A DNA stretch of 64,000 bases from a virus: the IMG/VR virus record IMGVR_UViG_3300035670_000059, positions 1 through 64,000 of that record; one strand, 5' to 3'. How positions within the stretch are numbered: position 1 is the first letter of the stretch; every line of letters begins with the position of its first letter. The notes beneath the pieces are model-generated. The model made no database searches, was not told where the DNA came from, and saw only the letters and a program-made list of their open reading frames with translations. The translations under genes were made by a program, and so were the position numbers. This document shows positions 1 to 64,000 of this stretch, piece by piece.

Positions 1-75
1 GAGTATAATGAAAAATACCCTCAGTACCTAACACCTAATCACCCAGGCATGGTTAAATAATATAAATAATAAGTT

Positions 76-291
76 ATGAACAGTTACATGAAATTTAAAA
101 TCGAGAAAGAAACAAGGTGGGATGTCAGTAAAATGGATATCGTAACCAAGTATTTTATTTGGGCAGGTAGCCAATGTTTAGCCTTAGTTAATACTGAGGA
201 GGAAGCAAAAGCAAAGTTTAACCAAATCAAATCCTGTTATATCCAGGGTGAGACTGTAGTGATACTAGAAGAGGATATTGAGATAAAATAA
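76..291 (+). CDS. hypothetical protein (71 aa)
   Basis: ORF with AT-rich leader and phage-like composition. Confidence 0.7.
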   Translation: MNSYMKFKIEKETRWDVSKMDIVTKYFIWAGSQCLALVNTEEEAKAKFNQIKSCYIQGETVVILEEDIEIK

Positions 292-299
292 TATAAAAT

Positions 300-377
300 A
301 GTCAGGTGGCGGAATTGGTTGCCAAGATAGCGGACTCTAAGGAGCGTCTATCACAGGTTCGAGTCCTGTCCTGACTA
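300..377 (+). ncRNA. tRNA-like element, non-canonical anticodon/D region
   Basis: Acceptor stem AGTCAGG/CCTGACT, TGGCGGAATTGG D-loop start, T-arm ACAGG-TTCGAGT-CCTGT; no proper anticodon stem. Confidence 0.65.
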
Positions 378-611
378 CACATTCATAAACGCATCCAAGC
401 GGGCAGTAGGGGATGATGAATTAAAATAAATTGTATAAGAAGCCACAAACGGTCAACTCGAGATAAGGCCGGAGTAAGGTATGAAAGAATATCCGAAAAG
501 AGAATAAGGCACACAAGTCAATTCTTAATGGAGAATAACGAAGCCCTGCGATACTATGTAGATGCCTCCACGTGGCAGTATTGGATAACCAACTAAATCT
601 ACAAACTAAAT

Positions 612-758
612 AGTCAGGTGGCGGAATTGGGAGACGCATTGCCAAAGCAAGTGAGTAATTGACGAGTGGGAATGAACCTAAATCTCGTAATGGGATAACC
701 TGATGGGATTTCAGAGACTCGCCTTTCACAAATACAGGTTCGAATCCTGTCCTGACTA
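612..758 (+). ncRNA. tRNA-like element with ~95-nt structured insert replacing the anticodon/variable arms
   Basis: Same acceptor stem and T-stem as 300-377; D-arm GCG-GAATTGGGAGA-CGC; internal pairings GTGAGT/ACTCGC, ACGAG/CTCGT, CTGA/TCAG, TTGC/GCAA. Confidence 0.7.
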
Positions 759-778
759 CACATAACCATAATTTTTGA

Positions 779-1040
779 AACAACATGCATGTTGTTCTTA
801 AAATGGGGTACCCCGTAGGGGATACCCCTGCCTGTGTCCGTACGTGCGCGTATACGCCTTGGCCGGTATGCCGTATATATTACGTAGTTACGCCCATACG
901 CGTAGGTATCCATATATGCGTGGGTGCCGGAAAAAAAAGTGTAGATATACACACAGAGCTCTTAACCCTTTCCACCCCGACCAAGTATATACAAATATCT
1001 TATAGGATAAAAAATGGCCCCCATAAAGGGGGCCTTTTCC
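779..1040. repeat. GC/CpG-rich cluster of palindromes (candidate origin, packaging or terminus region)
   Basis: AACAACATGCATGTTGTT (779-796), GGGGTACCCC (805-814), AGGGG-ATA-CCCCT (817-829), GCGTATACGC (848-857), TACGCGTA (897-904), GGCCCCC-ATAAA-GGGGGCC (1016-1034). Confidence 0.6.
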
Positions 1041-1156
1041 CATTTTACCCATTTTGGAAAAAAAACATAAAGCGGCAACCTTCTTTTTTAAAAAACCTTT
1101 TTGGGTATGGAAAATATATATAAAAATAACCTATTGGTTATTCCAAAAAATTAAAA

Positions 1157-1552
1157 TCAGTACTCGTTACCAGAGGCAATACGTGTTACATATTTTTTAA
1201 TTCTATTCATATCATCAACTAAGCTACCAATAGCTTTAGCTTGTGTTTTTCTATCAAAATCTTGATTTGATCTTAAGGTTTCTATTATCTCACTCAATGT
1301 ACGTAAAATAGAGGGGATATCCACGTCTTTTTCAAAACCATTGTTTTTAAGAATAGTTCTCATTTGTTCAACCTCCACATATAGATCCAAGTATTTTTGA
1401 TCCAGTTGTTTAAAAGCAATTTCTAATTCTTTTAGAGATCTTTCCAAAATATCTTTCCCACCAAAGCTTTTTTCTGTTAATTTATTAATACCCAGGGTAA
1501 CCCCTATTCCCAATAAAATTCCTAACGTAAATACTAATACCAATGTTGCCAT
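1157..1552 (-). CDS. membrane-anchored coiled-coil hypothetical protein
   Basis: N-terminal hydrophobic helix then heptad-rich region. Confidence 0.75.
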   Translation of the reverse strand: MATLVLVFTLGILLGIGVTLGINKLTEKSFGGKDILERSLKELEIAFKQLDQKYLDLYVEVEQMRTILKNNGFEKDVDIPSILRTLSEIIETLRSNQDFDRKTQAKAIGSLVDDMNRIKKYVTRIASGNEY

Positions 1553-1558
1553 GTTTTT

Positions 1559-1861
1559 TTATTTAAATAATACCTTTTCAATTTCTTTTATATTGTTGGA
1601 TTGTATCCTTTTTTTCTCAACCCCATTCTCAAAATAAACCAAAGTAGGATAATATTCAATGTTGTAATAATCAGCTGTACCTTCAAATTTATTACCATCC
1701 AGAAACATAAATTCTACGTCTGTATGGACCTGTTCAAGTAATGGAACAACTACCTCAGTTACTGTTCTACATGCTGAGCATGTATAGGAACCAAATATAA
1801 CAACTGCCTTATCTACTTGTCGTGTGTAGTTTTGTAGTGGAAAACTTTTTACGTGTATCAT
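1559..1861 (-). CDS. thioredoxin-like protein
   Basis: CxxC (CSAC), YYPTLVYFENG cis-Pro motif, 100 aa. Confidence 0.85.
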   Translation of the reverse strand: MIHVKSFPLQNYTRQVDKAVVIFGSYTCSACRTVTEVVVPLLEQVHTDVEFMFLDGNKFEGTADYYNIEYYPTLVYFENGVEKKRIQSNNIKEIEKVLFK

Positions 1862-1882
1862 AAAATAAAATGTTTTTTATTC

Positions 1883-2029
1883 TTAAAAAACTAAAGCCCC
1901 AATTAATACCCCAATTGACATGGAACCTAGTACTAGCCTCATTCCATATCTTAAATCCTCGTCTTTAATTGTGTTTGGGATTGCCCACGTTGCCAACGTT
2001 GCCCAACCCATAATTAATAGTGTGTTCAT
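1883..2029 (-). CDS. small two-helix membrane protein (48 aa, not in ORF track)
   Basis: Reads MNTLLIMGWATLATWAIPNTIKDEDLRYGMRLVLGSMSIGVLIGALVF*; lies downstream of minus-strand promoter at 2059-2090. Confidence 0.65.
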   Translation of the reverse strand: MNTLLIMGWATLATWAIPNTIKDEDLRYGMRLVLGSMSIGVLIGALVF

Positions 2030-2058
2030 AACTGTTTTTATCTTATATGTTTTTTATT

Positions 2059-2090
2059 TAAATATAATAATGTTTTTTGTGGGTGGCAAG
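2059..2090 (-). promoter_or_regulatory. Bacteroidota-type promoter
   Basis: CTTG-N20-TATATTTA on minus strand. Confidence 0.7.
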
Positions 2091-2197
2091 TTATTTTTGA
2101 AAAAAATATGATAAGGTGTATATACGGATAAGAGGGGGTGGTGTGGTAAAGCTGGTATTGCTATTAAAAAAAACTTTTAAAAGTACTCCACAGGCAG

Positions 2198-2229
2198 CTT
2201 GGCTCCGCAGGAGGCCTGTCGTATATTTA
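2198..2229 (+). promoter_or_regulatory. Bacteroidota-type promoter
   Basis: CTTG-N20-TATATTTA upstream of DUF932 gene. Confidence 0.75.
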
Positions 2230-2272
2230 CGGTGTTGTTAATGGTTACAACAATAAAAAACAAATAAAAGTT

Positions 2273-3079
2273 ATGCTAAATCTACAAAATTCCGAGTTCA
2301 AAACTATTGAACAAATCAGATCAATTGCTCCTTCAATTTTCACAAATCATGGAGCTAAAGGTACTTCCGAAAAGTACTCTCACATTCCTACCGACCGAGT
2401 AATCCGAGATATGGAGCTTCTAGGATGGGGGGTTGCAGATGCTAAAGAAGTTAAAGCACGTAAAAATGCAGGTTACCAAAAACACTTAGTTGTATTCAGA
2501 AATCCTGATGTTGTTATCAATGGTGCTGATAATGATACCGTTTTTCCTCAAATTCTATTAACTAACTCACATGATGGTAAAAATAGCTTTGTTTTTACTG
2601 CTGGTTTGTTTAGAATGATTTGTGAAAATGGTTTGGTTATTTCAACTGAACAGTTTGATGAAATTAAGGTTCGTCATATGGGTTATGATTTTGATAAATT
2701 GCAAGATACAATCAAAAAATTGGTTGAAAATCTTCCTCTAACAGTAGAGGCAATGAATCAAATGGTTAATACCGAATTGGAACAAGATCAAATTGTATCC
2801 TTAGCTAAAGATTTGTTGGATCTAAGAGTTGAAAATAGCAAAAATACATACGATATTAATGCTATTGAAGCTATTTTAACTCCTCAAAGAAACCAGGATA
2901 TGGGTACTGATTTGTGGAAAGTGTTTAATCGAATTCAAGAAAATATTCTTGAAGGAAATTTCGATTATCAAACACTTAAAGGTAAATCTAGAAGTGCTAG
3001 AAAAATCAAGAATTTCCAACAAGATTTGGAGTTGAACAAAAAGATGTTTTCTAAGGCTTTAGAATACGCGGTATGTTAA
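2273..3079 (+). CDS. DUF932/DUF945-family protein
   Basis: LTNSHDGKNSF...GLFRMICENG and LWKVFNRIQEN motifs. Confidence 0.85.
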   Translation: MLNLQNSEFKTIEQIRSIAPSIFTNHGAKGTSEKYSHIPTDRVIRDMELLGWGVADAKEVKARKNAGYQKHLVVFRNPDVVINGADNDTVFPQILLTNSHDGKNSFVFTAGLFRMICENGLVISTEQFDEIKVRHMGYDFDKLQDTIKKLVENLPLTVEAMNQMVNTELEQDQIVSLAKDLLDLRVENSKNTYDINAIEAILTPQRNQDMGTDLWKVFNRIQENILEGNFDYQTLKGKSRSARKIKNFQQDLELNKKMFSKALEYAVC

Positions 3080-3732
3080 GAAAACTTATTTTGGCATTTT
3101 CATTAAGTCCCCTTCTAGCTTGTAGCTGGATGGGGATTGATGATAATATTGATGAAATTTATCCATGTTTGGATGGAAATTGTCATTCTTACTTTAAAAT
3201 TGATCCTTGGGTTTCTCCTAATGCTTATCAAGATAAAAATGAATATTGGCATGTAAAATATTGGGGTCCTAAGTATTTTACAATTACGGGAAAGTTGGAT
3301 GAATTGCACCCTAAATATGTAGTTAATGAGGTTCCATTAGTTGAAACAGCATTTGATAGCAATTATTGGGTTGCATTTGATGATTTAACATTTACTATAC
3401 CACTTTATTCACCCTTTGGGTTACAAACCCAAACAGGAACTAAGATTCCAGTAATAAACAAAACTCTTAATATTGGAGAAATTGCTAAATTAATGGAACC
3501 CCTTAATATTGCTGGTTATCAAATCACAAAAAATACCTGTTTTACTTGTCCATATTCCAATAGATTGTTTGCAACTTATAGTAATTATTCATATAATCCA
3601 AAACAACAAATTTATTTAGATGAGAGGATGGTTGGGGATACTTTAGAAGTTTATGTTAAAGTTACTTTCAATATTGATGCAGGTGTTAAAGAAGAAAATT
3701 TCCATATCCTTAAAGTTATTATTGATAAATAA
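3073..3732 (+). CDS. putative lipoprotein
   Basis: Signal peptide ending in LLAC lipobox. Confidence 0.7.
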   Translation: MLRKLILAFSLSPLLACSWMGIDDNIDEIYPCLDGNCHSYFKIDPWVSPNAYQDKNEYWHVKYWGPKYFTITGKLDELHPKYVVNEVPLVETAFDSNYWVAFDDLTFTIPLYSPFGLQTQTGTKIPVINKTLNIGEIAKLMEPLNIAGYQITKNTCFTCPYSNRLFATYSNYSYNPKQQIYLDERMVGDTLEVYVKVTFNIDAGVKEENFHILKVIIDK

Positions 3733-3738
3733 TATTCT

Positions 3739-4221
3739 ATGAAAAAAATTACTTTAGAACAAGCCGCAAAATACGTTCCTTTAGATGATGATATGGTAAA
3801 TAGGGAACTTCATAAGGCTTCTTATTATGCTTTAAGTCCTTATCCTGATCCTGAATTAGCTAGTAAAGGTTGGGAAAAGGTTACTTACTATTTACCCCGA
3901 AAAACTGATAGCTATATTGATAGAGGGGAAGGTAATCAATGGATTTATATCCTTTCTAATACTACTATCCCAAATGCTTTAAAAATAGGATACACTAATT
4001 TAACTCCAGAATTGAGAGCAAAACAAATATCATCTTCTACCGGAGTGGTAGTACCTTTTAAAGTAGAGTGGGCTTTTAGATGTTTTGATGGGAATTTAAT
4101 GGAGAGTGAAGTGCATGAAGCTTTAAAAGAATATAGAATCAGTAATCAAAGAGAATTCTTCCAAGTAGATTTGGAGGAAGCTAAAAATATTATTACATTA
4201 ATCGGGAAAAAATACACCTAA
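3739..4221 (+). CDS. T5orf172/MUG113 GIY-YIG domain protein
   Basis: WIYILSN...KIGYT...REFF motifs. Confidence 0.85.
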   Translation: MKKITLEQAAKYVPLDDDMVNRELHKASYYALSPYPDPELASKGWEKVTYYLPRKTDSYIDRGEGNQWIYILSNTTIPNALKIGYTNLTPELRAKQISSSTGVVVPFKVEWAFRCFDGNLMESEVHEALKEYRISNQREFFQVDLEEAKNIITLIGKKYT

Positions 4222-4256
4222 TAGTATTTATAATTGCAGATATGACAATTTTATAA

Positions 4257-4667
4257 ATGATCCCTAAGGATAATATATTTAGTTTGTTTCAAAATGAGGA
4301 TACTATAGAAGTTTATGAAAACTTTATGGATAATCCTTATGTTAAAATAGGGATGTTTAATAAAATCATTAGAAATAATACAGTATTTAATATAAAATTT
4401 AAAAAGTTTTTAGATAGTGTTGATCCAAATTATGATAAAGACTATATAGATTCTTCTTCTAAATTTATAACATTTAATAGAGCATTTTTTTATATTAAAG
4501 ATATTGATGTGAAGAATCCACAACATGTTGATGCGTTAAAATGTCATGATTTTGAAGGTCTAATATTAAATTTAAATTCTTCTATATCTTTTTTTGAAGA
4601 AAAAGAAGAATACGAAAAGTGCAGCCACTTATTTAAAATCAAAAAACTTATTGAAGAGTCTTTATAG
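4257..4667 (+). CDS. hypothetical protein with C-terminal UVR-like motif
   Basis: EEKEEYEKCSHL; TATTTATA at 4225. Confidence 0.7.
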   Translation: MIPKDNIFSLFQNEDTIEVYENFMDNPYVKIGMFNKIIRNNTVFNIKFKKFLDSVDPNYDKDYIDSSSKFITFNRAFFYIKDIDVKNPQHVDALKCHDFEGLILNLNSSISFFEEKEEYEKCSHLFKIKKLIEESL

Positions 4668-4671
4668 ACAA

Positions 4672-4703
4672 CTTGACTCCCCCATCTTTCTTAATTAACT
4701 TTA
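4672..4703 (+). promoter_or_regulatory. Bacteroidota-type promoter
   Basis: CTTG-N20-TAACTTTA. Confidence 0.65.
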
Positions 4704-4798
4704 TATCACGGGATTTAAAGAAATGAGAGAAAGGGAGGAGAATGAGAGGATAGGGAATGGAACCCGGGGGATAGGAAACATAAATAAATAAAATAAAA

Positions 4799-4996
4799 AT
4801 GAGAAATCGAAGCTTAATGCAAAAGAAAGTAGAATATCTTGAATCTACTTTAATCAATCTACAACGTATTGTTAAAACACAAGAACCAATAGAAGTTTAC
4901 ATCCAAAATATTGAAAAAGGATTGGAAGTAATAGAAGATATTAAAAGTATGATAGAGGCAGAACCTTTATCACCGGGTGAGGTAAATAAATTTTAA
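4799..4996 (+). CDS. hypothetical protein
   Basis: ORF in operon context. Confidence 0.7.
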   Translation: MRNRSLMQKKVEYLESTLINLQRIVKTQEPIEVYIQNIEKGLEVIEDIKSMIEAEPLSPGEVNKF

Positions 4997-5012
4997 ATTA
5001 ATATAAAGGGTT

Positions 5013-5798
5013 ATGAAACTAACAGCTGAACAGATCCAAGGTAATTGGAATGAATTTTTGAAGAATATTGATCTATATATTTCTTCTCCTAGAAAAGAAA
5101 AATTATTGGAATTCTATAAAAAATATGAGGATAGGTTAGTTTTAATGCCTGCTGCTCATAAAAAAGAATATCATAATGCATTTCCTGGGGGGTATGTAGA
5201 ACATGTTAATAGAGTAGTACAAGCTGCTATTAAGTTATATTCAGTATGGGAGGAATTTGATGCAGATATGTCAACTTTTACGGTAGAAGAATTGGTATTT
5301 TCCGCTATTAATCATGACCTCGGCAAAATGGGTGATGCGAATTATGAATCGTATATCCCCCAGACAGATCAATGGAGAAAAGATAAATTAGGAGAAGATT
5401 ACATGTTTAATAACCAACTCCCATTTTCTTCCGTTCCAGATAGGGGATTATTCCTACTCCAGTCTCATGGTATTCAGTATACTTTCAATGAGATGGTGGC
5501 TATTCAGACACATGACGGGTTGTATGATGAGGGAAATAAAAAGTACTTATTGAACTTCATGCCAGAACAAAAACCTAGAACTTGTCTACCATATATTTTA
5601 CACCAGGCAGACTTATTGGCTGCAAGAGTGGAATTTGAAAAAGAATGGTTGCCTAAATTTAAAGAGAAAAAACAAGATAGTTTGGAGGAGCCAAAAAAGA
5701 GTTTTACATTGAATAATAAAACTAAAACTAATGTAAAAACCAAAGCTCTAGGTAGTTTATCTAGCGTGGGTTTAAAAAATATGTTAGACGATTTGTAA
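5013..5798 (+). CDS. HD-domain phosphohydrolase (YhaM-like)
   Basis: PAA..YHNAFPGGYVEH, HDLGK, HDG, LHQAD motifs. Confidence 0.85.
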   Translation: MKLTAEQIQGNWNEFLKNIDLYISSPRKEKLLEFYKKYEDRLVLMPAAHKKEYHNAFPGGYVEHVNRVVQAAIKLYSVWEEFDADMSTFTVEELVFSAINHDLGKMGDANYESYIPQTDQWRKDKLGEDYMFNNQLPFSSVPDRGLFLLQSHGIQYTFNEMVAIQTHDGLYDEGNKKYLLNFMPEQKPRTCLPYILHQADLLAARVEFEKEWLPKFKEKKQDSLEEPKKSFTLNNKTKTNVKTKALGSLSSVGLKNMLDDL

Positions 5799-5799
5799 T

Positions 5800-6066
5800 A
5801 TGATAGAAACTATAATAATTTTAGGAATAATGGTCGTGATCTTAGGATACACGACCATCAACCTTCTAATCAAAAACGAAAAAGCCGAAGATATAATTGT
5901 CTCTCAACAAAACTATATCTCATCAATTTCAGAAATAATTAAAAATTCTGAAAAGAAAATAAAGGAAATAGACGAAAAAGAAATTTTTAAATCTGATGAC
6001 GAAATTGGTTGGTTTTTCAACGAACTTAAAAAAATTCAAAATATCCTCTCTCAGTACAAAAACTAA
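5800..6066 (+). CDS. membrane-anchored hypothetical protein
   Basis: N-terminal TM helix. Confidence 0.7.
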   Translation: MIETIIILGIMVVILGYTTINLLIKNEKAEDIIVSQQNYISSISEIIKNSEKKIKEIDEKEIFKSDDEIGWFFNELKKIQNILSQYKN

Positions 6067-6072
6067 ACTTTT

Positions 6073-6774
6073 ATGATAAAAAAACGAAATAAAAAAAGTA
6101 AGAATTATTTTACCCAAGAAACCGAAGATTATATTGTATTATATAATAATTCAAAGGATTTTGAGGAAAGAAGTAGGATATATGAGAGACATATCCACTA
6201 CGCCTTTTTTAAATTAACTCAAAACATAATTCATACTTTTAAATTTTATCATACCGAAGTAGAGGAATTAGAACACCTACAACATGAAATAATCACTTTT
6301 CTTTTATCTAAAATTCATTTATTTGATCCATCCAGAGGAGCTAAAGCATATTCTTATTTTGGAACTATAGTCAAAAGATGGCTTATATTATATAATACCA
6401 AAAATTATAATAAAAAAGTAAATAAAACGGAAATTGGCGAATTAGACAAAGAAGGTACTACACATTTTTATACTTTAGAAGATAATTCTAAAAACGAACT
6501 AGATAAGTATTTAGATTTATATGTTGAACATTGCACTAAAAATATATTTGAATTATTTCCTAAAAAGAATGATGCCCAAGTAGCAGATGCAATACTTGAA
6601 ATTTTTAGAAACAGAGAAAATTTAGAGATTTTTAATAAAAAAGCTCTTTACATTTACATCAGAGAAATAATAGATGTAAAAACTCCTAAAATAACTAAAA
6701 TATCTAATCAATTATACGATATTTTTAAAACCAATTATGTTTTTTATCTTGAAAACGGATACGCTAAATTTTAA
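6073..6774 (+). CDS. phage RNA polymerase sigma factor (T4 gp55-like late sigma)
   Basis: KNYFT N-terminus and sigma region 2-like FDPSRGAKAYSYFGTIVK. Confidence 0.7.
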   Translation: MIKKRNKKSKNYFTQETEDYIVLYNNSKDFEERSRIYERHIHYAFFKLTQNIIHTFKFYHTEVEELEHLQHEIITFLLSKIHLFDPSRGAKAYSYFGTIVKRWLILYNTKNYNKKVNKTEIGELDKEGTTHFYTLEDNSKNELDKYLDLYVEHCTKNIFELFPKKNDAQVADAILEIFRNRENLEIFNKKALYIYIREIIDVKTPKITKISNQLYDIFKTNYVFYLENGYAKF

Positions 6775-6790
6775 GTTTTTTTTATATCTA

Positions 6791-6798
6791 TATTTATA
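6791..6798 (+). promoter_or_regulatory. late promoter TATTTATA (representative; further copies listed under findings)
   Basis: Octamer recurs just upstream of structural gene starts across the window. Confidence 0.75.
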
Positions 6799-6807
6799 AC
6801 AAAAATT

Positions 6808-7152
6808 ATGGGATCTTTAGATAACGTAGTATTTGGTAAAAAGAAATTTTCGGATATTTTAAGTGAAATATACGATAACCAAAAACGCAAAGAAAAACAA
6901 ATATCAGGATTAATTGCTGAATTAAAACCTCTTATTAGTGATATAGGAGATGCTACCTTAATTGTCCCACTCATTAAAGAATATTTAGAAATTGGCGTTA
7001 AAAACGACGAACAATTAATTAAAATGGCCACTATCATACAGCGTGCGATGAATAATAGCAGTGGTGAAGAATCGCTGGGGATTACCGAAGAGGAAAAACA
7101 ACAATTAATGGAAGAATTAGAAAAAATTAATTCTGATAAGGATAAAAAATGA
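6808..7152 (+). CDS. hypothetical helical late protein (terminase small subunit is one candidate)
   Basis: Late promoter; size and helical character only. Confidence 0.6.
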   Translation: MGSLDNVVFGKKKFSDILSEIYDNQKRKEKQISGLIAELKPLISDIGDATLIVPLIKEYLEIGVKNDEQLIKMATIIQRAMNNSSGEESLGITEEEKQQLMEELEKINSDKDKK

Positions 7153-8417
7153 TAGGTAGTAAATTTGGATTTGCAGGACAAAACCAACCTTATTCTCCAG
7201 ATTCTTCTTTAGCTAACATAAACCGAAGAATTGAGAATTTAGCTAACAAATTAATTCCTGCTAGAGTAATTGATGTTATTTTAGATGAAACTCATCCTGA
7301 TTTTGTAAATTTAGGAGAATGGAATAGTATTGGTGTTATAAAATATGAATTAATTAATTCTCTTGAAGGAGAACAAACTGTTAGAAAAATAGCTAAGCCC
7401 CTCTTAGCAAATATTAAAACTTTTCCTCTAAAAAATGAAATTGTATTTTTAATAAGACTTCCTGATACTGATTCTCTTAATAATTTAACTGATAATGAAA
7501 CTTACTATTATCTGACATTAATATCAATGTGGAATCATCCCCACCATAATGCATTCCCCAACCCATTAAATAATAGTACCATATCAGAATCCCAGAAAAA
7601 AGATTATAAATCTATAGAGGAAGGAAATATACGAAGAGTAACAGATAATTCTACAGAAATAAATTTAAACTCAACAAATAATAGCGGGGGAAAATTTGTT
7701 GAAAAAATTAATATACATCCTATTTTACCCTTTACAGGGGATAATATATTTGAAGGAAGATTTGGAAATAGTATCAGATTAGGCAGTACTGTTAAATCCA
7801 AAAGTCAATATCAAAATAATTGGTCCACTTCAGGAAATGAAGGTGATCCCATTATTGTAATAAGAAATGGCCAACCTTCTAATTCTTCAGATGAAGGATG
7901 GTTACCTATAGTAGAAAATATAAATAATGATTTATCTTCTATTTATATTACCTCTACTCAAAAACTTCCAATAAATGTACCAAGTACAAATTATACAGGA
8001 ATACGAAGCGAATATATACCAATATTTCCCCAATCTTATAATTTACCCCAAGTAATATTAAATTCTGGTAGATTATTATTAAATTCCACAACTGATAGTA
8101 TTTTACTATCTTCTAAAAAAGTTATAGCATTATCTGCTATTGAAGATATTGGGTTAAGTTCTAGAGGGAATATAAGTCTATCAACTAAAGGTGTAAGATT
8201 AGGTGGAGCTGAAGCTAATGAATCTTTAATAATGGGGGATAGTTTTATAACTCAATTTAATATATTATTAGATTCTTTATCTCTTTTATGTGAAGCTTTA
8301 ACTACTGAACCTGTTTTAAAAAGTACCCCATTAATAGCTGTAGGACTTAGTAATACAATTAAAGCTATTAAAAATGTATCTAATTCTTTTACTTCCAAAA
8401 TTTCTAAAACATTATAA
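7149..8417 (+). CDS. baseplate spike/hub protein (gp5/gpV-like)
   Basis: N-terminal OB-like region (PLKNEIV), EGRFGNSIRLGS, C-terminal beta-repeats; upstream of gp25 and gp6 genes. Confidence 0.65.
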   Translation: MIGSKFGFAGQNQPYSPDSSLANINRRIENLANKLIPARVIDVILDETHPDFVNLGEWNSIGVIKYELINSLEGEQTVRKIAKPLLANIKTFPLKNEIVFLIRLPDTDSLNNLTDNETYYYLTLISMWNHPHHNAFPNPLNNSTISESQKKDYKSIEEGNIRRVTDNSTEINLNSTNNSGGKFVEKINIHPILPFTGDNIFEGRFGNSIRLGSTVKSKSQYQNNWSTSGNEGDPIIVIRNGQPSNSSDEGWLPIVENINNDLSSIYITSTQKLPINVPSTNYTGIRSEYIPIFPQSYNLPQVILNSGRLLLNSTTDSILLSSKKVIALSAIEDIGLSSRGNISLSTKGVRLGGAEANESLIMGDSFITQFNILLDSLSLLCEALTTEPVLKSTPLIAVGLSNTIKAIKNVSNSFTSKISKTL

Positions 8418-8419
8418 AA

Positions 8420-9880
8420 ATGGAAGAAAATACTTTACTTGCTCTATCTAAATCTTATCTTCTTACAGAAGAGGGCAAAAAACTTATTGATAAAGAATTA
8501 GATATATCATCTATCAAATCCCAACAACAGAATCAATTAAGATCTGTTGCGGATTCTAATAATTTTAAAGAAATTAGCTCTAAACCTAATTCAACAAGAG
8601 AAGAAAGACAAAAAGTAAGACAAGAAAAAAGGCAAGTACGAAAAGATCAAATTCAAGAAAAAAAAGATCAAATAGGCCAATATACTCCTGAATTAAAAAA
8701 CTTTAATATTAAGGGGAGAATTTATGATAAAAAAGAAAATATTCCTTTACAAGGTGTAAAAGTAGAAGTATTAATTGAAGATCCTGTTTACTTAAAATTA
8801 AGTGAACAAGGATATTCTACTTCAACTTTAGAAGATGGAACTTTTGAAATTAATGTAAAGTTTCCTATATTACCTATTGATCAAAAAATTCTTCTACAAC
8901 CTAAATTTTTATATACTAAAGATGGATTCCTCCCAGGAACTCAAGAAATTCTAACACTCGATAGGGAAGCAAAAACTGATTTAAATTTATATCCGTTATT
9001 AAATTTAGAAACAGCAGGTAAAGAAGAATTAGCAGCTTTAATAAATTCAGCTAATAGTAAAATAAAAGAAGTAAATACCCTAGCTTTAAATCTTCCTGAT
9101 AAAATAGTAGTAGCTAGAAGAAAAGCTATAATGAATGTGGTAAGTATAATCCAAACTCGATTATTCCCATTAGCTTTATCTTTGTTGCTAGCATTTGGGA
9201 TTACTAAATTAACCCAAAAAAACCAAAAAATATGTCCTGCTCGAAATTTATTGTTAAGTAATATAGCTAAAAGAAATAGAATAGTAAAACAATTAAATCA
9301 AATATTTATTTCTGTTAGTCTAAATACAGCTTTAGCTGCGGTATTAACTATAATAGCTAATCAGTTTAAAGCAGGAAGAATACAAATAGCTTCTTTACCT
9401 ATTCCTTTAGCTACACAACCCTATACTACTGTTTCGGGTTTACAACAAATTGAAGATGTACTTAAAGAATTAGAAGAACAAAATAAAAATTTAAATAGGC
9501 AAATATTAATTGCTTTAATATTTTTAGTGGCATCTTTAATTATAATATTAGCCTTATTAAAGGGTATAGATCAATTAACTCAAGAATGTGCTCAAGAAGA
9601 AAATATAAGTTTAGAACCTATATCTCAAGAATTGACAAGTTTAACAAATGAAACTAGTGAAGAAGGAGTAGTTAGTGTAAATAAAGTAAATGGATTTACC
9701 TTAGAAGTTCAAACAATTGACCAAAATGCAGTAGGTAGTTTAAAAAGAAGACAAGCAGTTGGTAAAAATTCACAAGGTATTGTGCTAGTTAAAGGAGATC
9801 CATCATTCAGCTCCAGTGATCAAATACTAATTAATGAACTGGCATTTTATATTCAATCAAATAATTTAAAAGCATTCTAA
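8420..9880 (+). CDS. baseplate-region protein with carboxypeptidase-regulatory-like domain and hydrophobic helices
   Basis: IKGRIYDK..PLQGVKV..DGTFEI; several hydrophobic helices in C-terminal half. Confidence 0.6.
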   Translation: MEENTLLALSKSYLLTEEGKKLIDKELDISSIKSQQQNQLRSVADSNNFKEISSKPNSTREERQKVRQEKRQVRKDQIQEKKDQIGQYTPELKNFNIKGRIYDKKENIPLQGVKVEVLIEDPVYLKLSEQGYSTSTLEDGTFEINVKFPILPIDQKILLQPKFLYTKDGFLPGTQEILTLDREAKTDLNLYPLLNLETAGKEELAALINSANSKIKEVNTLALNLPDKIVVARRKAIMNVVSIIQTRLFPLALSLLLAFGITKLTQKNQKICPARNLLLSNIAKRNRIVKQLNQIFISVSLNTALAAVLTIIANQFKAGRIQIASLPIPLATQPYTTVSGLQQIEDVLKELEEQNKNLNRQILIALIFLVASLIIILALLKGIDQLTQECAQEENISLEPISQELTSLTNETSEEGVVSVNKVNGFTLEVQTIDQNAVGSLKRRQAVGKNSQGIVLVKGDPSFSSSDQILINELAFYIQSNNLKAF

Positions 9881-9908
9881 AACCATATTTATAACATATA
9901 CTAATATT

Positions 9909-10280
9909 ATGAAATTAGACATATTAAGAAAAATCATTAGAGAAGAAGTAAAGGGTGCAATACAAGAAGAGTTAAAAGATCTTTTACTTGAAGCTATTCG
10001 CACCCCTAAACCTGTTATAGAAACTCAAACTTATAATCCTGTATCTACAGCTGGTTATATTTCACCTTCTACTACTACTTCTACAGCTACAGTTTCAAAA
10101 GAACAACTTAGAGAAAATTACCGAAATATATTAGGTGAAACTGCAGCTTCGTTTAATACTTCTCAAGTGGGTAAATCTTTACAATTACATGGTTCTATGG
10201 ATACTGCTTCACCAAATGGTAGATTACCTGATGGCGAAGTACCAATGGATATGATCATGGGGCTAATGAATAAAAAATAA
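9909..10280 (+). CDS. hypothetical late protein with cargo-type leader
   Basis: MKLDILRKIIREEV..IQEE; TATTTATA at 9886. Confidence 0.7.
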   Translation: MKLDILRKIIREEVKGAIQEELKDLLLEAIRTPKPVIETQTYNPVSTAGYISPSTTTSTATVSKEQLRENYRNILGETAASFNTSQVGKSLQLHGSMDTASPNGRLPDGEVPMDMIMGLMNKK

Positions 10281-10687
10281 TGGCATTTGGTGCAAAACAA
10301 ATATTTCCTAATGATTTAAAACCTAGAACTGCTATAGGTGTAGATCTTCCATTTAATGGGCCTGGAGTTTTTATTTTGAATTACACCACAAAAGATGCTA
10401 TTAAGAATAATTTAATCAATTATTTTTTAACTAACCCGGGTGAAAGACCTGCTAACCCAACATTTGGGGCAGGACTAAGAGCATATATATTTACTCAAAT
10501 AGAGAGTAACAATTTAGATTTTATAAAAGAAGATATACAACAAAAACTAGGAAGTAATTTTCCTAATATCGCGGTAGATTCCGTGGAAGTTTTGGGTCAA
10601 GAAGATTACAACACAATCAATATAATTATCAAATATAGCATTGTAAATACGGGAATAAACGATGAATTACAGTTAACTTTCACATAA
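10280..10687 (+). CDS. baseplate wedge protein gp25/GpW-like
   Basis: IKNNLINYFLTNPGERPANPTFGAGL motif. Confidence 0.9.
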   Translation: MAFGAKQIFPNDLKPRTAIGVDLPFNGPGVFILNYTTKDAIKNNLINYFLTNPGERPANPTFGAGLRAYIFTQIESNNLDFIKEDIQQKLGSNFPNIAVDSVEVLGQEDYNTINIIIKYSIVNTGINDELQLTFT

Positions 10688-12528
10688 TGGCGGTAAATAG
10701 AGATATAAAATATGTAAATAAGGATTTTAACGAATTTAGATCACAACTTCTAAATTACGCCCAAACCTATTTTCCAAACACATACACCGATTTTACTCCA
10801 TCTTCCCCTGGAGTAATGTTTATGGAAATGGCCTCTTATGTAGGTGATGTATTATCTTTCTATCTTGATAACCAAATTCAGGAAAACTTTTTACAATACG
10901 CGCGTCAATCCAATAATTTATATGAATTAGCGTATATGTTTGGATATAAACCTAAAACAACAGGGTTAGCTACAGTAGATATTGATTTTTACCAACTAAT
11001 ACCTTCTAAAACTGTTGGGTTAGATATAGTACCAGATTATGATTATGCACTTTATGTAGATGCAAATACACAAATATCTTCCCGAACAACTACAACTAAA
11101 TTTATAATTGAAGATCCTATAGATTTTACTATATCTAGTTCTTTAGATCCTACTACTGTAAGTGTAGCTCAAATATCTGGTGGAAATCCTACTTATTATT
11201 TACTTAAAAAAACTCGTAGAGCAATATCCGGAACAATTAGTAGTACTAGTTTTTCATTTGGATCTCCCGTGGAATTCTCCACAGTAACTATCAGCGGGGC
11301 GGATATTGCTGGTGTAATAGATATCGTGGATTCCGACGGTAATATATGGTATGAAGTTGATCATTTAGCACAGGAATTGGTATTTGATGGTATAAAAAAT
11401 ACTAATATAAATGATCCTAATAATTATCAAAATAGTGATGATACTCCTTATATTTTACAAACTAAACAAGTACAACGTAGGTTTACAACTAGATTTTTAA
11501 ATCCTACTACTTTACAACTACAATTTGGATCAGGCAATCCTAGCGACAATGATGAAAACGTAATACCAAATCCTTCAAATGTAGGTTTGGGTTTACCCTT
11601 TGAAAAAAATAAATTAACAACCGCATATTCCCCTACTAACTTTATATTTACAAATACTTATGGAATTGCTCCTTCTAATACTACTTTAACTGTAAGATAT
11701 TTAACAGGTGGAGGGGTTGGATCTAATGTTAACGCTAACGATTTAACCTTACTTAATACTGGAGCTATTAGATTTCTAAAAAACAACTTAAACTCCACTA
11801 CAGCCCAGTATATATTTAATTCTGTTGCTTCTAACAATGAATCAGCAGCTAGTGGGGGTCAAGATGGAGATAGTATAGAAGAAATAAGACAAAATTCTAT
11901 ATCAAATTTTTCCACACAATTACGAAATGTAACTGCTGATGATTATTTAATTAGAGCTTTAAGCATGTCTCCTAGATACGGGGTAGTAGCTAAAGCTTAT
12001 GCAGAAAAACCAAAAGCAGATGATGCTAATACTACTTTGGATTTGTATATTTTATCGTATAATCCAAATGGCAACTTAACAACTGCTTCTACTACACTAA
12101 AAAATAACTTAAAAACTTATATTAACCAATATAGAATGATTGGGGATACCCTTTCAATTAAAGATGCATTTGTTATTAACATAGCGTGTGATTTTGAAAT
12201 AATAACTTTACCTAATTATAACAGCAATGAAGTAATATTTAGGTGCATTTCAGCATTACAAAATTATTTTGATATAAATAATTGGCAAATTAATCAACCT
12301 ATTATATTAAGAGATATAAGTGTTTTAATAGACAATATTGAAGGTGTTCAAACTGTAAATAAAATAAATATCACAAATAAAGCAGGAACAACCTCAGGTT
12401 ACTCACAATACGCATATGATATAGCAGGAGCTACACAAAAGAATATTATATATCCTTCACTTGACCCTTCTATATTTGAATTAAAATATCCAAATACTGA
12501 TATTAAAGGAAAAGTAGTAACTATATAA
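10687..12528 (+). CDS. baseplate wedge protein (T4 gp6/baseplate J-like)
   Basis: DFNEFRSQL, ASYVGDVLSFY, GGQDGDSIEEIR, RNVTADDY motifs. Confidence 0.9.
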   Translation: MAVNRDIKYVNKDFNEFRSQLLNYAQTYFPNTYTDFTPSSPGVMFMEMASYVGDVLSFYLDNQIQENFLQYARQSNNLYELAYMFGYKPKTTGLATVDIDFYQLIPSKTVGLDIVPDYDYALYVDANTQISSRTTTTKFIIEDPIDFTISSSLDPTTVSVAQISGGNPTYYLLKKTRRAISGTISSTSFSFGSPVEFSTVTISGADIAGVIDIVDSDGNIWYEVDHLAQELVFDGIKNTNINDPNNYQNSDDTPYILQTKQVQRRFTTRFLNPTTLQLQFGSGNPSDNDENVIPNPSNVGLGLPFEKNKLTTAYSPTNFIFTNTYGIAPSNTTLTVRYLTGGGVGSNVNANDLTLLNTGAIRFLKNNLNSTTAQYIFNSVASNNESAASGGQDGDSIEEIRQNSISNFSTQLRNVTADDYLIRALSMSPRYGVVAKAYAEKPKADDANTTLDLYILSYNPNGNLTTASTTLKNNLKTYINQYRMIGDTLSIKDAFVINIACDFEIITLPNYNSNEVIFRCISALQNYFDINNWQINQPIILRDISVLIDNIEGVQTVNKINITNKAGTTSGYSQYAYDIAGATQKNIIYPSLDPSIFELKYPNTDIKGKVVTI

Positions 12529-12531
12529 AAA

Positions 12532-13683
12532 ATGGCAGTATATAAATTATTTCCTTCAAAGGACGCTAGCATATATTCTTTTTATCCTGTAATGAATACA
12601 GGTATTGATTCTATCATTGAGATAGGAAACTTAAATGTTAACTATGATCCTGTACCTCAAGTATTTAGATTTTTAGTCCAATTTGATCAATCTGAAATTG
12701 AGGATATTATAGATAATAAAGTTGGAGATACTAATTTTTCTAGTAGTTTAAAATGCTATATTGCAACTGCTCAAGGAGTTATAGCACAAACTGATGTTGA
12801 AGTATACGCAGTATCTGTTCCTTGGAACAATGGATCAGGTACTTACCTAGATTCTCCCTATACTACTAATGGTGTAAGCTGGAGATACAGAACATTTGAA
12901 AATGGAGCACTTTGGGATACTGGAAATTATCCTACATACGTAACTGGATCTTATTCTGGTAGTTTTCTAGGAGGAGGTACATGGTATACAGGATCTAGTG
13001 ATCCTAATCATACCAATCTTACTCCTACTCAAAGTTTTGATATTAGAACTACCAAAGATATAAACATCAATGTTTCAGATATTGTAAAAGTATGGTATTC
13101 TAGTTCAAATTCTATAGGTGGTTACACTAATATTCAAAATAATGGGTTTATAGTTAAATGGGAAAAAGCAGTTGAATTTAGTACTAGTGATGCTGTTCAA
13201 CCTATAATGCAATTTTATTCAGTAGATACAAATACAATTTATCCTCCTTGCTTAGAAATAAAATGGAATGATCAAATATATGATTCTGGAAGTTTATCCC
13301 CTATTACTACTAGTAACTTTTATGCTTCATTAGATAATAATCCAGGTGTATTTTACACAGATAGTGTAAATAGATTTGGTATAAATGTTAGAGAAGAATT
13401 CCCTACTAGAACTTTCCAAACCACTTCAGTATACACTAATAATAAAGTTTTAAATAGTGATTCTTTGTATGCTATAAAAGATTTAGATACTAATGAATTT
13501 GTAGTAGATTTTGATCCTAAATTTACAAAAATAAGTTGTGATCCTATTAAAGGAAATTATTTTGATATTTATATGAATGGTTTAGAACCTGAAAGATATT
13601 ATAAAATACTAATACAAACTACTATAAGTGGTAGTACGGTAATAAAAGATGATAATTATTATTTTAAAATAGTTAATGGATAA
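12532..13683 (+). CDS. virion structural protein (baseplate region)
   Basis: Beta-rich, SGS/TGS-rich, translationally coupled in baseplate operon. Confidence 0.65.
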   Translation: MAVYKLFPSKDASIYSFYPVMNTGIDSIIEIGNLNVNYDPVPQVFRFLVQFDQSEIEDIIDNKVGDTNFSSSLKCYIATAQGVIAQTDVEVYAVSVPWNNGSGTYLDSPYTTNGVSWRYRTFENGALWDTGNYPTYVTGSYSGSFLGGGTWYTGSSDPNHTNLTPTQSFDIRTTKDININVSDIVKVWYSSSNSIGGYTNIQNNGFIVKWEKAVEFSTSDAVQPIMQFYSVDTNTIYPPCLEIKWNDQIYDSGSLSPITTSNFYASLDNNPGVFYTDSVNRFGINVREEFPTRTFQTTSVYTNNKVLNSDSLYAIKDLDTNEFVVDFDPKFTKISCDPIKGNYFDIYMNGLEPERYYKILIQTTISGSTVIKDDNYYFKIVNG

Positions 13684-14048
13684 TGGAACAAAAGGTAGAT
13701 ACCAAAAAAAGTGTATTTGATAAAAACCAATATTCAAAAACTATAGATACTAGTTTTAAAGAATTTGGAGTTACAACTATTTCTGATGACCTTCAATCCC
13801 AACCTACTGTAGAACAATTTTTTGCATTATATAATCAATTGTTTTATGATATACCACCCACAGGTGAAACTAACTCTCATGAATTTTTAGTTCAACAAAG
13901 TGGTGAATATATAAATTTTGAAGCTAATGCCGAAGAAATTAGAGCACTGCAAGATGAAATAGCTAATTTAAGAGAAGAACTTTTAAATGCACAAATACAA
14001 CTTGCTTCAACAACTAGTGGAATACAACTTACTGGTTCACTTACATAA
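13683..14048 (+). CDS. hypothetical baseplate-region protein, C-terminal coiled coil
   Basis: Overlapping stop/start with upstream gene. Confidence 0.7.
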   Translation: MEQKVDTKKSVFDKNQYSKTIDTSFKEFGVTTISDDLQSQPTVEQFFALYNQLFYDIPPTGETNSHEFLVQQSGEYINFEANAEEIRALQDEIANLREELLNAQIQLASTTSGIQLTGSLT

Positions 14049-14050
14049 AA

Positions 14051-17000
14051 ATGGAAGAACAAATATTAATAACACCTGTAGATCCAATTACATTTGAGCT
14101 GCAAGATTATTCGGTTCAAGATACTGACATTATAACTCAATTTGAGATAGATACTGTATTTTCTCAATCTATAGATTATATAGAATATTTTATTTTTGAT
14201 GAAAATCAAAATTTAATATTTCCTAGTACTACACAAGAATTATTAACATATACAGTAAAAAATGGAGATGTATTACTTTCTCCTGATCAAGATTTATCAA
14301 GATTGGGATTTGATGAAGGTGTATATTTTATATCCTATAATTTCTATAGAAAAAGATTAGCATCTTCAATCTCAGCTAATTACTTTATATCTAGCATAAG
14401 TTCAGATAGAACTGAAATCAGATTAGATTCTAATACAATTTTAAATGAAGATATAATATCTTCAACTAATGAATTTATTCAGTATAGAAATCAGTCTAAT
14501 TATTTTGTTGATTTTTACCTTAATTTTGGCTCCAATAATTTAGTTATAGCCAATAATATAAGCTTAGATAGTAGCATTATTAATGACCCTACTATATTAA
14601 TTAAGTTATATGAACCACTTCCATTCGAGTTTGATTTAAAATCTCAACTTTGGGTTGTAGAACAAATTTCTACCCCCCAATCTTATCAAGTCAATTTCCC
14701 ATTTACCCTATTTGCATTACAAGACTTTCAATATATTTCGGGTCCTAATTTTAATTTAAACCTTCAAGAACAAGTTGGTTCTACCAGTCAGGAATTTTCA
14801 CTAGATAATTTATTAACAAGTAATGTTACAAGTTCATATAATCAACTCCAATCGTTACTAAACGAAAAAGGATTAAAGATTAATGTTAATTATGAAGATT
14901 TTAATGAATTTATTCATTTTTCTTCTGCTAAAACTAGACTAGAAAATTTTTATTATAAAATAAGTTTAATTGAAAATTACAATAATTTAGTACAAGAATT
15001 AATAGCTGTTAACTCAAGTACCTCAGCTGTAACCGCTTCAATTCAAAGTATAATTAAAAATTTTGATAATTACGAATATTTTTTATATTATAATAGCGGC
15101 TCACAATATTCTTGGCCTAAATCTAATACCGAACCCCCATATACTTTATATTCTACAGGAAGCTCCCAAGTCCTTAATTGGATAGGAAGTGCAGATGTTG
15201 CAAATCCATATTATGGGGGTTTAGCATTATCTGCTTCAAATTATGATCAAGATAATCAAGATTGGTTATATTGGGCAGTACCTGAATATTTAAGAGATGA
15301 TTCTGATAATGATCAATATCTACTATTTGTTGATATGATTGGTCAACATTTTGATAATGTTTGGGTTTATACTAAAGATATAACTAATAAATTTTCAGCC
15401 GATAATAGATTAGATTATGGTATATCAAAAGATTTAGTAGCCGATGCTATCCGAGATTTTGGTGTAAAGCTATATGCAAATAATTTTAGTGTTAATGATT
15501 TATATACAGCATTTTTAGGTATAACACCTTCAGGTAGTTTATTCCCATATCCAAATCAAACCGGATCTCTACCTACTCCTAGTGGGTATGAATATATTGA
15601 TACTTTAATATCTGCTTCTAGTGATGTTATACCATTAGATGATGCTAATAAAAGATTATATAAGAGAATATATCATAATCTACCATACTTACTTAAAACT
15701 AAAGGTACGATTGCGGGTTTAAGAGCACTTGTTACCTCATATGGTATTCCTGATACAATATTAAGAATAAATGAATTTGGTGGAAATATTATAGGTTCTT
15801 TAGATGATAGAAATTTAAAGCAGCGTGAATTTAACTATGCTTTTAATACTGAAGGACAATATCATTTTTCATCTTCATTTGTTCCAAACTCAAATTTTGA
15901 CAGTGGTAAACCAAATACCATACAATTTAGATTTAATGCCGGAGGATTACCAACCCAATTATCCCAATCATTATGGTCTATAGATAATGGTAATTCTTCA
16001 TTAATATTAGAATATACAGGTTCAGGATTAATAAGTGGATCATATTCAGGTTCAATCCCAGATCCGTACAATCAATATGGTACTTTAAAGTTTATACCTG
16101 ATTCTACAGATCTAACTATAAGTGCTAGTGTATACTTGCCATTCTTTAATGAAGGATGGTGGTCAATAATGACTACCCAAAACGGTACTACTGCTAGTTT
16201 ATATGCTGCCAATTCTATAAATAATACATTAGGATTTGTATCTTCAAGTAGTGTTACAGGATATAGTGCTACTAATTATAATAATGGGACTGTTATAAGA
16301 TTCCCTAATTCAAGTAGTATAACATATGGTTCAAATACTTATTTACCATTCTCTGGTTCATTACAAGAAATTAGATATTATGTTCCTAACTTAAATACAT
16401 CTTCATTTTATGATTATGTTTTAAATCCATATTCAAGTGAAGGAAATGGGATTAATTCCTCCCCTAATGAATTAATGTTTAGAGCAGATTTAGGTACTTT
16501 ATCTGATATAAGTAATAGAAAATCTATCCACCCTAAAGTATCGGGTTCAACTATTTATATAACATCTTCATTTGCTTCTGATAGTTTATTTTATTTGAGC
16601 AGTGAAAACTTTATTACTAATAAAGAAATAATAAATGAAAACCAACTTATATCTGGTATTAAAGATAGAGTAACAGATAAAATACAAATTAGACCTAATA
16701 TATTAGCTACTAATGTATCGGGTTCTAATACCAATATTAATGTTTTATCTCCATTAAGATCTATACAACAAACTTCTGATATATCTGGTAGTTTTACTGA
16801 AAATGTTAACTATTTAGAAGTAGCATTTTCTCCACAAGATCAAATAAATGATGATATAATTGCTCAATTAGGTAACTTTAATTTGGGTGAATATATCGGT
16901 GATCCAAGACAAATATCATCTTCAGCTGTTAATTACCCAGATCTAGATAGATTAAGAGATGCATACTTTGAAAAATACACTCATAGCTATGATGTTGTTG

Positions 17001-18034
17001 ATTTTATTCGTTTAATTAAGTTCTTTGACAATTCACTATTTAGAATGATCAAAGATTTTACTCCTGCTCGCACAAGTTTATCTTCGGGTGTAGTAGTAAA
17101 ACAACATATACTAGAAAGAAATAGAGTAAGACCTGCACAAGTTACTTCAAGTAATGAAACACTTGAAGGTTTAATTAAACCATTCTCTAGAGGATATGAT
17201 ACAGGATCTGGAGATACAGGTCAGTACGAATATATAAGTGGTTCCTCTATCTATAGATTCAGTGGGGGTACAGGTGGTACTCTTGATCAATTTAACGGTA
17301 TTGAATTTTATCCAACTACAGTAGACAATATATATAATGTTACTCAAAGTTGGGATGAATCATTTGAAACCAAATTAGGCACAGTAACATACGATAGGGA
17401 TGACCAACGTGAATTTTATAATGGTGAATTTAGTGGATCTGATCCTTATGTTAAACTACAGAGGGGATTAGGTAATGAAGATGATCCATGTGCTTCTACT
17501 TTAAAAATTAACCCTAATAATTTTTATGTATATGATTTAGAATTTTATGGTGGACCCGATAATGATTATACCATCACCTCTACCCCTACTACCACTACTA
17601 CCACTACTACCACTACTACAACTACTACCACCACTACTACAACTACTGCTGCTCCTGTACATACTTTTACTGATACTCCATATCCGGGAGGAACCCTAGG
17701 TAATGTAATTATTGTATCAGGAACAACTTATAATGTATTCCTTTCAGGATCTCCTTTTACAATGAGTCCTAGTCCATTAGTCTCTCCTACTACTACTGCT
17801 ACACTTAATTTCTTTAACAGTACATCAACAAATACTACTATTTCATTTACATTATCAGGTACTACTACTGCTACAGCTTTTAGTAATCTTACAATAAAAG
17901 ATAATTTAGGTGCTACATATACTGGAGTAGTATCTGGAGGTAGTGGGGTTAATAAAACAGTTACATTTACTTTAGGTGCACCTTCTAATAAAACCTTTGC
18001 ATTCCAAGGAGGTCAAGTAGATCTTTCATTTTAA
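14051..18034 (+). CDS. large baseplate wedge protein (gp7-like) with LamG-like region, poly-Thr tract and C-terminal beta domain
   Basis: LPYLLKTKGTIAGLRAL..YGIP wedge motif; FSGSLQEIRYY; 20 consecutive Thr. Confidence 0.65.
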   Translation: MEEQILITPVDPITFELQDYSVQDTDIITQFEIDTVFSQSIDYIEYFIFDENQNLIFPSTTQELLTYTVKNGDVLLSPDQDLSRLGFDEGVYFISYNFYRKRLASSISANYFISSISSDRTEIRLDSNTILNEDIISSTNEFIQYRNQSNYFVDFYLNFGSNNLVIANNISLDSSIINDPTILIKLYEPLPFEFDLKSQLWVVEQISTPQSYQVNFPFTLFALQDFQYISGPNFNLNLQEQVGSTSQEFSLDNLLTSNVTSSYNQLQSLLNEKGLKINVNYEDFNEFIHFSSAKTRLENFYYKISLIENYNNLVQELIAVNSSTSAVTASIQSIIKNFDNYEYFLYYNSGSQYSWPKSNTEPPYTLYSTGSSQVLNWIGSADVANPYYGGLALSASNYDQDNQDWLYWAVPEYLRDDSDNDQYLLFVDMIGQHFDNVWVYTKDITNKFSADNRLDYGISKDLVADAIRDFGVKLYANNFSVNDLYTAFLGITPSGSLFPYPNQTGSLPTPSGYEYIDTLISASSDVIPLDDANKRLYKRIYHNLPYLLKTKGTIAGLRALVTSYGIPDTILRINEFGGNIIGSLDDRNLKQREFNYAFNTEGQYHFSSSFVPNSNFDSGKPNTIQFRFNAGGLPTQLSQSLWSIDNGNSSLILEYTGSGLISGSYSGSIPDPYNQYGTLKFIPDSTDLTISASVYLPFFNEGWWSIMTTQNGTTASLYAANSINNTLGFVSSSSVTGYSATNYNNGTVIRFPNSSSITYGSNTYLPFSGSLQEIRYYVPNLNTSSFYDYVLNPYSSEGNGINSSPNELMFRADLGTLSDISNRKSIHPKVSGSTIYITSSFASDSLFYLSSENFITNKEIINENQLISGIKDRVTDKIQIRPNILATNVSGSNTNINVLSPLRSIQQTSDISGSFTENVNYLEVAFSPQDQINDDIIAQLGNFNLGEYIGDPRQISSSAVNYPDLDRLRDAYFEKYTHSYDVVDFIRLIKFFDNSLFRMIKDFTPARTSLSSGVVVKQHILERNRVRPAQVTSSNETLEGLIKPFSRGYDTGSGDTGQYEYISGSSIYRFSGGTGGTLDQFNGIEFYPTTVDNIYNVTQSWDESFETKLGTVTYDRDDQREFYNGEFSGSDPYVKLQRGLGNEDDPCASTLKINPNNFYVYDLEFYGGPDNDYTITSTPTTTTTTTTTTTTTTTTTTTTAAPVHTFTDTPYPGGTLGNVIIVSGTTYNVFLSGSPFTMSPSPLVSPTTTATLNFFNSTSTNTTISFTLSGTTTATAFSNLTIKDNLGATYTGVVSGGSGVNKTVTFTLGAPSNKTFAFQGGQVDLSF
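17588..17647 (+). repeat. ACN trinucleotide repeat encoding Thr20
   Basis: (ACT/ACC/ACA)20 in frame. Confidence 0.95.
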
Positions 18035-18062
18035 TAATATTAATATTTATAATAAAATATAA

Positions 18063-21000
18063 ATGAGTTTAGTTCAATATACTATATCTAATAACTCTTC
18101 GGTTGGTAAAACCTTTACGTACAATAGTTCTTCTGTAACTTATAATATTTTTGTACCTGGTTTTACCTCTTCTATTTTTTTAGGAGATAATACCCCTACA
18201 CCTTCTTTATTAATTACTGGAAGTATGGTGCCTGAAGATACTTTTGTATCTGATGCTTATATCCCACCAAGTGGTTCTGCATGGTTATGGAGTAATGGTA
18301 ATAAAGTACAGTACATTAAAATTTCTAATACTCCCTTAACAGGTTCTAATATTAGTTCTGTTATAAACCAAGCAGAATGGATTGAATTCTCAATGGTAGA
18401 AGCTAGAGATAAAGATGGAAATTATCTATATCCAACTGCTCCAAATTCTGCTATAGTAGAAAGATATGTAATAGCTAACGCTAATGATCAAGGAACATAT
18501 AATTCTATAATTATAAATGATTCTTCTACTGAAACTTCAATAGCAATTACTTCTAATACTTCAAGTGCGGAAACTGGATTTTCATATATTGATTCACAAT
18601 TTGAAATAGACCAAGATTGTAATCCATTATTAAATAATGCTACAGAACCTAGAACTAATGAATGGTTGCAAGATGTTGACTACTCCGTAAATGTAATAAT
18701 ACCTATTAATTTTGACCAATTAATAAATTTTACTGCTACTAAAGCAGCAGTTCCCCAATCTAATTACACACAACTAGGATTCGTTCATTCTAGATATGCT
18801 GGTAGTTCTACTACTCGAGAACAAATTAATGAATATAATACATCATCAATAGTAGATATTGAAAACAAGTTTGTGTATAATGATGAAGCCCCTTCATCCT
18901 TTATAAATAAAGGCAAAGGTTCTCCATTAGGTAAAATACCTAATGTTGAATTAAATAATGCTTATATAGCATATTTTGACAGAATTCTAGATCCATACCC
19001 AATATTAAATAATAAAGTAGCATATTATGTAAAATATTTAATAGATGAAGGAGGAAATATACTAGATCCTAGTATATCCGATATAAACTTTTCTATATCA
19101 AAAGATACATTCCAGTTAAAGGATTATGACAATAAACCTACTAGAATAAATACTGCAGTATCAAATATAGAACAAGGAAAAGAATTAGCAAAATTAACAG
19201 TTGGTTTAAGTTCGGTATATAAAGTTGGAGCTTATCCTTCTCCTATTCTTTACACACAAATTTCAAGTATTGGGCATGCTGATTCAATAATAATGTCCGG
19301 AAGTAGATTTCTTACAGCTTTAGGAGTAGGAGGAGTATTTACAGATTTTGGGGCTAATATATTTGCTACTCAATCATCATTTCCTCTAGCATCATCCCAA
19401 CTAGATGCTATAACTTTACCTGATACTAATTTAACATATGTTTCTGCTTCTATAACTTTTACTGATCCTGAGGTAGGGAGATTTACTACAAGTAGTATTA
19501 GTACTGCTCCTATATTATTTCCTCATGATCCAAATGGAACTCCACCAAATACTTCAGGTAGTGCTTTATCCGATAATTATACATTAAATGGATCTTTTAC
19601 ATTTACAACTTCTACTATTCCTGCTAGATATAGTGGGGATACCCAATCTGATTTTAGAAAACGAGATGTTTATTATGGATCACTTGGATCTTTAGCTACT
19701 AAACCTATTTTTGTTAATTTAAAACCATATCAAAAACCACCAACAACCCCAGATACTGATATCAATAATTATACTTTAAATACTACTGATTTTAAAGTTA
19801 ATGCTATTAAATTAACTATAACTGTTAGACCCGGAGAATCTAGTCAAGAAATTAAAAAAACTTTAAATTTAATCCAAAAGCCTGCAGGTTATAGTGACCA
19901 ATGGGTAATTAATTCTACAGGTCTTGTATTTACTCCTGATAGTTTGTACATAGAAGATTTAATTTTAAAAGAATTATACAATCAACCCAATGTAACAGAT
20001 AGTACTACACGTAATCTTGCTCGAGTTTTAATTGGTGGGGGATGGGGATATTTTGGAGGTTCTGTAAAAGGAACAGATGGGGTTGCAGTAAAATATGATT
20101 GGGGAATAGATTTTGAACAATCTAACTTTTCTCAAGGATCAGGATTTTATTTAAAAGTTGAGGGTGGATTTAATTATACCCAAGGAGCGGGTAGACATGG
20201 AGGATTTTCTGGAAATAAATTTGCAGATGATGTATTCTTATGGTATAATGCTGGAGGGGAAAGTAGTAGTGGTATCCAATGGAAAAGAACCTTTTCTCCT
20301 AATTATAATCTTAATCCTGCAGTAACTACTCCAGTATATTCTAAACCTATTCTTAAATATTTTATTACATCTCCTTTCTCTTCTGCTGGACAAGTTAAAA
20401 ACGCAGCACCTGGTCCATTTTGGAGAAGATACCCTGATTCAGTTGATGAATTATATATGTCATCTTCTATTTTAAATCAAACTTACTACAATGAAGAAAG
20501 TAAAAAAATTTTTGTTCAGGCCCATCTACCTTATGTAGGGGCAGTAAGTACTGATTTCCCATTAACTGTAGAACCTAGTTTTATTGAATTTGAGCCCGTT
20601 ACTGATATTTGGGAAATGAAAGAAGGAGATGAGATTAGATTTGAAAATAATGAAAATTTAACTTATAAAGTTACTTCTGTAGAGGGTAGAAGAGCTGTTT
20701 ATCCCCCTGAGGATGTTAATAGTGATTTACCTATAAATAAATTAAGAGTAGTAGTTACTCCTCCATTTGAATATACTGCATCTAATGGGCAAATTATTAA
20801 AAATGAACCCTCTAATTTTGATTTTTTTGTTGTCCGAAGATATAAAGAAAATAGAAATTTTATAATTTTGGATCAACAAATGCCATATGGTATAATTTCT
20901 ACAGGAAAAGGTGAAATCGCATTTTCTGGAGAAGATGCTTCAGTAGGAATAGAACCTGTAAATCCCTCTTCCTCTCCCGGTCTCTTACTCCCCCAATATC

Positions 21001-21071
21001 GAGTTAGTAGATTTAATACTAATCCTGATCTAGTACTTAAAGATCTTATTGAAAAAGGTATAGTAACATAA
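18063..21071 (+). CDS. large virion structural protein (probable continuation of upstream wedge protein)
   Basis: Own TATTTATA at 18044; DCNPLLNNA..R...LQDVDYS...AAVPQSNYT segment; S/T-rich. Confidence 0.65.
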   Translation: MSLVQYTISNNSSVGKTFTYNSSSVTYNIFVPGFTSSIFLGDNTPTPSLLITGSMVPEDTFVSDAYIPPSGSAWLWSNGNKVQYIKISNTPLTGSNISSVINQAEWIEFSMVEARDKDGNYLYPTAPNSAIVERYVIANANDQGTYNSIIINDSSTETSIAITSNTSSAETGFSYIDSQFEIDQDCNPLLNNATEPRTNEWLQDVDYSVNVIIPINFDQLINFTATKAAVPQSNYTQLGFVHSRYAGSSTTREQINEYNTSSIVDIENKFVYNDEAPSSFINKGKGSPLGKIPNVELNNAYIAYFDRILDPYPILNNKVAYYVKYLIDEGGNILDPSISDINFSISKDTFQLKDYDNKPTRINTAVSNIEQGKELAKLTVGLSSVYKVGAYPSPILYTQISSIGHADSIIMSGSRFLTALGVGGVFTDFGANIFATQSSFPLASSQLDAITLPDTNLTYVSASITFTDPEVGRFTTSSISTAPILFPHDPNGTPPNTSGSALSDNYTLNGSFTFTTSTIPARYSGDTQSDFRKRDVYYGSLGSLATKPIFVNLKPYQKPPTTPDTDINNYTLNTTDFKVNAIKLTITVRPGESSQEIKKTLNLIQKPAGYSDQWVINSTGLVFTPDSLYIEDLILKELYNQPNVTDSTTRNLARVLIGGGWGYFGGSVKGTDGVAVKYDWGIDFEQSNFSQGSGFYLKVEGGFNYTQGAGRHGGFSGNKFADDVFLWYNAGGESSSGIQWKRTFSPNYNLNPAVTTPVYSKPILKYFITSPFSSAGQVKNAAPGPFWRRYPDSVDELYMSSSILNQTYYNEESKKIFVQAHLPYVGAVSTDFPLTVEPSFIEFEPVTDIWEMKEGDEIRFENNENLTYKVTSVEGRRAVYPPEDVNSDLPINKLRVVVTPPFEYTASNGQIIKNEPSNFDFFVVRRYKENRNFIILDQQMPYGIISTGKGEIAFSGEDASVGIEPVNPSSSPGLLLPQYRVSRFNTNPDLVLKDLIEKGIVT

Positions 21072-21101
21072 TATTTATAACAAAATATATATTTAAACAA
21101 A

Positions 21102-21761
21102 ATGGGATATTTAAATAATACCGTAATTACAGTTGATGCTATATTAACTAAAAAAGGGAGAGAAGCCCTAGCTCGAAATGATGGTTCTTTTCGTATTACA
21201 CAATTTGCTCTTTCTGATGATGAAATAGATTATACCCTATATAATCCTACTCATCCATCAGGATCTGCATTTTATGGGGAAGCAATTGAAGGAATGCCTT
21301 TACTTGAAGCATTCCCGGATGATCAGCAAATCATGAAATATAAGTTAGCTACTTTACCTAGAGGTACTGCTAAACTTCCTATCTTGAATCTAGGATATGA
21401 TGCTATTACATTAAAACAAGGTGCATCTCTTTCTATTACTCCACAAACTCTAAACTATTTAGATAACGTTTCTACATTTGAAACTAGTGGGTATGTAGCT
21501 ACAATTGCAGACGTTAGATTAATGTCTTCATTTGAAGGATTAGGTATTAATACACAAACTGCCATTGATCAAAATTCAACTTCTACTATTGGTACTAACG
21601 TATCTAAAACTGTTATTGGAACTCAAATTAGTTTAAGAGCAACAACAGTTAATACATTATTTGGAACTAATTCCCAACTAAGAACTACTTTAACTGTAGT
21701 AGGATTGGATAGTGGAGCCAGAATTACAATTCCTGTTACAATTAACAAAACTACAACCTAA
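21102..21761 (+). CDS. baseplate/tail structural protein
   Basis: DAILTKKGREALA..ITQFALSDDEIDY, resembling a tail-collar N-terminal motif; TATTTATA at 21072. Confidence 0.7.
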   Translation: MGYLNNTVITVDAILTKKGREALARNDGSFRITQFALSDDEIDYTLYNPTHPSGSAFYGEAIEGMPLLEAFPDDQQIMKYKLATLPRGTAKLPILNLGYDAITLKQGASLSITPQTLNYLDNVSTFETSGYVATIADVRLMSSFEGLGINTQTAIDQNSTSTIGTNVSKTVIGTQISLRATTVNTLFGTNSQLRTTLTVVGLDSGARITIPVTINKTTT

Positions 21762-21769
21762 TATAAGAT

Positions 21770-22789
21770 ATGGGATTTAAACGATTTGACCCCGAAGATT
21801 TTTTAGTAAGTGCTGATGCTGTATCATCTACGGTATGGTCTGGAAATAGTCCTGAATTAACAGCATTTTATTATTCTACTGCTCAATTTCAAACTGCAGG
21901 TGATTATTACTTATCTATTTACCAAACTGCTTCTTCTAACCCAAGTGCAGAAGTACAATTTGACATAGCATATGGTAATAGATATGGAAGCGGATCTTTA
22001 TACTACAATACATCAGTTCCAGGAGTATCTCCTTCTTCTACTATTTTTGGGCAATATAGAAGCTTAATATTAGAAGATGAAAATTCTCAATTTTTATTTG
22101 GTAGTGTAACTGGTAGTTATTTTTATGCTATAAACGTATCTAGAGCAAGATACAAAGAAAAATTATTACCTGGTTCTTTAAACCTAAAGTTAACAAGTGG
22201 TTCTACTACTCTATCTTTAACGGATAATTCTCAAAATGGTAATCTCCCTCTTTATTATGGAACACAAAGAGCATATCAAGTAGTAAGTGGCTCTGATGGT
22301 TTACCTTATAATTTCTCTTCTGGTGGAACAGGATTTACTCCATCTTCTGGATCTTATGGTTTATTTTTTCCTGATACTTCTATAATTTTATTAAATGGTA
22401 TAGCATTAGATTCAACCGGATCTGCTGGTGGTCTTGGATTAAATACTAACCTAACTCCTAATACAGATGGACAAAATGTATTAAAATTATACACCGCTTT
22501 GGTTAGTGGTAGCTCATTTGAATTAAATTCCGAAGAAACAATCACTTCAGATTTTGTATTTGTTAGATCTAGAAATGCTGAATTTAATTATTCAACAAAT
22601 CCTAGCTTCATTTCAGGTTCTACAGGTGAAGTAATTTATCCATATTTTATTAATAGTCCTCAAGTTTATCCAACAACTGTAGGTTTATACAATGACGCTA
22701 ACGAATTACTTGCTGTAGCTAAATTATCAAGACCACTCCAAAAGAATTTCACCAAAGAAGCACTAGTTAGAGTAAAGTTAGATTTCTAA
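21770..22789 (+). CDS. tail/baseplate structural protein with tail-collar-like C-terminus
   Basis: TTVGLYNDANELLAVAKLSRPL motif. Confidence 0.7.
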   Translation: MGFKRFDPEDFLVSADAVSSTVWSGNSPELTAFYYSTAQFQTAGDYYLSIYQTASSNPSAEVQFDIAYGNRYGSGSLYYNTSVPGVSPSSTIFGQYRSLILEDENSQFLFGSVTGSYFYAINVSRARYKEKLLPGSLNLKLTSGSTTLSLTDNSQNGNLPLYYGTQRAYQVVSGSDGLPYNFSSGGTGFTPSSGSYGLFFPDTSIILLNGIALDSTGSAGGLGLNTNLTPNTDGQNVLKLYTALVSGSSFELNSEETITSDFVFVRSRNAEFNYSTNPSFISGSTGEVIYPYFINSPQVYPTTVGLYNDANELLAVAKLSRPLQKNFTKEALVRVKLDF

Positions 22790-22794
22790 GATGA

Positions 22795-24702
22795 ATGGCT
22801 GTTTTCAAAACATTAAATTCCCAAGATGTAATAATATCCCCTCTCAAAGTAAGTAAAAACTTTAGCTTTGAGGGGGCAAGTGCTTTAACTGCCTCCAATG
22901 TAGGTATAGATAGATTTTTAGGCACAAACGATAATTTTTTGACAAACCAATCCCTTACAGGCCAAGTATCTCAGGAATACCAAGTTACAGTATACAACTC
23001 TACTAAACAATTATATTACACTAACTACCTTTCAGGTAGTTTTGGTGAAATATCAAATGCTGTAGTTCCTAGTTTTAATCCGGATGGTACTATTACACCT
23101 CCATCTAGTGGTTCTCAAACATATAATACTTTGTATGATAACTTTGAGACTACTACTTTAAACCCACAGAAAATATTCCCAACCGAAAGTATAGGAGTTA
23201 TATCTATTCCTACTAAATTATTTGGTGATTACATAAAACCTGGATCATTCCGAATAGAAAGCTCAGTAAGCGGAACTTTGTACGATGATGGTGAAGGCCG
23301 AGTAAAATCAGGTTCTAATTATATAGGTAATATTATATACGAACATGGTATTGTAATAATTACAGATGGCAATATTATAACTCCTACTACCACTACAACA
23401 ACTACTACCTCTACTACAACAACTACAACTATAGCACCTACATCAGGTAATAAAGAGTTAATACTAAATATATGGAATAAGACTACTGAATCTATTGATT
23501 ATGCTAATGTAAACTTTAACTTTGAAGATTCACCAAACGTAAGATCATTAAATACTTCAAGTATATTTGCACCACCCGTTTATTATTATATTAGTGGTAG
23601 TCAATTACCAATAGGTAAATCAACCATTAAAACTAAAATGAATTTGACAAGTTCATTTACATCTTCCATTCTTACTTATAATGTAGAACCGGATATTAAT
23701 AGTTTTGCACAAATATATACTATTTCAAGTAGCTTCTTCACTGATGGAACACTAAGGAGCGGGGGTGGTGTATCATCACCTACATCAATAGTGACTAATC
23801 AAGTAAGTGCAGATCTTAATTTTAATCCTACTACTTGGACAACAATGAGTTTGAATATAACCGCAAGTTATACCTCATCAGTAAATAAAAATATTATTGT
23901 AGAAACACAAAATAATACTACTTGGTATGCCGGAACTGCATCTACTAATGATATATGGGTGAATAGATTTGACCCGTGGTTCTTTAAGCAGGATACATAC
24001 CCAAGTGGATTTTTAACAACTTCTGGGACAAGAGTAATAAGTGGTAGTGATAATATAGCAACAGCTATTGAATGGCCAATTGGTTATGGAAGATTGAGTG
24101 TTACACAATCATTTTTCTTAGATAATGTATTTTATTCATCAACCAGTGGTATATTTGATACAGCATTAACAACTGGTGTATCATACACGCCTGGTGCAAT
24201 AAATTATGATAATTTCCAAGTTATTAAATCAGTTACTACAATAAATGATGCACCAATAACAGGTAGTAGAGTATTAGAATATAGAGTTAAAAATAATACA
24301 ACTGAATCAATAGATACATTATGGTGGGCATTTGATTTTAGTGATTCACCAAACTATAGGGAACCTACAAATCCAAGTATATTATCTGGATACAAATATT
24401 ATATATCTGCATCAAATATACCAGTAGGTGATTCAGTATATAGAACAATTGTCAATTTTACAGCATCATTAGTTCAGCCACCACAAAATTACAATTTATA
24501 TATGGACCCTGATGATGCAAGTTCAGTTGAGAAATATAGTTTTACTGGTAGGATTAAACAAGATGGAGTCAGTATAGCTTTGGTAAATGATTTAACTGCA
24601 TCAAAACTTGATGTATTTCCACCTGCAAGTTATTTGAACCCTATGACATGGACAACTTGTAGTTTTGAGTTAACTGCTAGCTTAATAGGTGGAGGTATAT
24701 AA
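22795..24702 (+). CDS. structural protein: paralogous N-half, Thr-rich linker, duplicated beta domains
   Basis: IKPGSF..LYDDGEG..GNIIYEHG then T8ST6; two repeats of NxTTESID..DSPN..YYIS..NPxTWTT. Confidence 0.7.
   Translation: MAVFKTLNSQDVIISPLKVSKNFSFEGASALTASNVGIDRFLGTNDNFLTNQSLTGQVSQEYQVTVYNSTKQLYYTNYLSGSFGEISNAVVPSFNPDGTITPPSSGSQTYNTLYDNFETTTLNPQKIFPTESIGVISIPTKLFGDYIKPGSFRIESSVSGTLYDDGEGRVKSGSNYIGNIIYEHGIVIITDGNIITPTTTTTTTTSTTTTTTIAPTSGNKELILNIWNKTTESIDYANVNFNFEDSPNVRSLNTSSIFAPPVYYYISGSQLPIGKSTIKTKMNLTSSFTSSILTYNVEPDINSFAQIYTISSSFFTDGTLRSGGGVSSPTSIVTNQVSADLNFNPTTWTTMSLNITASYTSSVNKNIIVETQNNTTWYAGTASTNDIWVNRFDPWFFKQDTYPSGFLTTSGTRVISGSDNIATAIEWPIGYGRLSVTQSFFLDNVFYSSTSGIFDTALTTGVSYTPGAINYDNFQVIKSVTTINDAPITGSRVLEYRVKNNTTESIDTLWWAFDFSDSPNYREPTNPSILSGYKYYISASNIPVGDSVYRTIVNFTASLVQPPQNYNLYMDPDDASSVEKYSFTGRIKQDGVSIALVNDLTASKLDVFPPASYLNPMTWTTCSFELTASLIGGGI
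23386..23430 (+). repeat. Thr-rich repeat (T8ST6)
   Basis: ACN codon run. Confidence 0.95.
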
Positions 24703-24726
24703 ATAAATTAAATAAAGTTATATTAA

Positions 24727-25659
24727 ATGAAAAAATTACGTTATGTTTGTGCACAACCTGCTAATAATTATTACACCTGGCAGATAGAAGTTATGATAAA
24801 TAATTTTATATCTATGGGAATTAACCCAAATGATATAGATATTCTTTTAGGTTACAACCCTAAAATTGATAATGTTTGGCTTAAATTGCAGCAATCCTAC
24901 CCACATATAAGATTTTTTTTCTATAAAGACGATAGAGAAAATAAAACATATATCCCCTCTATTTATTTTTATTTAATGAAATGTCATTTAAAAGAGCATG
25001 GATATTTAGAAAATGAAACTTTATTTATCCACGACTCCGATATAGTATTTACTCGCCCCCCTCAGTTTGAATCTATGGCTTATGATAGGGCATGGTATTT
25101 ATCTGATACTAATTCATATTTAAACTATGATTACATTCAACAAAAGGGAAATCATATATACGAAAAAATGTGTGAAATCATTGGTATAGATAAGCTAATC
25201 CCTAAATTAATGAACAGTAATTCAGGTGGAGCTCAGTATATTGTTAAAAATACTACTTATGAATTTTGGAATAAAGTGGAGCTTGATAGCGTAAGTTTAT
25301 ATAAATATTTTTGTGATGAAGAACCTAATTATGTTAAAAACCATAGTGGTGACTACCCAATTCAAAAATGGACAGCAGGAATGTGGTCTTTTTTATGGAA
25401 TGCTTGGTATTTTGGTCATGAAACTATTGTAGATAAAAGACTAGATTTTGGATGGGTTACAAATCCCTACTCTGATGTAGAAAAATATTCAATACTTCAT
25501 AATGCTGGTGTAGTTGATAATTCTAAAGGATTATTTTATAAAGGTGATTACATAGATAAATTACCATATGGGGTAGATTTAGAAATAGATAAAAGTAAAG
25601 CTTCATATTATTATTGGAATGAAATCCAAGAAACTAAATTAAAGAGTTGTTTAATTTAA
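24727..25659 (+). CDS. GT-A glycosyltransferase resembling peptidyl-serine galactosyltransferase/HPAT families
   Basis: YYTWQIEVM N-terminal motif, DxD (HDSD), GGAQY, KWTAGMWS, ILHNAG. Confidence 0.65.
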   Translation: MKKLRYVCAQPANNYYTWQIEVMINNFISMGINPNDIDILLGYNPKIDNVWLKLQQSYPHIRFFFYKDDRENKTYIPSIYFYLMKCHLKEHGYLENETLFIHDSDIVFTRPPQFESMAYDRAWYLSDTNSYLNYDYIQQKGNHIYEKMCEIIGIDKLIPKLMNSNSGGAQYIVKNTTYEFWNKVELDSVSLYKYFCDEEPNYVKNHSGDYPIQKWTAGMWSFLWNAWYFGHETIVDKRLDFGWVTNPYSDVEKYSILHNAGVVDNSKGLFYKGDYIDKLPYGVDLEIDKSKASYYYWNEIQETKLKSCLI

Positions 25660-25675
25660 ATATATTTATAATAAA

Positions 25676-26005
25676 ATGCCTTCATTACACACTGATTTTA
25701 TATTAGCATTTGTAACCGGTTCAAATGTAACTTGCTCTTTTTCAAGTTCATATACTTTATATGAAACTCAATATAAATGTACTATTGGAGCAGATGAATA
25801 TAACTATTCTAACAACCCAAGTATAATTTCAGGCAGTGAAGGACAATTGTACAATTTTGCAACCGGTTCTTTTTTTGCACCTTATGTTACAACTGTTGGG
25901 TTATATGATGGATCTTATAATTTGTTAGCAGTAGCTAAACTAGCTAAACCACTTCCCACTTCCCGTACTACAGATACTACTATATTAATAAATTTCGATA
26001 AATAA
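25676..26005 (+). CDS. tail-collar-like C-terminal module (probable detached C-terminus of the 22795 protein)
   Basis: YVTTVGLYD..LLAVAKLAKPL, paralogous to C-terminus of 21770 protein; own TATTTATA at 25663. Confidence 0.7.
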   Translation: MPSLHTDFILAFVTGSNVTCSFSSSYTLYETQYKCTIGADEYNYSNNPSIISGSEGQLYNFATGSFFAPYVTTVGLYDGSYNLLAVAKLAKPLPTSRTTDTTILINFDK

Positions 26006-26011
26006 TTAAAT

Positions 26012-26461
26012 ATGAATTGGTTATATAAAGGGAATGCAATTGAGGATATCTCTCAATTTCCCGAAAACACGTACGGTTTTGTTTACATTGTAACACATAC
26101 CCCTACAAATAAATCCTATATTGGTAAAAAAGTACTTTACCACAATAAAAAAACCAAACTAGGAAAAAAGGAAATAGCTACACAAACAGGTCCAGGTAGA
26201 AAACCTACTACCAAAATAGTAACTAAAGAATCAGATTGGAAAACATATTACGGATCTGAAATAGAAATTAAAAAGTTACTAGCTGAAGGCAAACACAACG
26301 AATTTGAACGAGTTATTTTAAAATTAGTTGACAATAAAAAATTACTTACGTATTTTGAGGTTAAACACCAATTTATATACGAGGTTTTGGAACACCCCAA
26401 TGACTGGTTTAACAACAACATTTTAGGAAAATTTTTCTCCAAGGATTTTTTGTCTTCCTAA
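26012..26461 (+). CDS. GIY-YIG family nuclease
   Basis: YGFVYIVT..KSYIGKK, WKTYYGS, NNNILGKF. Confidence 0.75.
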   Translation: MNWLYKGNAIEDISQFPENTYGFVYIVTHTPTNKSYIGKKVLYHNKKTKLGKKEIATQTGPGRKPTTKIVTKESDWKTYYGSEIEIKKLLAEGKHNEFERVILKLVDNKKLLTYFEVKHQFIYEVLEHPNDWFNNNILGKFFSKDFLSS

Positions 26462-26480
26462 ACCCCATATATTATATTAA
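26449..26480 (+). promoter_or_regulatory. Bacteroidota-type promoter (variant)
   Basis: TTTG-N20-TATATTAA just upstream of primase. Confidence 0.5.
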
Positions 26481-26485
26481 GGGTT

Positions 26486-27418
26486 ATGGTGAATCAACTA
26501 CTATTAGCATTAGTAAACTCGGTTTTAGGAATGGGCAAATCCACAGCCCGAAACAACTATGCCTACCATTGTCCTTTTTGCCATCACGTTAAACCTAAAC
26601 TAGAGGTTAACTTAACAGAAAATAAAGAAGGTAAAAATCCATGGCATTGCTGGTCTTGCGATATGCGAGGAAACAGCATTTATTCTTTATTTAAGCAGTG
26701 TAAAACTACTCCCGAAAACATATCTAAAGTTAAGGCTTTAGTGTCCTCTTCTACCTATTCACTTAAAGATACTCAAACGGTAAATACCGTGTCTTTACCT
26801 GAGGAATATGTTAGCCTAGCGTGTCCTGATCCAAATGATATCATGGCTAAACACGCGCTAATCTACCTAAAAAAACGCAATATTAGTCAACATGATGTTA
26901 TAAAATATAACATTGGATATTGTTCTAAAGGATTATATGCTAATATGATTATATTGCCAACTTATGATAAAGATGGTAAATTAAATTACTTTACAGCTCG
27001 TTCCTTTGAAAAAAATCCCTACGTAAAATATAGAAATCCTTCCGTTAGTCGAGACATAATCCCAAATGAACATTTGATCAATTGGAATCTCCCGATAGTG
27101 CTATGTGAGGGACTATTTGATGCTATTGCAATTAAACGAAATGCTATTCCTTTATTAGGTAAAAGCATTGAACCTAATTTAATGAAACGTTTAGTAACAT
27201 CAGCAATTGATAAAATCTACATAGCTTTAGATAAAGACGCTATTAAACAAGCACTAAAATTTTGTGAAATGTTAATAAACGAAGGTAAAGAAGTATACCT
27301 AGTTGAACTAACCAGCAAAGACCCATCCGAACTCGGATTCAAAAACTTTACTAAATTAATCCAAAACACAATCCCTTTAACCTACTATGGTTTAATGGAG
27401 AAAAAACTAACATTATGA
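26486..27418 (+). CDS. DNA primase
   Basis: Zn finger CPFC..HCWSC; TOPRIM CEGLFDA and ALDKDA; KDPSE. Confidence 0.92.
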   Translation: MVNQLLLALVNSVLGMGKSTARNNYAYHCPFCHHVKPKLEVNLTENKEGKNPWHCWSCDMRGNSIYSLFKQCKTTPENISKVKALVSSSTYSLKDTQTVNTVSLPEEYVSLACPDPNDIMAKHALIYLKKRNISQHDVIKYNIGYCSKGLYANMIILPTYDKDGKLNYFTARSFEKNPYVKYRNPSVSRDIIPNEHLINWNLPIVLCEGLFDAIAIKRNAIPLLGKSIEPNLMKRLVTSAIDKIYIALDKDAIKQALKFCEMLINEGKEVYLVELTSKDPSELGFKNFTKLIQNTIPLTYYGLMEKKLTL

Positions 27419-28185
27419 TCAAAAAATCATACAATCGTATCCTAGAGGTATCTAAAGATCACAAGCAAATTACTCTTCCAGATTCAAGATACTACAGACG
27501 TAATGGAGAATATTACCCTTCAGTAACATATGTTTTAAATTCATACCCTAAAGGTAAACATTTTGAAGAATGGTTGAAACGACATGGTTATACTGCTGAC
27601 TACATTGTAAAAAAATCAGCTGAAGCTGGTACATTAACTCACGAACTTATAGAATCATACCTAAATGGTGAAGAAATTAATTATTTAGATTCTAAAGGAT
27701 ATCCTACAATGGATATTGAAATCTGGAAAATGGTTTTACGCTTTGTAGATTTTTGGGAAACACATACTCCAACTTTAATTGAAACTGAAGTACATCTATT
27801 TTCAGATGAATTAAAAGTAGCAGGTACTTGTGATTTGGTATGTGAATTTGGGGGTGAAAGATGGATTATAGATTTAAAAACATCTAATCATTTGCAAACT
27901 ACCTACGATTTGCAAGGAGCAGTTTATGCTAAATGCTATGAGGAATGTTTTGAGAAAAAAATTGACCGAGTAGGTATACTTTGGCTCAAATCATCTTCAC
28001 GAGGTGAAGATAAAAGTGGCAATAGAATTAAAGGCAAAAATTGGGAAATTCACGAATCCGAAAGAACACAAGAGGAAAATTTAGACATATTCAAATCAGT
28101 ATATAAAATATTTAGTCTAGAAAACCCAAAACACAAACCAGCTAGCGAAAGTTTTGTAACAACTATAAAAAGAAATATAGGATAA
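27415..28185 (+). CDS. PD-(D/E)XK exonuclease
   Basis: YPSVT, GTLTH, AGTCDLV, IIDLKTS, Q..Y motifs. Confidence 0.85.
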   Translation: MIKKSYNRILEVSKDHKQITLPDSRYYRRNGEYYPSVTYVLNSYPKGKHFEEWLKRHGYTADYIVKKSAEAGTLTHELIESYLNGEEINYLDSKGYPTMDIEIWKMVLRFVDFWETHTPTLIETEVHLFSDELKVAGTCDLVCEFGGERWIIDLKTSNHLQTTYDLQGAVYAKCYEECFEKKIDRVGILWLKSSSRGEDKSGNRIKGKNWEIHESERTQEENLDIFKSVYKIFSLENPKHKPASESFVTTIKRNIG

Positions 28186-28187
28186 AA

Positions 28188-28219
28188 TTTGGAGAAGCAA
28201 AAGCTCTTTCGTAACTTTA
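28188..28219 (+). promoter_or_regulatory. Bacteroidota-type promoter
   Basis: TTTG-N20-TAACTTTA; TATTTATA also follows at 28246. Confidence 0.6.
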
Positions 28220-28267
28220 TACTATTAAAATTTAAATAAAGGTTATATTTATAATAAACTATTTTTT

Positions 28268-29068
28268 ATGATTAGTTTAATGCAATTGCTAAAAGAAGTA
28301 CAAGGCAACCCCAAAGCAATAATTTTAGCGGGTGCACCAGGTGCGGGTAAAGGATTTATCTTAAAGGGTCTAGATTTAGGCGGATTAAAAGTCTTTAATC
28401 TAGACAATACTTTTGTAGACTTACTAAAACAAGCCAATATTTCTTTAGATTTAAAATCTCTTGGCCCCGAAGATAGAAGTGCAGCAGCTCAAGCAATGGT
28501 TCAAGCAACAACCAAACTAAAAAAAGAAACTATCCCACAAGCCATAGCTAATCAAGAATCATTTATATTAGATGGTACAGCTTCATCAGTTAAACAAACA
28601 AGTGAACTAAAATCTGAATTGGAAAATGCAGGATATGAAGTATTTATGCTATATGTTTATACTGATTTAGAACGTTCACTACAACAAAACCAAGATAGAT
28701 TTGAAAAATCTGGAGGCACCGATAGAAGCCTAGCCCCAGCTATTGTATTACGTACTTGGGCTGAGGTAACTAAAAATTACGATACTTACAAGTCAATGTT
28801 TGGTAATAATTTTGTATCGGTAGCTAATACTTTAAAGGATGAAAAGTTAAAAGATTTAGAATCTATTGTAGACAAATATCTTAGACCATTTACACCTAAA
28901 GATACTAAAGAAAAAGATCCTAAAGCACAAGCTCGAGCTAAAAAAGCAAAAGAACAATTAAATCAAGAAGTATCTGCTTTATTGCAAGACGAAGGGGTAG
29001 CTAATATAATTAACAATTCTGTTTCTAAGGAAGAAGCACAATCTAAAATACAACAATTCTTATCTTAA
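28268..29068 (+). CDS. P-loop kinase (zeta-toxin/AAA_33-like) with cargo-type leader
   Basis: GAPGAGKG, FILDGT, N-terminal MISLMQLLKE. Confidence 0.75.
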   Translation: MISLMQLLKEVQGNPKAIILAGAPGAGKGFILKGLDLGGLKVFNLDNTFVDLLKQANISLDLKSLGPEDRSAAAQAMVQATTKLKKETIPQAIANQESFILDGTASSVKQTSELKSELENAGYEVFMLYVYTDLERSLQQNQDRFEKSGGTDRSLAPAIVLRTWAEVTKNYDTYKSMFGNNFVSVANTLKDEKLKDLESIVDKYLRPFTPKDTKEKDPKAQARAKKAKEQLNQEVSALLQDEGVANIINNSVSKEEAQSKIQQFLS

Positions 29069-31101
29069 TGAATTCACTAGTAAAGGAAATAGTTAAAAAC
29101 TTACTACCCGAAGAGGAAAAAAAACAAACCACCGCACTATATGCAGGTGGTTTTAAACCTCCCACTGCGGGCCACTTTGATGTTGTTAAAGAAGCACTTA
29201 GACAAAACCCAGAAATAGATGAATTTATAATTTTTGTAGGTTCCAAAGAACGTGACGGTGTATCGCAAGATGAATCTTTATTGATTTGGGAGATATATAA
29301 CAAATATCTACCATTTAAGGTTAAAATAGAACCTAGTTCTTTACCACCAATTAAAGCAGTATATGATTTTGCAAAAGATCATCCCACAAGAGAAATATTG
29401 TGGATTTTAGGTGCTAGAGAAGATAATGAACAAGACTTTACTGATATTGGTTCACGCACCAAATCTATAACTAACTACCCAAACATTGAGGCTAGAACTA
29501 TTATAACAAAAGGTAGAGTATCAGGTACAGCTGCTAGAAATGCTTCTAAAGTATCATTTGAAAAATTTGAACCATTCCTACCTAGTGTTTTAACACCTGA
29601 AGAAAAACAGGAAGTATATCAAATAGTATCTGGTAAAATACAAGAAAATGATCCTAAAGTGGGCACCGGAAAAAAACCTAAAGGATCAGGTAGAAGATTA
29701 TACACAGATGAAGATCCTACAGATACTGTAAGTGTTAAATTTTCTACTAAACAAGACATTATAGATACTTTTAATAAAGCATCATTTAAATCCAAATCTC
29801 ATGCTCGCCAGTCTCAAATTATAAATTTGGTGCATCAAAGAGTAAGAGCAGCTTATGATAGAGCTAAAGATCCTGACGTAAAAAAACGCTTGAAAATAGC
29901 TTTAGACTATGCTGAACAAAGAAAAGAAGCATCCAAGGAAAAAACACAACGCTTGAAAGACCAAAAAGAAAATATAGATCCAAAATCTCAAGCTAAGCAT
30001 AAAGGTAAAGCTGCACCTTATGGTTCAGGATACAGTAAATTACAACTTGATGAAAATGCTTCATATTCTAACCATATTGATTATAAGCAAAAAATCAAGG
30101 CATTAACCAAACATATGATGGATAAAGGGATGAATATTGTTCCTTTACCTAAAGTAGTATTTAAACATGGAGATGAAGAAAATGCAAAACAATTTCTAGG
30201 TAAAACAGCTTACTATGACCCCGAAGCTATGGAAATTGTGTTGTATACAGAAGGTCGTCATCCCAAAGATATAGTACGATCATTTTCTCATGAAATGATT
30301 CACCACATCCAAAATTTAGAAGGTAGATTAGGTAATGTAGCTACAACTAATACATTAGAAGATGACCATCTAGATAAACTAGAACAAGAAGCTAATCTAA
30401 ACGGAACAATGACATTTAGAAATTGGACCGATAGTTTAAATGAAGCAATAGTTGGAAATAAAATTGTATGTGATAATTGTGGCTGGAGTTGGAATATAGA
30501 AGATGGGGGAAAAAATTTATTTGTATGTCATAAATGTGGACATGACAATGCCCATTTAAATGAAAAGAAATCTAAAGACCCATTCGGTCTAAACGCATAT
30601 GCTATGGAATTAGCCCGTTTAAGGGAAGAAGAAACAGAATACACAATATATTGCGATATGGATAGTGTATTAGTTGATTTTGATCGTGGATATCAAGAAT
30701 TAACAGGCATGACTAGCCAACAAGCGGATGCTAATGGAGTAGAAGCATTTTGGGATCCAATCTCTAAAGCAGGAGCTAAATTTTGGATCACATTACAATG
30801 GATGCCAGATGGAAAACAACTATGGAACTATATTAAAAAATATAATCCAATATTATTGTCTGCCCCATCACGCGAAGAATCTTCTAAATTGGGTAAAAGA
30901 GTTTGGGTAAAGCGAGAACTACCTGGTGTAAAACTTATTTTAAAATATGCTGCCCAAAAACAGGAATATGCTTCTCCAACTTCTATTCTAATAGATGATA
31001 GACAAAAAAATATAGACCAATGGGAAGCAGCAGGGGGAATTGGTATCTTACACACTAGCACCCCTAATACTATTAAACAGTTACAACAACTAGGACTATG
31101 A
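29068..31101 (+). CDS. multidomain polyprotein: nucleotidyltransferase + basic domain + HExxH metallopeptidase-like + Zn ribbon + HAD 5'-nucleotidase-like
   Basis: GGFKPPTAGH/SGTAAR; HEMIHH; CDNC..CHKC; YCDMDSVLVDF..LIDDR. Confidence 0.8.
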   Translation: MNSLVKEIVKNLLPEEEKKQTTALYAGGFKPPTAGHFDVVKEALRQNPEIDEFIIFVGSKERDGVSQDESLLIWEIYNKYLPFKVKIEPSSLPPIKAVYDFAKDHPTREILWILGAREDNEQDFTDIGSRTKSITNYPNIEARTIITKGRVSGTAARNASKVSFEKFEPFLPSVLTPEEKQEVYQIVSGKIQENDPKVGTGKKPKGSGRRLYTDEDPTDTVSVKFSTKQDIIDTFNKASFKSKSHARQSQIINLVHQRVRAAYDRAKDPDVKKRLKIALDYAEQRKEASKEKTQRLKDQKENIDPKSQAKHKGKAAPYGSGYSKLQLDENASYSNHIDYKQKIKALTKHMMDKGMNIVPLPKVVFKHGDEENAKQFLGKTAYYDPEAMEIVLYTEGRHPKDIVRSFSHEMIHHIQNLEGRLGNVATTNTLEDDHLDKLEQEANLNGTMTFRNWTDSLNEAIVGNKIVCDNCGWSWNIEDGGKNLFVCHKCGHDNAHLNEKKSKDPFGLNAYAMELARLREEETEYTIYCDMDSVLVDFDRGYQELTGMTSQQADANGVEAFWDPISKAGAKFWITLQWMPDGKQLWNYIKKYNPILLSAPSREESSKLGKRVWVKRELPGVKLILKYAAQKQEYASPTSILIDDRQKNIDQWEAAGGIGILHTSTPNTIKQLQQLGL

Positions 31102-31673
31102 GTAAAGAATCAATTTTAAAGAAAGACTTCCAGGAAAAAGACGTACAACGTCTCCGCAATCTTGTACAAGGCAAGTATGGAGAAAAAACCCGCTCAAGCG
31201 TTGGTTTTTCCCAAAAAGAAGAATTTCATAGCGAAGGAGATATATGGGAAGCAGAAGGTAGAACATGGACTATTAAAGATGGCATCAGACAAAACCTAAC
31301 CAAATTTGATAAAGCCAAAAAATACCACGTAATGCCTTTATTGTGCCCTAGTTGCAATAAAGTGATGAAAAATCGTAACGATAAACCATTTTATAACATA
31401 CATAAAATGTGTTTTAATTGTGTTATTGATATGGAAGCAAGGCTAAGAAAAGAAGGCAAGTGGGAAGAATACGAAAACAACATTCACAACAACGAAATAG
31501 AAAATAAAATTATAGAGTACAAATTGTGGATTGAAGAAAAATTAAGTGAAAGCAACAATTCTTTTGTTTCCGAAGACGGAGATGTTGAAAATTGGAGGGG
31601 TAAAATAAATGTAGAACTAGTAAATAACAGTGTAGAAGAAGTGGTTAAATATTTAGAATCGCTTAAAAGGTAG
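31098..31673 (+). CDS. Zn-finger hypothetical protein
   Basis: CPSC..H..CFNC. Confidence 0.75.
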   Translation: MSKESILKKDFQEKDVQRLRNLVQGKYGEKTRSSVGFSQKEEFHSEGDIWEAEGRTWTIKDGIRQNLTKFDKAKKYHVMPLLCPSCNKVMKNRNDKPFYNIHKMCFNCVIDMEARLRKEGKWEEYENNIHNNEIENKIIEYKLWIEEKLSESNNSFVSEDGDVENWRGKINVELVNNSVEEVVKYLESLKR

Positions 31674-31704
31674 TTCTGCATATTTATAACATATACATAA
31701 TATT

Positions 31705-32004
31705 ATGAAAGATAATTTTGACATCCACAAATGGAATTTAGAACGTTACTTAAACGAAAGCCAAGAACGTGAACAGACAAACGAAAACCAAGAAAGTAAA
31801 CAGACAGCAGTAGATTGGTTGATTGGACAATTAAACAAGTCAGGATTTGCTCAAGTTGTAACAGATGAAGAAATTAAACAAGCCAAAGAGATGGAGAAGG
31901 AGCAGATAATGAATTCTTATGAACAAGGTATAAAGGATGATGATGGATACGGTGGTTATATTTCAAATTCAGAAAATTACTATAACCAAACTTACGGTAA
32001 ATAA
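31705..32004 (+). CDS. hypothetical protein, cargo-type leader fused to KQTAVDWL..QAKEMEKEQI domain
   Basis: TATTTATA at 31681; YLNE site. Confidence 0.7.
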   Translation: MKDNFDIHKWNLERYLNESQEREQTNENQESKQTAVDWLIGQLNKSGFAQVVTDEEIKQAKEMEKEQIMNSYEQGIKDDDGYGGYISNSENYYNQTYGK

Positions 32005-32061
32005 AATAAGACATGTCTCTGAACGAAAACTAATTTTAATATTTATAAATAAAATATAACC

Positions 32062-32676
32062 ATGAGCGATTTTAACTATATTGAGTATCTAAAAAATAAC
32101 CCATTACTTAAGGGTGAAAAAACTCAATCCACAAAATTAATTACTGAAGCACAAGAAGACACAATCGATAGCTTACAAAAAGCAGCTGATGACACTTCTA
32201 AAATGCCAGCAGATAGAGATGAAGCAAGGAATAAAATGTATGCTATGAAAAAAGCTAAGATGAAAGTATCTGAGCTTAAAGCTAAAATCCGTGAAGAAAT
32301 TCTCTCTACTTTAAGCGAAGAAGAGGATTACGAGAAAATGGGACGCGAAGTAGAATATGGTATTTTCCCTGGATCTGAAGAAGATGAATTATCACCTGAA
32401 GAAATGATGGGTGATATGGAAGATATGGAAGATATGCCAATTGATGAAGCTAAAGGAGACGAAGAAGAAGCACCAGCAGAAGAAGAAATGGATGCTGAAG
32501 TAAACGTTGACGTTGAAGCAGCTCCTGCTCAAGGCTTATCAGCTGAAGAACAAGAAATCCAAAATAGCTTAAAAATCGCTTACGACAATGCTGCTGCTAT
32601 TGGCGATCAAAAACTAGCTGATCAAATTGGTAACTCTATTACTTTCTTTACTAGAACACACATAGTAGAAAGATAA
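32062..32676 (+). CDS. acidic putative internal head protein
   Basis: TATTTATA at 32040; LITE, IREE, LSEE, IDE sites. Confidence 0.7.
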   Translation: MSDFNYIEYLKNNPLLKGEKTQSTKLITEAQEDTIDSLQKAADDTSKMPADRDEARNKMYAMKKAKMKVSELKAKIREEILSTLSEEEDYEKMGREVEYGIFPGSEEDELSPEEMMGDMEDMEDMPIDEAKGDEEEAPAEEEMDAEVNVDVEAAPAQGLSAEEQEIQNSLKIAYDNAAAIGDQKLADQIGNSITFFTRTHIVER

Positions 32677-32677
32677 T

Positions 32678-33907
32678 ATGCTTAACGAGCGTAAACTTAC
32701 CAAAAATGAACTAGGCCAAAGAGATATTGCTCTTAAGGGTCTAGTTAAAAACAAACGCTCATTGGTTAAAAAATATGGTAAGGACGCAGAAAAAGTTATG
32801 TACGGAATAGCAACAAAACAAGCAAAACAGAAACAAGAAGCCATGAATCTAGAAAATCTCAAAAGCATGATAGAAGCTGCTCTTAAGAACCCAGATAAAG
32901 CCGATCTTAACAAAGACGGTAAATTATCTGATTATGAAGAGAAAAGAGGAGCAGCCATAGAAAAAGCTATGGTTAAAGAAGAAGAACAACCCGATGCAAT
33001 CGATACTGTAACATTAGATGTTCCTTTATTTATCCGTATGCTAGAATATGCTAAAGAGGAAGCAGCCGATGACATGGACTTACATGAATTAGCTACCAAA
33101 ACTATTGCTTTAAGTAAACAAAGAGGTATCTTATCTATGGAAGATTACGATACTTTAATCCCACCTGCAGATCAAATAGATGAAAATGTAGATGATATGG
33201 CTAAGGTATATTGGATGCAACAACTTAAACAAGGTAAAATAGACAAACTTCCAGATGATCCTAAAGAAGCATTTCTACAACAGATGATGAAAGATCAAAT
33301 GGATCATGATAAAGAAACTTTACGTAGAGAACGTGGTTTGGAAGAAGATTTAGATGTAGGACATCAAGATGATGAGCCAAACATGTTAAAATCTGATTTA
33401 TACCGTATAGTAAAGTATGGTATGGAACTATACCAAATGATGGATAAGTATGATGATATGCCTGGTGAAGTTGATTTTCCACATTGGTGGCAGTCTAAAG
33501 TAACTAAAGCTAAAGATATGATTGCTTCTGCTCACCACTATTTACAAGGTGAAGAGCAAGTAGCTCAAATCGATGCTATGATGATGGAAGAAAAATCTGA
33601 TGAGCTAAAAAAAGGTGATAAAGTATCACACAACAATATAGAAAAAGTAATTAAAAAAATAGTAGGTTCACACGCACTAGTACAAAAAGCTGAAAAAGAA
33701 AAAGGTGAATTTACAGACCCCACAGTTGAAAAAGTAGCAACCCACAAGTTAAAGAAACTTGAAGAATTAATTAGAGAAAAACTTACCGCAAAAACACCAA
33801 TGAAAAAATACATTGAAGATTTTGCTAAAAGTGATGCCCCACAATTCAAAGGCAAATCTAAAGAAAAAAAACGTGAAATGGCAATAGCTGCTAAATTATC
33901 CAAATAA
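32678..33907 (+). CDS. modular putative internal head polyprotein
   Basis: Short modules (EF-hand-like DLNKDGKLSDYE, SH3-like KGDKV) separated by VKEE/IDE/LEE/IRE. Confidence 0.7.
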   Translation: MLNERKLTKNELGQRDIALKGLVKNKRSLVKKYGKDAEKVMYGIATKQAKQKQEAMNLENLKSMIEAALKNPDKADLNKDGKLSDYEEKRGAAIEKAMVKEEEQPDAIDTVTLDVPLFIRMLEYAKEEAADDMDLHELATKTIALSKQRGILSMEDYDTLIPPADQIDENVDDMAKVYWMQQLKQGKIDKLPDDPKEAFLQQMMKDQMDHDKETLRRERGLEEDLDVGHQDDEPNMLKSDLYRIVKYGMELYQMMDKYDDMPGEVDFPHWWQSKVTKAKDMIASAHHYLQGEEQVAQIDAMMMEEKSDELKKGDKVSHNNIEKVIKKIVGSHALVQKAEKEKGEFTDPTVEKVATHKLKKLEELIREKLTAKTPMKKYIEDFAKSDAPQFKGKSKEKKREMAIAAKLSK

Positions 33908-34362
33908 TGACAGCATCAGAATTACGAGATAGAATAAAATTGCTTGTAAAACAAGTATACAAGGAAAAAACTAAATCTGATGATGCTGCCTTAGCATACG
34001 ATGAATTGGTTAAATTTCCTGAACTTAAAGCTGTTATCGTATCTTTGCTTACCCCTGATTTTGATAAATTCCTAGAATCTGTAGATTGGGTAGCACCTCG
34101 TCCTTCAACATTTAGAGTAAATCTTTTAAACGGTGAAAATTTTGTACTATTCTATGATCCAAGAAGTTGGATAGCTCAAGTGGAAGGTAAAAAATACTAC
34201 CTGTTAAATCTCGATGAAGAAGAAATGGCTGCCAAATCTGTATCCCGTATCTTAACTTACGGAGGTAAAACCGCAACAGGAGCAGGAGCAGATGTAGATG
34301 GAGCAGAAGAAATACCACCTGCAGAAGAAACAACACCTGAAGAAACCCCAGCTGGAGTATAA
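33907..34362 (+). CDS. putative internal head protein
   Basis: MTASELRDRIKLLVKQVYKE leader; coupled start. Confidence 0.7.
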   Translation: MTASELRDRIKLLVKQVYKEKTKSDDAALAYDELVKFPELKAVIVSLLTPDFDKFLESVDWVAPRPSTFRVNLLNGENFVLFYDPRSWIAQVEGKKYYLLNLDEEEMAAKSVSRILTYGGKTATGAGADVDGAEEIPPAEETTPEETPAGV

Positions 34363-35516
34363 TGGATATATTTGATAAATTTTTTAAGAAATTTGCATAC
34401 AAATTCGATAAAGGATATCCTGACATGAACAATAGTCAGGATGTTTTGTTATTGGAATTGTTGTTTGAAAATTTAGGTGTTGAAATTTCATTAAACGAGG
34501 AAGTACCTAACAAACCCCAAACTATAAAGGCAGTACAAAAAATTGTGGATACTGTAGGAGACAAGTACAATTTGTTTGCTATGAAAAGTAAACCAAACCG
34601 AATTGGTTCTATTGGTAAACAACCTGAAAGTGTGTTTGTGCAGGCATTTAAAGATACATTTGGTGAAGATATAGACATAAAAGTATTCCCTCCAAGACAA
34701 GGAAAAAACCCAAGTGGTACTTTTAATATGTACCAATTTAAAGCCGGTGATTTAGGTGAAGTAAATATACTTGTAAGCCGAAGTGAACCGGGTGGAGCTG
34801 GTAAATCTAATGAAGCAATATTCATTGATACACTAAATAAACTTATTAAACAAGCAGAAGGATCCGCTACAATTGTAATTAAATCCCCTGAATATACTGA
34901 AACGTTTAACAATATTGATAAAGTTGAAGATTCATCTAAAATGGGAGCAAGTAAAGGTGCTAAATCTGATGCTCAATTTTTATCTAATGGTGAAGTTAAA
35001 GCTAATATTTCACTAAAACAAGATGGAGGATTTAGATGGGCTTCGGTTGCTAAAGATGAAAAAGAATTTATTGACCGATTCCAAGCTAAAGCACTAGATG
35101 GGCAAATACCAGGTCTAAGATTAATTGATAACCCTGATGTTCCCGGTAAATACTTAATGGCAAAATCAGAAACAGGTGAGAGAATATCTAAGATAGTAAT
35201 ACCAGATTTTATTGATGCTGATGAAGATAAATCTAATAAATTAATATTTGGAGAAGAAAATCCAAAAGTAATTGTAGTAAGTAGAACATGGAAAGAAAGT
35301 GATTTTTCCTTAAGCGGAGATACCATTACAGTTCAAGCTACTCATATCTATAAAACATTAGACGATGTTATAAAAGCAGGTCTAGCTCCAGTATTTACAA
35401 TTGCTCAACATCAAAATAAACCAATTGGTTTAGATTATAGAATATATCCCGCTAATATGGCTAAAATTGGTCCTAGAGCTAGTGGATTAGAATTATCAGT
35501 TAAAGACGTAATATAA
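34362..35516 (+). CDS. putative packaged PD-(D/E)XK (restriction-endonuclease-like) protein
   Basis: Leader ending SLNEE; E..KSDAQF..NISLK catalytic-like motif. Confidence 0.55.
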   Translation: MDIFDKFFKKFAYKFDKGYPDMNNSQDVLLLELLFENLGVEISLNEEVPNKPQTIKAVQKIVDTVGDKYNLFAMKSKPNRIGSIGKQPESVFVQAFKDTFGEDIDIKVFPPRQGKNPSGTFNMYQFKAGDLGEVNILVSRSEPGGAGKSNEAIFIDTLNKLIKQAEGSATIVIKSPEYTETFNNIDKVEDSSKMGASKGAKSDAQFLSNGEVKANISLKQDGGFRWASVAKDEKEFIDRFQAKALDGQIPGLRLIDNPDVPGKYLMAKSETGERISKIVIPDFIDADEDKSNKLIFGEENPKVIVVSRTWKESDFSLSGDTITVQATHIYKTLDDVIKAGLAPVFTIAQHQNKPIGLDYRIYPANMAKIGPRASGLELSVKDVI

Positions 35517-35520
35517 AAAT

Positions 35521-36297
35521 ATGTGTAGCTGCGGATGTAATACTTGCGAAACTAAAATAACAGGGCCTTTACTTACAGAAGGTAAAGTAAAATCTTTACT
35601 ATCCGAAGGCCTACAATACCATATAGATAAACAAATACCTTTATTTGAAACAGTATATCGTATAGGTTCAGAAAAACATTTATCGTTAATCAAAGAAGCC
35701 CGCAAGATGTATTCTCGCGGCATTATTGATTTGTGTGAAGATGATGAACATTTAATCAAAACTCATTTAGGAGAATTTGGTTTATTCTATGAAATCGAAA
35801 TAGGAGATAAAGTAAAAGCAAGTAAAGAATATGGTGGTCTATCAGGTGAGGTAGTGAACATTAAAGGTTCATTTGTGGTAGTTAAAACTAAAGAAGGCAA
35901 CCAATCCTACCACGAATCTGACTTAATTGCTTTGAATAAAGAGGGAGAAAGCGTACCTTTAGATCTACCGATGCTAGAAGAAGATGAAGTAACTGAAGCT
36001 GAGTTTAGGGGTAAAGATGTTCCACTAAACAAACCAAAGCGTGGTGGAAGTAAAAAATTCTATGTTTACGTAAAAAATCCTAAAACTAAACGCGTAAAAA
36101 AAGTATCTTTTGGTGCTGCGGGTGGTGGGCAAAGTTTAAAAGTTAAAATACGAGACTCTAAAGCACGTAAAGCATTTGCTGCTCGTCATAGATGTTCAAG
36201 TAAAAAAGATAGAACAAGTTCTGGATATTGGAGCTGTAATCTACCAAGATATGCTCAAGCTTTAGGATTAGGTGCAAACATGAATACTTTCTGGTAA
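35521..36297 (+). CDS. modular putative internal head protein (SH3/KOW-like and basic C-terminal domains)
   Basis: LLTE, LLSE, VTE sites; IGDKV..GEVV; KKVSFG..AFAARHRC..YWSC. Confidence 0.7.
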   Translation: MCSCGCNTCETKITGPLLTEGKVKSLLSEGLQYHIDKQIPLFETVYRIGSEKHLSLIKEARKMYSRGIIDLCEDDEHLIKTHLGEFGLFYEIEIGDKVKASKEYGGLSGEVVNIKGSFVVVKTKEGNQSYHESDLIALNKEGESVPLDLPMLEEDEVTEAEFRGKDVPLNKPKRGGSKKFYVYVKNPKTKRVKKVSFGAAGGGQSLKVKIRDSKARKAFAARHRCSSKKDRTSSGYWSCNLPRYAQALGLGANMNTFW

Positions 36298-36298
36298 G

Positions 36299-37015
36299 AT
36301 GTCATACAATAGAACATATCAAATAAGCGGAGAAGCAGGTTTAGACACTACAATCACTCCTCAAGCAGATCTCATCTCAGATATTCGCTCAATTGAGGGA
36401 ATAACGATTGTAACATTCACCCCTAAAAACGAGGCAGATAGTGCAGCGAGCAATCCAAACCACGTTGGTATATTAAGTATAAAATTTGATACTTTTCCAT
36501 TCACCGAATTTGATAAAGATACTCAAATAAAAATTTTAGTTGATACAATTCGTAAAATGCCAGGTGTAAATTTCTTTAGAGCAAGCCAAGTAAATATACT
36601 AGAAACTCGATTAAAGTCGTTAGTTAAAGAAATGCTTTTGGAAAAAAAAACCAAAAGAGATAGATGCTTGCGTATAGCAGACCGCAAATTTGATAAACCT
36701 TCTGCTTACAAATCTGGAGCCGTAGTACGATGCCGTCAAGGTAAAATATGGAAAGGCGTTAAAGAAGAAATTGAATTTTTAAGCGAAGCAGAAAAAGAAA
36801 CACTACGTACATGGTTCAAACGCCAAGGTGCTCCAGGTAAAACAGGTGGTTGGGTAGATTGCAATTCTCCTATTCGCAAAGATGGAGAAATAGTAGGGTA
36901 CAAACCTTGTGGACGCCAAAAAGGTGAAGAACGAGCAAAGTATCCATCTTGTAGACCAACAGCTTCTAGATGTAAAGATAAAGGTAAAGGTAAAACATGG
37001 GGAAAAACAAAATAA
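36299..37015 (+). CDS. modular putative internal head protein with basic Cys-containing domains
   Basis: MLLE, VKEE, LSE sites; SAYKSGAVVRCR; GGWVDC..KPCGR..YPSCRP. Confidence 0.7.
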   Translation: MSYNRTYQISGEAGLDTTITPQADLISDIRSIEGITIVTFTPKNEADSAASNPNHVGILSIKFDTFPFTEFDKDTQIKILVDTIRKMPGVNFFRASQVNILETRLKSLVKEMLLEKKTKRDRCLRIADRKFDKPSAYKSGAVVRCRQGKIWKGVKEEIEFLSEAEKETLRTWFKRQGAPGKTGGWVDCNSPIRKDGEIVGYKPCGRQKGEERAKYPSCRPTASRCKDKGKGKTWGKTK

Positions 37016-37428
37016 TGAAACTACTTGACATATTAAACGAGGTAGAGCTAAACGAATGTCCTGCTCCAACCCAAAACATAGCACTTAACCTTGAGAATAG
37101 ACAGAAAGCTATTAACGAATATGGATACGGACCTCTAAATCCAAACGAACCAAACGAAAAGTTTTGGCAAGCCAAAGTGGATATGTGGAAGTTGGATTCG
37201 GCCGAAGAAGCTAAAAAATCACTATGCGGCAACTGTGCTGCTTTCGACATTACAACTAAAACACTAGATTGCATTGCTAAAGGAATAGGTAGTGATGGTG
37301 GAACAGAAGATCCATTTGATGTAATCGATGCCGGAAAATTAGGGTATTGTCGATTTTTGAAATTCAAATGCGCTGCGGCCCGAACATGCGATGCTTGGGT
37401 TGTTGGTGGTCCTTTAACAGATGACTAA
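37015..37428 (+). CDS. Cys-rich protein with HiPIP-like cysteine pattern and cargo-type leader
   Basis: ATG at 37015 (MKLLDILNEVELNE); CGNC..GYC..C....CDAW. Confidence 0.65.
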   Translation: MKLLDILNEVELNECPAPTQNIALNLENRQKAINEYGYGPLNPNEPNEKFWQAKVDMWKLDSAEEAKKSLCGNCAAFDITTKTLDCIAKGIGSDGGTEDPFDVIDAGKLGYCRFLKFKCAAARTCDAWVVGGPLTDD

Positions 37429-37699
37429 CCCATATACAAACACACCAATTACCCAAACTTCAGTTATACGAGAATTTAGTTCTGAAGTAGATCCAATGGA
37501 GCTAGTTTGGCACCAAGATGAAGAAGATCGTACTATTGAAATATTAGAGGGAGAAGGTTGGCAATTACAAAGAGATAATGAGTTGCCCTTGGTGCTTCAA
37601 AAAGGAGATATTATATTTATACCGGAATATCAAATACACAGAGTAATTAAAGGCAATACAAATTTAAAAATACAAATAACAAAACAATGGCGCAATTGA
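37421..37699 (+). CDS. cupin-fold protein
   Basis: WHQDEEDR..GDIIFIPEYQIHRV. Confidence 0.75.
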   Translation: MTNPYTNTPITQTSVIREFSSEVDPMELVWHQDEEDRTIEILEGEGWQLQRDNELPLVLQKGDIIFIPEYQIHRVIKGNTNLKIQITKQWRN

Positions 37700-37914
37700 A
37701 TAAACAGCTTAACAGAATGCAAGAACTTGCAGGAATTAATGTTAGTAACCCCGTAACTAAATTAATTGAAATTTTACAACAAGCTATAAAATTAGCGGAT
37801 GAAAATATTGATAAAGCTGATAATTTTGACTTAGTAGATTTTTCTCAAACTCTTGAAAAATATGTTAGTGAATTGAACGAAATAGGAAGTTTTGAAACTT
37901 CCATGCAAGAATAG
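37687..37914 (+). CDS. small protein with scaffold-like RMQELAGI leader
   Basis: Motif shared with scaffold C-terminus; TATTTATA at 37614. Confidence 0.7.
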   Translation: MAQLNKQLNRMQELAGINVSNPVTKLIEILQQAIKLADENIDKADNFDLVDFSQTLEKYVSELNEIGSFETSMQE

Positions 37915-37925
37915 TAATACCTAAT

Positions 37926-37970
37926 AACATACAGACCGATTCATAGCCGGTCGCTCGAAAGAGACAAAAA
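37926..37970 (+). repeat. 45-bp direct repeat, copy 1
   Basis: AACATACAGACCGATTCATAGCCGGTCGCTCGAAAGAGACAAAAA identical to 38565-38609. Confidence 0.95.
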
Positions 37971-37980
37971 TAACAAAACA

Positions 37981-38556
37981 ATGGCAAAACAAACTTTAAG
38001 CGAAGAATTTCGCAGAATGCAAAAACTAGCAGGTATCATTACCGAAGAGCAATATTTAAATGAAAATATTGAACAATTTGAAGATTATATATCTGGTATG
38101 TGGGATGCTAGTGTAAGCGATGAAATGGAAGAAGGAGAATATTTTGAAGGTGTATGGGAGAAAGAAGAATATGGAGATGAAGAAGCATACCCTAATGCTG
38201 ATGAATTTAATGCTCTATCAAAATATCTAGCTTCTGTAGGTGGTAAAGATACTTTAGAAGGTAATCCTGACATTAACGTAGAATTACTCCCTAATGGAGA
38301 TATTAAGTTTGGAGCTACTGTAACTTTTGATGAATCATCAGATGAAGGATATAAATTTGACCCCGCATCTTTCTTTTCAGCTATGGGTAGTAATGACCCA
38401 ACGGCTAAAGCTTTTATTCAAAATGTAAGAAATGCAGCTAAAGCTGATGTAGTAGATAGATATTTTATTGTAGATAAGCTAAAAAAGTACGCTCAAACCA
38501 ACCCAGAAGCTAAAGATAAACTTGAAGCTGCTATTGAATTTATATATAAAGGATAA
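37981..38556 (+). CDS. acidic protein with scaffold-like RMQKLAGI leader, flanked by 45-bp repeats
   Basis: MAKQTLSEEFRRMQKLAGIITEE..YLNE. Confidence 0.75.
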   Translation: MAKQTLSEEFRRMQKLAGIITEEQYLNENIEQFEDYISGMWDASVSDEMEEGEYFEGVWEKEEYGDEEAYPNADEFNALSKYLASVGGKDTLEGNPDINVELLPNGDIKFGATVTFDESSDEGYKFDPASFFSAMGSNDPTAKAFIQNVRNAAKADVVDRYFIVDKLKKYAQTNPEAKDKLEAAIEFIYKG

Positions 38557-38564
38557 CTAAAATA

Positions 38565-38619
38565 AACATACAGACCGATTCATAGCCGGTCGCTCGAAAG
38601 AGACAAAAACTATGCAGCT
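38565..38619 (+). ncRNA. 45-bp repeat copy 2 forming a predicted H-type pseudoknot
   Basis: P1 GACCG/CGGTC; loop CATAG pairs with CTATG (38610-38614); CTC-GAAA-GAG hairpin. Confidence 0.55.
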
Positions 38620-38656
38620 GTGGCGCAATTCAACTTGGATTGCGTCACTTCTTTTC
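38620..38656 (+). terminator. intrinsic terminator overlapping next promoter
   Basis: GTGGCGCAATTCAA/TTGGATTGCGTCAC hairpin then TTCTTTT. Confidence 0.65.
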
Positions 38657-38665
38657 GTATATTTA
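38634..38665 (+). promoter_or_regulatory. Bacteroidota-type promoter
   Basis: CTTG-N20-TATATTTA. Confidence 0.75.
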
Positions 38666-38685
38666 CAAATAATTTATAATGCAAC

Positions 38686-38760
38686 ATGAAACAAGATAAA
38701 ATCGTAATTGTAGGAGCTGGAGTAGCAGGAATTAATGCCGCAACTAAATATTTATTATAA
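38686..38760 (+). pseudogene. orphaned 5' end of the FAD oxidoreductase gene
   Basis: MKQDKIVIVGAGVAGINAATKYLL*; 38719-38749 identical to 39232-39262. Confidence 0.85.
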
Positions 38761-38769
38761 ACTACCGCC

Positions 38770-39165
38770 ATGATAAAATTAACAAATTTACTAAAAGAGA
38801 CTCAATTAGAACAGTATAGGAAAGGTACGGGATATAAATTAACTAAAGCTCCCGATCCTGATGAAATACTAAAAGATATAAAGGATATTAATGGATACCT
38901 AGATCTATCTAGAAGTAACATAACTACTCTCCCAGATCAATTAGAAGTTGATGGTTATTTGAGTTTGTCTAATACTAAAATTCAATCTCTTCCAAAAGGA
39001 TTAGTAGTAAGAGGAGATTTAGATTTGCTCAATTGTAAAAATATTAAATCATTCCCATCTGATTTAATTGTTAACGGAAATCTTGTTTTAAACTCCAAAA
39101 ATTTTAATAAAGAAGAATTAAAAAAACAACTTCCTAATGTTAATAATGTTATAATAATGTCTTAA
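38770..39165 (+). CDS. leucine-rich-repeat-like protein with cargo-type leader
   Basis: LDLSRSNITTLP..LxVxGxL repeats; MIKLTNLLKE. Confidence 0.8.
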   Translation: MIKLTNLLKETQLEQYRKGTGYKLTKAPDPDEILKDIKDINGYLDLSRSNITTLPDQLEVDGYLSLSNTKIQSLPKGLVVRGDLDLLNCKNIKSFPSDLIVNGNLVLNSKNFNKEELKKQLPNVNNVIIMS

Positions 39166-39198
39166 CAGCATTTGGGTATAAATGGAAATATAAATAAT

Positions 39199-40497
39199 AT
39201 GAAAGAACAGAAAATTTTAGTAATTGGAGCAGGAGTAGCAGGAATTAATGCCGCAACTAAATTAGTAGACAACGGATATCCTGGAGAATTAATTAATATA
39301 ATCGATAAAGGTAGTGACCCATATAATCGCCAACCTGAAGAAGTAATGTGTGGTTTTGCAGGTGCGGGCGCGTGGAGTGACGGCAAACTAACCTATCATA
39401 CCGCTATTGGAGGACAATTATCCAAATATTGTGGAGAGGATAAAGCAATGGAATTGATGGATCAAGTAATCGCTAACTTTAGACGTTTCCACCCTAAACC
39501 CGAAGAAATTTTTTGTTCGGATCCACAAGAGGAACCCGAGTTTATTAAACCATATTTTGGCTTAAGAATGTTCCCTGTATGGCACATTGGCTCTAATTTC
39601 CTACATGAAATCGCTAAAGCGTGGTATCAATATTTAGTTGGTAAAGGCGTTAGATTTGAATGGGAAACTCAAGTTGAAGATATTGACTTTAACAATAACA
39701 GAGTTTATACCCACAATGCTGATCTAAAGTATGATACACTTATATTTGCGGTAGGTAAATCTGGTATTGATTTTGCTCAAGAATTAGCCCAACAATATAA
39801 TCTACCAGATGAGCCTAAACCAGTACAAATTGGTGTTCGATTTGAAGCACCACAGAAACACTTTCAAAAGCTAATTGATGTATCTTACGATTTTAAATTG
39901 TATCGTAAGTTTGAGGACACAGGTATTTCGCTTCGCTCATTCTGCACAAATAATAACGCTGCTTACGTAGCAGTAGAGGAAACATACGGAAATGTGAGCT
40001 ACAATGGCCACGCTAAGAAGGGCGAGGAATTCCGCAACGACATGACCAATTTTGGTATCTTGATGGAAATTCCAGGTATTGAAGATCCATTTGAATGGTC
40101 TAGAAATTTAGTATCTAATGTAAACACTAGTGGAACTGGTTTATACTATTCTCCTTCTAGACGTCCATCTTTAACCTCTGAAGGCGAAACAGTATCTGCA
40201 GTTGCCTTTAGTTCTAGAGAATTAGAAAATATTATTAAACCAGCATTTAAAGGATATTTTAAATATATTGAAGATTTTATTGAAGATATGAAGAAAGTGT
40301 TCCCAACACTTGAAAACGACTATGGAATATATGTACCGGAAGTCAAATATCTTAGTCCAGAAGTAAAAGTAGACTATTCAAATTTATCTCTTATAAATTA
40401 CCCTAACGTCCATTTTGCTGGAGATGCTCTATCTGCAAGAGGTATAACTGTAGCGGGAAGTCAAGGTATTTATATAGCTGAAAGTCTTTTAAAATAA
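39199..40497 (+). CDS. FAD-dependent oxidoreductase (COG2509-like)
   Basis: IGAGVAG, GFAGAGAWSDGKL, RSFCTN, HFAGD; ATG at 39199. Confidence 0.88.
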   Translation: MKEQKILVIGAGVAGINAATKLVDNGYPGELINIIDKGSDPYNRQPEEVMCGFAGAGAWSDGKLTYHTAIGGQLSKYCGEDKAMELMDQVIANFRRFHPKPEEIFCSDPQEEPEFIKPYFGLRMFPVWHIGSNFLHEIAKAWYQYLVGKGVRFEWETQVEDIDFNNNRVYTHNADLKYDTLIFAVGKSGIDFAQELAQQYNLPDEPKPVQIGVRFEAPQKHFQKLIDVSYDFKLYRKFEDTGISLRSFCTNNNAAYVAVEETYGNVSYNGHAKKGEEFRNDMTNFGILMEIPGIEDPFEWSRNLVSNVNTSGTGLYYSPSRRPSLTSEGETVSAVAFSSRELENIIKPAFKGYFKYIEDFIEDMKKVFPTLENDYGIYVPEVKYLSPEVKVDYSNLSLINYPNVHFAGDALSARGITVAGSQGIYIAESLLK

Positions 40498-40542
40498 ATC
40501 GACTTTAATGTCTGGGACGCATATTTATAATAAAATAATAAT

Positions 40543-41190
40543 ATGCGTCCTTACATTTATTTGGTTAAAAATCAACAAAATAAAATAGTTTATATTGGTC
40601 AACAAATTGGAACTAAATCCTTAAATGAATACAAAGGTTCTGGTTTACTGTTAAATAGAGCCTACAACAAATATGGTGAAAATTATTTCAAACGAGAAAT
40701 CATTGAATATTGTAATGTGGATGAATTAAATGATAAAGAAAAATTATACATAAAACAATATAATACAAAATTTCCACATGGATATAATTTAACCGAGGGT
40801 GGTGATGGAATGAAGGGATACACATATAACAATAATCAAAAACAAAATATATCTAATGCTAAAAATGGGCAAAAATATCCTAAAGAACATGGCGAAAAAA
40901 TAAGACAAGCTAAATTAGGTAAAAAACGAGATCTCGAAACTATAAATAAAATAATTCAAACTAAAGCATCCAAACATAATATTAAAATAGATTTAACTTT
41001 AAAAAACCAATCTAGAAGCAATTCTCAAAAAACAATACTGCAATATGATCTCCAAAATAATCTATTAAACGAATACCAATCCGCTCAAGAAGCAGGTAGA
41101 TGCTTAGGAAAATCAGGAAATAGTATAGCAGATTGTGCCTCCGGAAGACAATCCACAGCTTATGGTTTTGTTTGGAAATACAGAGAATAG
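40543..41190 (+). mobile_element. free-standing GIY-YIG homing endonuclease with NUMOD3/NUMOD1-like C-terminus
   Basis: YIY..VYIGQ, YKGSG, GYNLTEGGDG, ILQYDL..TAYGFVWKY; TATTTATA at 40522. Confidence 0.85.
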
Positions 41191-41202
41191 ATCGTATATT
41201 TA
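41171..41202 (+). promoter_or_regulatory. Bacteroidota-type promoter
   Basis: TTTG-N20-TATATTTA overlapping end of endonuclease gene. Confidence 0.75.
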
Positions 41203-41224
41203 ACATTGATAAAAATATTGAATT

Positions 41225-41488
41225 ATGAGCAATACTAAAAAACCAATCGTAGTTAAAAGACTAAAGAAAGCTGATGGTACCATCGCTCACATTAAAGATG
41301 GTAAATTGCATAACTGGGACGGCCCTGCTTTAATCCCACAAGGTGATAAAAAATTAGCCGAATACTACATTCATGGAATCCAGTACACCAAAGACCAATT
41401 TGAACAAGCTCATAGAGATCAAGAAGGTTTGCCGTGGTACAAAAACCCATCAATGAAATCTCAATTGGAAGACGGTTACCGTAACTAA
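41225..41488 (+). CDS. hypothetical protein (GKLHxxDGPA repeat family)
   Basis: DGKLHNWDGPALI..EYYIHG. Confidence 0.75.
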   Translation: MSNTKKPIVVKRLKKADGTIAHIKDGKLHNWDGPALIPQGDKKLAEYYIHGIQYTKDQFEQAHRDQEGLPWYKNPSMKSQLEDGYRN

Positions 41489-41492
41489 ACGT

Positions 41493-41912
41493 ATGAAAAA
41501 AATGGTTATAGTGAGCGGGTATTTTAACCCACTCCATAAAGGTCATCTTGAACTGTTCCATAGAGCAAAAGATTATGGTCACAAGTTATTTGTAATAGTT
41601 AACTCTGATCATCAACGTTTACTTAAGGGATCAAAGGAGTTTCAATCTGAGTTGGAGCGTCTAATAATTATACGTAACTTAAGAGTTGTAGATAATAGTA
41701 TGATTTCTATTGATAGAGACAAAACACAATGTGCTACTCTTAAATATCTTTCAGATGTTTTGGGGGGAGAATATAAACTTGCATTTGCAAACGGTGGTGA
41801 TCAAAGTAATGATACTATTCCAGAAACACAGGTTTGCGTTGATAATGAAATAGAATTGATTGATGGATTGGGAGCTAAAGTTCAATCATCAAGTTGGCTA
41901 TTAAACAAATAA
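41493..41912 (+). CDS. cytidylyltransferase-like protein (HxGH family)
   Basis: SGYFNPLHKGH, VIVNSD, FANGGD, QSSS. Confidence 0.88.
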   Translation: MKKMVIVSGYFNPLHKGHLELFHRAKDYGHKLFVIVNSDHQRLLKGSKEFQSELERLIIIRNLRVVDNSMISIDRDKTQCATLKYLSDVLGGEYKLAFANGGDQSNDTIPETQVCVDNEIELIDGLGAKVQSSSWLLNK

Positions 41913-41916
41913 GAAT

Positions 41917-42447
41917 ATGAAGATAGGATTGACAGGAACAATGAGTGTAGGAAAAACTACATTAGTTAAGGCATTAAAAAAATTACCACAATTTAAGAAT
42001 TATAAATTTGCTACTGAACGTTCAAAATATTTAAGAGATTTAGGTATCCCATTAAATACTGATTCTACATTAAAAGGTCAAACCGTGTTTTTGGCTGAAC
42101 GTTGTGCTGAACTAATGCATGATAATCTAATTACAGATCGAACTATTATTGATGTTATAGCATTTACTAAAAGTGCTAAATCAATTAATGTGTTAGATAA
42201 AGATGAATTTGAACAATATGCTTCTCTGTTTGTGGGAGAATATGATTATATATTCTATATTTCACCTGAAGGATTACCTATAGAAGATAATTCAGTTAGA
42301 GAAACTAATGCTGAATATAGGGATTTAATTGACTTTAACATACAACATTTATTGCAATCACATTCTCATAGATTTAAATCTATGTATGCTATCAGTGGTT
42401 CAACCCCGGAACGAATACAGCAGATTCTGAATGTTATCAATCTCTGA
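41917..42447 (+). CDS. AAA_28/NadR-type nucleoside/nucleotide kinase
   Basis: GTMSVGKTT, TDRTIID, EDNSVR. Confidence 0.8.
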   Translation: MKIGLTGTMSVGKTTLVKALKKLPQFKNYKFATERSKYLRDLGIPLNTDSTLKGQTVFLAERCAELMHDNLITDRTIIDVIAFTKSAKSINVLDKDEFEQYASLFVGEYDYIFYISPEGLPIEDNSVRETNAEYRDLIDFNIQHLLQSHSHRFKSMYAISGSTPERIQQILNVINL

Positions 42448-42482
42448 TATATTTATAACAAAATATAAATATTTATCCGACC

Positions 42483-42959
42483 ATGAAAAAATCAGAATTA
42501 AAGAAATACATTAAAGAACAAATTGTTAATGCTCTATCTGAGGTAACTGTAGTAGATAAACTTACATCCACAGATGAAATTCCTCAAATCGCTAAAGACG
42601 AGAAAAAAGAAGTATCTACAGTAAAAAAAGCAGTTGATGCTGCTAAGACATCTGGTAAATCTGTAACTATAGCTGAAAAAGATGAGGATGATGTAGAAGT
42701 AGAAGACAACTGGTATAAATCTAAGGATGAAGATGGGGATAAAGATAAAGAACCATCTAAAGCAGATTTGAAAAAAGATGCTAAAGCCACTAAAGGTATA
42801 GCTAAGGCAAAAGATGAATTAGCTGTCTTAGCTAGAGAAATGAAATCTTTAGCTAAAAAATACAAAGAAGCTGAAGGTGCTGCTAAAGAAAAAATCGTAG
42901 CTGATTTGAAAGAAAAAACTAAACTTAAAAAAGAACTAGAGGCAATTCTAGACAAATAA
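42483..42959 (+). CDS. charged putative internal head protein
   Basis: MKKSELKKYIKEQIVNALSE leader; TATTTATA at 42450. Confidence 0.7.
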   Translation: MKKSELKKYIKEQIVNALSEVTVVDKLTSTDEIPQIAKDEKKEVSTVKKAVDAAKTSGKSVTIAEKDEDDVEVEDNWYKSKDEDGDKDKEPSKADLKKDAKATKGIAKAKDELAVLAREMKSLAKKYKEAEGAAKEKIVADLKEKTKLKKELEAILDK

Positions 42960-42960
42960 A

Positions 42961-43329
42961 GTGAAATATTTCAATATATTAGTTGTAATAGGGGTTTGCA
43001 TTTTTATTTTATTTTTCTTTAACAAAAAAGAAGATTACGTTGAAGAATATAATCTAAAAATTGAAAAACTAGATGAAAAGGTCGATTCGCTACAAGATGT
43101 GAACGATGATTTGTCTTTAAAAATTGATACCTTAAACATACAAATATCTAAATTGGATCAAGAACTTGATTTAAAAGATAACAGTATAAATACCTTAAGA
43201 AATGAAGTTAATGAAAAAGTTAGTAGTGTTGATAGCTATACTGATGATGAGCTCAAAGAGTTTTTCACAAACCGCTATCGATTCTACTTTGATTCGCTTA
43301 GAAAAACCAATAGCTCGTCTAGTAATTAA
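42961..43329 (+). CDS. i-spanin-like protein
   Basis: N-terminal TM plus coiled coil; overlaps next gene. Confidence 0.55.
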   Translation: MKYFNILVVIGVCIFILFFFNKKEDYVEEYNLKIEKLDEKVDSLQDVNDDLSLKIDTLNIQISKLDQELDLKDNSINTLRNEVNEKVSSVDSYTDDELKEFFTNRYRFYFDSLRKTNSSSSN

Positions 43330-43615
43330 AGATCTTATAGTAGGGGATGGTACAAAACAAGAACTATCCCTTACACAAGATAAAGTTAAATTGCTAGAAC
43401 AGAAAATTGTATTTAAGGATAGTATCATTACAAACCTAAACACTCAGATATTTAACTATAAATCTATTATAGACACCCGATCTGAACAGTTAGCTTTATC
43501 TCAAGAGCTATCACGTAAATTGCAAAACGATTTAAAAAAATCACAAATTAAAAATAAAATGGTTGCAGGTACTGGAATCTTAGGTATATTGGCGGTACTA
43601 TTTATTTTAAAATAA
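43202..43615 (+). CDS. secreted coiled-coil protein with C-terminal hydrophobic tail (possible spanin partner)
   Basis: Signal peptide ending SFS|Q, C-terminal GILGILAVLFIL; 128-nt overlap with upstream gene. Confidence 0.55.
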   Translation: MKLMKKLVVLIAILMMSSKSFSQTAIDSTLIRLEKPIARLVIKDLIVGDGTKQELSLTQDKVKLLEQKIVFKDSIITNLNTQIFNYKSIIDTRSEQLALSQELSRKLQNDLKKSQIKNKMVAGTGILGILAVLFILK

Positions 43616-43621
43616 AATAAT

Positions 43622-45196
43622 ATGTCCAATCCCAATATAAAGGAGATAATAAAACAAGAATATATAAAGTGTTCCCAAGATCCGGTTCACTTTATGCGCA
43701 AATATTGTTATATCCAACATCCACAAAGGGGTAGAATACAATTTAACCTATACCCATTCCAGGAAAAGGTACTTACCCTATTTAAAAAACACGACTACAC
43801 TATTCTACTAAAATCCCGTCAGCTAGGTATTTCTACTTTAGCTGCAGGATATGCTACGTGGTTAATGCTTTTTCATAAAGATAAAAACGTACTAGCTCTA
43901 GCAACTACTCAAGCAACTGCTCGTAACATAGTATCTAAGGTAAAATTCATGTGGGAAAATTTACCCTCGTGGTTAAAAGTAGATGCAGTAGAAAACAATA
44001 AACTGTCACTACAACTAGTCAACGGATCTAAAATACAAGCTAAATCTTCAAATTCCGATTCCGCACGATCAGAAGCAGTATCTTTGCTAATAATAGATGA
44101 GGCAGCCTTCATCGAAAATATTGGTGAAACATGGGCTTCCGCTCAACAAACCCTAGCAACTGGTGGTGGTGCTATTGTATTATCTACCCCTTATGGTACT
44201 GGAAACTGGTTCCACCAAACATGGGTTAAAGCAGAATCTGCAGAAAACGATTTTGTTCCTATCAAATTACCATGGATGGTCCACCCAGAACGAGATCAAA
44301 CATGGAGAGATAGACAGGATGAACTATTAGGTGATCCTAGATTAGCAGCACAAGAATGTGACTGTGATTTTTCTACCTCTGGAGATATTGTGTTCTACAA
44401 TGAATATTTAGAGTATTACGAAAAAACATTTATTAAAGACCCACTAGAGAGACGAGGTGTAGACCAAAACCTATGGGTATGGGAATCACCATATTACACT
44501 CGAAGCTATATAGTAGTAGCTGACGTAGCCCGTGGTGATGGTAAAGATTATTCTACATTCCACGTTATAGATGTAGAATCAAATGTGCAAGTAGCAGAAT
44601 ATAAAGGTCAAATTGGCACTAAAGAATTTGGACATTTATTAGTAGGCATAGCTACAGAATATAACGAAGCATTACTAGTAATAGAAAATGCTAATATTGG
44701 ATGGGCAACTATACAAGTAGCAATAGATAGAAATTATTCCAATCTCTATTATTCTCCCCGTGCCGAGGCAAATGCTGATTCGTATTTTGACAAATATATG
44801 GATACCTCAAAAGCAGTAGCAGGATTTACAATGTCGGCTCGTACCCGCCCTATGGTGGTAGGTAAGTTCCAAGAATATATCTCCGAAAAATCTGTAACTA
44901 TCCAATCAAAAAGATTGATAGAAGAAATGAAAGTATTTATCTGGAAAAATGGTAGAGCAGAAGCACAACAAGGTTATAACGATGACTTGGTAATGGCTTT
45001 TGGAATAGCAATGTATATTCGAGATACAGCTTTGAAATACAGACAAAGGGGATTAGATTTAACACGCAGTGCACTAAACAATATATCAGTTAATAGAACT
45101 TCATATCAAGGAGCGTATTACGCTAGTAAAGATGACAATCCTTACCAAATTGAAAATCCATATGGTGGGAAAGAAGATATAAGCTGGCTACTTTAA
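43622..45196 (+). CDS. terL: terminase large subunit (T4 gp17-like)
   Basis: LYPFQ, KSRQLGIST, LIIDEAAF, STPYG, ADVARGDGKDYS, NDDLVMA. Confidence 0.95.
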   Translation: MSNPNIKEIIKQEYIKCSQDPVHFMRKYCYIQHPQRGRIQFNLYPFQEKVLTLFKKHDYTILLKSRQLGISTLAAGYATWLMLFHKDKNVLALATTQATARNIVSKVKFMWENLPSWLKVDAVENNKLSLQLVNGSKIQAKSSNSDSARSEAVSLLIIDEAAFIENIGETWASAQQTLATGGGAIVLSTPYGTGNWFHQTWVKAESAENDFVPIKLPWMVHPERDQTWRDRQDELLGDPRLAAQECDCDFSTSGDIVFYNEYLEYYEKTFIKDPLERRGVDQNLWVWESPYYTRSYIVVADVARGDGKDYSTFHVIDVESNVQVAEYKGQIGTKEFGHLLVGIATEYNEALLVIENANIGWATIQVAIDRNYSNLYYSPRAEANADSYFDKYMDTSKAVAGFTMSARTRPMVVGKFQEYISEKSVTIQSKRLIEEMKVFIWKNGRAEAQQGYNDDLVMAFGIAMYIRDTALKYRQRGLDLTRSALNNISVNRTSYQGAYYASKDDNPYQIENPYGGKEDISWLL

Positions 45197-45222
45197 CAAT
45201 ATTTATAACAATAATTAACAAT

Positions 45223-47124
45223 ATGGCAAACACAGGCTTATTTAGTAGACTACAACGATTATTTTCAACAGATGTAATCATCCGAAATGTTGGGGGTAAT
45301 CAAATTAGTGTAATGGATACTAATCAAATCCAAACCAACGGGGAAATTCAAACTAACTCCCTTATGGACAGGTACAATAGAATCTATTCTACTAATCCAA
45401 GCTCACTGTACGGTTCTCAATTCAACTTCAACTACAAGTACTTAAGACCCCAATTATATTCAGAATATGATGTAATGGATCAAGACGCTATTATAGCTTC
45501 TGCTTTGGACATTATAGCTGATGAATGTACTTTGAAAAACGATATGGGCGAAGTATTATCTATTCGCTCTTCTAACGAAAATATTCAAAAAATTCTATAC
45601 AACTTATTCTATGATGTTTTAAACATCGAATTTAACTTATGGGCATGGGTTAGACAAATGTCTAAATATGGTGACTTTTTCCTTAAGCTAGAAATAGCAG
45701 AAAAATATGGTGTGTATAATGTAATTCCCTACACTGCATTCCACATTGAAAGATTAGAAGGATTTAATCGCAACAATCCATCTGAAATTAAATTTAGATA
45801 TTCACCTGATGGGCTAGTAAATGCCAATTCTGGACTATATGCTGTTACAGGACAAGGTACAGACCAAACCGGTGGTGTAACATTTGATAACTACGAGATG
45901 GCCCACTTTAGACTAATTGGAGATACCAATTACCTTCCATATGGTCGTTCATATATTGAACCAGCTCGTAAACTATTCAAGCAATATACTTTGATGGAAG
46001 ATGCGATGTTGATCCATAGAATCGCTCGTGCCCCAGAAAAACGTATATTCTATGTAAACGTAGGTTCTATTCCACCAAATGAAGTAGATGCATTCATGCA
46101 GAAAACTATTTCAAACATGAAACGTACTCCATATGTTGATAAGCAAACTGGAGACTACAATTTGAAATACAATATGCAAAACATGATGGAGGATTTTTAT
46201 ATCCCAATTCGTGGAAATGATACAACAACTAAAATTGAAACCACCAAAGGTTTAGATTACGATGGTATCCAAGATGTTGAATATCTAAGAAATAAACTAT
46301 TTGCTGCCCTTAAAGTACCTAAAGCATTTTTAGGGTATGACGAAAATATAGAAGGCAAAGCAACATTAGCAGCCGAAGATATTAGATTTGCTCGTACAAT
46401 TGATCGTATTCAACGTATTCTAGTATCAGAACTTAACAAAATTGCTCTAGTACACTTATATTCTCAGGGGTATAGAGATGAGGCGTTGACAAACTTTGAA
46501 TTGTCTATGCAAACTCCTTCTATTATATTTGAACAAGAGAAAATTGAGTTGATGAAATCTAAAGCTGAACTAGCTCAATCATTACTAGAACAAAAACTAT
46601 TACCTACAGATTGGATTTACGACAATATATTCCACTTATCTGAAGACCAGTACGATGAATATAGAGATCTAATTAGAGAAGATGCTAAACGAGCATTCCG
46701 AGTTACCCAAATTGAAAACGAAGGTAATGACCCAGTTGAAAGTGGCAAATCTTATGGTACCCCACACGATTTAGCTTCTTTATATGGTAAAGGTAGAATG
46801 GATTCTGATCCTAAGAATGTTCCAAGTGGATATGATGAAGATGAAACATTAGGTAGACCAAAAGATTCCATTTCCAAAATTGGAAAACAAGATAGTAATT
46901 TTGGTAAAGATCGTTTGGGTGTTAAGAGAATGAAAGATACTGATAAAAACGATTCACTAGATAGCCGTACAGATACTAACAAAAGTGGTATGGCCCTTGA
47001 AAATGCTCAAGTTGCTTACTTGAAAAATAAAGACATTTTTTCTAAAATGGACAAGAAAAAACTAATATTTGAGCAAGACAAAGACGATACTTCGTTACTA
47101 GATGAAAACCAGTTGAGGGGATAA
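45223..47124 (+). CDS. portal protein (T4 gp20-like)
   Basis: LMEDAMLIHRIARAPEKRIFY, MMEDFYIP.R, LFAALKVPK. Confidence 0.95.
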   Translation: MANTGLFSRLQRLFSTDVIIRNVGGNQISVMDTNQIQTNGEIQTNSLMDRYNRIYSTNPSSLYGSQFNFNYKYLRPQLYSEYDVMDQDAIIASALDIIADECTLKNDMGEVLSIRSSNENIQKILYNLFYDVLNIEFNLWAWVRQMSKYGDFFLKLEIAEKYGVYNVIPYTAFHIERLEGFNRNNPSEIKFRYSPDGLVNANSGLYAVTGQGTDQTGGVTFDNYEMAHFRLIGDTNYLPYGRSYIEPARKLFKQYTLMEDAMLIHRIARAPEKRIFYVNVGSIPPNEVDAFMQKTISNMKRTPYVDKQTGDYNLKYNMQNMMEDFYIPIRGNDTTTKIETTKGLDYDGIQDVEYLRNKLFAALKVPKAFLGYDENIEGKATLAAEDIRFARTIDRIQRILVSELNKIALVHLYSQGYRDEALTNFELSMQTPSIIFEQEKIELMKSKAELAQSLLEQKLLPTDWIYDNIFHLSEDQYDEYRDLIREDAKRAFRVTQIENEGNDPVESGKSYGTPHDLASLYGKGRMDSDPKNVPSGYDEDETLGRPKDSISKIGKQDSNFGKDRLGVKRMKDTDKNDSLDSRTDTNKSGMALENAQVAYLKNKDIFSKMDKKKLIFEQDKDDTSLLDENQLRG

Positions 47125-47161
47125 GATTTCTTTAATATTTATAAACAAATATATTTCTTTG

Positions 47162-48028
47162 ATGAAAATCAAACATAGCAAATACAAAAACACGGGTATA
47201 TTATTTGAGTTACTTGTTAGACAGGTAACTATAGATACCTTAAAAGGAGTAGATTCACCCGCTATTGACATTATGAAAAAATATTTTGTCAAAAGTGAAC
47301 TAGGGCGAGAGTATAAATTATACGAGTCTATTCTAAAATCTAAAGTATTAAACGAAAGCAGAGCAAATACTGTCGTTAGCACTATTTTAGAATCTTCTGT
47401 TAACTTAAACAAAAGTACTTTAAAGAGACAGAAATATAATCTAATCAAAGAAATTAAATCACACTACGATTTAGATACATTTTTTAACATCAAAATCAAA
47501 AACTATAAAGAACTAGCTTCTTTGTATATGTTGATTGAAGGTGCAAATGGTACTTCTTACGTTGCTCCTTCCCAAATGGTTGATTGCAAAATCACACTAT
47601 TAGAATTTTTAACTAAGCAAGAAATTAAATCACAGGATTCAAGAGAAAACGTAATAGAAGAATTCCAAGCATACGATAAAGATTTAAGAATTCTCACATA
47701 CAAAATTCTTTTAGAGAAATTCAACGAGAAATACGATTCTATTTCTATTGAACAAAAACAAATCCTAAAAGAATTCATCAACTCTGTAGACTCTGCCCCA
47801 CATTTAAGAGAATTCTACAACACTAAAATTACTGAACTAAAAGAACACTTAAGTAAAAGCACTAAAACAATCCAAGATCCAGCTACTAAAGTTAAGGTTG
47901 AAGAAATAGCTAAACACTTAGTTGAGCTTGACAAAACTGCTAAAGTTAATGATGATCATTTAGTGGATTTAATGCAATATTATGAACTAGTTCAAGAAAT
48001 TAGAAAAGCAAATGGGGTACAAATATAA
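47162..48028 (+). CDS. conserved head-module protein
   Basis: KHSKYKNTGILFELL; between portal and protease; TATTTATA at 47136. Confidence 0.75.
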   Translation: MKIKHSKYKNTGILFELLVRQVTIDTLKGVDSPAIDIMKKYFVKSELGREYKLYESILKSKVLNESRANTVVSTILESSVNLNKSTLKRQKYNLIKEIKSHYDLDTFFNIKIKNYKELASLYMLIEGANGTSYVAPSQMVDCKITLLEFLTKQEIKSQDSRENVIEEFQAYDKDLRILTYKILLEKFNEKYDSISIEQKQILKEFINSVDSAPHLREFYNTKITELKEHLSKSTKTIQDPATKVKVEEIAKHLVELDKTAKVNDDHLVDLMQYYELVQEIRKANGVQI

Positions 48029-48317
48029 ATTATCCGATAAGTTAAAAGAAATGTCCACCTCTGGTGGAGCAGGTGGTTATTTAACTAAATACGCGTTTGC
48101 TAAAAAAGTTAGAGCACCTAAAGAACTAGAAAAACTAGGATATACTCCCGTTGAAGAAAATATAGGTGCAACTTTAGGACCAGGTCCAAAAGCAGGACCC
48201 GAAGGTGTTAAAGATAACTACTACGTTAAGAAATTCCAATACAAGCTGGTTCCTAAAGATAAAAACGGAAACTACGTGCAGAAAGGCTCTAGTCTAGAAG
48301 TTAAAAATTTATTTTAA
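48012..48317 (+). CDS. putative internal head protein
   Basis: LKE|MSTSGGAGGY and VEE sites. Confidence 0.7.
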   Translation: MGYKYKLSDKLKEMSTSGGAGGYLTKYAFAKKVRAPKELEKLGYTPVEENIGATLGPGPKAGPEGVKDNYYVKKFQYKLVPKDKNGNYVQKGSSLEVKNLF

Positions 48318-48318
48318 T

Positions 48319-48564
48319 ATGTATAAGTATAGAATTAAAGAACAAGGGGATGAAACTCTAAACCAATTCCATGATCAACGCATCATGGCATTTGATTCTA
48401 TAGAAGCTAGACTTGAAGACATAAAAAAACTACTGCGTCAAGGTAAAATTGAAACTATAGCATACTATAGAGAAAACCCAACCAGTTATACAGTAGTAAA
48501 AGGAACAGATTTGATTAACGATTACATAAACGATATAGAAATTTTACTAAAAGGAGAAGAATAA
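48319..48564 (+). CDS. hypothetical head-module protein
   Basis: Coupled ORF; YKY leader like upstream gene. Confidence 0.7.
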   Translation: MYKYRIKEQGDETLNQFHDQRIMAFDSIEARLEDIKKLLRQGKIETIAYYRENPTSYTVVKGTDLINDYINDIEILLKGEE

Positions 48565-50237
48565 TGACTCTACAAGAACAATACAATTTGATTAAAGCAG
48601 GAAAAGGTCACAAAGGTATATTCCTTACTGAGGCTAAAAAGCAATTCCCTGACATGTTGACAAATCCGATGGGATTTGAAGAAGCATCTAAAATGTTGAA
48701 AACACGTGGTGTGATTTCCGAAAATTATGTTGATTTAAAACCAATCAATACAATTGAGGCTTCTCCAAAAGCTGCTTGGGAAAATAAATTTGCTCAATTC
48801 TTAGCTGAAGAAGCTAAAGCAGAAGAAAAAAAACCAACTAAAGAAGTAGAAGATATTCAAGCCCACAACTACGACTACAAAGACAAAACTAACCTTGACA
48901 ACCAAATTGGACAAGAAGTATTGAATGGTCTATATTTTGAAGGCAGAGAAAACCCAGACAAAACATTAGACGAGCTTCGTAAAATTGTAGAAAAAAACTT
49001 AGCTAAAGACGGACAGTACTACATGAAAAATGCTGCATTTGGTGTTAAAGGATTAGGATACAAAGAAACAGAAGTAGAAGAAGTAGCTGGAAAGCATGCT
49101 TCATCTGGCTATTCTGATAAATTAAAGAAAATGGTTAAAGAATCTTTGGTTAAAGAATCTTCTGATAATCTTGATCCCTTAAGAAAAATGGGATATTCTG
49201 ATTCGGATATTGAAGATTTTATGGATGAATTTAAGCAAGGAGGTAGTAAATTACCTAAAAAGGTAAGTGATTATCTAGATGGTTTGTATCAAACTAAATT
49301 AGGTGCTCTAAAAACAAAATCTTGGTGGTTAAAAGAAGAAGATAAAGATTACACTAAGCTTCCATTCGTGGGTGTTGAAACTTTAAAGAAAGTACTTCAA
49401 CAAGTTGATAAAATTAACATTCAGGTAGGCCCAATGTCTTCAACTGAAGTAAAAACTGAAGCTGATCTAGTAAGAGTACTTATGGGCGAACTTATGTTTA
49501 AGCAAGTAAGACCAGGTGTATATAAGCTAGTAGGACCAAATGATAGTAAAGTTACTATGGGTAAAGGAAGTTTAGATGAAGCTTCTGACTTTGAAGAGAA
49601 AATGGCTCAACTTAGAATGCTTCAAATGCAGAAAAAAGCAGGTGTTGCTCCTGATCAAAAAGTGATTAATAAAAAGCAAACATTAACACAGAAGTTAAAC
49701 ATGCTTAAAAAAGCATATTTTGATTTAATTTCTGCTATGGAGAAAGAATCAGACCTAGAATTTGCTGTATCTGGTGATTGGTACCAAGAACAATTAGATG
49801 ATCTAGAAAACTCAATTGGTGATTTAGAAAACAAAATTCAATCTATTAACGAAAATGCAATTGGTGAAGAAGTAGAAATAACAGCTGAAGTTGAAAATGT
49901 TGAAGAAGCTGAACCAAAAGCTGAAAAGAAAGTAGTTAAAAAAGAATCTTTAGATAGTGAACTAGCCGAAATCGATACTCAAGCTGGAATCGTTGCTATG
50001 GAAGCTAAATTGGACAAAATCAGCGAAATGATTTCTACTAAAATGGAACGTTTAAGCATGATTGAAGAAGATGCTAATCTAGCGGATCTAGTAGATAAAG
50101 TTAAAGTAAAAGAAATGCAAAAAGAAATCAAAATCTTAGAAAAAGCTAAAGCTAAGATGGAGAAAATGTACGAAAAAATGAATGGTAAAGCATATACCAA
50201 AGAAATGGTAGACGAATCCTCATTTGACAATGAATAA
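48564..50237 (+). CDS. modular putative internal head protein
   Basis: Many LxE/VKE sites separating short domains. Confidence 0.7.
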   Translation: MTLQEQYNLIKAGKGHKGIFLTEAKKQFPDMLTNPMGFEEASKMLKTRGVISENYVDLKPINTIEASPKAAWENKFAQFLAEEAKAEEKKPTKEVEDIQAHNYDYKDKTNLDNQIGQEVLNGLYFEGRENPDKTLDELRKIVEKNLAKDGQYYMKNAAFGVKGLGYKETEVEEVAGKHASSGYSDKLKKMVKESLVKESSDNLDPLRKMGYSDSDIEDFMDEFKQGGSKLPKKVSDYLDGLYQTKLGALKTKSWWLKEEDKDYTKLPFVGVETLKKVLQQVDKINIQVGPMSSTEVKTEADLVRVLMGELMFKQVRPGVYKLVGPNDSKVTMGKGSLDEASDFEEKMAQLRMLQMQKKAGVAPDQKVINKKQTLTQKLNMLKKAYFDLISAMEKESDLEFAVSGDWYQEQLDDLENSIGDLENKIQSINENAIGEEVEITAEVENVEEAEPKAEKKVVKKESLDSELAEIDTQAGIVAMEAKLDKISEMISTKMERLSMIEEDANLADLVDKVKVKEMQKEIKILEKAKAKMEKMYEKMNGKAYTKEMVDESSFDNE

Positions 50238-50835
50238 GCAATTACTTATAGAAACCCACCCTATTAAAATTTCTGCATCCCCACTAACTGAAAATGTTGG
50301 TGGGGTAAAGAAACCTCTAATAGTAGAAGGTATACTAGCTACAGCCGAAGTTAAAAACGGTAACGGTAGATATTATGCCCGTGATTTGTGGGATCGTGAA
50401 ATGAAAAAGTACTCTGAGCTAATCAAGCAAAGACGTGCTATGGGTGAATTAGATCACCCTGAATCCCAAGTTATTAACTTAAAAAATGTATCTCATATCA
50501 TCTCCGATTACTGGTGGGATGGAGATAATGTAATGGGTAAAATTGAAGTACTTAATACTCCATCTGGTCAAATTTTAGAAGCACTAATCCGTAACAACGT
50601 TACCGTAGGTGTATCTTCCCGAGGAATGGGCTCATTAGAACAAAATGGTAACGTAATGGAAGTACAAGATGATTTCGAATTATTATGTTGGGATTTTGTT
50701 TCCACTCCATCCAATCCAGGCTCATATATGTCTGTATTGCGAGAAGGTAAAGAATATCCTACCACAAACTATAGTAAAGTAAATAGTATTATACACGAAA
50801 TACTCTGCTCTAAAGGCAGTTGCCCAATATTTTAA
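50230..50835 (+). CDS. prohead maturation protease (T4 gp21-like)
   Basis: NGNGRYY, GELDHP, VSH, GVSSRGMGSL, WDFVSTPS; ATG at 50230. Confidence 0.95.
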   Translation: MNKQLLIETHPIKISASPLTENVGGVKKPLIVEGILATAEVKNGNGRYYARDLWDREMKKYSELIKQRRAMGELDHPESQVINLKNVSHIISDYWWDGDNVMGKIEVLNTPSGQILEALIRNNVTVGVSSRGMGSLEQNGNVMEVQDDFELLCWDFVSTPSNPGSYMSVLREGKEYPTTNYSKVNSIIHEILCSKGSCPIF

Positions 50836-50894
50836 TACTCCCCAACGGACGCTACCGAAGGATGTGCCCCTCCTAGAATAGTCTTCTAGGACCG

Positions 50895-50916
50895 AAGCCC
50901 TCTCTGGAGGGCTTTT
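50895..50916 (+). terminator. intrinsic terminator
   Basis: AAGCCCTC-TCTG-GAGGGCTT-TT. Confidence 0.75.
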
Positions 50917-51047
50917 CGCGTTTTGAAAAATCCCAATATACGTATAATCGTAAATGTGCTATCCCCGCTATATAGCACCATATTTTTAATTTATATTATT
51001 ACGTTACTATCTAATAAACGTATTTCACTAAAAAAATTTTAGGACAA

Positions 51048-52454
51048 ATGACAAACAGAGACTTGCTTAAAGAAGCAATCGCTGATGCAAAAGCTGTTAA
51101 AGAAACTGCTATTGCAAATGCAAAAGCTGCTTTAGAAGAGGCATTTACTCCACATTTGAAGTCTATGTTGGCCGCTAAATTAGAAGAAATGGATAAAGAC
51201 GATGACGTTGAAGAAGCCATGAAAGCTAAGAAAGAGAAAGACATGATGGAAGAATTTGAAGTAAATGAAGTAAAGGATGAAATCGAAGAAGAATTTGATT
51301 TAAACGAAATCCTTGCGGAACTTGAAGAAGGTGAAGACAAAGACGAAATGTACGAAGCTGAAGAAGAAGAAATGGAAGCCGGAGAAGAAGGCGAAATGGA
51401 AGCTGGCGAAATGGAAGATGTAGAAATCGACCTAGAAGACATGACCGAAGATGATCTCAAATCCTTTATCGAGGATGTAATTGCCGACATGGTAGCTGCA
51501 GGTGAATTGGAAGCTGGAGAAGAAATGGAAGCCGAGATGGGCGACATGGAAGCTGAAGAGGAAATGGGCGACATGGAGGAATTAGACGAAATGGATGAAG
51601 TAAGTTGGAACGAGAAAAACAATCCTGCAAGAGGTGCTACTTTAGATAAGTTAGCCCCAACAAAAGTAGGACAATCTACTTCCGCTTATGCTGTTAACGA
51701 AGTTGAAGAATCTTTAGCAGATCCACAATTATTAGATGTTGCAGCAGGTGTTGCAGGATTAATTGGTGGTGGTGCTGGATTAGCTTATGTAATTGATGCT
51801 TTAAAATCAGGTAAAGCTGGTAAAGCTGGAGCAGCATTAGCTAATGCGCTTGAAAAAGCAGCAGGTTCCGCCGGAGTTAACAAACCTACAGGTACAAAAA
51901 TGATGGAAGAGAAAGAAGAAGTGGAAGAAGTAACAGGAGCAAGTGGTGGATATGATCCATCTAGTGCTGCAGGTGCTGGTTTAGAAAACCTTATTGATGG
52001 TGTTAAAGCCCTTATTAAAAAAGGTGGACCAGCTGCTAAAAAGGCTTACGCTGTGTTACAACAGTTAGGTGCTGGAGCTGCTGCTGGTATGAAAGAAGGT
52101 GAAGACGAAATGAGCGAAATGGAAGAACTTAAGAAAGAACTTCAAGAAGTTAATTTGTTGAACGCTAAACTTTTATACACCAACAAAATCTTCAATTCCA
52201 AAACCCTTAACGAAAGCCAAAAACTTAGAGTATTGAAGGCATTTGATAAGGCTACATCCGTAAAAGAAGCAAAAGTTATCTATGAAACATTAAACGAAGG
52301 AATGACATCTAAAAATGTTAAAACTTCTATGGCAAATGAAATCAAAGGTAGTGCTTCAAAAGCTACAGGGTTTATTAGCGAAAGCAAACACCCAATTGTA
52401 GAGGTTGATCCAATGGTAGCCAGATGGCAAAAACTAGCTGGTATCAATAAATAA
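51048..52454 (+). CDS. prohead scaffold/core protein
   Basis: Acidic; between protease and MCP; LLKEAIADAKAV N-terminus, EVNLLNAKLLY, C-terminal RWQKLAGI. Confidence 0.85.
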   Translation: MTNRDLLKEAIADAKAVKETAIANAKAALEEAFTPHLKSMLAAKLEEMDKDDDVEEAMKAKKEKDMMEEFEVNEVKDEIEEEFDLNEILAELEEGEDKDEMYEAEEEEMEAGEEGEMEAGEMEDVEIDLEDMTEDDLKSFIEDVIADMVAAGELEAGEEMEAEMGDMEAEEEMGDMEELDEMDEVSWNEKNNPARGATLDKLAPTKVGQSTSAYAVNEVEESLADPQLLDVAAGVAGLIGGGAGLAYVIDALKSGKAGKAGAALANALEKAAGSAGVNKPTGTKMMEEKEEVEEVTGASGGYDPSSAAGAGLENLIDGVKALIKKGGPAAKKAYAVLQQLGAGAAAGMKEGEDEMSEMEELKKELQEVNLLNAKLLYTNKIFNSKTLNESQKLRVLKAFDKATSVKEAKVIYETLNEGMTSKNVKTSMANEIKGSASKATGFISESKHPIVEVDPMVARWQKLAGINK

Positions 52455-52490
52455 TTTAAATAATAACTTAAAACAAACAATCGAAAAACA

Positions 52491-54110
52491 ATGAGCTTAC
52501 AATCTCTTTTAGAAAGCGCAAACCCATACCACTCTGTACAGAGTGATGCTGCTAGATTATCTAGCAAGTGGGAAAAAACAGGATTGCTAGAAGGTTTGGC
52601 TGGTACACATAAGAATAACATGAGTATCATCCTTGAAAACCAAGCTAAGCAATTAGTAACTGAAACATCTCAAACTGGTGGTGGTACTGCTTCAACAGGT
52701 ACATTCACTGCAGGTGTAGGTGAGCAGTGGGCAGGAGTTGCTCTTCCATTGGTAAGAAAAGTATTTGGTCAAATTGCAGCGAAAGAATTCGTTTCTGTTC
52801 AACCAATGAACTTACCTTCTGGTTTAGTATTCTACCTTGATTTCCAGTACGGAACTACAAAAGCTCCATTTGCTGCTGGTGATTCTTTATATGGTGCAAC
52901 TGGTGGAAACGATCCATTTGGTAACACTAACTCTGGTGGTTTCTACGGTGCTGGTAGATTCGGATATTCTATCAACAACACTGCTTCTGCAGTAACTGCT
53001 ACTACTGCTTCTGCAGTATGGTCTGATATGGACTTTGATTCTGATTATTCTGCTTCTGCAGTTGCTGGTGAATATAAGACAGTTAGTGTAGCTGTATCTG
53101 GATTACCTAATTACGATGCTGAAGGTATTAGAGCATTTGCTTTAGCTTCTGGATCTCTTTCTAATATCAATTTACCACAATTTACTAAAATTGTTGGATC
53201 TAACTTGGTATTCATCGTTTCTGGTTCTCAAGCTCCAGTTCAGTCTTCTACTGTAACTGTAACTTACCAATTACAACCACTTGATAAATTCAGAGGTGAT
53301 TTTGAAGATGGAAACAATGCCTTGAACGGTAACAACACTCCAATTTCAATCCCTGAAATCAACGTACAGATGAAATCTTCTGCTATCGTTGCTAAAACTC
53401 GTAAATTGAAGGCTGTATGGACTCCTGAATTTGCTCAGGATCTTAACGCTTACCATGCTCTTGATGCTGAAGCTGAATTGACTTCTATCCTTTCTGAGTA
53501 CATTTCTTTGGAAATTGACCTTGAAATCTTGGATATGTTGATGGATTCTGCTGCTGCTGGAACTGAAGTATGGTCTGCAGTTAACAACCAAGCTATCGTT
53601 GACAACGGAGCTAACGGAACTATCTCTAACTTAGGCTTCTATAACAGCCAAGGTCAGTGGTTCCAAACTCTTGGAACTAAAATCCAGAAGTTAAGCAACA
53701 TTATTCACCAGAAAACTCTTCGTGGTGGTGCAAACTTCATGGTATTGTCTCCAGCTGTTTCTACAATCATCGAATCTATCCCTGGATTTGCAGGTGATGT
53801 TGATGGTGATGTTGAAAAGTCAACTTACGCATTCGGAGTACAGAAAATTGGTGCTTTAGGCGGTGGTAAGATTAAGGTTTACAAAAACCCTTACATGCTT
53901 GAAAACCAAATCTTGTTAGGATTTAGAGGAACTCAATTCCTTGAGTCTGGTGCCGTATTTGCTCCTTATATTCCATTGATCATGACTCCACTTGTGTACG
54001 ATCCAGATACCTTTACTCCAAGAAAAGGTCTATTGACTCGTTACGCTAAGAAGATGGTACGTCCTGAATTCTATGCGACTATTAAGGTTAATGGTTTGAA
54101 TACTCTTTAA
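52491..54110 (+). CDS. major capsid protein (T4 gp23-like)
   Basis: LENQ, LPLVRKVF, VQPMNLPSG, AKTRKLKAVWTPEFAQDL, APYIPL, TRYA. Confidence 0.97.
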   Translation: MSLQSLLESANPYHSVQSDAARLSSKWEKTGLLEGLAGTHKNNMSIILENQAKQLVTETSQTGGGTASTGTFTAGVGEQWAGVALPLVRKVFGQIAAKEFVSVQPMNLPSGLVFYLDFQYGTTKAPFAAGDSLYGATGGNDPFGNTNSGGFYGAGRFGYSINNTASAVTATTASAVWSDMDFDSDYSASAVAGEYKTVSVAVSGLPNYDAEGIRAFALASGSLSNINLPQFTKIVGSNLVFIVSGSQAPVQSSTVTVTYQLQPLDKFRGDFEDGNNALNGNNTPISIPEINVQMKSSAIVAKTRKLKAVWTPEFAQDLNAYHALDAEAELTSILSEYISLEIDLEILDMLMDSAAAGTEVWSAVNNQAIVDNGANGTISNLGFYNSQGQWFQTLGTKIQKLSNIIHQKTLRGGANFMVLSPAVSTIIESIPGFAGDVDGDVEKSTYAFGVQKIGALGGGKIKVYKNPYMLENQILLGFRGTQFLESGAVFAPYIPLIMTPLVYDPDTFTPRKGLLTRYAKKMVRPEFYATIKVNGLNTL

Positions 54111-54134
54111 TCCTAGATTAAATATTCTTTAAAG

Positions 54135-54160
54135 GAGGCGCATTTTGCGCCTCTTTTTTT
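54135..54160 (+). terminator. intrinsic terminator after MCP
   Basis: GAGGCGCA-TTT-TGCGCCTC-T7. Confidence 0.85.
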
Positions 54161-54192
54161 ATATGTATAACCGACACGAATTATTCTGGGCT

Positions 54193-54780
54193 ATGAAAAT
54201 ATGTAAAAGATGTAATATTGAAAAACCATTAAACGAATTTTTTTCTCGAAAAGGTGAAAAAGACGGCAAACATAGATATTGTAAACTATGTTTAAAACAT
54301 GAAAATGACAATTGGTACCAAAACACTAAACATCAAAGAATAAACTACTATAAAACCTACCGTGAACAAAATAAAGAGTATTTTAACCAATATTCAAATA
54401 TACATTATCACACCAAAAAGGAATTATACAGAGAGTGGGAAAAAAACAAATATGCCACCGATTTTGAATTTCGCATAAAACATTTAACAGCAGGACGTAT
54501 CCATGCCGCTTTATCCACTTATCAATCCCTAAAAAAAGACAGAACAATAGAATACCTAGGGTGTACTATATCCGAATACTGTGATTATCTAGAATCTAAA
54601 TTTGATTCTAATATGACATGGGAAAATCAGGGAGTATATTGGCATATTGACCACATCAGACCTATTGCTTCATTTGATTTAACAGATGAAGAGCAATTAT
54701 ACCAATGTTTCCACTACACTAATACCCAGCCAATGGAAAAAACGGAAAATAGATTAAAAAGCGACAAATATTTAAAGTAA
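54193..54780 (+). mobile_element. free-standing HNH endonuclease
   Basis: CKRC..CKLC Zn motif, WHIDHIRP..NTQPM..N..KS; ATG at 54193; TATGTATA variant at 54162. Confidence 0.8.
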
Positions 54781-54783
54781 ATT

Positions 54784-54812
54784 AAGCCCAATCCTTTGGA
54801 TTGGGCTTTTTT
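54784..54812 (+). terminator. intrinsic terminator
   Basis: AAGCCCAATCC-TTT-GGATTGGGCTT-TTTT. Confidence 0.85.
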
Positions 54813-54849
54813 ATTGTTATATTTATAACTGAATTTTAAAGTTATCTAT

Positions 54850-55536
54850 ATGACATCAAATCATCATTCGGACGACGTGTTCGTCCAAAAGCGTAAACCA
54901 AAGAATCCAATTAAGTTTAATGTAGTTTTAAATGCCGAACAAAAACAAGCCAAATCACTTATTTTAGAAAATCCCATTACTGTAATAAAAGGTATGGCTG
55001 GCTCTGGTAAAACGCTAGTTGCTGTCCAATGTGCTCTTGACATGTTTTTCAATAAACAGGTGGAAAAAATAGTCATATCACGGCCCACTGTATCCAAAGA
55101 AGATATCGGGTTTTTACCGGGCGATATACGTGAAAAAATGGATCCTTGGTTGGCCCCAATATACCACAATCTATATATGTTATACTCTAAAGAAAAAGTA
55201 GATAAACATTTAGAAAATGGAGATATTGAAATTGTACCATTTGCTTTTATGCGAGGTAGAACATTTGTAAACTCGTTCGTAATTGTAGATGAGGCCCAAA
55301 ACGTAACACATCCTCAAATGGAAACTGTTATAGGACGTTTAGGAAAAAATTCTAAAATGGTAATATGTGGCGATATAGCCCAAATAGATTTAAAGAATAA
55401 AAAAGAATCTGGATTTACCTTCCTATATAGATTGGAAGAAAATGTTAAAGGATTTAAAACAATTTCTCTAGAAACAAACCACAGACACGAAATAGTTGCC
55501 CCTATATTAGAGGTATACAAGCTTTTTAGGGACTAA
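54850..55536 (+). CDS. phoH: PhoH-like ATPase
   Basis: GMAGSGKT, GFLPGD, FMRGRTF, DEAQN, GDIAQID. Confidence 0.95.
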   Translation: MTSNHHSDDVFVQKRKPKNPIKFNVVLNAEQKQAKSLILENPITVIKGMAGSGKTLVAVQCALDMFFNKQVEKIVISRPTVSKEDIGFLPGDIREKMDPWLAPIYHNLYMLYSKEKVDKHLENGDIEIVPFAFMRGRTFVNSFVIVDEAQNVTHPQMETVIGRLGKNSKMVICGDIAQIDLKNKKESGFTFLYRLEENVKGFKTISLETNHRHEIVAPILEVYKLFRD

Positions 55537-55563
55537 CATTTCTTCAATATTTATAATAAAAAG

Positions 55564-55992
55564 ATGGCAACCTTAAAACTTTTTATAAACGAACAAATTA
55601 GCTTAGACGGAGATGATAGAAGCACTCTTCAATCTATTGACATATCAGATATAAACTATCTAGATCATAGAACTATGCTTCTTCCTGCTGGTGTTAAAAC
55701 CACTATATTTAACTTTGATACCGAAGTAACATCCGGTACTTTTAAGGAAGATAAGCTAAAATATGCTCGTGTAACAAACCATTCTACTAGCATTCCAGTT
55801 AATATAGAGGTATCTTCCTCTACACAAGCATTTAACTTTAGGATGGAACCACAACAATCTTTCTATCTTCCAAGTTCACAGGTAACAGGAAGCTTAGTAG
55901 GTTTTTCATACGATTATATTTCTTCTATAAACTTAAGACCATCTGGAAGTGGTAATACTGCTAAAGTAGAATTTTTTGTAGCAACATCTTAA
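55564..55992 (+). CDS. putative virion structural protein
   Basis: TATTTATA at 55548; beta-rich. Confidence 0.65.
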   Translation: MATLKLFINEQISLDGDDRSTLQSIDISDINYLDHRTMLLPAGVKTTIFNFDTEVTSGTFKEDKLKYARVTNHSTSIPVNIEVSSSTQAFNFRMEPQQSFYLPSSQVTGSLVGFSYDYISSINLRPSGSGNTAKVEFFVATS

Positions 55993-56002
55993 TTAAAATA
56001 AT

Positions 56003-57148
56003 ATGAATATTCCTATATGGTCAGGTACTAGTACTTTCTCTCCAGGTGAAACCCCATTCGGGTTTTATGACTATGATGCGGATTTCCAAAGAGATGCAGA
56101 TAAAGTAGCAAATTTTTGTGCTAGACGATTAGGCTATCCTTTAGTAGATGTTGAATTACAAGATATTAGCTTTTATGCCGCATTCGAAGAAGCAATTACT
56201 ACATACGGAAATGAACTATATTCTTATCAGATTAGAGACAATCAATTAGATCTAATTGGTATAAATACTTCTACTCCATTAAACAATTCTATAGTTACCC
56301 CTAACTTTAGTTCCATAATTCGTTTATCACAACAGTACGGATCTGAAGCAGGTACAGGTGGTAACATTACCTATTATAAAGGATCTATTCCTTTAACTGC
56401 TTCTATACAGGATTACGATCTAAAACAGTGGGCAGAAGACCAAGGTATAACTGGTGGTATTGAAATTAAACGAGTATTTTATGAGGCTCCACCTGCGGTA
56501 GTAAGATATTTTGACCCATACGCTGGTACAGGATATGGATATCAAGCATTATTTGATAGTTTTGGATTTGGATCGTTTTCTCCTGCCATCAACTTTTTGA
56601 TGATGCCCCTAAACTATGATCTGCAAACATTACAAGCCATTGAGTTAAATGATATGGTTCGTAGATCTAATTATAGTTTTGAGATGAAAAACAATGTGTT
56701 AAGAATATTTCCTATCCCCAATAACTCGGATGCTAAAATGTTCTTTGAATACATTAAAGATAGTGAGCGAATAAGCGATTCGGTTGCTGCCCCTAATACT
56801 GAAGCAGCTAATAATGTATCTAATATACCTTATGCTAACCCCACCTATGCCTTAATTAATAGTGTAGGCCGCCAGTGGATATTTGAGTATACTTTAGCTC
56901 TTGCTAAAGAAATATTAGGTTTAGTTAGAGGAAAATACACTAATATACCTATCCCTGGCTCTGAGGTAACATTAAATCAACAAGATTTATTAACACAAGC
57001 CGCAACCGATAAACTAAGATTAATTGAAAAATTAAGAGAATATTTTGATCAAACTTCTCGTCAAGCTTCTTTGGAACGCAGAGCAGCCGAAGCAGGATTT
57101 AGAAAAAATGAATTAGCCGAAGTGCCATTTACCATTTATATAGGATAA
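56003..57148 (+). CDS. neck/head-tail adaptor (T4 gp13-like)
   Basis: RRLGYPLVDVEL, YTLALAKEILG..RGKY. Confidence 0.8.
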   Translation: MNIPIWSGTSTFSPGETPFGFYDYDADFQRDADKVANFCARRLGYPLVDVELQDISFYAAFEEAITTYGNELYSYQIRDNQLDLIGINTSTPLNNSIVTPNFSSIIRLSQQYGSEAGTGGNITYYKGSIPLTASIQDYDLKQWAEDQGITGGIEIKRVFYEAPPAVVRYFDPYAGTGYGYQALFDSFGFGSFSPAINFLMMPLNYDLQTLQAIELNDMVRRSNYSFEMKNNVLRIFPIPNNSDAKMFFEYIKDSERISDSVAAPNTEAANNVSNIPYANPTYALINSVGRQWIFEYTLALAKEILGLVRGKYTNIPIPGSEVTLNQQDLLTQAATDKLRLIEKLREYFDQTSRQASLERRAAEAGFRKNELAEVPFTIYIG

Positions 57149-57149
57149 T

Positions 57150-57668
57150 ATGTGTGCAATGTTTGGAGGCTTACGAGATGTAAGCTTAATTAGAAAGATG
57201 AATCGTGAGCTGTTAGGTAATATAATTACCCAACAAGCTGCTTTCTACAAATACAAATTGCAGGAAACTAAAGTAAATTTATATGGTGAGGCAGCAGGTG
57301 TAAAATATTACGATGGTCCATTTCTATTTAACTGTTTAATAACTAGAGTAGACCAGCAATACCCAGTAAGTGATATGGGTGTAGAATACCAACAAGGTAT
57401 GTCATTTGCTTTTTTTAGAGATGATTTAGTAGATGCTAATGTAGTACCTGAAGTAGGAGATATTATATTATATCAAGATAGCTACCATGGAGTACAATCT
57501 ACAATAATTAACCAATACTTTGTAGGCAAAAACCCAGATTATCCAAATAATCAAAACCCATTAAACCCCGGATTAGAAGAATTTGGCTCAAGTATATCTA
57601 TAATATGCGATACTTTCTATATTCCAGCAGATAAGGTTGCAATTTCTCCATATAAAGAACGCATGTAA
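57150..57668 (+). CDS. head closure protein (gp14-like)
   Basis: NLYGEA, PEVGDII; follows gp13-like gene. Confidence 0.65.
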   Translation: MCAMFGGLRDVSLIRKMNRELLGNIITQQAAFYKYKLQETKVNLYGEAAGVKYYDGPFLFNCLITRVDQQYPVSDMGVEYQQGMSFAFFRDDLVDANVVPEVGDIILYQDSYHGVQSTIINQYFVGKNPDYPNNQNPLNPGLEEFGSSISIICDTFYIPADKVAISPYKERM

Positions 57669-58681
57669 TGGCTCGACCAAGAAAACCTGTACCCAAATCG
57701 CAACGAGAGATTAGTGAAAATCTCCAAAAAGCAACCGATCCGGTTAGAGGTAATCCTAATGCTAAAGTCAATCCAAACGAAAATGAAACCGGTATAGAGT
57801 TTAATCGTTCTACAAAACTAAGTTTTAAAGACGATACTACAAAGCCATTTTCTATTGGTATACAAGATTTAGATGAAGCGGTATTTTACTATTTTAAAAA
57901 TGTAATAAAACCATTTGTATATCAAAATGGTGAAAGAATTGAAGTACCAGTTATATATGGTTCTCCCGAAAGTTGGAAATCATTCCAAAAGGATGGATAC
58001 TATAGAGATAAAAATGGGGCAATAATGCTCCCATTAATAGCAGTAAAACGAGATTCTATATCTAAAGATAGGACTGTAGCAAACAAATTAGATTCAAACC
58101 AACCTAATCTATACGCTACATTCCAGAAGTCATTCAACCCTAAAAACTTCTATAGCAATTTTGCTGCTTTAAACAATAGAATTCCGGTTAAAACATTTCA
58201 TGCCGTAACTGTTCCCGATTACGTTACCTTAGAATACAGCTGCATTGTGCAAACATATTACATGGAACAATTAAATAAAGTAATTGAAGCCATTGAATAT
58301 GCTTCGGATGCATATTGGGGTGATCCTGAACGCTTTAAATTTAGAGCATTTATAGACCAATTTACTACAGCTACTGAGCTATCAGCAGGTCAAGATAGAC
58401 TAGTAAAAGGAACATTTACTATTCGTTTACGTGGCTATATTATACCTGACACATTGCAAAAGGATTTGAATTCTATCAAGAAGGTAAACTCCAAATCCAA
58501 AATTATTATACAAGTAGAAACAGTAACTAACTCCGATATATTTGATCCAAACATCAGAAAACTAAGTGATGGTAGAACTAGAAAAGATAGAGATACCGAT
58601 GGTAGAATCAACAGTGTTGGAGACGTAACACCAGGAAGAGAAACACAATCACCCGATCCCGGATCAGAATTAAGATCATAA
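57668..58681 (+). CDS. tail terminator/completion protein (gp15-like)
   Basis: VPVIYGSPE.W, LPLI, EQLNKVIE. Confidence 0.7.
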   Translation: MARPRKPVPKSQREISENLQKATDPVRGNPNAKVNPNENETGIEFNRSTKLSFKDDTTKPFSIGIQDLDEAVFYYFKNVIKPFVYQNGERIEVPVIYGSPESWKSFQKDGYYRDKNGAIMLPLIAVKRDSISKDRTVANKLDSNQPNLYATFQKSFNPKNFYSNFAALNNRIPVKTFHAVTVPDYVTLEYSCIVQTYYMEQLNKVIEAIEYASDAYWGDPERFKFRAFIDQFTTATELSAGQDRLVKGTFTIRLRGYIIPDTLQKDLNSIKKVNSKSKIIIQVETVTNSDIFDPNIRKLSDGRTRKDRDTDGRINSVGDVTPGRETQSPDPGSELRS

Positions 58682-58682
58682 G

Positions 58683-59066
58683 ATGTCAGATATTAGATTT
58701 ATAGATTCGTTAAATGTAGGAGCATATACCATTGAACCTGTCAGTGGTAGTATTAATATATTAGAAAATGTTAACAATTATGTAATTACGGCTACAGGTT
58801 ATCCTGACATTATACAAGGTGAACCTAATTTACAGTTCGATGGCTTAAATTTAACTATAGGCGGTAATTCCAGTGGTACATCTCGTTTAGAGGTATACCA
58901 CACGGGAAGTGTTGATAATTTAATGTTAATACGAAATGCGAGCACAAATACCGGTATTAAAGTAGATGGTGATGGTAGATTTCAATTACTAGAATTTGCT
59001 TCTTTACCCTCACCTATTGAAGGGGGGATTGTGTACGCGAGCAATGAATTTTATATAGGAATATAA
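58683..59066 (+). CDS. small fibre-like structural protein
   Basis: GEPNLQFDG, EGGIVY fibre-type motifs. Confidence 0.6.
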   Translation: MSDIRFIDSLNVGAYTIEPVSGSINILENVNNYVITATGYPDIIQGEPNLQFDGLNLTIGGNSSGTSRLEVYHTGSVDNLMLIRNASTNTGIKVDGDGRFQLLEFASLPSPIEGGIVYASNEFYIGI

Positions 59067-59107
59067 AAATAATAATATTTATAACAAATATACTTTTATA
59101 ATATAAC

Positions 59108-60133
59108 ATGGCAACCTGGAAGAAAATAATTGTTAGCGGCTCGAATGCTCATCTAGCTCAAATCACCTCCTCTGTTTTAACAGATGGTAATCTAATAATG
59201 GCGGGCACAGGTGGTGCTTTAAAAAATAGTAACATATCTTTATCTGGCGGAAATTTTAATATTGGGTCTAACTCCATTATTTCCACGGGTGCTAACTCAG
59301 TATTAACCGGTTCATTTAGTGGTTCCTTTGTTGGTACTACCAACTTACCAGATTTAACCCAAGGCGCGGGTATTGTTCCGTTTACTTATGATGGTGGAGG
59401 AACTGCTACTGTTGCTGTTTCTGGTGCTGCTGCTTTAAATAGTGATGCAGTAACAAAATGGAATGGTGCCGCATTCGTTAACTCTTCCTTAACAGATAAT
59501 GGCACAGTAGTATCAGGTGCTTCTTCTATTCAATTATCAGGTGCTAACTCTTCTTTAACAGGTTCATTTACCGGTTCTTTTACAGGTGATGGTTCAGGTT
59601 TAACAGGATTAGCTACTACTTTAGATGTATCTGGTTCAAATGGCTCTGGCATTTCAATTAATATCTTAACCCAAGATCTTACAATTGGTGGTACTGTAAA
59701 CGAAATTGAAACTTCTGCAGCTGGTACTACAATTACAATTGGTTTACCAAATGATGTAACAATTGGTCAAGATTTAGTAGTTAATAGAAACTTAACAGTA
59801 TTTGGTACTGCTTCTTTCCAACACACTGAAGATCTTGATGTAGCCGATAGATTTATCCGTTTAGCTTCTGGCTCAAACGCAGCTGGAGACGGTGGTATTG
59901 CAATACAACAAAGTAATGCATTAGATGCTGAAGTATTTGGATTTGATTCTGGTGCTACACGTTGGGGAGTAAGCAGCTCATTTGATGCTTCCCAAAATGC
60001 ATTTGTTCCTGATGCTTACATGGCTTTAACTTTAGAAGGAGCAGGTACAGATCCAACAGTAGTAGCAGCTAGATATCAAGTAAAAGGTAATATTTTTATA
60101 GGTTCAGATGAAGGTATTTGGATCTACTCTTAA
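59108..60133 (+). CDS. tail/neck fibre protein
   Basis: G/S/T-rich; GLPNDVTIG, LDVADRFIRL; TATTTATA at 59076. Confidence 0.7.
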   Translation: MATWKKIIVSGSNAHLAQITSSVLTDGNLIMAGTGGALKNSNISLSGGNFNIGSNSIISTGANSVLTGSFSGSFVGTTNLPDLTQGAGIVPFTYDGGGTATVAVSGAAALNSDAVTKWNGAAFVNSSLTDNGTVVSGASSIQLSGANSSLTGSFTGSFTGDGSGLTGLATTLDVSGSNGSGISINILTQDLTIGGTVNEIETSAAGTTITIGLPNDVTIGQDLVVNRNLTVFGTASFQHTEDLDVADRFIRLASGSNAAGDGGIAIQQSNALDAEVFGFDSGATRWGVSSSFDASQNAFVPDAYMALTLEGAGTDPTVVAARYQVKGNIFIGSDEGIWIYS

Positions 60134-60152
60134 TACATTAAAAAATTGGTTT

Positions 60153-60392
60153 ATGTCATTTACAGCAGCAAACATTATAGTAGGGGGTTCCAAAATTGAA
60201 GTGGAAACCCCCACTACTTCCTCCACCAACAATTCTACTACTCTTGAGCTAACAGACAAAGAACTTGAGCTGTTACTATTAACCATTAAAAATGGTTTGT
60301 TTAGAGGAGAATACGTTGAAACCGTATACAATCTAACTCTTAAGCTACAAAAACAGCTAGTAGATTTGAAATACAAAAACAACAAGCTATAA
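60153..60392 (+). CDS. hypothetical protein (possible fibre chaperone)
   Basis: ATG at 60153; helical; sits between fibre genes. Confidence 0.6.
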   Translation: MSFTAANIIVGGSKIEVETPTTSSTNNSTTLELTDKELELLLLTIKNGLFRGEYVETVYNLTLKLQKQLVDLKYKNNKL

Positions 60393-60423
60393 CTAGAAGC
60401 AGAGTATCCAATATTTATAACTA

Positions 60424-60480
60424 TATTATAGGCCCGTAAGGGAAGTGGACAGCACACATTTGCTGTAGCCAACCGTAATA
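60424..60480 (+). ncRNA. predicted three-way-junction leader RNA
   Basis: TATTA/TAATA closing stem, CCC-GTAA-GGG, TGG/CCA, ACAGCA/TGCTGT; between late promoter (60412) and GTG start. Confidence 0.5.
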
Positions 60481-60492
60481 AACAGATATAAA

Positions 60493-62055
60493 GTGCCAAA
60501 TTGGAAAAAAGTTATAGTATCGGGCTCCGATGCTAGTTTAAACTCGCTAGAAGTAACCTCTGCTTTTACAGCATCTGGTTTAATATACCCCACAACAGAC
60601 GGATTAGTCAATCAATCTATAGTAACAGATGGAGCAGGGAATTTATCATTTGGTAATCCCTATTCTGATAATACAATTGTTTACGGAAAAAATATTTCCG
60701 GAACTACTATACTAAAAGGCACCCCTTTATATTTTACAGGTAGTGGAACAGCGGGCAACGTAGTAGGTGTATTTCCTGCAGATGCCGGTAATCCTGCTAG
60801 AATGCCTGCAGGAGGCATTGCGGGAGAGCAATTATTGGATGAGGCTGAAGGTGTTATTTTATTAGATGGCTTTATTAACGGGGTAAATACATCAGCTTTT
60901 AACTCTGGAGACCCAGTATATGTAGCAGTAGGAGGTGGGTATACAAACATTAAACCTACCGGCTCAACTATTTTAATCCAAGCATTAGGATATGTAGAAA
61001 AATCCGCAATAAACGGTTCGGGAGTAATACAAGGTTCTGGTAGGGCAAATGACGTGCCCAACATTCAACAAGGATATACTTGGGTAGGAAATGCAGATGG
61101 TGTAGCAACACCTACTGCCACTTCTTCTTTTAGTGTAGCAAATGCAGTATCTGCCTCGTTTGCTACTAACGCATCAAGCTCTTTAATCGCTATTACAGCC
61201 TCTTACGCTCTATTTGCCGCAAACGGTGGTGGTGGAGGTGGAGGTGGCTCTACAGTAGTACATACCCAGTTAACAGCCTCAACTACGTGGAGTTTTTCCC
61301 ACAATCTAAACACACAAACTCCACTACTACAAGTATACAATATAGGATACGAGCAAATTATACCAAACGAAATCGTTAGTATAAACGCGTTTACCTCCGA
61401 AATACGATTTGACTATACACAAGCAGGTTACGCTGTTGCCTCTACAGGTGGTAGTTTAGCAGTTACGGGTTCAACACCTCGTTTAGTACAAACAGTAGCA
61501 GCTACAACGTGGTCTTTTGCTCACAATCTAGGAACCAAATACCCAGGATTTGAAGTATTCGATTCGAACGATGATGTTGTAATACCAGCAGGCATTCACG
61601 TAGTGGACGAAAATAATGCAGAAATATATTTTGCACTTCCTTCTACAGGTGTAGCAATAGCAAACTTTAGTGGTATAGAGGGTGTATTCCCATCTTCATC
61701 TTTTGCGTTTACCGCTTCATACTCAGACCAATTTAACATAGGTCAAACCCAAACTCAATACGCTACTGTTACCTCTTCTATAAACGGATCAAACACTGTC
61801 TTTACACAAGCAACAGGTTCGTACACCTCTGCTTTCTTCAAATACACAGTAACAAGTGGGTCTAATGCTCGTTCCGGAGAAATAATGTCGGTATGGAATG
61901 GAACAACTACAGCTTTTACAGACAACTCCACAACAGATATAGGCACAACAACAGATGTAACATCTTCTGTTGCTATATCAGGTACAAACGTACAGTTAAA
62001 CATGCAAACCAATACCGAGGGTTGGAGAATAAAATCAATAGCAACATTTATGTAA
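60493..62055 (+). CDS. tail fibre-like protein
   Basis: GTG start; N-terminus shared with 59108 protein; two TTWSFxHNL repeats; poly-Gly hinge. Confidence 0.75.
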   Translation: MPNWKKVIVSGSDASLNSLEVTSAFTASGLIYPTTDGLVNQSIVTDGAGNLSFGNPYSDNTIVYGKNISGTTILKGTPLYFTGSGTAGNVVGVFPADAGNPARMPAGGIAGEQLLDEAEGVILLDGFINGVNTSAFNSGDPVYVAVGGGYTNIKPTGSTILIQALGYVEKSAINGSGVIQGSGRANDVPNIQQGYTWVGNADGVATPTATSSFSVANAVSASFATNASSSLIAITASYALFAANGGGGGGGGSTVVHTQLTASTTWSFSHNLNTQTPLLQVYNIGYEQIIPNEIVSINAFTSEIRFDYTQAGYAVASTGGSLAVTGSTPRLVQTVAATTWSFAHNLGTKYPGFEVFDSNDDVVIPAGIHVVDENNAEIYFALPSTGVAIANFSGIEGVFPSSSFAFTASYSDQFNIGQTQTQYATVTSSINGSNTVFTQATGSYTSAFFKYTVTSGSNARSGEIMSVWNGTTTAFTDNSTTDIGTTTDVTSSVAISGTNVQLNMQTNTEGWRIKSIATFM

Positions 62056-62064
62056 ATATAAAAT

Positions 62065-64000
62065 ATGTTAATAAATTCACCAAATATATCAGGTTCGTTA
62101 ACGGTAACAGGCAATACTGTTATAACGGGATCTTTAACTGTACTAGGCGGTATAAACGCAACCATTACAGGATCTGCTACAAGTGCCTCATACGTTGAGT
62201 ATAGCAATGTAGCTAATAAACCTGCGTTAGTATCAAGTTCGGCTCAAATTGTAGGATACAATATATTTGCTACTACTGGTTCAAACCAATTTAATGGGAG
62301 CCAAGCCATAACTGGTTCTTTGACTGTAACAGGACAAGTAGTTGCTCAAACCTTGAATGTACAACAGGTAACTTCTAGTATAGTATATTCTAGTGGAAGT
62401 AATATATTTGGAAATAGTTTAAGCAATACACAACAGTTTACTGGAAGTGTGTCTGTAACTGGGAGTTTAACAGTGAATGGAACGTCTGCTGTAACAGGAA
62501 CTGGAACAACTAACTACTTGCCAAAGTTTACAGGTGCAAGTACGATTGGAAATAGTACAATAACCGATAATGGAACGACTGTTAGTGTTTTAAATAGTGC
62601 TTATACTGACGTTTTAAGAGTTGGCTCTACATCAAACTCGATTTATTTCTATCCAGATGGAGGCTCAGTTAACATAATGACTGGTACAGGATTTTCAGGT
62701 ACTGGAATAACGTTTGCTAGTGGTTCTAATTACTTAGACTTTAATACTAACTCGCTAACAAGAATGCGCATCACCTCAGGTGGTAATATTGGTATAGGTA
62801 CAACTAGCCCAATAGGGCCTTTAGATATAGCTGTTCCCGCAACTGGTTCCGCAATTGCTGCAACAACTTCTCAACAAGCATATAATTTTTCAAGATTTAG
62901 AATAAAACATTATACAGATTCAAATCTTGGATTATCTATAGGATATGCAGGTGCTAACTTTACATACATCCAAGCTTGCTATAATGAAGGTAGTGTAGCA
63001 CCCCTATTAATAAATCCTTTTGGAGGTAATGTAAGCATAGGCACGGCTAGTCCTTCAGCAACTCTTCATGTAGTTAGAGCAAATGATGGAGGCTCAGGAA
63101 CACCTGGAGTGATTTTATCTACAGCTAATGGAGCAAATGATATTGTAAGATTCCAAGATGGAACTACTACTGTTGCTGTAGTAAAAAATAGTGGTAATAT
63201 TGGTGTAGGAGTTGCTAGTCCAACTGGGAGCTTACAAGTAAGCAATGGAACACTTGGTCTTAATTTACAAGCTCATGTTGTAAATATTACTGGTAATAAT
63301 TATTCAAGTGCAACTATTGGTATATATGATGCAGCCTCATTAGCTGCAAATACTGGTGGTGGAATTAATTTTGGTGCATTTTATACTTCTACACAATTCA
63401 CAGAATTTGCATATATAAGAACAAATAAAGATACTGCTACATCTGGGGAATATGGGGGTTCATTAATATTTGCAACAAGACCAAATGGTGGGAGTGTAAC
63501 TGAACGCATGCGCATCACCTCAGTCGGCAACGTGCTGATTGGGACAACAACAGATAATGGGGTAGGTAAATTACAAGTAAGTGGTAGAACATTTTTAGAT
63601 AATGGTACTGGCAACGCTTTATCTATTGATACAACTGTAGCAGATACTACTACAAGAGATGCTATTTATTTAGTTGAAAATGACGGTCAAGCAACAGGAC
63701 GTCAAGCTATTTCTTGGTATAATGAAAACCAAACCTACTATAAAGCAAGACTGTGGACTCAAGTAGGATCTAGTTATAACGCTACAGTATTTGGGATTGA
63801 TGCAGCTGATGATACTAGGAGTGTAGATACTAGATTGGCAATTAGAAACGGTTATGTTTTTATGCCATCTTTAACTACAGGGACAGGTATTGATGATTTA
63901 GGATGGTGGTCGAGTTCAGGTACTACTTGGGGTTTTAATGGAATGTTGATGCGCATATCTTCATCAGCACGATACAAAAAGAATATTAGAGATTTAGAAC
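62065..64000 (+). CDS. tail fibre protein with intramolecular chaperone (peptidase S74) start, truncated by window end
   Basis: ATG at 62065; RMRITSxGNxGIGTxxP repeats; ends in frame with SSARYKKNIRDLE. Confidence 0.8.
   Translation, partial: MLINSPNISGSLTVTGNTVITGSLTVLGGINATITGSATSASYVEYSNVANKPALVSSSAQIVGYNIFATTGSNQFNGSQAITGSLTVTGQVVAQTLNVQQVTSSIVYSSGSNIFGNSLSNTQQFTGSVSVTGSLTVNGTSAVTGTGTTNYLPKFTGASTIGNSTITDNGTTVSVLNSAYTDVLRVGSTSNSIYFYPDGGSVNIMTGTGFSGTGITFASGSNYLDFNTNSLTRMRITSGGNIGIGTTSPIGPLDIAVPATGSAIAATTSQQAYNFSRFRIKHYTDSNLGLSIGYAGANFTYIQACYNEGSVAPLLINPFGGNVSIGTASPSATLHVVRANDGGSGTPGVILSTANGANDIVRFQDGTTTVAVVKNSGNIGVGVASPTGSLQVSNGTLGLNLQAHVVNITGNNYSSATIGIYDAASLAANTGGGINFGAFYTSTQFTEFAYIRTNKDTATSGEYGGSLIFATRPNGGSVTERMRITSVGNVLIGTTTDNGVGKLQVSGRTFLDNGTGNALSIDTTVADTTTRDAIYLVENDGQATGRQAISWYNENQTYYKARLWTQVGSSYNATVFGIDAADDTRSVDTRLAIRNGYVFMPSLTTGTGIDDLGWWSSSGTTWGFNGMLMRISSSARYKKNIRDLE

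Follow-up and report, generated by a model that had tools for sequence, protein, structure and literature searches.

A leucine-tRNA-like shell around unrelated inserts: two members of a virus-borne family of putative non-decoding RNAs

The Locus and Its Two tRNA-Like Elements

The DNA considered here (the window) corresponds to the first 64,000 nucleotides of the 113.7-kb IMG/VR record IMGVR_UViG_3300035670_000059, which was assigned to a T4-like virus on the basis of its portal, head and baseplate proteins. Close to one end of this contig lie two tRNA-like elements, E1 and E2 (Table 1), while the opposite end carries five tRNAs and a third, truncated copy of the same tRNA-like shell, the contig stopping 35 nt into it.

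A preliminary description of this DNA had proposed that both elements share their acceptor and T stems, and this was borne out by motif searches as well as by folding. A 19-nt 5' motif is present in only two copies in the 113.7-kb record (300-318 and 612-630), and so is a 24-nt 3' motif with one R position (353-376 and 734-757), for which 0 matches are expected by chance (100 shuffles). Under unconstrained folding, a 7-bp acceptor stem and a T arm form in both elements. The reading of the shared ends has to be extended in one respect, since a leucine-type D arm belongs to the common shell as well, being complete in E2 (3-bp stem and 11-nt loop bearing G18 G19) and shortened in E1, where G18 G19 are present and the TAGA part is absent. 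The run A-C-A-C was found after each of E1 (300-377) and E2 (612-758); CAC stands after A73 as the trailer, meaning that neither element encodes CCA, as had been claimed.

The middles of the two elements are indeed wholly different. They are unrelated in sequence, measure about 28-34 nt in E1 versus about 96-103 nt in E2, and were assigned to different insert groups. The interval between D and T arms of E1 is predicted to fold as a single irregular hairpin (outer stem of 5 bp, bulge, inner stem of 3 bp and loop of 4 nt), whereas that of E2 folds into a mini-hairpin of 4 bp with a 4-nt loop, followed by a branched arm of about 70 nt and a single-stranded linker whose last base is U48. The spacer between the shells has a fold z-score of -0.3. 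Its terminal module (537-610, about 74 nt) recurs in three other phage loci with 87-91% identity, and in one of them (L029) the homologue is found directly upstream of a shell.

Table 1. Features of the E1/E2 locus (positions in the window).
Feature	Position	Strand	Basis and remarks
Upstream 71-aa ORF	76..291	+	ORF list; stop 8 nt before E1; anchor for comparing related phages
E1 5' leader (A-4, A-2, T-1)	292..299	+	Sequence
E1 5' shell arm: acceptor 5' strand 300-306, shortened D hairpin 307-324	300..324	+	Sequence, fold
E1 cargo hairpin replacing anticodon and variable arms	325..352	+	Fold
E1 3' shell arm: T arm 353-369, acceptor 3' strand 370-376, discriminator A 377	353..377	+	Motif, fold
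E1 trailer CAC	378-380	+	Sequence
Inter-shell spacer, without conserved ORF	378..611	+	Sequence comparison, fold
E2 5' shell arm: acceptor 5' strand 612-618, U8 G9, D arm 621-637	612..637	+	Sequence, fold
E2 cargo: mini-hairpin 639-650, branched arm 651-722, linker 723-733	638..733	+	Fold
E2 3' shell arm: T arm 734-750, acceptor 3' strand 751-757, discriminator A 758	734..758	+	Motif, fold
E2 trailer CAC	759-761	+	Sequence
Presence/absence block E1-spacer-E2	298..758	.	Missing in close relative

Relation to tRNAs and Other Known RNA Classes

Neither element has the 5-bp anticodon stem and 7-nt loop of a tRNA cloverleaf. ARAGORN reported no tRNA and no tmRNA in the window and was negative on E1 and E2 individually, which, together with the folds, agrees with the initial claim that a canonical anticodon arm is lacking. 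With introns allowed, its sole solution joined the 5' end of E1 to the 3' end of E2; as neither element alone yielded a solution and no Rfam intron family matched, the idea that the insert splices out to leave a standard tRNA, which the preliminary description had named as the observation that would overturn it, found no support. A search of Rfam at gathering thresholds was also empty for the window. In a small local Rfam search, E1 barely exceeded the tRNA model threshold (30.2 bits vs 29) by virtue of its shell, the "anticodon" region being aligned as a 3-bp stem with a 10-nt loop, and E2 matched the tRNA model through its T arm alone (14.8 bits).

Three more specific candidates were rejected. 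The loop of E1 contains the string U-CUA-A, reminiscent of an amber suppressor, but no stem closes a 7-nt loop around it, all five pairs that would do so being mismatched. Such a suppressor would moreover be unneeded, because the phage genome is 95% coding under the standard code (code 11), with TAG serving as a rare, normal stop. A tmRNA is contradicted by the ARAGORN result and by pair 3-70, which is U-A, so that the alanine identity G3-U70 is absent. Finally, a Y RNA (YrlA) found no Rfam match, and neither a Ro60 (TROVE domain) gene nor a CCA-adding enzyme is encoded in the 113.7-kb record, estimated to be about 70% complete. A search for T4 Rnl1 gave no match in the record, and likewise none in control genomes.

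A Large Family of Phage-Borne Shells

Exact matches to the 19-nt 5' motif were found in at least 119 IMG/VR contigs and, among the matches listed, nearly all have the same 3' arm around middles that are very different in length and sequence. A covariance-type comparison with the shell model gave 176 matches across 100 loci, and cataloguing the inserts resulted in 192 unique elements with inserts of 13-180 nt, falling into about 161 unrelated groups. A single locus may contain as many as 10 members, which lie among the true tRNAs in the same orientation, and in the arrays shells alternate with spacers of 150-500 nt. The invariance of the 5' end of the shell is in part a matter of ascertainment, because the loci were gathered by the exact 5' motif.

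With the shell model R1, E2 scored 61.0 bits over the full model length despite being outside the training set, and E1, which was part of that set, scored 60.0 bits. Other family members scored 52-91 bits, true phage and host tRNA-Leu 43-50.5 bits and other tRNAs 22-35 bits, so that membership was set above about 51 bits, that is, above true tRNA-Leu. Both elements also present the 5' arm of the family (acceptor strand AGTCAGG, U8 and a leucine-type D arm with G18 G19, the latter arm shortened in E1) and its 3' arm (canonical T loop, complementary acceptor strand and A73), and they are encoded by a phage with a tRNA cluster, here at the other end of the contig, and flanked by a tRNA-type leader and trailer. 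By model score, architecture and gene context, E1 and E2 thus belong to a large virus-borne family of non-decoding leucine-tRNA-like RNAs.

In the family alignment, 98.7% of shell cells are paired, and double-sided changes affect 10 of the 15 shell pairs (34 cells vs 2.4 in shuffles). In the D hairpin of an E1-like shell (locus L138), a G-C pair is exchanged for A-U. These compensatory changes are at odds with decaying pseudogenes devoid of covariation, the other outcome that the preliminary description had regarded as damaging. Conservation in the 150 aligned members is highest at positions of tertiary or identity value, namely U8 (149), A14 (145), A15 (148), U48 (136), G53/C61 (150), T54-C56 (147-150), A58 (149) and A73 (134). 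ARAGORN called 27 of the 192 members as tRNAs, with scattered and odd anticodons that appear spurious.

No blastn match was obtained among 50,697 records of cultured phages, and the 19-mer occurred in just 16 of about 185,000 cellular species representatives: nine are MAG contigs with shells, which are probably phage DNA, and seven lack the 3' arm and are chance matches. The hosts of the shell phages look diverse, and the MAG matches suggest Flavobacterium or Chitinophagaceae among them. In the literature searched, no description of this AGTCAGG-shell family was found, nor of a natural tRNA-scaffold library of this kind.

Shell-bearing contigs were also present in RNA libraries of four studies, with one 120-nt contig spanning E1 end to end; being assembled contigs, they attest presence only, do not make RNA ends visible and could have a DNA source. 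Positions 401-600 and most of the E2 cargo are left uncovered by the RNA-library contigs, a gap that carries no weight in either direction, and only 5-8% of sampled words were found in RNA runs. Among DNA runs, the richest in these words are subsurface metagenomes from one study, possibly the source sample.

Maturation Signatures and Leucine Identity

The sequences flanking the shells resemble those of the tRNAs with which they are interleaved. In the leaders of 192 shells, T-1 is found in 80%, A-2 in 74% and A-4 in 74%, the corresponding values for 217 true tRNAs from the same loci being 70%, 63% and 66%. On the 3' side, C74 follows 93% of shells vs 98% of true tRNAs, and a C-A/T-A trailer is common to both. 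The true tRNA-Leu genes lying beside the shells have varied acceptor and T stems and normal anticodon arms.

Leucyl-tRNA synthetase (LeuRS) of E. coli requires the tertiary/identity set seen in the shells, and it dispenses with the anticodon and the variable arm, tRNA-Leu without both still being charged (PMC9976931). The known LeuRS identity elements are kept across the aligned family. E1 deviates from this pattern, as part of its leucine D loop is missing and position 48 is C instead of U; therefore, judging from these positions, E1 may not be a LeuRS substrate.

Conservation and Structure of the Cargos

In four flank or shell contexts, the E1 cargo is found without a single change. When compared with the L138 element, it shows 0 changes in 28 positions against 9 in 25 of the 5' shell (Fisher p = 0.0005), and against 12 in 49 when the whole shell is considered, including two compensated acceptor pairs. 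A gapped-probe search recovered homologues of the E2 cargo, about 95% identical, from three metagenome contigs whose flanks are unrelated; an 18-nt probe taken from this cargo gave a single, chance coding match in IMG/VR. Going by these alignments, each of the two cargos is a conserved module that is met again between unrelated flanks, an identity that could reflect recent transfer instead of selection. Among vertical relatives, the comparison of change rates in insert and flank had three informative pairs only.

Regarding structure, the inserts exceed random fragments slightly in fold stability (mean z of -0.46 vs -0.17), the individual values of the E1 (-0.7) and E2 (-1.1) cargos being unremarkable. 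A search for a motif common to the cargos found none, no Rfam family matches the E1 or E2 cargo, and when 140 kb of shell-rich loci were compared with Rfam all 116 matches were tRNA.

Several possible roles and origins of the cargos were discarded. Complementarity of the E1 cargo, the E2 cargo and the spacer to the 113.7 kb of the phage itself is at chance level, which led to the rejection of an antisense guide directed at the phage, and 301 genomes from the bacterial family to which the G001 MAG belongs yielded no antisense target. The same 301 genomes offered only weak matches to the tRNA-like arms and a few chance-level ones to the spacer, and a host origin of the cargo was dismissed too. 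A 7-nt string in the E1 loop resembles a Shine-Dalgarno sequence, but the genes of this phage have no Shine-Dalgarno enrichment, and mimicry of this signal was equally set aside.

Mosaicism at Shell Sites

Related phages (loci L152-L156) were found via the 71-aa ORF protein, with flank homology of 82-95%. At this site they carry 0, 1, 1, 1 or 2 shells, whose inserts are unrelated. In the relative lacking shells (L152), the absence of the whole E1-spacer-E2 block matches the outer shell ends with a tolerance of 1-2 nt, and 15 nt are found instead, identity being 94.6% upstream and 88% downstream of the missing block. The empty form of the site was also seen in one RNA-library contig. In another case, an element with E2-like cargo (L158) and one with E1-like cargo (L101) share a 97% identical stretch that begins within the 3' arm. 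More generally, among 197 elements the homologous pairs are alike in the insert only (59), upstream only (32), downstream only (31) or throughout (19). In the junctions as assembled from metagenomes, phage homology thus starts and stops within the shell arms. The earlier suggestion that the conserved ends act as recombination repeats is in this way upheld at the DNA level, both by the breakpoints in the arms and by the variation between zero, one and two shells per site.

No protein is consistently encoded near the shells, the commonest cluster being present at 11 of 119 loci among the matches listed, and the top neighbour clusters (phosphoesterase, DUF932, a sigma-like protein and terminase) are unrelated to RNA. 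Integrases, transposases and homing endonucleases were not consistently found near shells either.

Comparison with Known Systems

The closest counterparts are stable RNAs of classical phages. T5 encodes RNA1 and RNA2 (AY543070, 30501-30644 and 32959-33083), which lie in a tRNA cluster and are annotated as "tRNA-like stable RNA with unknown functions". RNA1 (144 nt) has paired ends, a T arm and a leucine-type D arm nearly identical to that of the shell, with an insert of about 85 nt in place of anticodon and variable arms, that is, the same architecture as E2; in RNA2 (125 nt), the T arm is nearly identical to that of the shell. The T5 RNAs differ in having other acceptor stems, in scoring 20.2 and 22.3 bits on the shell model, like ordinary tRNAs, and in being single copies as opposed to an invariant shell with many cargos. 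They are moreover annotated as stable RNAs, whereas the RNAs of E1 and E2 are putative.

In T4, RNA C (species 1) and RNA D (species 2) are small stable RNAs specified at the end of the tRNA cluster (AF158101, 70908-71171). They are late RNAs confirmed by Northern analysis, with a function as yet unknown (PMC9697503). RNA C (139 nt) resembles E2 in its T arm, its paired ends and the large insert between them, but a leucine-type D arm is not evident in it and its shell-model score is 23.1 bits; in RNA D no T arm can be made out, and for neither has a family with exchangeable cargo been described. E1 and E2 conform to the architecture of T4 RNA C and T5 RNA1, as non-decoding elements of phages with a tRNA cluster in which a T arm and paired ends surround an insert. 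Homology to T4 RNA C or T5 RNA1/RNA2 past general tRNA likeness was not detected (20-23 bits, and no blastn match among 50,697 records).

Class II tRNA-Leu (RF00005) shares with the shell the D arm sequence, A15-U48, G18 G19, the T loop and A73, in addition to the leader and trailer signatures and the location in tRNA clusters. It has, however, an anticodon arm of 5 bp and 7 nt and varied stems, whereas the shell is devoid of that arm and its acceptor and T stem sequences are fixed. Bacterial tmRNA and YrlA are similar to the shells in being non-decoding and in framing a large insert with a retained acceptor stem and a T arm. In engineered tRNA scaffolds, a foreign RNA is placed in the anticodon region, and the cell processes and stabilises the product like a tRNA; the working principle is the same as that proposed here for the shells, but the device is man-made. 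It constitutes a general approach for producing recombinant RNA in E. coli (PMC3753655).

At the DNA level, the shells recall cassette systems. Integron attC sites and T4-type promoter-stem-loop cassettes are short conserved boundaries that surround highly variable, shuffled units. The boundary of the shells is different in that it is a functional-looking tRNA top half, and no integrase is associated with it.

Interpretation and Alternatives

The explanation that fits best, and which is given about an even chance of being correct, is that the shells are tRNA-processed scaffold RNAs with exchangeable cargo, whose arms serve also as recombination handles. The first part had already been put forward in the preliminary description as a tRNA elbow used as a scaffold for variable RNA cargo; it stands on the invariant top half, the hypervariable middles, the tRNA-type flank signatures and the behaviour of the cargos as units, from which we infer processing and function. 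Another of its suggestions, a decoy for anticodon nucleases or for sensors of uncharged tRNA, gained no support from any of the observations. The constant shell comprises the acceptor stem, the leucine-type D arm, the T arm and A73, with the cargo replacing the anticodon and variable arms. The part retained is that by which RNase P, the 3' trimming and CCA-adding enzymes and LeuRS recognise a tRNA. Shell genes would be transcribed together with the phage tRNA/RNA cluster, and the RNAs would be excised at tRNA-type 5' and 3' ends and receive CCA from host enzymes. The L-shaped top half would render the cargo abundant and stable, with leucylation as a possible addition, and the cargo would be the working, sequence-specific part, its job differing among members. 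Between co-infecting phages, the invariant arms (about 26 and 27 nt) would act as homology handles for swapping cargos and inter-shell spacers, presumably by general homologous recombination, and swapping through the arms would keep these uniform while the cargo repertoire turns over.

tRNAs punctuate mitochondrial transcripts, and the shells could likewise be mere processing signals from which RNase P and RNase Z cut free the spacers as small mRNAs or sRNAs, the inserts being mostly neutral filler. This would account for the limitation of invariance to the tRNA part that processing enzymes need, for the leader and trailer signatures, for weakly structured inserts without a common motif, for the alternation of shells with 150-500 nt spacers and for the conservation of module 537-610 in other phages. 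It is nevertheless considered unlikely, given that the E1 cargo is conserved more strongly than its own shell and the E2 cargo at about 95% in unrelated contexts. Filler should in addition tend to shorten, but insert length goes up to 180 nt; the punctuating could already be done by true tRNAs of these clusters; and the leucine-specific A73 and A15-U48 are kept though cutting does not need them.

In another alternative, aminoacylation by host LeuRS is what matters, and the shells might be leucine-charged non-decoding effectors (a leucine donor, an EF-Tu/LeuRS sponge or a sensor or decoy for systems that read charged tRNA), with cargo that tunes or targets them. In its favour, tRNA-Leu is among the few types whose synthetase ignores the anticodon, the invariant part matches the minimal LeuRS substrate and the replaced elements are those that LeuRS ignores. 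This is quite unlikely: A20a/A21 or U48 is missing from E1 and from some other members, the hosts look diverse while identity rules are known for few species, and hundreds of different cargos would be left without a reason.

Decay is an improbable account, in which tRNA-Leu paralogues lost the anticodon arm, were kept alike at their ends by gene conversion and have no RNA function. Tandem arrays, very active recombination at shell sites, weak insert structure and the odd ARAGORN calls, which may represent a decay continuum, could all be seen in this light. However, the rare shell changes are compensatory, the maturation signature extends outside the converted arms (leader -1, -2 and -4; trailer C74), cargos are unchanged across different phages and shells, and a single shell is found in well over 100 different contigs while adjoining true tRNA-Leu genes vary freely.

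It is very doubtful that the shells are primarily DNA elements, with inverted-repeat ends working as recombination or mobility sites in the manner of attC or promoter-stem-loop cassettes and the tRNA likeness being a relic. The bases best conserved are those of RNA-tertiary loops (G18 G19, T54-C56, A58 and U48), the flank signatures match RNA processing and no integrase, transposase or homing endonuclease is consistently near, even if the precise presence/absence of the E1-spacer-E2 block, the breakpoints within arms and an invariance of the arms in sequence, not in structure alone, speak for such elements. Least probable are real decoding tRNAs with an unusual anticodon arm (E1 U-CUA-A reading amber) or a spliced-out insert, for which E1 offers a CUA triplet between U and A and one bit over the Rfam tRNA threshold, against five mismatched closing pairs, the absence of any ARAGORN solution from one element with or without introns, no need for a suppressor in this genome and inserts that match no intron family and are too short for group I introns.

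A bolder version of the scaffold reading is put forward tentatively, as possible and clearly less probable than the basic one. The family might constitute a phage "tRNA-scaffold display library", in which hundreds of small RNA effectors, such as decoys or inhibitors of host RNA-binding defence or translation factors, ride on one leucine-tRNA top half that any host would process, tail with CCA and perhaps leucylate, the arms being universal handles for trading cargos between unrelated phages. If true, such a library would parallel integron cassettes at the level of RNA genes, and T4 RNA C and T5 RNA1/RNA2 would be explained as relics.

Significance

The annotation of T4 and T5 has long included stable RNAs that resemble tRNAs but lack an anticodon. 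What is new is that two more examples can be set in a very large, environmentally widespread modular family, characterized by a constant frame, many cargos and cassette-like exchange. With so many natural variants to compare, the old question of the T4 and T5 RNAs becomes testable. In practical terms, tRNA finders miss or mis-call shell genes, and the repeated shell arms may fragment assemblies, because this very contig stops within its third shell. Should the cargos be effectors, they would represent a new class of RNA accessory genes of phages and a new mechanism of modular gene exchange, as well as a natural precedent for the tRNA-scaffold trick of biotechnology.

The two elements and the shell family

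The virus record that carries E1 and E2 (IMG/VR; 113,732 bp, linear, ~70% complete, the window being its first 64 kb) encodes portal, major head and baseplate wedge proteins that match T4-type phage families. Its coding share is 95% with the standard code, TAG being a rare stop, and no Shine-Dalgarno enrichment is seen in the genes of this phage, a pattern familiar in Bacteroidota. The preliminary description had recognized twin tRNA shells with the same ends and unrelated middles, and this was borne out: the record contains two copies of the 19-nt 5' end and two of the 24-nt 3' end that the elements share, against 0 expected by chance, and when folded without constraint both elements form an acceptor stem (7 bp) and a canonical T arm. 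The predicted fold of E2 further carries a leucine-type D arm, a 4-bp mini-hairpin, a ~70-nt branched arm and an 11-nt linker; E1 is predicted to form a shortened D hairpin and a single irregular hairpin.

A search of IMG/VR for the 19-nt motif, in line with a check proposed with that description, gave at least 119 exact matches; among the matches listed, nearly all share the 3' arm, their middles differing widely in length and sequence. Allowing a few mismatches raised the collection to 207 elements (192 unique), whose inserts measure 13-180 nt (median 56) and fall into 161 groups. A single locus holds up to 10 elements, interspersed among the true tRNAs and encoded on their strand. A covariance model of the shell (R1), built with E2 outside the training set, gave 61.0 bits to E2, 60.0 to E1 and 52-91 to other members, versus 43-50.5 for true phage and host tRNA-Leu and 22-35 for the other tRNAs scored, and made 176 matches across 100 loci. 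In an alignment that was itself fitted to the model, 98.7% of the shell pairs are formed (146 distinct sequences), and compensatory double changes affect 10 of 15 pairs, with 34 cells versus 2.4 in shuffles.

No match was obtained among 50,697 records of cultured phages. In cellular genomes the motif occurs in shell-bearing MAG contigs (3 Flavobacterium, 2 Chitinophagia-type and a few others), all else being chance coding matches. The neighbourhoods of family loci revealed no partner protein consistently encoded near the shells, and neither a Ro60 gene nor a CCA enzyme gene was found in the record.

Nature of the inserts

Inserts fold slightly more stably than random fragments (mean z -0.46 versus -0.17, p = 0.005; E1 cargo -0.7, E2 cargo -1.1). 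A motif search detected nothing common to the family inserts, none of which matched an Rfam family. A search for antisense targets was negative both in the ~70% complete phage record and in the 301 genomes searched from the bacterial family to which the G001 MAG belongs. The proposal that shells are processing punctuation and inserts mere filler appears unlikely, although it is the foremost of the alternatives.

Leucine-tRNA character and flanks

True tRNA-Leu of the same loci have the D-arm type of the shells but differ from them in having variable acceptor and T stems and normal anticodon arms; 211 true tRNAs present 169 different acceptor strands versus essentially one in the shells. At least 97% of 150 aligned shells keep U8, A14, A15, G53-C61, T54-C56 and A58, with U48 in 91% and A73 in 89%. 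The E. coli LeuRS requires A73, A15-U48, G18 G19, A20a and the D/T-loop contacts, and ignores the anticodon and variable arm, tRNA-Leu deprived of both arms still being charged (PMC9976931). The constant part of the shells thus coincides with what is read by RNase P, the 3' enzymes and LeuRS, and the part that is replaced coincides with what these enzymes ignore. That the elements function through leucylation as such is an unlikely reading, somewhat weaker than the filler proposal.

The flanks of shells resemble those of true tRNAs from the same loci, as seen for T at -1 (80% versus 70%), A at -2 (74% versus 63%), A at -4 (74% versus 66%) and C74 (93% versus 98%). Both sets have the trailer C-A/T-A and seldom encode CCA; E1 and E2 each display the A-4, A-2, T-1 leader and a CAC trailer. 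Bacterial RNase P prefers leaders with U(-1) and A(-4). As judged from sequence, these signatures are indirect but specific indications that shells would undergo tRNA-type maturation.

Transfer of cargos and exchange at the arms

Together with its own shell, the E1 cargo is found identical in three distinct flank contexts, and it also occurs unchanged within a different shell (L138 and three other loci), in which two acceptor pairs are swapped with compensation and the D arm is altered. In that shell the cargo has 0/28 changes versus 9/25 (p = 0.0005) for the 5' shell and 12/49 (p = 0.003) for the shell as a whole. The E2 cargo seemed unique in IMG/VR, but a gapped probe recovered three metagenomic contigs with ~95% identical cargos and unrelated flanks; these homologues differ by a few substitutions and by a 3-nt insertion in the region predicted as terminal loop of one hairpin. 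Against this background of conserved cargos, decaying paralogues kept alike by conversion are doubtful, more so than either of the preceding proposals.

Relatives retrieved through the upstream ORF (L152-L155) share with the E1-E2 site flanks that are 78-96% identical. L152 has no shell, 15 nt standing in place of positions 298-797, and this empty form also occurs on one RNA-library contig; L153, L154 and L155 each hold one shell with an unrelated insert between the same boundaries, where the window has two. Elsewhere, L158 (E2-like cargo) and L101 (E1-like cargo) share 97% identity over 218 nt starting inside the 3' arm, the following element of L158 matching another place of the L101 array, and the ~100 nt upstream of the L155 shell are the same as the spacer preceding the E1 homologue in L101 and L149. 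Homologous pairs among 197 elements taken with 150-nt flanks are related in the insert only (59), upstream only (32), downstream only (31), throughout (19) or, in one case, in both flanks without the insert. Assembly k-mers are usually longer than the arms (at most ~29 nt), so chimeric assembly is unlikely to be the general source of the mosaic junctions. Recombination elements acting mainly at the DNA level, a reading close to these breakpoints, are given a smaller chance than decaying paralogues.

Other elements at the record end and around the shells

Coordinates of E1, E2 and neighbouring or related elements
Element	Position	Features
E1	window 300-377	begins 8 nt past stop of 71-aa ORF
74-nt module	window 537-610	3' end of E1-E2 spacer; 87-91% conserved in L029, L033, L056
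E2	window 612-758	separated from E1 by 234-nt spacer
9-bp hairpin	window 776-797	perfect; closely 3' of E2; missing in 4/4 relatives (L152-L155) aligning through there
GC-rich island	window 779-1140	dense in palindromes; 86-93% conserved in L152-L155
Terminator-like hairpin	window 1016-1034	bidirectional; plus- and minus-strand transcription converge
123-nt tRNA-like element	G000:C1:112805-112927	leucine-type D arm, different acceptor stem; 7-nt loop reading GUC, closed by 5-bp stem; ~44-nt extra arm; G at 73
'freshwater-1 RNA' match (RF02979)	G000:C1:113104-113165 (L161:1205-1266)	60.1 bits, E = 8e-13, under gathering score 72; protein-free stretch, tRNA-Thr on one side, long tRNA-like element on other
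144-nt element	G000:C1:113206-113349	T arm; 7-bp acceptor stem of other sequence; A73; D arm not recognisable
Third shell 5' end	G000:C1:113698-113732 (L161:1799-1833)	just past tRNA-Glu; cut by contig end after 35 nt
CA/CT-rich leader	L155:3290-3325	~32 nt; also in L149 and L101; ahead of different shells in different phages
Family members with D-loop insert	L154:3216-3339; L066:5150-5266	extra ~25 nt between A14/A15 and G18 G19, besides cargo at anticodon position

The repeated arms may be the reason why assembly stops at the third shell copy. If the genome is circularly permuted, the tRNA cluster may run on in the direction of E1 and E2. The 123-nt element may be an odd class-II-shaped tRNA-Asp. 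Its L149 homologue keeps GUC with a compensated stem. The element scores 20.9 bits on R1, default ARAGORN does not call it and it has no Rfam tRNA match at E <= 0.01. With introns allowed, ARAGORN assigned the region of the 144-nt element to a tRNA-Ser interrupted by a 167-nt intron, a call that is probably wrong.

Copies of the 74-nt module, one of which directly precedes a shell in L029, differ in reading frame, which points to a probable RNA or regulatory element and not to a mini-gene. The CA/CT-rich leader belongs to a ~100-nt spacer module moving independently of cargo and could be a promoter or processing site. The 9-bp hairpin is a separate small insertion.

Known phage RNAs and interpretation

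T5 RNA1 (144 nt) shares the design of the shell elements, down to a near-identical leucine-type D arm; in T5 RNA2 and T4 RNA C, paired ends and a T arm surround a large insert. Annotation lists the T5 RNAs as stable but of unknown function, and for T4 RNAC and RNAD the function is also given as yet unknown (PMC9697503). On the shell model, T5 RNA1 and RNA2 and T4 RNA C reach 20-23 bits, in the range of ordinary tRNAs; they are objects of the same kind, outside the shell family. In the literature searched, no RNAs with an invariant shell and exchangeable cargos are described, and a survey of candidate structured virus RNAs (PMC10690425) mentions tRNA-like candidates in general terms only. E1 and E2 are a real feature of a kind already known but unexplained.

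The absence of a canonical anticodon arm, also claimed in the preliminary description, agrees with the lack of any tRNA or tmRNA call by ARAGORN in the window and of any Rfam match for E1 or E2 at gathering thresholds; in a small local Rfam search E1 passed the tRNA model by one bit, via its shell alone. Genuine decoding tRNAs, or spliced ones, are the least credible reading and highly improbable.

The shell covaries structurally, its flanks bear tRNA-type signatures, its cargos are conserved and transferable, and breakpoints fall in the arms. At the level of sequence, E1 and E2 are identified as two non-decoding genes derived from tRNA-Leu and members of the shell family. The scaffold reading, to which we give roughly even chances as a whole, goes further: E1 and E2 would be co-transcribed with the RNA cluster, released through cleavage by RNase P and 3' enzymes, tailed with CCA and possibly leucylated, the cargo would be the working part, and the arms would also act as homology handles.

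Follow-up and report, generated by a model that had tools for sequence, protein, structure and literature searches.

A phage protein built of modules joined at prohead-protease-type sites: a candidate capsid-delivered polyprotein

The open reading frame at 29068..31101 (+ strand) in the genome of an uncultured, T4-like phage encodes a 677-aa chain of six to eight modules, and we consider it reasonably probable that this chain is a capsid-loaded polyprotein from which, by analogy with phage T4, the prohead protease would release enzymes for injection. The best reading of our data is one in which the logic of the T4 internal proteins is combined with the architecture of the "polyvalent proteins". 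The window analysed here is a 64,000-nt stretch (positions 1 to 64,000 of IMG/VR record IMGVR_UViG_3300035670_000059), and all coordinates refer to it (Table 1). An earlier note had read the protein as such a polyprotein, and this holds in part: the protease-jointed chain is the best reading given the S77 protease, Gp23-type capsid protein and T4-type portal of the same phage and the positions of the motif, while ORF 48564, to which it also ascribed such joints, proved much less modular than the others. In the literature, we found no paper describing a protease-jointed phage cargo polyprotein.

Table 1. Features of the window, with their coordinates and distinguishing sequence marks
Feature	Coordinates	Strand	Description
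Kinase leader	28268-28297	+	10 aa; ends L-L-K-E
Zeta-toxin/AAA_33-type P-loop kinase	28268..29068	+	Pfam Zeta_toxin E 4e-17; stop overlaps polyprotein start
Leader, polyprotein N-terminus	29068..29112	+	15 aa; ends L-P-E; candidate capsid-targeting sequence
Nucleotidyltransferase module	29113..29646	+	TAGH 33-36, SGTAARN 152-158; ends I-Q-E
Basic, mostly helical module	29647..29970	+	Residues 194-301; ends Q-K-E
Disordered basic mini-module	29971..30054	+	28 aa, residues 302-329; ends L-D-E
Minimal zincin metallopeptidase module	30055..30444	+	HEMIH 408-412, EQEAN 439-443; ends L-N-E
Zn-ribbon module	30445..30564	+	CDNCG 468-472, CHKCG 487-491; ends L-N-E
Helix element	30565..30627	+	21 aa, residues 500-520; ends L-R-E
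HAD-type 5'(3')-deoxyribonucleotidase module	30628..31101	+	DMDSV 530-534
Further modular ORFs	32678-33907, 35521-36297, 36299-37015	+	Homologue breakpoints at own motif sites
Presumed prohead-core genes 47159, 48012, 48319, 48564	47159..50237	+	Between portal and protease genes
Prohead protease, T4 gp21 family (S77)	50224..50835	+	Pfam Peptidase_S77 E 1.4e-31; phrog_207 E 9e-58
Acidic scaffold-like protein	51048..52454	+	Between protease and capsid genes; gene-order position of T4 gp22
Gp23-type major capsid protein	52491..54110	+	Pfam Gp23 E 3e-70; propeptide with four motif sites

Results

Motif sites coincide with module joints

The domain boundaries had been placed at six sites of LxE type, and homologue indels, the module edges of diverged homologues and an AlphaFold model all confirm this placement. 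The six tripeptides are IQE (residues 191-193), QKE (299-301), LDE (327-329), LNE (457-459 and again at 497-499) and LRE (518-520, followed by EE). In the AlphaFold model, pLDDT drops below 50 only at residues 13-16, 191-227, 300-330, 460-462, 496-505 and 512-522, and the six sites fall within or adjoin low-pLDDT stretches; three other sites (40-42, 50-52, 73-75) are buried in structure modelled at pLDDT ~97. Residues 13-16 precede strand 1 of the nucleotidyltransferase fold, the basic module is predicted as helices over 227-301 (pLDDT ~75), and a helix at 508-517 is flanked by two low-pLDDT stretches. The predicted structure shows folded modules separated by disordered linkers that carry [LIVM]-x-E. 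The number of [LIVM]xE sites in the reading frame (10 seen, 10.8 expected from composition) is that of chance and therefore uninformative, so that only their position carries information.

Gain and loss of modules among more than 5,800 homologues of the polyprotein maps to the same six sites. The question of whether homologue indels lie at LxE sites, which the earlier note had put forward as a means of refutation, was thus answered cleanly in its favour. BLAST alignments of 120 close homologues break at q193/194, q320-327, q456-462, q494-499 and q521/522. Raw end-points proved too fuzzy as a measure of edges (42% lay no more than 3 residues away, compared with 12% of random positions) and were replaced by gapped alignment to the minimal form and by extraction of module edges. 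The extraction was applied to a diverged set of 150 representatives of 50%-identity clusters, with [LIVMF]xE as the edge pattern. The motif lies exactly at the right edge of the nucleotidyltransferase in 79 of 121 representatives and within 3 residues in 111 of 121; it is exact at the left edge of the zincin in 82 of 95 and at that of the Zn ribbon in 43 of 45. The representatives retain the edge motif regardless of which module adjoins.

The representatives span 219-1547 aa and their module order is shuffled, with the HAD nucleotidase C-terminal in 59 of 61. When compared with the 505-aa minimal form, each of the distinct inserts listed is by inspection flanked on both sides by the motif, although for one of them, from the homologue that has diverged furthest, the bracketing is less clear. 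The Zn ribbon is exactly missing from 505-aa forms (e.g. P0092), the basic module is absent in 545-aa homologues and has other modules in its place elsewhere, and in P0081 a 165-aa module is inserted directly after the 21-aa helix. The QKE joint has a non-canonical P3 and counts against the capsid-cargo reading, yet it is a real edge because the 28-aa piece that follows it recurs in other proteins, alone after other joints (P0248, P0260, P0130, P0235, P0203). Also counting against that reading is the zincin module of Flavobacterium phage immuto, which has motif sites inside it and a right edge that lacks Glu.

Predicted enzymatic identity of the modules

The domain calls made from the letters alone also survive: a nucleotidyltransferase, a HAD domain, a zincin fold and a CxxC..CxxC ribbon that is gained and lost as a unit. 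The nucleotidyltransferase carries H/TxGH and SxTxxR motifs on a Rossmann-like PPAT/NMNAT fold, and Foldseek matches it to PPAT (E 3e-7, TM (target) 0.71-0.78) and to NaMN/NMN adenylyltransferases (TM (target) 0.60-0.65). Its scores lie below every curated cut-off (Pfam, 15.9 bits against 21; NCBIfam, CoaD 22.8 against 103 and NMNAT 19.8 against 127), and the module is therefore not assignable to NMNAT over PPAT. The HAD module matches phrog_2643 (E 8e-29) and, by fold in Foldseek, human mitochondrial deoxyribonucleotidase; its Pfam NT5C score lies under the cut-off (13.3 against 24.8). Motifs and folds are common to these modules and to stand-alone phrog_2643 nucleotidases and NadR/NMNAT/PPAT enzymes, but here they are chained rather than free metabolic enzymes; in phage immuto the nucleotidase is a separate gene. 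For the basic module, an Atlas search returned viral hypothetical proteins only, with no function.

The HExxH module was assigned by VIA-align and motifs. Its VIA Z-scores are 7.5 for Wss1, 7.4 for SPRTN, 7.3 for PprI/IrrE and 6.8 for ArdC, with zincins only in the top list; the Foldseek match is weak (E 0.02) and no Pfam peptidase model matches at E 0.1. It shares the fold and the HExxH...E ligand set of ArdC, Wss1/SPRTN and IrrE, at 11-16% identity and middling Z. ArdC too moves with incoming DNA, but the module is without the ArdC-type ssDNA-binding N-domain; SPRTN likewise carries a Zn-binding subdomain after the protease. The module occurs in every long family member examined, and its H, E, H and downstream E-x-E-A are invariant in 47 long representatives.

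Further modules seen elsewhere in the family are Fe/Mn SOD, zeta kinase, ART-PolyVal and Tox-ART-HYD1, of which ART-PolyVal occurs in 2 and Tox-ART-HYD1 in 1 of the 47 long representatives and neither in the 677-aa protein. For one zeta-kinase region, the matching PHROG carries the annotation minor head protein. Across the family, the contents comprise nucleotidyltransferase, zincin, nucleotidase, kinase, SOD and ART together with dozens of unknown modules.

Leaders on putative cargo proteins

T4 gp21 cleaves after L/I-X-E, and the T4 capsid-targeting sequence (CTS) is 10 aa long (PMC9026906). A short leader ending L/I-X-E is common to unrelated putative cargo proteins of this lineage, namely the polyprotein, the kinase, the zincin and the nucleotidase; those of the kinase and the stand-alone modules are T4-CTS-like and 6-15 aa long. 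The adjacent kinase had been described as tagged, and indeed its leader, ending L-L-x-E, is conserved in 66 of 66 related loci. The mature kinase carries 0 sites against 4.1 expected (P 0.008; observed/expected 0.43 across related loci), the strongest depletion of any gene in the window, and the kinase is also found as a module within polyproteins P0232 and P0226. Stand-alone zincin genes have a 6-aa or 10-aa leader of the kinase type and end at the usual right edge. The leader of the stand-alone immuto nucleotidase ends L-L-E and is similar to the 21-aa helix element, which behaves as a leader of the nucleotidase module.

Among 115 representatives that start with the nucleotidyltransferase, 89 have a leader, and 88 have the motif in it. 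In L033, where another module is fused upstream, the leader is retained internally. The remaining 26 of 115 are leaderless, with genuine starts (a stop lies just upstream), and nonetheless keep their joints, so the leader is not the sole route in, a point against the capsid-cargo reading.

The joint motif is held as a peptide

The zincin left edge has Glu at P1 in all 80 related loci and L, I or V at P3, while its synonymous codons follow the ordinary usage of the gene body. This indicates selection on the peptide rather than the DNA, and DNA microhomology was rejected as the main cause of the motif on the same grounds. These data bear on whether the protein is instead an uncut, cytoplasmic multi-domain enzyme of nucleotide metabolism, with linkers that are a by-product of module recombination through short microhomology or a linker/docking motif with another role. 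The gene does sit in a replication and nucleotide-metabolism neighbourhood, adjoining primase, exonuclease and kinase genes at 15-20 kb from the head module, which counts against capsid delivery. A 10-bp direct repeat, TTTAAATGAA, encodes L-N-E on either side of the Zn ribbon (30435 and 30555), and the leaderless forms and chance-level site count fit an uncut enzyme as well. However, codons at the joint are as variable as those elsewhere in the gene, yet 80 of 80 loci preserve the peptide motif, whose middle residue and P3 vary. Recombination also leaves unexplained the avoidance of the motif within modules and in the separate kinase. Stand-alone modules retain a motif-ending leader, and SOD, ART, kinase and peptidase modules have no functional reason to work as a single chain. 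We therefore regard an uncut enzyme as unlikely.

A T4-type head module with matching motif patterns

The same phage encodes a T4-type portal (Portal_T4 match, E 1e-69) and a gp21-family protease whose own N-terminus ends L-I-E, equivalent to the LIE-9 site of T4 gp21 (PMC9026906). In the capsid protein, the position at which mature T4 gp23* begins corresponds to about residue 55, between the propeptide sites ILE49 and VTE58. Among the presumed prohead-core genes, 47159 has 17 motif sites against 7.5 expected (P 5e-4) and 48564 has 24 against 16.3 (P 0.017); the 51048 scaffold-like protein has 32 against 18.7 (P 1e-3). All three are among the genes with the highest motif enrichment. This richness around the protease gene matches the fragmentation of T4 core proteins by gp21, whose fragments mostly exit the head (PMC9026906). 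The S77 protease was found in 8 of 10 related records; phage immuto, which is cultured, is one of these, as is every record with a completeness of 41% or more. By analogy with T4, we infer that the protease of this lineage would share the specificity of gp21.

A loaded and cut protein might also be head-internal structural or scaffold material, its pieces aiding assembly or DNA condensation before being expelled or retained. DNA binding is conceivable for the basic module and the basic peptide, and the exit of T4 core fragments offers a precedent (PMC9026906). Against this, the nucleotidyltransferase, zincin and HAD modules retain their catalytic motifs, and the scaffold-like proteins show the opposite, motif-rich pattern. 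Module interiors of the polyprotein have 0 motif sites against 5.3 expected (P 0.002), and family-wide the ratio of observed to expected sites inside modules is 0.34-0.71, a count over homologues that share kinship and are not independent events. This avoidance of the cut motif implies that intact folded products matter. A purely structural role is very improbable.

The presence of a peptidase within the chain raises the further alternative of a self-processing polyvalent protein, in which the embedded zincin would cut the [LIVM]-x-E joints in the capsid or after injection. Its presence in all long members examined, its invariant HExxH and downstream Glu, and its fold, nearest to Wss1, SPRTN, IrrE and ArdC, are compatible with this, as is the strong conservation of its own two edges, the most strongly conserved L-N-E sites of all. 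In addition, Iyer et al. (PMC5512222) propose that polyvalent proteins are released by such peptidase domains. Yet leaders ending in this motif are also present on four proteins that lack a zincin (the capsid protein, the scaffold-like protein, the S77 protease and the kinase), and the motif is the cut rule measured for T4 gp21 (PMC9026906). The enrichment in the head-core genes fits an S77 substrate rule and not a zincin rule, and ORFs 32678, 35521 and 36299 are jointed yet have no zincin, though trans cleavage is possible. Self-processing thus appears quite unlikely, and cleavage by the S77 prohead protease remains our preferred reading.

Other modular reading frames and genome context

ORFs 32678, 35521, 36299 and 48564 had been said to be punctuated in the same way as the polyprotein. 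For the first three this is borne out by tblastn breakpoints at their own sites across 80 related loci: at sites 66, 101, 137, 169, 223, 304 and 363 in ORF 32678, at 85 and 153-159 in ORF 35521, and at 102, 111-115 and 156-163 in ORF 36299. ORF 48564 is much less modular; a 60-aa piece (199-258) between VKE198 and LKE258 is absent from most homologues, but the protein is mostly collinear with them and has no modules in common with the polyprotein family.

A promoter-like sequence, ATATTTATAA, lies upstream of about 15 genes besides those for the kinase and the portal. It also precedes PhoH and a homing endonuclease, and therefore gives no expression timing; late-promoter timing was rejected on this basis. 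A search for a virion proteome of a relative found none; Atu_ph07 was considered as a lead and set aside, since what it carries is just a remote nucleotidase, which lacks a leader and has no virion-protein annotation.

Discussion

Our analysis suggests a possible rationale for the association of unrelated enzymes with a three-residue motif at their joints. By analogy with the CTS of T4 IPI-III and Alt, the N-terminal L-x-E leader would target the polyprotein to the assembling prohead core, where the activated gp21-type S77 protease would cleave after each exposed Glu. The predicted products are the leader, a ~20-kDa nucleotidyltransferase, a basic protein, a basic peptide, a ~15-kDa zincin, the Zn ribbon, a short helix and a ~18-kDa nucleotidase. 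The pieces would remain with the DNA, as in T4, and reach the host at infection; as guesses at their role, we suggest nucleotide- or NAD-type chemistry soon after entry and the proteolysis of some host factor, and the earlier note proposed that they could act on nucleotides, NAD or RNA ends, possibly against host defence. Because a joint comprises only three linker residues, modules would be swappable in frame, and such swapping would explain the very large combinatorial family.

The T4 internal proteins IPI, IPII, IPIII and Alt (PMC9026906, PMC3012670) offer the clearest parallel. Both systems have a T4-type head module with an S77 protease, place a short hydrophobic-x-Glu leader on unrelated proteins, follow an L/I-X-E cut rule and scatter cargo genes outside the head module. 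T4 cargo includes enzymes, Alt being an ADP-ribosyltransferase, and ART modules, of other clades, also occur in relatives of the polyprotein. However, T4 cargo consists of single proteins trimmed at their ends, whereas here as many as seven or more unrelated modules are strung together and shuffled combinatorially, with a predicted cut site at each joint. The leaders also differ in sequence from those of T4; that of the polyprotein has 15 aa and that of the kinase 10 aa. The polyprotein has no Pfam or PHROG match to the IPI-III or Alt families.

Polyvalent proteins of phages and conjugative elements (Iyer, Burroughs, Anand, de Souza, Aravind 2017; PMC5512222) are likewise single polypeptides with many unrelated effector-type domains. 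A zincin-like metallopeptidase is the commonest of these domains, ART-PolyVal is found in relatives of our polyprotein, and delivery with the DNA is predicted in both cases. There, the link to the head comes mainly from MuF or late-gene context, and release by the protein's own peptidase is proposed. In contrast, Pfam and PHROG searches, which for MuF included family representatives, detected in the polyprotein neither a MuF domain nor a hit to the polyvalent-peptidase models of Pfam. Its joints obey the prohead-protease rule, and our searches of that article found no discussion of cut sites at domain joints. In the giant phages phiKZ and SPN3US (PMC5694885, PMC9026906), a protease related to gp21 cleaves many proteins inside the head after Glu, and processed proteins are ejected into the host, but the motif is S/A-X-E with a small P3, the protease belongs to a different subfamily, and processing is mainly propeptide removal; those accounts describe no string of interchangeable enzyme modules that has a cut site wherever two of them meet.

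We give an even chance to the broader proposal that aquatic T4-like phages have a general plug-and-play cargo system, in which a leader or an [LIVM]-x-E linker would suffice for prohead loading, release and injection. The accompanying suggestion, that the family of more than 5,800 members is a large unrecognised class of virion-delivered effectors exchanging modules in frame at cut sites, is just as evenly poised. If the chain is indeed loaded and cut, the T4 internal-protein mechanism of one tag for one protein would widen to a combinatorial delivery format, with a single gene providing a set of enzymes right as infection begins. This would account for fast cargo evolution, as a joint is three residues, give polyvalent proteins a release mechanism readable in sequence, and make virion-delivered effectors predictable in thousands of uncultured phage genomes. 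The natural leaders and linkers could also help to load T4-type capsids with foreign proteins. Since one relative, Flavobacterium phage immuto, is in culture, the idea is directly testable. The polyprotein family itself is abundant in freshwater and marine viromes.

Genome setting and module content

The record that carries the polyprotein gene is a 113.7-kb IMG/VR virus record, ~70% complete, and the head module in the window is T4-type, with a large terminase, Portal_T4, an S77 prohead protease of the gp21 family (Pfam E 1.4e-31), an acidic scaffold-like gene and a Gp23 capsid protein. Upstream of the polyprotein lie a primase, a PD-(D/E)XK exonuclease and then a zeta-toxin-type P-loop kinase, whose stop codon overlaps the polyprotein start. 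The nearest cultured relative, Flavobacterium phage immuto, has the same gene order, with the nucleotidase as a separate gene. The equivalent immuto locus (L001, 4215-7848) holds a different module set: GD(I/L)D, typical of Pol-beta-type nucleotidyltransferases, occurs in the kinase-position gene and in the first ~280 aa of a 907-aa polyprotein, which has a second HExxH (H-E-I-E-H) near its C-terminus.

The enzyme domains that the earlier note had assigned were borne out. The nucleotidyltransferase module carries TAGH and SGTAARN motifs, and its fold is best matched by PPAT (TM 0.71-0.78), with NaMN/NMN adenylyltransferases second; because it scores under every curated cut-off, we leave it at PPAT/NMNAT-like. 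The HExxH module, when folded by itself (pLDDT 82), returned a match list of zincins only, led by Wss1, SPRTN, PprI/IrrE, oligoendopeptidase F and ArdC (Z 6.8-7.5). It is a predicted minimal zincin, with middling Z and a Foldseek E of 0.02 at best; its HExxH and the E-x-E-A further downstream show no variation across 47 long relatives. The C-terminal module is an NT5C-type HAD nucleotidase (phrog_2643, E 8e-29), and neither the basic module nor the 28-aa peptide could be given a function. Relatives add Fe/Mn superoxide dismutase, zeta kinase, ART-PolyVal, Tox-ART-HYD1, DUF6934, DUF5661 and DUF6782 modules, and the kinase that is separate in the window is an internal module in one relative (P0232, preceded by I-K-E) and the first module in another (P0226). 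The dismutase of P0232 (1547 aa) is complete at residues 617-813 (Sod_Fe_N E 2e-18, Sod_Fe_C E 2e-28); an antioxidant enzyme in a jointed polyprotein, as presumptive virion cargo, is unexpected.

Modules are exchanged at the joints

The polyprotein had been proposed to have its domain boundaries at IQE, QKE, LDE, LNE, LNE and LREEE. All six tripeptides are found at these places, and homologue breaks, diverged edges, the structure model, codons and the recurrence of the QKE piece agree on the boundaries. The number of [LIVM]xE sites in the polyprotein is unremarkable (10 versus 10.8 expected); their placement is notable. There are more than 5,800 homologues, and alignments to the 120 closest by BLAST break at residues 193/194, 320-327, 456-462, 494-499 and 521/522. 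Direct reading of homologue sequences indicates that whole modules are gained, lost or swapped between successive [LIVM]-x-E, giving forms of 505, 545, 706, 802, 843, 877, 951 and 1046 aa that differ by whole modules. Relative to the minimal 505-aa form, the distinct inserts listed have, by inspection, the motif on both flanks, except for one less clear case in the most divergent homologue. Indels away from LxE sites had been named as evidence against the proposal; those checked map to the sites.

Among 150 representatives of 50%-identity clusters, module edges keep the motif irrespective of the neighbouring module. It lies within 3 residues of the right edge of the nucleotidyltransferase in 111 of 121, exactly at the left edge of the zincin in 82 of 95 and at the left edge of the Zn ribbon in 43 of 45, with a freely variable middle residue; family-wide counts such as these rest on kin sequences, not independent events. 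Glu at P1 and L/I/V at P3 are encoded at the left edge of the zincin in all 80 related loci, while the codons there follow the ordinary usage of the gene (TTA 0.69, AAT 0.78), so conservation acts on the peptide and not on the DNA. The AlphaFold model (mean pLDDT 80) is not confident only at residues 13-16, 191-227, 300-330, 460-462, 496-505 and 512-522; the named sites sit within or immediately next to these stretches, and the remaining three sites lie in helices and strands of the first domain with pLDDT ~97. QKE has a non-canonical P3, and the 28-aa piece after it recurs alone behind other joints in other proteins; on this sequence evidence, QKE is a true module edge.

The earlier note also held that ORFs 32678, 35521, 36299 and 48564 are punctuated alike. 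This stands for the first three, in which tblastn match breakpoints across 80 related loci cluster at each ORF's own motif sites; in the same comparison collinearity is unbroken in the primase, the exonuclease and ORF 31098. ORF 48564 aligns collinearly with its homologues over most of its length, but most of them lack a 60-aa piece exactly between V-K-E198 and L-K-E258.

Leaders

One leader type is common to otherwise unrelated proteins. The kinase, earlier described as tagged, has the leader M-I-S/K-L-x-x-L-L-x-E in 66/66 loci. Zincin genes that stand alone start with either a 10-aa leader almost identical to it or a 6-aa one and stop exactly at the usual right edge, and the stand-alone immuto nucleotidase has a leader of the same type. 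In the polyprotein, a 15-aa version is present in 89 of 115 representatives and is kept internally when another module is fused upstream. About one quarter of representatives are truly leaderless and nonetheless keep the joints, which counts against a capsid-cargo reading.

Elsewhere in the window, ORF 38770 begins with a kinase-type leader, M-I-K-L-T-N-L-L-K-E, and ORF 36997 with a 15-aa leader of this type ending I-L-N-E and then L-N-E; both are possible candidates for additional capsid cargo. The small ORFs 37687 and 37981 have R-M-Q-E/K-L-A-G-I in their N-termini, a peptide in common with the C-terminal end of the scaffold-like protein (R-W-Q-K-L-A-G-I-N-K), which could be a second head-targeting or scaffold-mimic tag.

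Motif distribution and the prohead protease

T4 gp21 cleaves after L/I-X-E, fragmenting core proteins and trimming cargo and shell proteins (PMC9026906), and T4 IPI-III and Alt are loaded by a 10-aa capsid-targeting sequence ending in L/I-X-E (PMC9026906, PMC3012670). The motif distribution in the window follows this logic, being core-enriched, cargo-avoided and joint-placed. The head-core genes that surround the protease gene rank with the most enriched in the window (ORF 47159, 17 sites versus 7.5 expected, P 5e-4; scaffold-like 51048, 32 versus 18.7, P 1e-3; ORF 48564, 24 versus 16.3), and in the capsid protein propeptide I-L-E49 and V-T-E58 flank the position aligned to the mature T4 gp23* N-terminus. 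No gene in the window is more depleted than the mature kinase (0 versus 4.1, P 0.008), and polyprotein interiors past the first domain have no site (5.3 expected, P 0.002), with the motif present at every joint. Across the family, the observed/expected ratio is 0.34 in the zincin, 0.43 in both the basic module and the kinase, and 0.55 in the nucleotidase.

The gp21-type S77 protease would be the likely cutter at the [LIVM]-x-E joints. Of 10 related records, 8 contain S77; the other two are fragments 32-38% complete. ATG 50230 is the likely true start of the protease, whose leader would then be 8 aa long and end in L-I-E; T4 gp21 likewise has LIE-9 (PMC9026906). The protease gene overlaps the 3' end of ORF 48564. 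Processing could instead fall to the invariant zincin, as PMC5512222 proposes for the metallopeptidases of polyvalent proteins; self-processing of this kind seems distinctly improbable here. We rather favor a capsid-loaded, S77-cut chain, the key biochemical steps of which we infer; an uncut fusion is an unlikely reading, and head material other than effectors a very unlikely one. The maturation envisaged in the earlier note is supported in part, by the indels and several further tests. Counting against capsid cargo, the gene sits among replication-type genes, and in immuto the zincin module contains sites in its interior and its right edge is degenerate.

Relation to known systems

Two known systems come closest: T4, with its CTS-tagged internal proteins and Alt, and the polyvalent proteins described by Iyer et al. 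The polyprotein has tag-and-trim logic and protease family in common with the former, and its family has multi-effector architecture, zincin and ART modules in common with the latter. Unlike both, it has a prohead-protease-type site at every joint, and its family exchanges modules combinatorially at these sites. Full-text literature searches turned up no description of such jointed polyproteins; two Aravind-lab papers (one PMC5512222) propose virion packaging of such enzymes, and the passages searched in them yielded no mention of cut sites at joints.

Other features of the window

The extended motif ATATTTATAA(C/T)AA precedes 17 + strand genes, with a spacing to the start of 6-26 nt in 16 cases and of 74 nt for start 60493. 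Its core 8-mer ATATTTATAA occurs 36 times versus 19 expected. It is a promoter-like phage element similar to an inverted T4 late -10 box. The genes behind it include the kinase-polyprotein pair and 47159; since it also precedes portal, PhoH and a homing endonuclease, its presence upstream of the kinase gives no expression timing.

Coordinates of features in the window
Feature	Position	Strand	Remarks
Polyprotein	29068-31101	+	open frame, 677 aa
ATATTTATAA(C/T)AA, first sites	4225, 6791, 9886, 18044, 21072, 25663, 28246, 31681, 32040	+	
ATATTTATAA(C/T)AA, further sites	40522, 42450, 45200, 47136, 54820, 55548, 59076, 60412	+	
ORF 36997	36997-37428		small ORF
ORF 37687	37687-37914		
ORF 37981	37981-38556		
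ORF 38770	38770-39165		small ORF
Homing-endonuclease-type gene	40543-41190		GIY-YIG/HNH family, phrog_314 E 2e-34
Second cytidylyltransferase-like gene	41493-41912		RfaE domain II / glycerol-3-phosphate cytidylyltransferase type, above TIGR00125 cut-off
Small P-loop protein	41917-42447		after second cytidylyltransferase-like gene
Protease start region	50206-50237		S77 profile match begins 18 nt upstream of TTG 50224 and crosses one TAG
Scaffold-like protein, C-terminal end	52425-52454		
Homing-endonuclease-type gene	54145-54780		endonuclease VII/HNH, phrog_1035; directly 3' of major capsid gene

In contrast to the jointed nucleotidyltransferase, the second cytidylyltransferase-like gene and the small P-loop protein have neither leader nor joints, and may be ordinary metabolic genes.

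Follow-up and report, generated by a model that had tools for sequence, protein, structure and literature searches.

A stranded oxidoreductase gene start in a T4-like aquatic phage: probable scar of homing endonuclease insertion, now holding a leucine-rich repeat gene

Why does an oxidoreductase gene of this phage have two starts with a foreign gene between them, and how did the gene stay whole? In the window, as we call the whole 64,000-nt stretch of viral DNA analyzed here, an intact oxidoreductase gene begins with the ATG at 39199 (MKEQKILVIGAGVAGINAATK...), and its residues 1-431 match those of relatives. Upstream lies a second version of the gene's 5' end, an orphan ORF of 24 codons (MKQDKIVIVGAGVAGINAATKYLL*) (Table 1); nucleotides 38686-38749 of the orphan are resident sequence (+1 to +64 of the gene), and its final 11 nt, including the TAA stop, are derived from the insert. 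A repeat search aligned 38683-38749 with 39196-39262 as a 67-nt direct repeat of 84% identity at a spacing of 513 nt, the 31 nt at its 3' end being exact. Both the orphan and the 31-bp duplication had been noticed in an earlier sequence-only reading of this DNA, and both are borne out, the former by its match to resident alleles. The foreign segment proper comprises 482 bp (38750-39231): position 38749 is the last one identical to the empty alleles, and resident +64 passes into a promoter word with an overlap of at most 2-3 nt. Past the second 31-nt copy, resident-type sequence goes on for 34 nt. Formally, the topology is that of a 513-bp unit between 31-nt direct repeats of resident sequence, and the repeat would allow exact loss of the unit. 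On the coding strand between the two starts, the only ORF of at least 60 aa is a leucine-rich repeat (LRR) gene. We consider the structure to be probably a recombination scar at a homing endonuclease landing site in a T4-like aquatic phage, at which the homing endonuclease gene (HEG) was replaced by the late-expressed LRR gene.

Table 1. Features of the oxidoreductase locus (window coordinates)
Feature	Position	Strand	Basis
Conserved intergenic element, 34 nt, with short hairpin	38570-38603	+	Exact second copy at 37931-37964
Terminator-like hairpin (38620-38648), T tract, then CGTATATTTA; leader of the resident oxidoreductase gene	38620-38685	+	Hairpin and conservation
Orphan 5' end of the resident oxidoreductase allele	38686-38760	+	ORF call and identity to empty alleles
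31-nt exact direct repeat, copy 1 (copy 2, 39232-39262)	38719-38749	+	Repeat search
Late-type promoter word ATATTTATTAT, astride the left junction	38748-38758	+	Motif match
LRR-fold protein gene, 131 aa (cargo)	38770-39165	+	ORF, homologues, AF2 model
GIY-YIG homing endonuclease stub, 35 nt, including one base before the new ATG	39164-39198	+	Similarity to intact genes
Replacement first 11 codons (MKEQKILVIGA), endonuclease-linked allele type	39199-39231	+	Allele comparison
FAD-dependent oxidoreductase gene, intact, 432 aa	39199-40497	+	Pfam Pyr_redox_2; phrog_12409 "dehydrogenase"
Resident-type patch in the working gene, 65 nt, opening with copy 2 of the 31-nt repeat	39232-39296	+	Allele scoring
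Strongly diverged oxidoreductase 3' end, adjoining the downstream HEG	40329-40521	+	Identity to relatives
Late-type promoter word (40521-40531) and intact free-standing GIY-YIG/NUMOD1 HEG (40543-41190)	40521-41190	+	Pfam, PHROGs

Six close relatives (L003-L008) carry an uninterrupted oxidoreductase gene; over its promoter and first 64 nt, they share 98-100% identity with the orphan. These are the empty alleles that the sequence-only reading had proposed looking for, and they agree with its placement of the insertion in the 5' coding end. Their alignment with the window runs unbroken from 38561 through 38749 into their own genes at 97-100% identity; identity reaches 100% over 38633-38749 for L003 and over 38660-38739 for L003-L007, the sequence continuing in each case into the intact gene. 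Among 78 alleles scored, only L003-L008 contain the 31-mer with 0 mismatches, and the endonuclease-linked alleles differ from it at 4-7 positions. It is plain protein-coding sequence, specifying the FAD-binding loop of the enzyme. The leader ahead of the orphan (38620-38685) is likewise identical in L003-L007; the stem of its hairpin has 13 pairs and is followed by TTCTTTTCGT, and CGTATATTTA is the putative promoter of the resident gene.

The word at the left junction, ATATTTATTAT, corresponds to ATATTTATAA[TC] with one mismatch. This motif stands 12-30 nt upstream of many plus-strand gene starts in the window, including those of the portal and other structural genes, and its count there (29 observed versus 16.9 expected from shuffled sequence) is only a modest excess. 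The late-promoter-like word proposed earlier for the junction holds at the motif level, and the "host-type promoter" proposed alongside it comes down to the conserved word CGTATATTTA alone. The LRR gene and the oxidoreductase gene have no terminator-like site between them and are probably cotranscribed, both from the upstream promoter and from the late word.

Toward the right end of the insert, the 35-nt stub preserves the final 11 codons (TAFGYKWKYK*) of an upstream HEG that has decayed, and it is 85-94% identical to the 3' ends of intact upstream endonuclease genes in L002, L035, and L054 and to an old stub in L049; in L002, L035, and L054, the matching ORF directly abuts the oxidoreductase ATG. 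The stub word followed by the oxidoreductase start recurs in 13 other viral contigs, where a HEG, whole or decayed, adjoins a likewise altered start. HEGs of this upstream type are found in 13 contigs and are absent from most of the 80 alleles. Pfam made no GIY-YIG call on the upstream ORFs, which nevertheless share 28% identity (E value of 5e-12) with the window's own Pfam-supported GIY-YIG/NUMOD1 protein. In an alignment with two Pfam-supported GIY-YIG proteins, Y6, Y17, G19, E66, and N82 are invariant. These residues comprise the GIY and YIG tyrosines, the glycine, and the two catalytic residues, Glu and Asn, and they mark the ORF as a member of the GIY-YIG family, with the conserved Arg not placed. 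The replacement start itself is closest to those of L049 and L123 (MKEQKIVVIGAG...) and of L128 (MEEKKIVVIGAG..., next to an intact endonuclease), and by manual count about one-third of its 33 positions differ from the first 33 nt of the orphan. At the level of sequence comparison, these data show that the stub and the new start are endonuclease in origin. The insert does provide a working start for an intact gene, as had been claimed; this start was then taken for part of the LRR cargo, and it travels instead with the upstream GIY-YIG HEG. Alleles can be arranged in a series of HEG decay, from a frameshift (L168) through a swapped C-terminal domain plus an old 45-nt stub (L049) to the stub alone in the window.

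Intact HEG cassettes reveal how such insertions are bounded. Their left edges differ by lineage, lying at -20 (L002), -6 (L165), +4 (L110 and L137), and +30 (L054) relative to the oxidoreductase start, and their right edge is constant, a combination that fits one-sided homology repair. At least five independent endonuclease insertions at this site have left edges that vary in position but lie no more than 50 nt from the start codon. In L054, an orphan (MSKNIVIVGAYKK*) at 4144 is followed by an intact 198-aa endonuclease and then by a new start, placed 686 nt downstream by an automated estimate of the start codon; 15 nt are exact in both copies. As far as comparison of alleles can show, L054 is a second, independent case, with the endonuclease still intact; no close empty-site allele was found for it. 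A regular-expression scan of 80 alleles for a second start retrieved only L054, in which it has a different position, and blastn and tblastn detected no second copy of the start among the other loci of the 80 oxidoreductase loci. Scanning viral contigs for the orphan/promoter joint returned only two unrelated chance matches. A separate metagenome contig from a different genome, L089, has the same promoter, orphan, left junction, and LRR gene at 98.2% identity over 559 nt, together with additional upstream cassettes and point differences from the window. Because L089 shares the left junction, this junction is not an artifact of the present assembly.

The cargo gene belongs to a conserved protein family (66-99% identity among homologues; 74-99% for the closest, P0001-P0006), and relatives carry tandem arrays of LRR paralogues. 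Its product starts with an N-terminal helix, MIKLTNLLKETQLEQY. No LRR profile or family for the 131-aa protein was found in Pfam, PHROGs, or NCBIfam; the AF2 model (pLDDT of 92.9, pTM of 0.87) predicts a solenoid of approximately 20-residue LxxLxLxxN-type repeats. The top structural matches of the model are Leptospira LRR proteins, SHOC2, and XopL (Z scores of 8.8-10, root mean square deviations of 3.4-3.8 Å, 112-118 residues aligned), and Foldseek probabilities reach 1.00, yet its best E value is only 0.01. The earlier description of the cargo as an LRR gene is therefore upheld by structure, with sequence profiles silent. Alignment scans for the LRR region in viral and metagenome contigs retrieved only L087 and L088 (72%) and L089, and exact-pattern scans of viral contigs matched neither the region upstream of the LRR gene nor the LRR/stub joint; the right junction (39163/39164) is known from one record only.

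Taken together, the relatives show that free-standing GIY-YIG HEGs of one family sit directly 5' of the oxidoreductase start codon in this phage group, each cassette carrying its own late-type promoter, the endonuclease ORF, and an altered oxidoreductase 5' end fused 1-4 nt past the stop codon. Since the cassette carries this fused gene end, its right side is always joined by homology inside the oxidoreductase gene; its left side is joined at nonhomologous points that differ by lineage. Where the left joint falls inside coding sequence, the resident start is stranded as an orphan, and the oxidoreductase gene stays whole on the start that comes with the cassette. In the window lineage, we propose that the endonuclease ORF was later lost except for the stub; an LRR gene with a late promoter, a member of a multicopy accessory family, now fills the slot. 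Endonuclease cleavage is the presumed trigger of the event, and the left joint may have been made by illegitimate or microhomology repair, with pairing in the resident-type patch at 39232-39296 as its anchor. We infer that the LRR gene replaced the endonuclease later and did not enter with the stub from some unsampled donor; no collection scanned contained the arrangement expected of such a donor, in which the orphan is missing and a late promoter is followed by the LRR gene, the stub, and the oxidoreductase gene. The left-end word GGTGTTGGTCTGATGGAATTTT, conserved in endonuclease cassettes, is absent from the window, so a simple history of endonuclease first and promoter swap afterwards needs an extra deletion.

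The repeat had originally been read as att-like, and its exactness is the one point in favor of site-specific capture, integrase-like or integron-like, at a 31-nt core. No recombinase lies within or beside the insert: none was detected in the scanned ORFs between 36.3 and 42.4 kb (Pfam, PHROGs) or in the insert itself (Pfam, PHROGs, NCBIfam), in line with the earlier remark that it contains neither integrase nor transposase. The supposed core is ordinary coding sequence common only to six closely related alleles, none of about 90 alleles holds other cargo at this site (the GAGVAG site at which the sequence-only reading suggested looking for it), and insert edges elsewhere fall at different positions by lineage. 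With no recombinase, no att site, and no conserved core, we give att-like capture almost no credence. A target-site duplication from a staggered cut was also rejected, as the right end of the insert is in register with and homologous to the gene. Nor is it at all probable that the record is an assembly chimera of two allele variants from one metagenome. Repeats and coexisting alleles may mislead assemblers, and the right junction occurs in this record only; against this, the separately assembled L089 carries the same left half, all ORFs are intact at both junctions, and L054 has the same architecture with a different cargo.

The other option raised by the sequence-only reading was a single homologous (Campbell-type) crossover, in which a 513-bp circular or concatemeric unit (the 31-nt homology, late promoter, LRR gene, stub, and 33 nt of new start) would have been inserted into an allele of the resident type by the recombination system of the phage itself, with no site-specific enzyme. 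As integration predicts, the orphan is 100% resident type and so are 64 of the 65 nt after the foreign codons; the exact 31-nt repeat brackets the unit, and the endonuclease cassette of L054 has the same topology with its 15-nt repeat. Mini-circles formed from short repeats are reportedly known for promoter/stem-loop cassettes of T4-type phages. The resident-type flanks on both sides of the 482-bp segment count against a homing scar, and a single crossover of a circular unit explains them equally well. However, such a circle needs a genome that is already duplicated and thus accounts for spread, not origin. Moreover, past +98 the gene is no longer resident type (39300-39379 is 99% L002-type), so the recipient would have been an unsampled mosaic allele; the 513-bp unit was not found in other allele backgrounds; and a match of 31 nt offers homologous recombination little length to work on. 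We regard this crossover as unlikely. We would also assign a rather low probability to ordinary illegitimate recombination between coinfecting relatives, in which an endonuclease plays no role, the resident 5' end is fused at random, by unequal joining, to a neighbor's late promoter, and the stub is a passenger. One nonhomologous joint (38749/38750) between related genomes would suffice, and L089 bears another scar, a late-promoter cassette abutting an internal oxidoreductase fragment, suggesting that joints at the promoter word recur. Yet the joint in the window lies inside the only 65-nt stretch identical between both allele types and at the very site of the independent endonuclease insertions with their variable left edges, and L054 shows the same design with an intact endonuclease.

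The sequence-only reading left out both the mosaic body of the oxidoreductase gene and the intact HEG downstream of it. The gene is a fine mosaic of allele types, the best-matching allele shifting between 80-nt tiles; a sequence search of solved structures with its product found nothing. In the resident-type patch, the matches are to L005-L008, and other alleles differ at 9-19 positions (endonuclease-linked alleles at 12-15). The following stretch (39297-39452) is 82-86% identical to close relatives versus 89-91% to L002, and the 3' end (40329-40521) is 60-74% identical to every close relative, versus 90-98% mid-gene. Foreign patches of the gene body thus adjoin the two endonuclease sites. The product of the downstream HEG matches GIY-YIG, NUMOD1, and I-HmuI_NUMOD-like in Pfam and phrog_314. 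L003-L009 lack this HEG, 40482 being connected to 41186 across a gap of approximately 18 nt, and from 41186 on the window is again nearly identical to its relatives (98-100%). It therefore looks like a free-standing HEG locus, located beside conserved genes, absent from close relatives, and flanked by sequence that has diverged from endonuclease-free alleles. Arrival of the whole block from 38750 to 41185 in one homing event of the downstream HEG was considered and not adopted: mid-gene sequence resembles the resident type more closely than either end does, which fits two separate tracts better than one event.

The homing scar that we favor resembles the hybrid genes made by endonuclease ORFs in fungal mitochondria, the mORFs of Allomyces atp6 and of Glomus atp6, atp9, cox2, and nad3 (PMC3630166). 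There, too, the coding end of a host gene is invaded by an endonuclease gene that brings a foreign copy of this end and so keeps the gene whole, and the native end is left as an unexpressed duplicate nearly identical to that of relatives, the imported end being diverged. An in-frame foreign gene end with a native duplicate is present in the window (orphan, 38686-38749; start, 39199) and in L054; an endonuclease ORF between the duplicate ends is present in L054, whereas the window has the 35-nt stub and the LRR ORF in its place. Fungal mORFs replace the C terminus and leave the orphan downstream, whereas here the N terminus is replaced and the orphan lies upstream; they are mostly LAGLIDADG elements of an organelle, whereas this one is a GIY-YIG element of a phage and the endonuclease itself was replaced by a nonnuclease gene.

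One-sided homing with illegitimate, microhomology joints is known from T4 (Parker et al. 1999, via PMC2988022). In that work, as summarized there, homology is used on one flank and the other junction forms at a microhomology after nucleolytic degradation, which permits the use of partly homologous sites, and the constant right and variable left joints seen here match this pattern. The summary concerns an intron-encoded enzyme in the laboratory, whereas our proposal derives from natural variants of a free-standing endonuclease. Co-conversion can extend up to about 2 kb, defunct elements can be mobilized in trans, as with T4 mobE and I-TevIII (PMC2790892), and blocks of exchange bounded by endonucleases have been described as "HEG islands" (PMC10448857). 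The nuclease-less LRR gene lies within the approximately 2-kb co-conversion reach of the intact HEG at 40543-41190, and, as in HEG islands, a diverged block lies between nearly identical flanks; here the passenger is an accessory gene in a decayed HEG slot, not an intron, and its mobilization in trans is only a prediction. In phage T6, segmental amplification and tandem duplication are promoted by the free-standing GIY-YIG endonuclease SegB and depend on phage recombination proteins, and microhomology was noted where the repeats end (PMC13096335). There, an entire unit is multiplied in tandem while selection acts; the window differs in that only a gene start is duplicated, once and in part, around foreign DNA.

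T4-type phages also shuffle cassettes. Their promoter/stem-loop (PeSL) cassettes and a polymorphic internal-protein locus reportedly involve such exchange. The likeness lies in small accessory genes that have their own promoter and short shared N-terminal leaders and move between hot spots. Unlike in PeSL cassettes, no matching promoter and stem-loop repeats flank the unit on both sides: the terminator/promoter element is outside it, the right edge is an endonuclease stub, and the left edge is inside coding sequence.

More speculatively, the position just upstream of the oxidoreductase start may have become a landing pad, made by HEGs whose portable start renders insertion into coding sequence harmless, and later inherited by late accessory genes that spread in trans. 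We consider this broader reading a tentative one, more probably wrong than right. Intact endonucleases of coinfecting relatives, or the intact HEG 1.4 kb downstream, would drive the spread into endonuclease-free alleles; the cargo could also exit and reenter as the 513-bp unit via the 31-nt repeat. The N-terminal leader of the LRR protein is of a kind proposed for capsid targeting. If it exists, such a pad would be the phage mirror image of the fungal hybrid genes and would define a route from selfish nucleases to accessory-gene turnover. Phages gain accessory genes at hot spots, where the molecular route is seldom visible, and this locus keeps several stages: an empty allele, clean HEG insertion, HEG with an orphan, decaying HEG, and takeover by a nonnuclease gene. 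The allele comparisons suggest that homing endonuclease cassettes can supply the invaded gene with a spare end on which it goes on functioning and that this spare end may outlive the nuclease and be reused by other cargo. Both ideas bear on how mosaicism in uncultured T4-like phages is read.

Outside the insert, as context, the 34-nt intergenic element occurs in two exact copies, against 0 expected by chance. An Rfam scan of 37800-39300, this element included, gave no match; the element is kept at 97-100% identity in L002-L009.

Relatives of the oxidoreductase, a generic FAD/NAD(P)-binding enzyme (Pyr_redox_2; phrog_12409 "dehydrogenase") for which a closer assignment was sought and none obtained, are encoded by more than 588 viral contigs. 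The layout noted in the sequence-only reading, with an orphaned 5' end, a second start, an exact 31-nt duplication, and an LRR gene in between, is mostly present as described. The 31 nt are the final part of a direct repeat of 67 nt with 84% identity (38683-38749 versus 39196-39262), found by repeat search, and the conserved word CGTATATTTA also lies upstream of the orphan. The six closest relatives with upstream sequence (contigs L003 to L008; 90 to 93% protein identity) have uninterrupted genes: window 38561-38749 matches them at 97 to 100%, running unbroken into the intact gene, and L003 is 100% identical over 38633-38749. Identity to these empty alleles ends at 38749. Because they align through this position into an intact gene, the orphan is the untouched promoter and first 64 nt of the resident allele, and the proposed insertion with empty-site relatives is borne out.

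The left junction is not an artefact of the window's assembly. The metagenome contig L089 shares the promoter, orphan, junction, and LRR gene with the window (98.2% over 559 nt, after which the contig ends), and its genome is clearly distinct, with extra cassettes upstream and point differences; for this junction, recurrence in a separate genome answers the earlier concern about an assembly chimera. For the right junction (LRR/stub), a pattern scan of viral contigs gave no match beyond the window record. L089 also carries a second, different scar (2404-2620), where a duplicated terminator/promoter element with an ATG runs into an interior piece of the oxidoreductase gene (the counterpart of window 39652-39690); this piece terminates at a late-type promoter word starting further small cassettes. 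The locus has undergone repeated rearrangement.

Features of the insertion locus and of related contigs
Feature	Position	Strand	Remark
Terminator-like hairpin	38620-38648	+	Upstream of orphan
Orphan ORF, 24 codons	38686-38760	+	5' sequence related to that of oxidoreductase ORF
Late-type promoter word ATATTTATTAT	38748-38758	+	Spans left junction; 1 mismatch from ATATTTATAA[TC]
LRR ORF, 131 aa	38770-39165	+	Between the two starts
Oxidoreductase ORF, 432 aa	from 39199	+	5' sequence related to orphan's
Conserved cassette-start word	L002:4325-4369; L054:4175-4230; also L110, L128, L137, L165, L173		
LRR paralogue arrays	L082:2377-7685; L083; L093:1228-8390		

The replacement start had been taken as part of the LRR cargo cassette, but the stub and start match endonuclease cassettes in other contigs. 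In the contig L002, a 204-aa ORF ends in GRQKTAFGYKWKYK and a stop 8 nt (by start-codon estimate) before the oxidoreductase ATG; window 39164-39198, which reads TAFGYKWKYK and a stop, aligns with its 3' end and with upstream-ORF 3' ends in L035, L054, L024, and L049. The upstream ORF has 28% identity (E = 5e-12) to the window's GIY-YIG/NUMOD1 endonuclease (40543-41190) and has the residues that are invariant in GIY-YIG domains (Y, Y, G, E, and N); a Pfam search alone gave no GIY-YIG call. In a pattern scan, 13 viral contigs had the stub word with an oxidoreductase start after it. All stub-word alleles have altered first oxidoreductase codons, either M.KY.KKIV..G[SG]G... or M[KE]E[QK]KIVVIGAG..., and the window start, MKEQKILVIGAG, is of the latter kind. 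Since the stub matches endonuclease 3' ends and the linked alleles have altered starts, 39164-39231 is the remnant of an endonuclease cassette plus the start which came with it.

A second, independent case of an orphaned start is apparent in L054, whose order is terminator, promoter, orphan (MSKNIVIVGAYKK and a stop), a 198-aa endonuclease that is intact and has a promoter word of its own, and a new oxidoreductase start, with 15 exact nucleotides common to both start copies. Relative to the resident ATG, the left edge of the cassette, marked by the conserved word GGTGTTGGTCTGATGGAATTTT, lies at -20 (L002), -6 (L165), +4 (L110, L137), or +30 (L054), and the right edge is the same across lineages, the pattern that would be expected from homology repair on the gene side only. 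Experiments on T4 intron homing have demonstrated one-sided repair, with long resection and joints at microhomology (Parker et al. 1999, summarised in PMC2988022). Decay stages include a frameshift in L168, a swapped C-terminal domain with an old 45-nt stub in L049, and the stub only in the window. The L049 endonuclease (4432-5000; same contig as L123) has a different C-terminal DNA-binding domain and is followed by the stub of the older C-terminus (GRQKTAFGYKWKYK and a stop), the scar of a domain swap, in parallel to the window stub. The word GGTG[TG]TGGTC[TC]GATGG[AG]A[TC]TTT opens every upstream endonuclease cassette, directly 5' of the promoter word; it may serve regulation or mark a cassette end.

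The gene body is mosaic. Identity to L003 to L008 is 82 to 86% at 39263-39452, 88 to 99% mid-gene, and 60 to 70% over the last 170 nt, and the best-matching allele switches from one 80-nt tile to another (39300-39379 is 99% L002-type). The downstream endonuclease gene, intact and with a promoter word at 40521, is missing from L003 to L009, to which near-identity is back from 41186. Because identity is lowest at both gene ends and endonuclease sites lie there, the two most foreign patches adjoin these sites, as co-conversion tracts would (PMC2790892; PMC10448857). Of note for the mechanism, 39232-39296 matches L005 to L008 at 64 of 65 nt; endonuclease-linked alleles differ here at 12 to 15 positions and all others at at least 9. 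Resident-type sequence, 31 nt of which are duplicated, therefore flanks the foreign segment (38750-39231, 482 bp) on both sides. Downstream of the oxidoreductase gene, L029, L035, and L078/L079 have different endonuclease genes. Since the L002 endonuclease (6345-6956) has only its C-terminal domain in common with the window's (86 to 99% DNA identity), nuclease and DNA-binding domains have been shuffled.

We are highly confident that the resident allele received an insertion, that its stub and start derive from a homing endonuclease cassette, and that no site-specific system was involved. An att-type mechanism, one of two put forward in the sequence-only reading, has no support: as that reading itself observed, the insert holds no integrase or transposase, and we found no recombinase, no core shared among the alleles examined, nor any of them with different cargo there. 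For the left joint, less certain than the insertion itself, we prefer homology-anchored, one-sided repair. Pairing within the right-hand shared patch would anchor repair, the left side would be joined nonhomologously or by 2- to 3-nt microhomology at the promoter word, and the LRR gene would have taken the endonuclease's place either prior to the event, within an unsampled donor, or afterwards. The other earlier proposal, a single crossover, is a less probable alternative. It is formally equivalent to this account for the last step; it leaves the origin of the unit unexplained and requires a mosaic recipient allele, none of which is among the sampled alleles.

The closest described design is found in fungal mitochondria: the endonuclease-borne hybrid gene, in which a mobile ORF brings a foreign C-terminus and the native one is left as a duplicate (PMC3630166). 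The present locus is its mirror image, with the N-terminus replaced and the orphan upstream; unlike the fungal genes, it concerns a phage and a GIY-YIG enzyme, and a different gene has taken the place of the nuclease. In T6, a SegB-dependent tandem duplication has microhomology at the repeat ends (PMC13096335), so that duplications in T-even phages can be driven by the GIY-YIG enzyme family.

The 131-aa cargo protein had no match in sequence profile libraries (Pfam, PHROGs, NCBIfam); its model (pLDDT 92.9) best matches leucine-rich-repeat proteins (Z of 9 to 10). The family is conserved (66 to 99% identity), with constant repeats and a first ~20 residues that vary in type. Tandem arrays of several paralogues lie between homologues of window genes 36299 and 36997 in L082 (about seven full-length ORFs) and L083, the L093 array exceeds 7 kb, and L087 and L088 each have an LRR gene 3' of another GIY-YIG gene. 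The C-terminal codons ...NIYL and stop in L082 themselves spell the promoter word ATATATTTATAA, and the next gene opens with the shared leader MIKLLNIL.E, a conserved DNA joint between cassettes that could be available for shuffling. In the window, the LRR leader ends in L-K-E, a late-type promoter word precedes its gene, and a prohead protease is encoded. The orphan and LRR ORFs share a frame (38686-39165) with only TAA and three codons between them; read-through of the orphan stop would join the two, probably a coincidence. A 34-nt intergenic element (ACAGACCGATTCATAGCCGGTCGC...), without a match in Rfam, has two exact copies (37931-37964 and 38570-38603), each located 3' of a variable gene of small size; with a short GACCG/CGGTC hairpin inside it, the element is kept in many relatives at a similar position.

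The virus record is 113.7 kb (completeness ~70% by CheckV estimate), and the window covers its first 64 kb, with a G+C content of 33% and almost every long ORF on the + strand. Because it has genes for a T4-type prohead protease (Peptidase_S77), Gp23 major capsid protein, Gp20 portal, and T4-type large terminase, its source is an uncultured T4-like phage. ATATTTATAA[TC] sits 12 to 30 nt 5' of many genes on the + strand, the portal gene and other structural ones among them; ATATTTATTAT, a putative promoter, can thus fairly be termed a late-type promoter word. At the DNA level, the only sequenced phage to give matches is Flavobacterium phage immuto, and these are short; the RMQKLAGI-leader DNA (37967-38046) is the sole stretch matching cultured Flavobacterium phages. 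Unrelated small proteins start with a few leader types (M.KL..L[LI]KE..., ..F.RMQKLAGI...), encoded at window 9909, 28268, 36997, 37687, 37981, 38770, and 42483 and at many loci 5' of oxidoreductase genes. One is a zeta-toxin-like P-loop kinase (28268-29068; Pfam Zeta_toxin, E = 4e-17), with an N-terminal leader of the same kind (MISLMQLLKEVQ); its promoter word, at 28245, is perfect.
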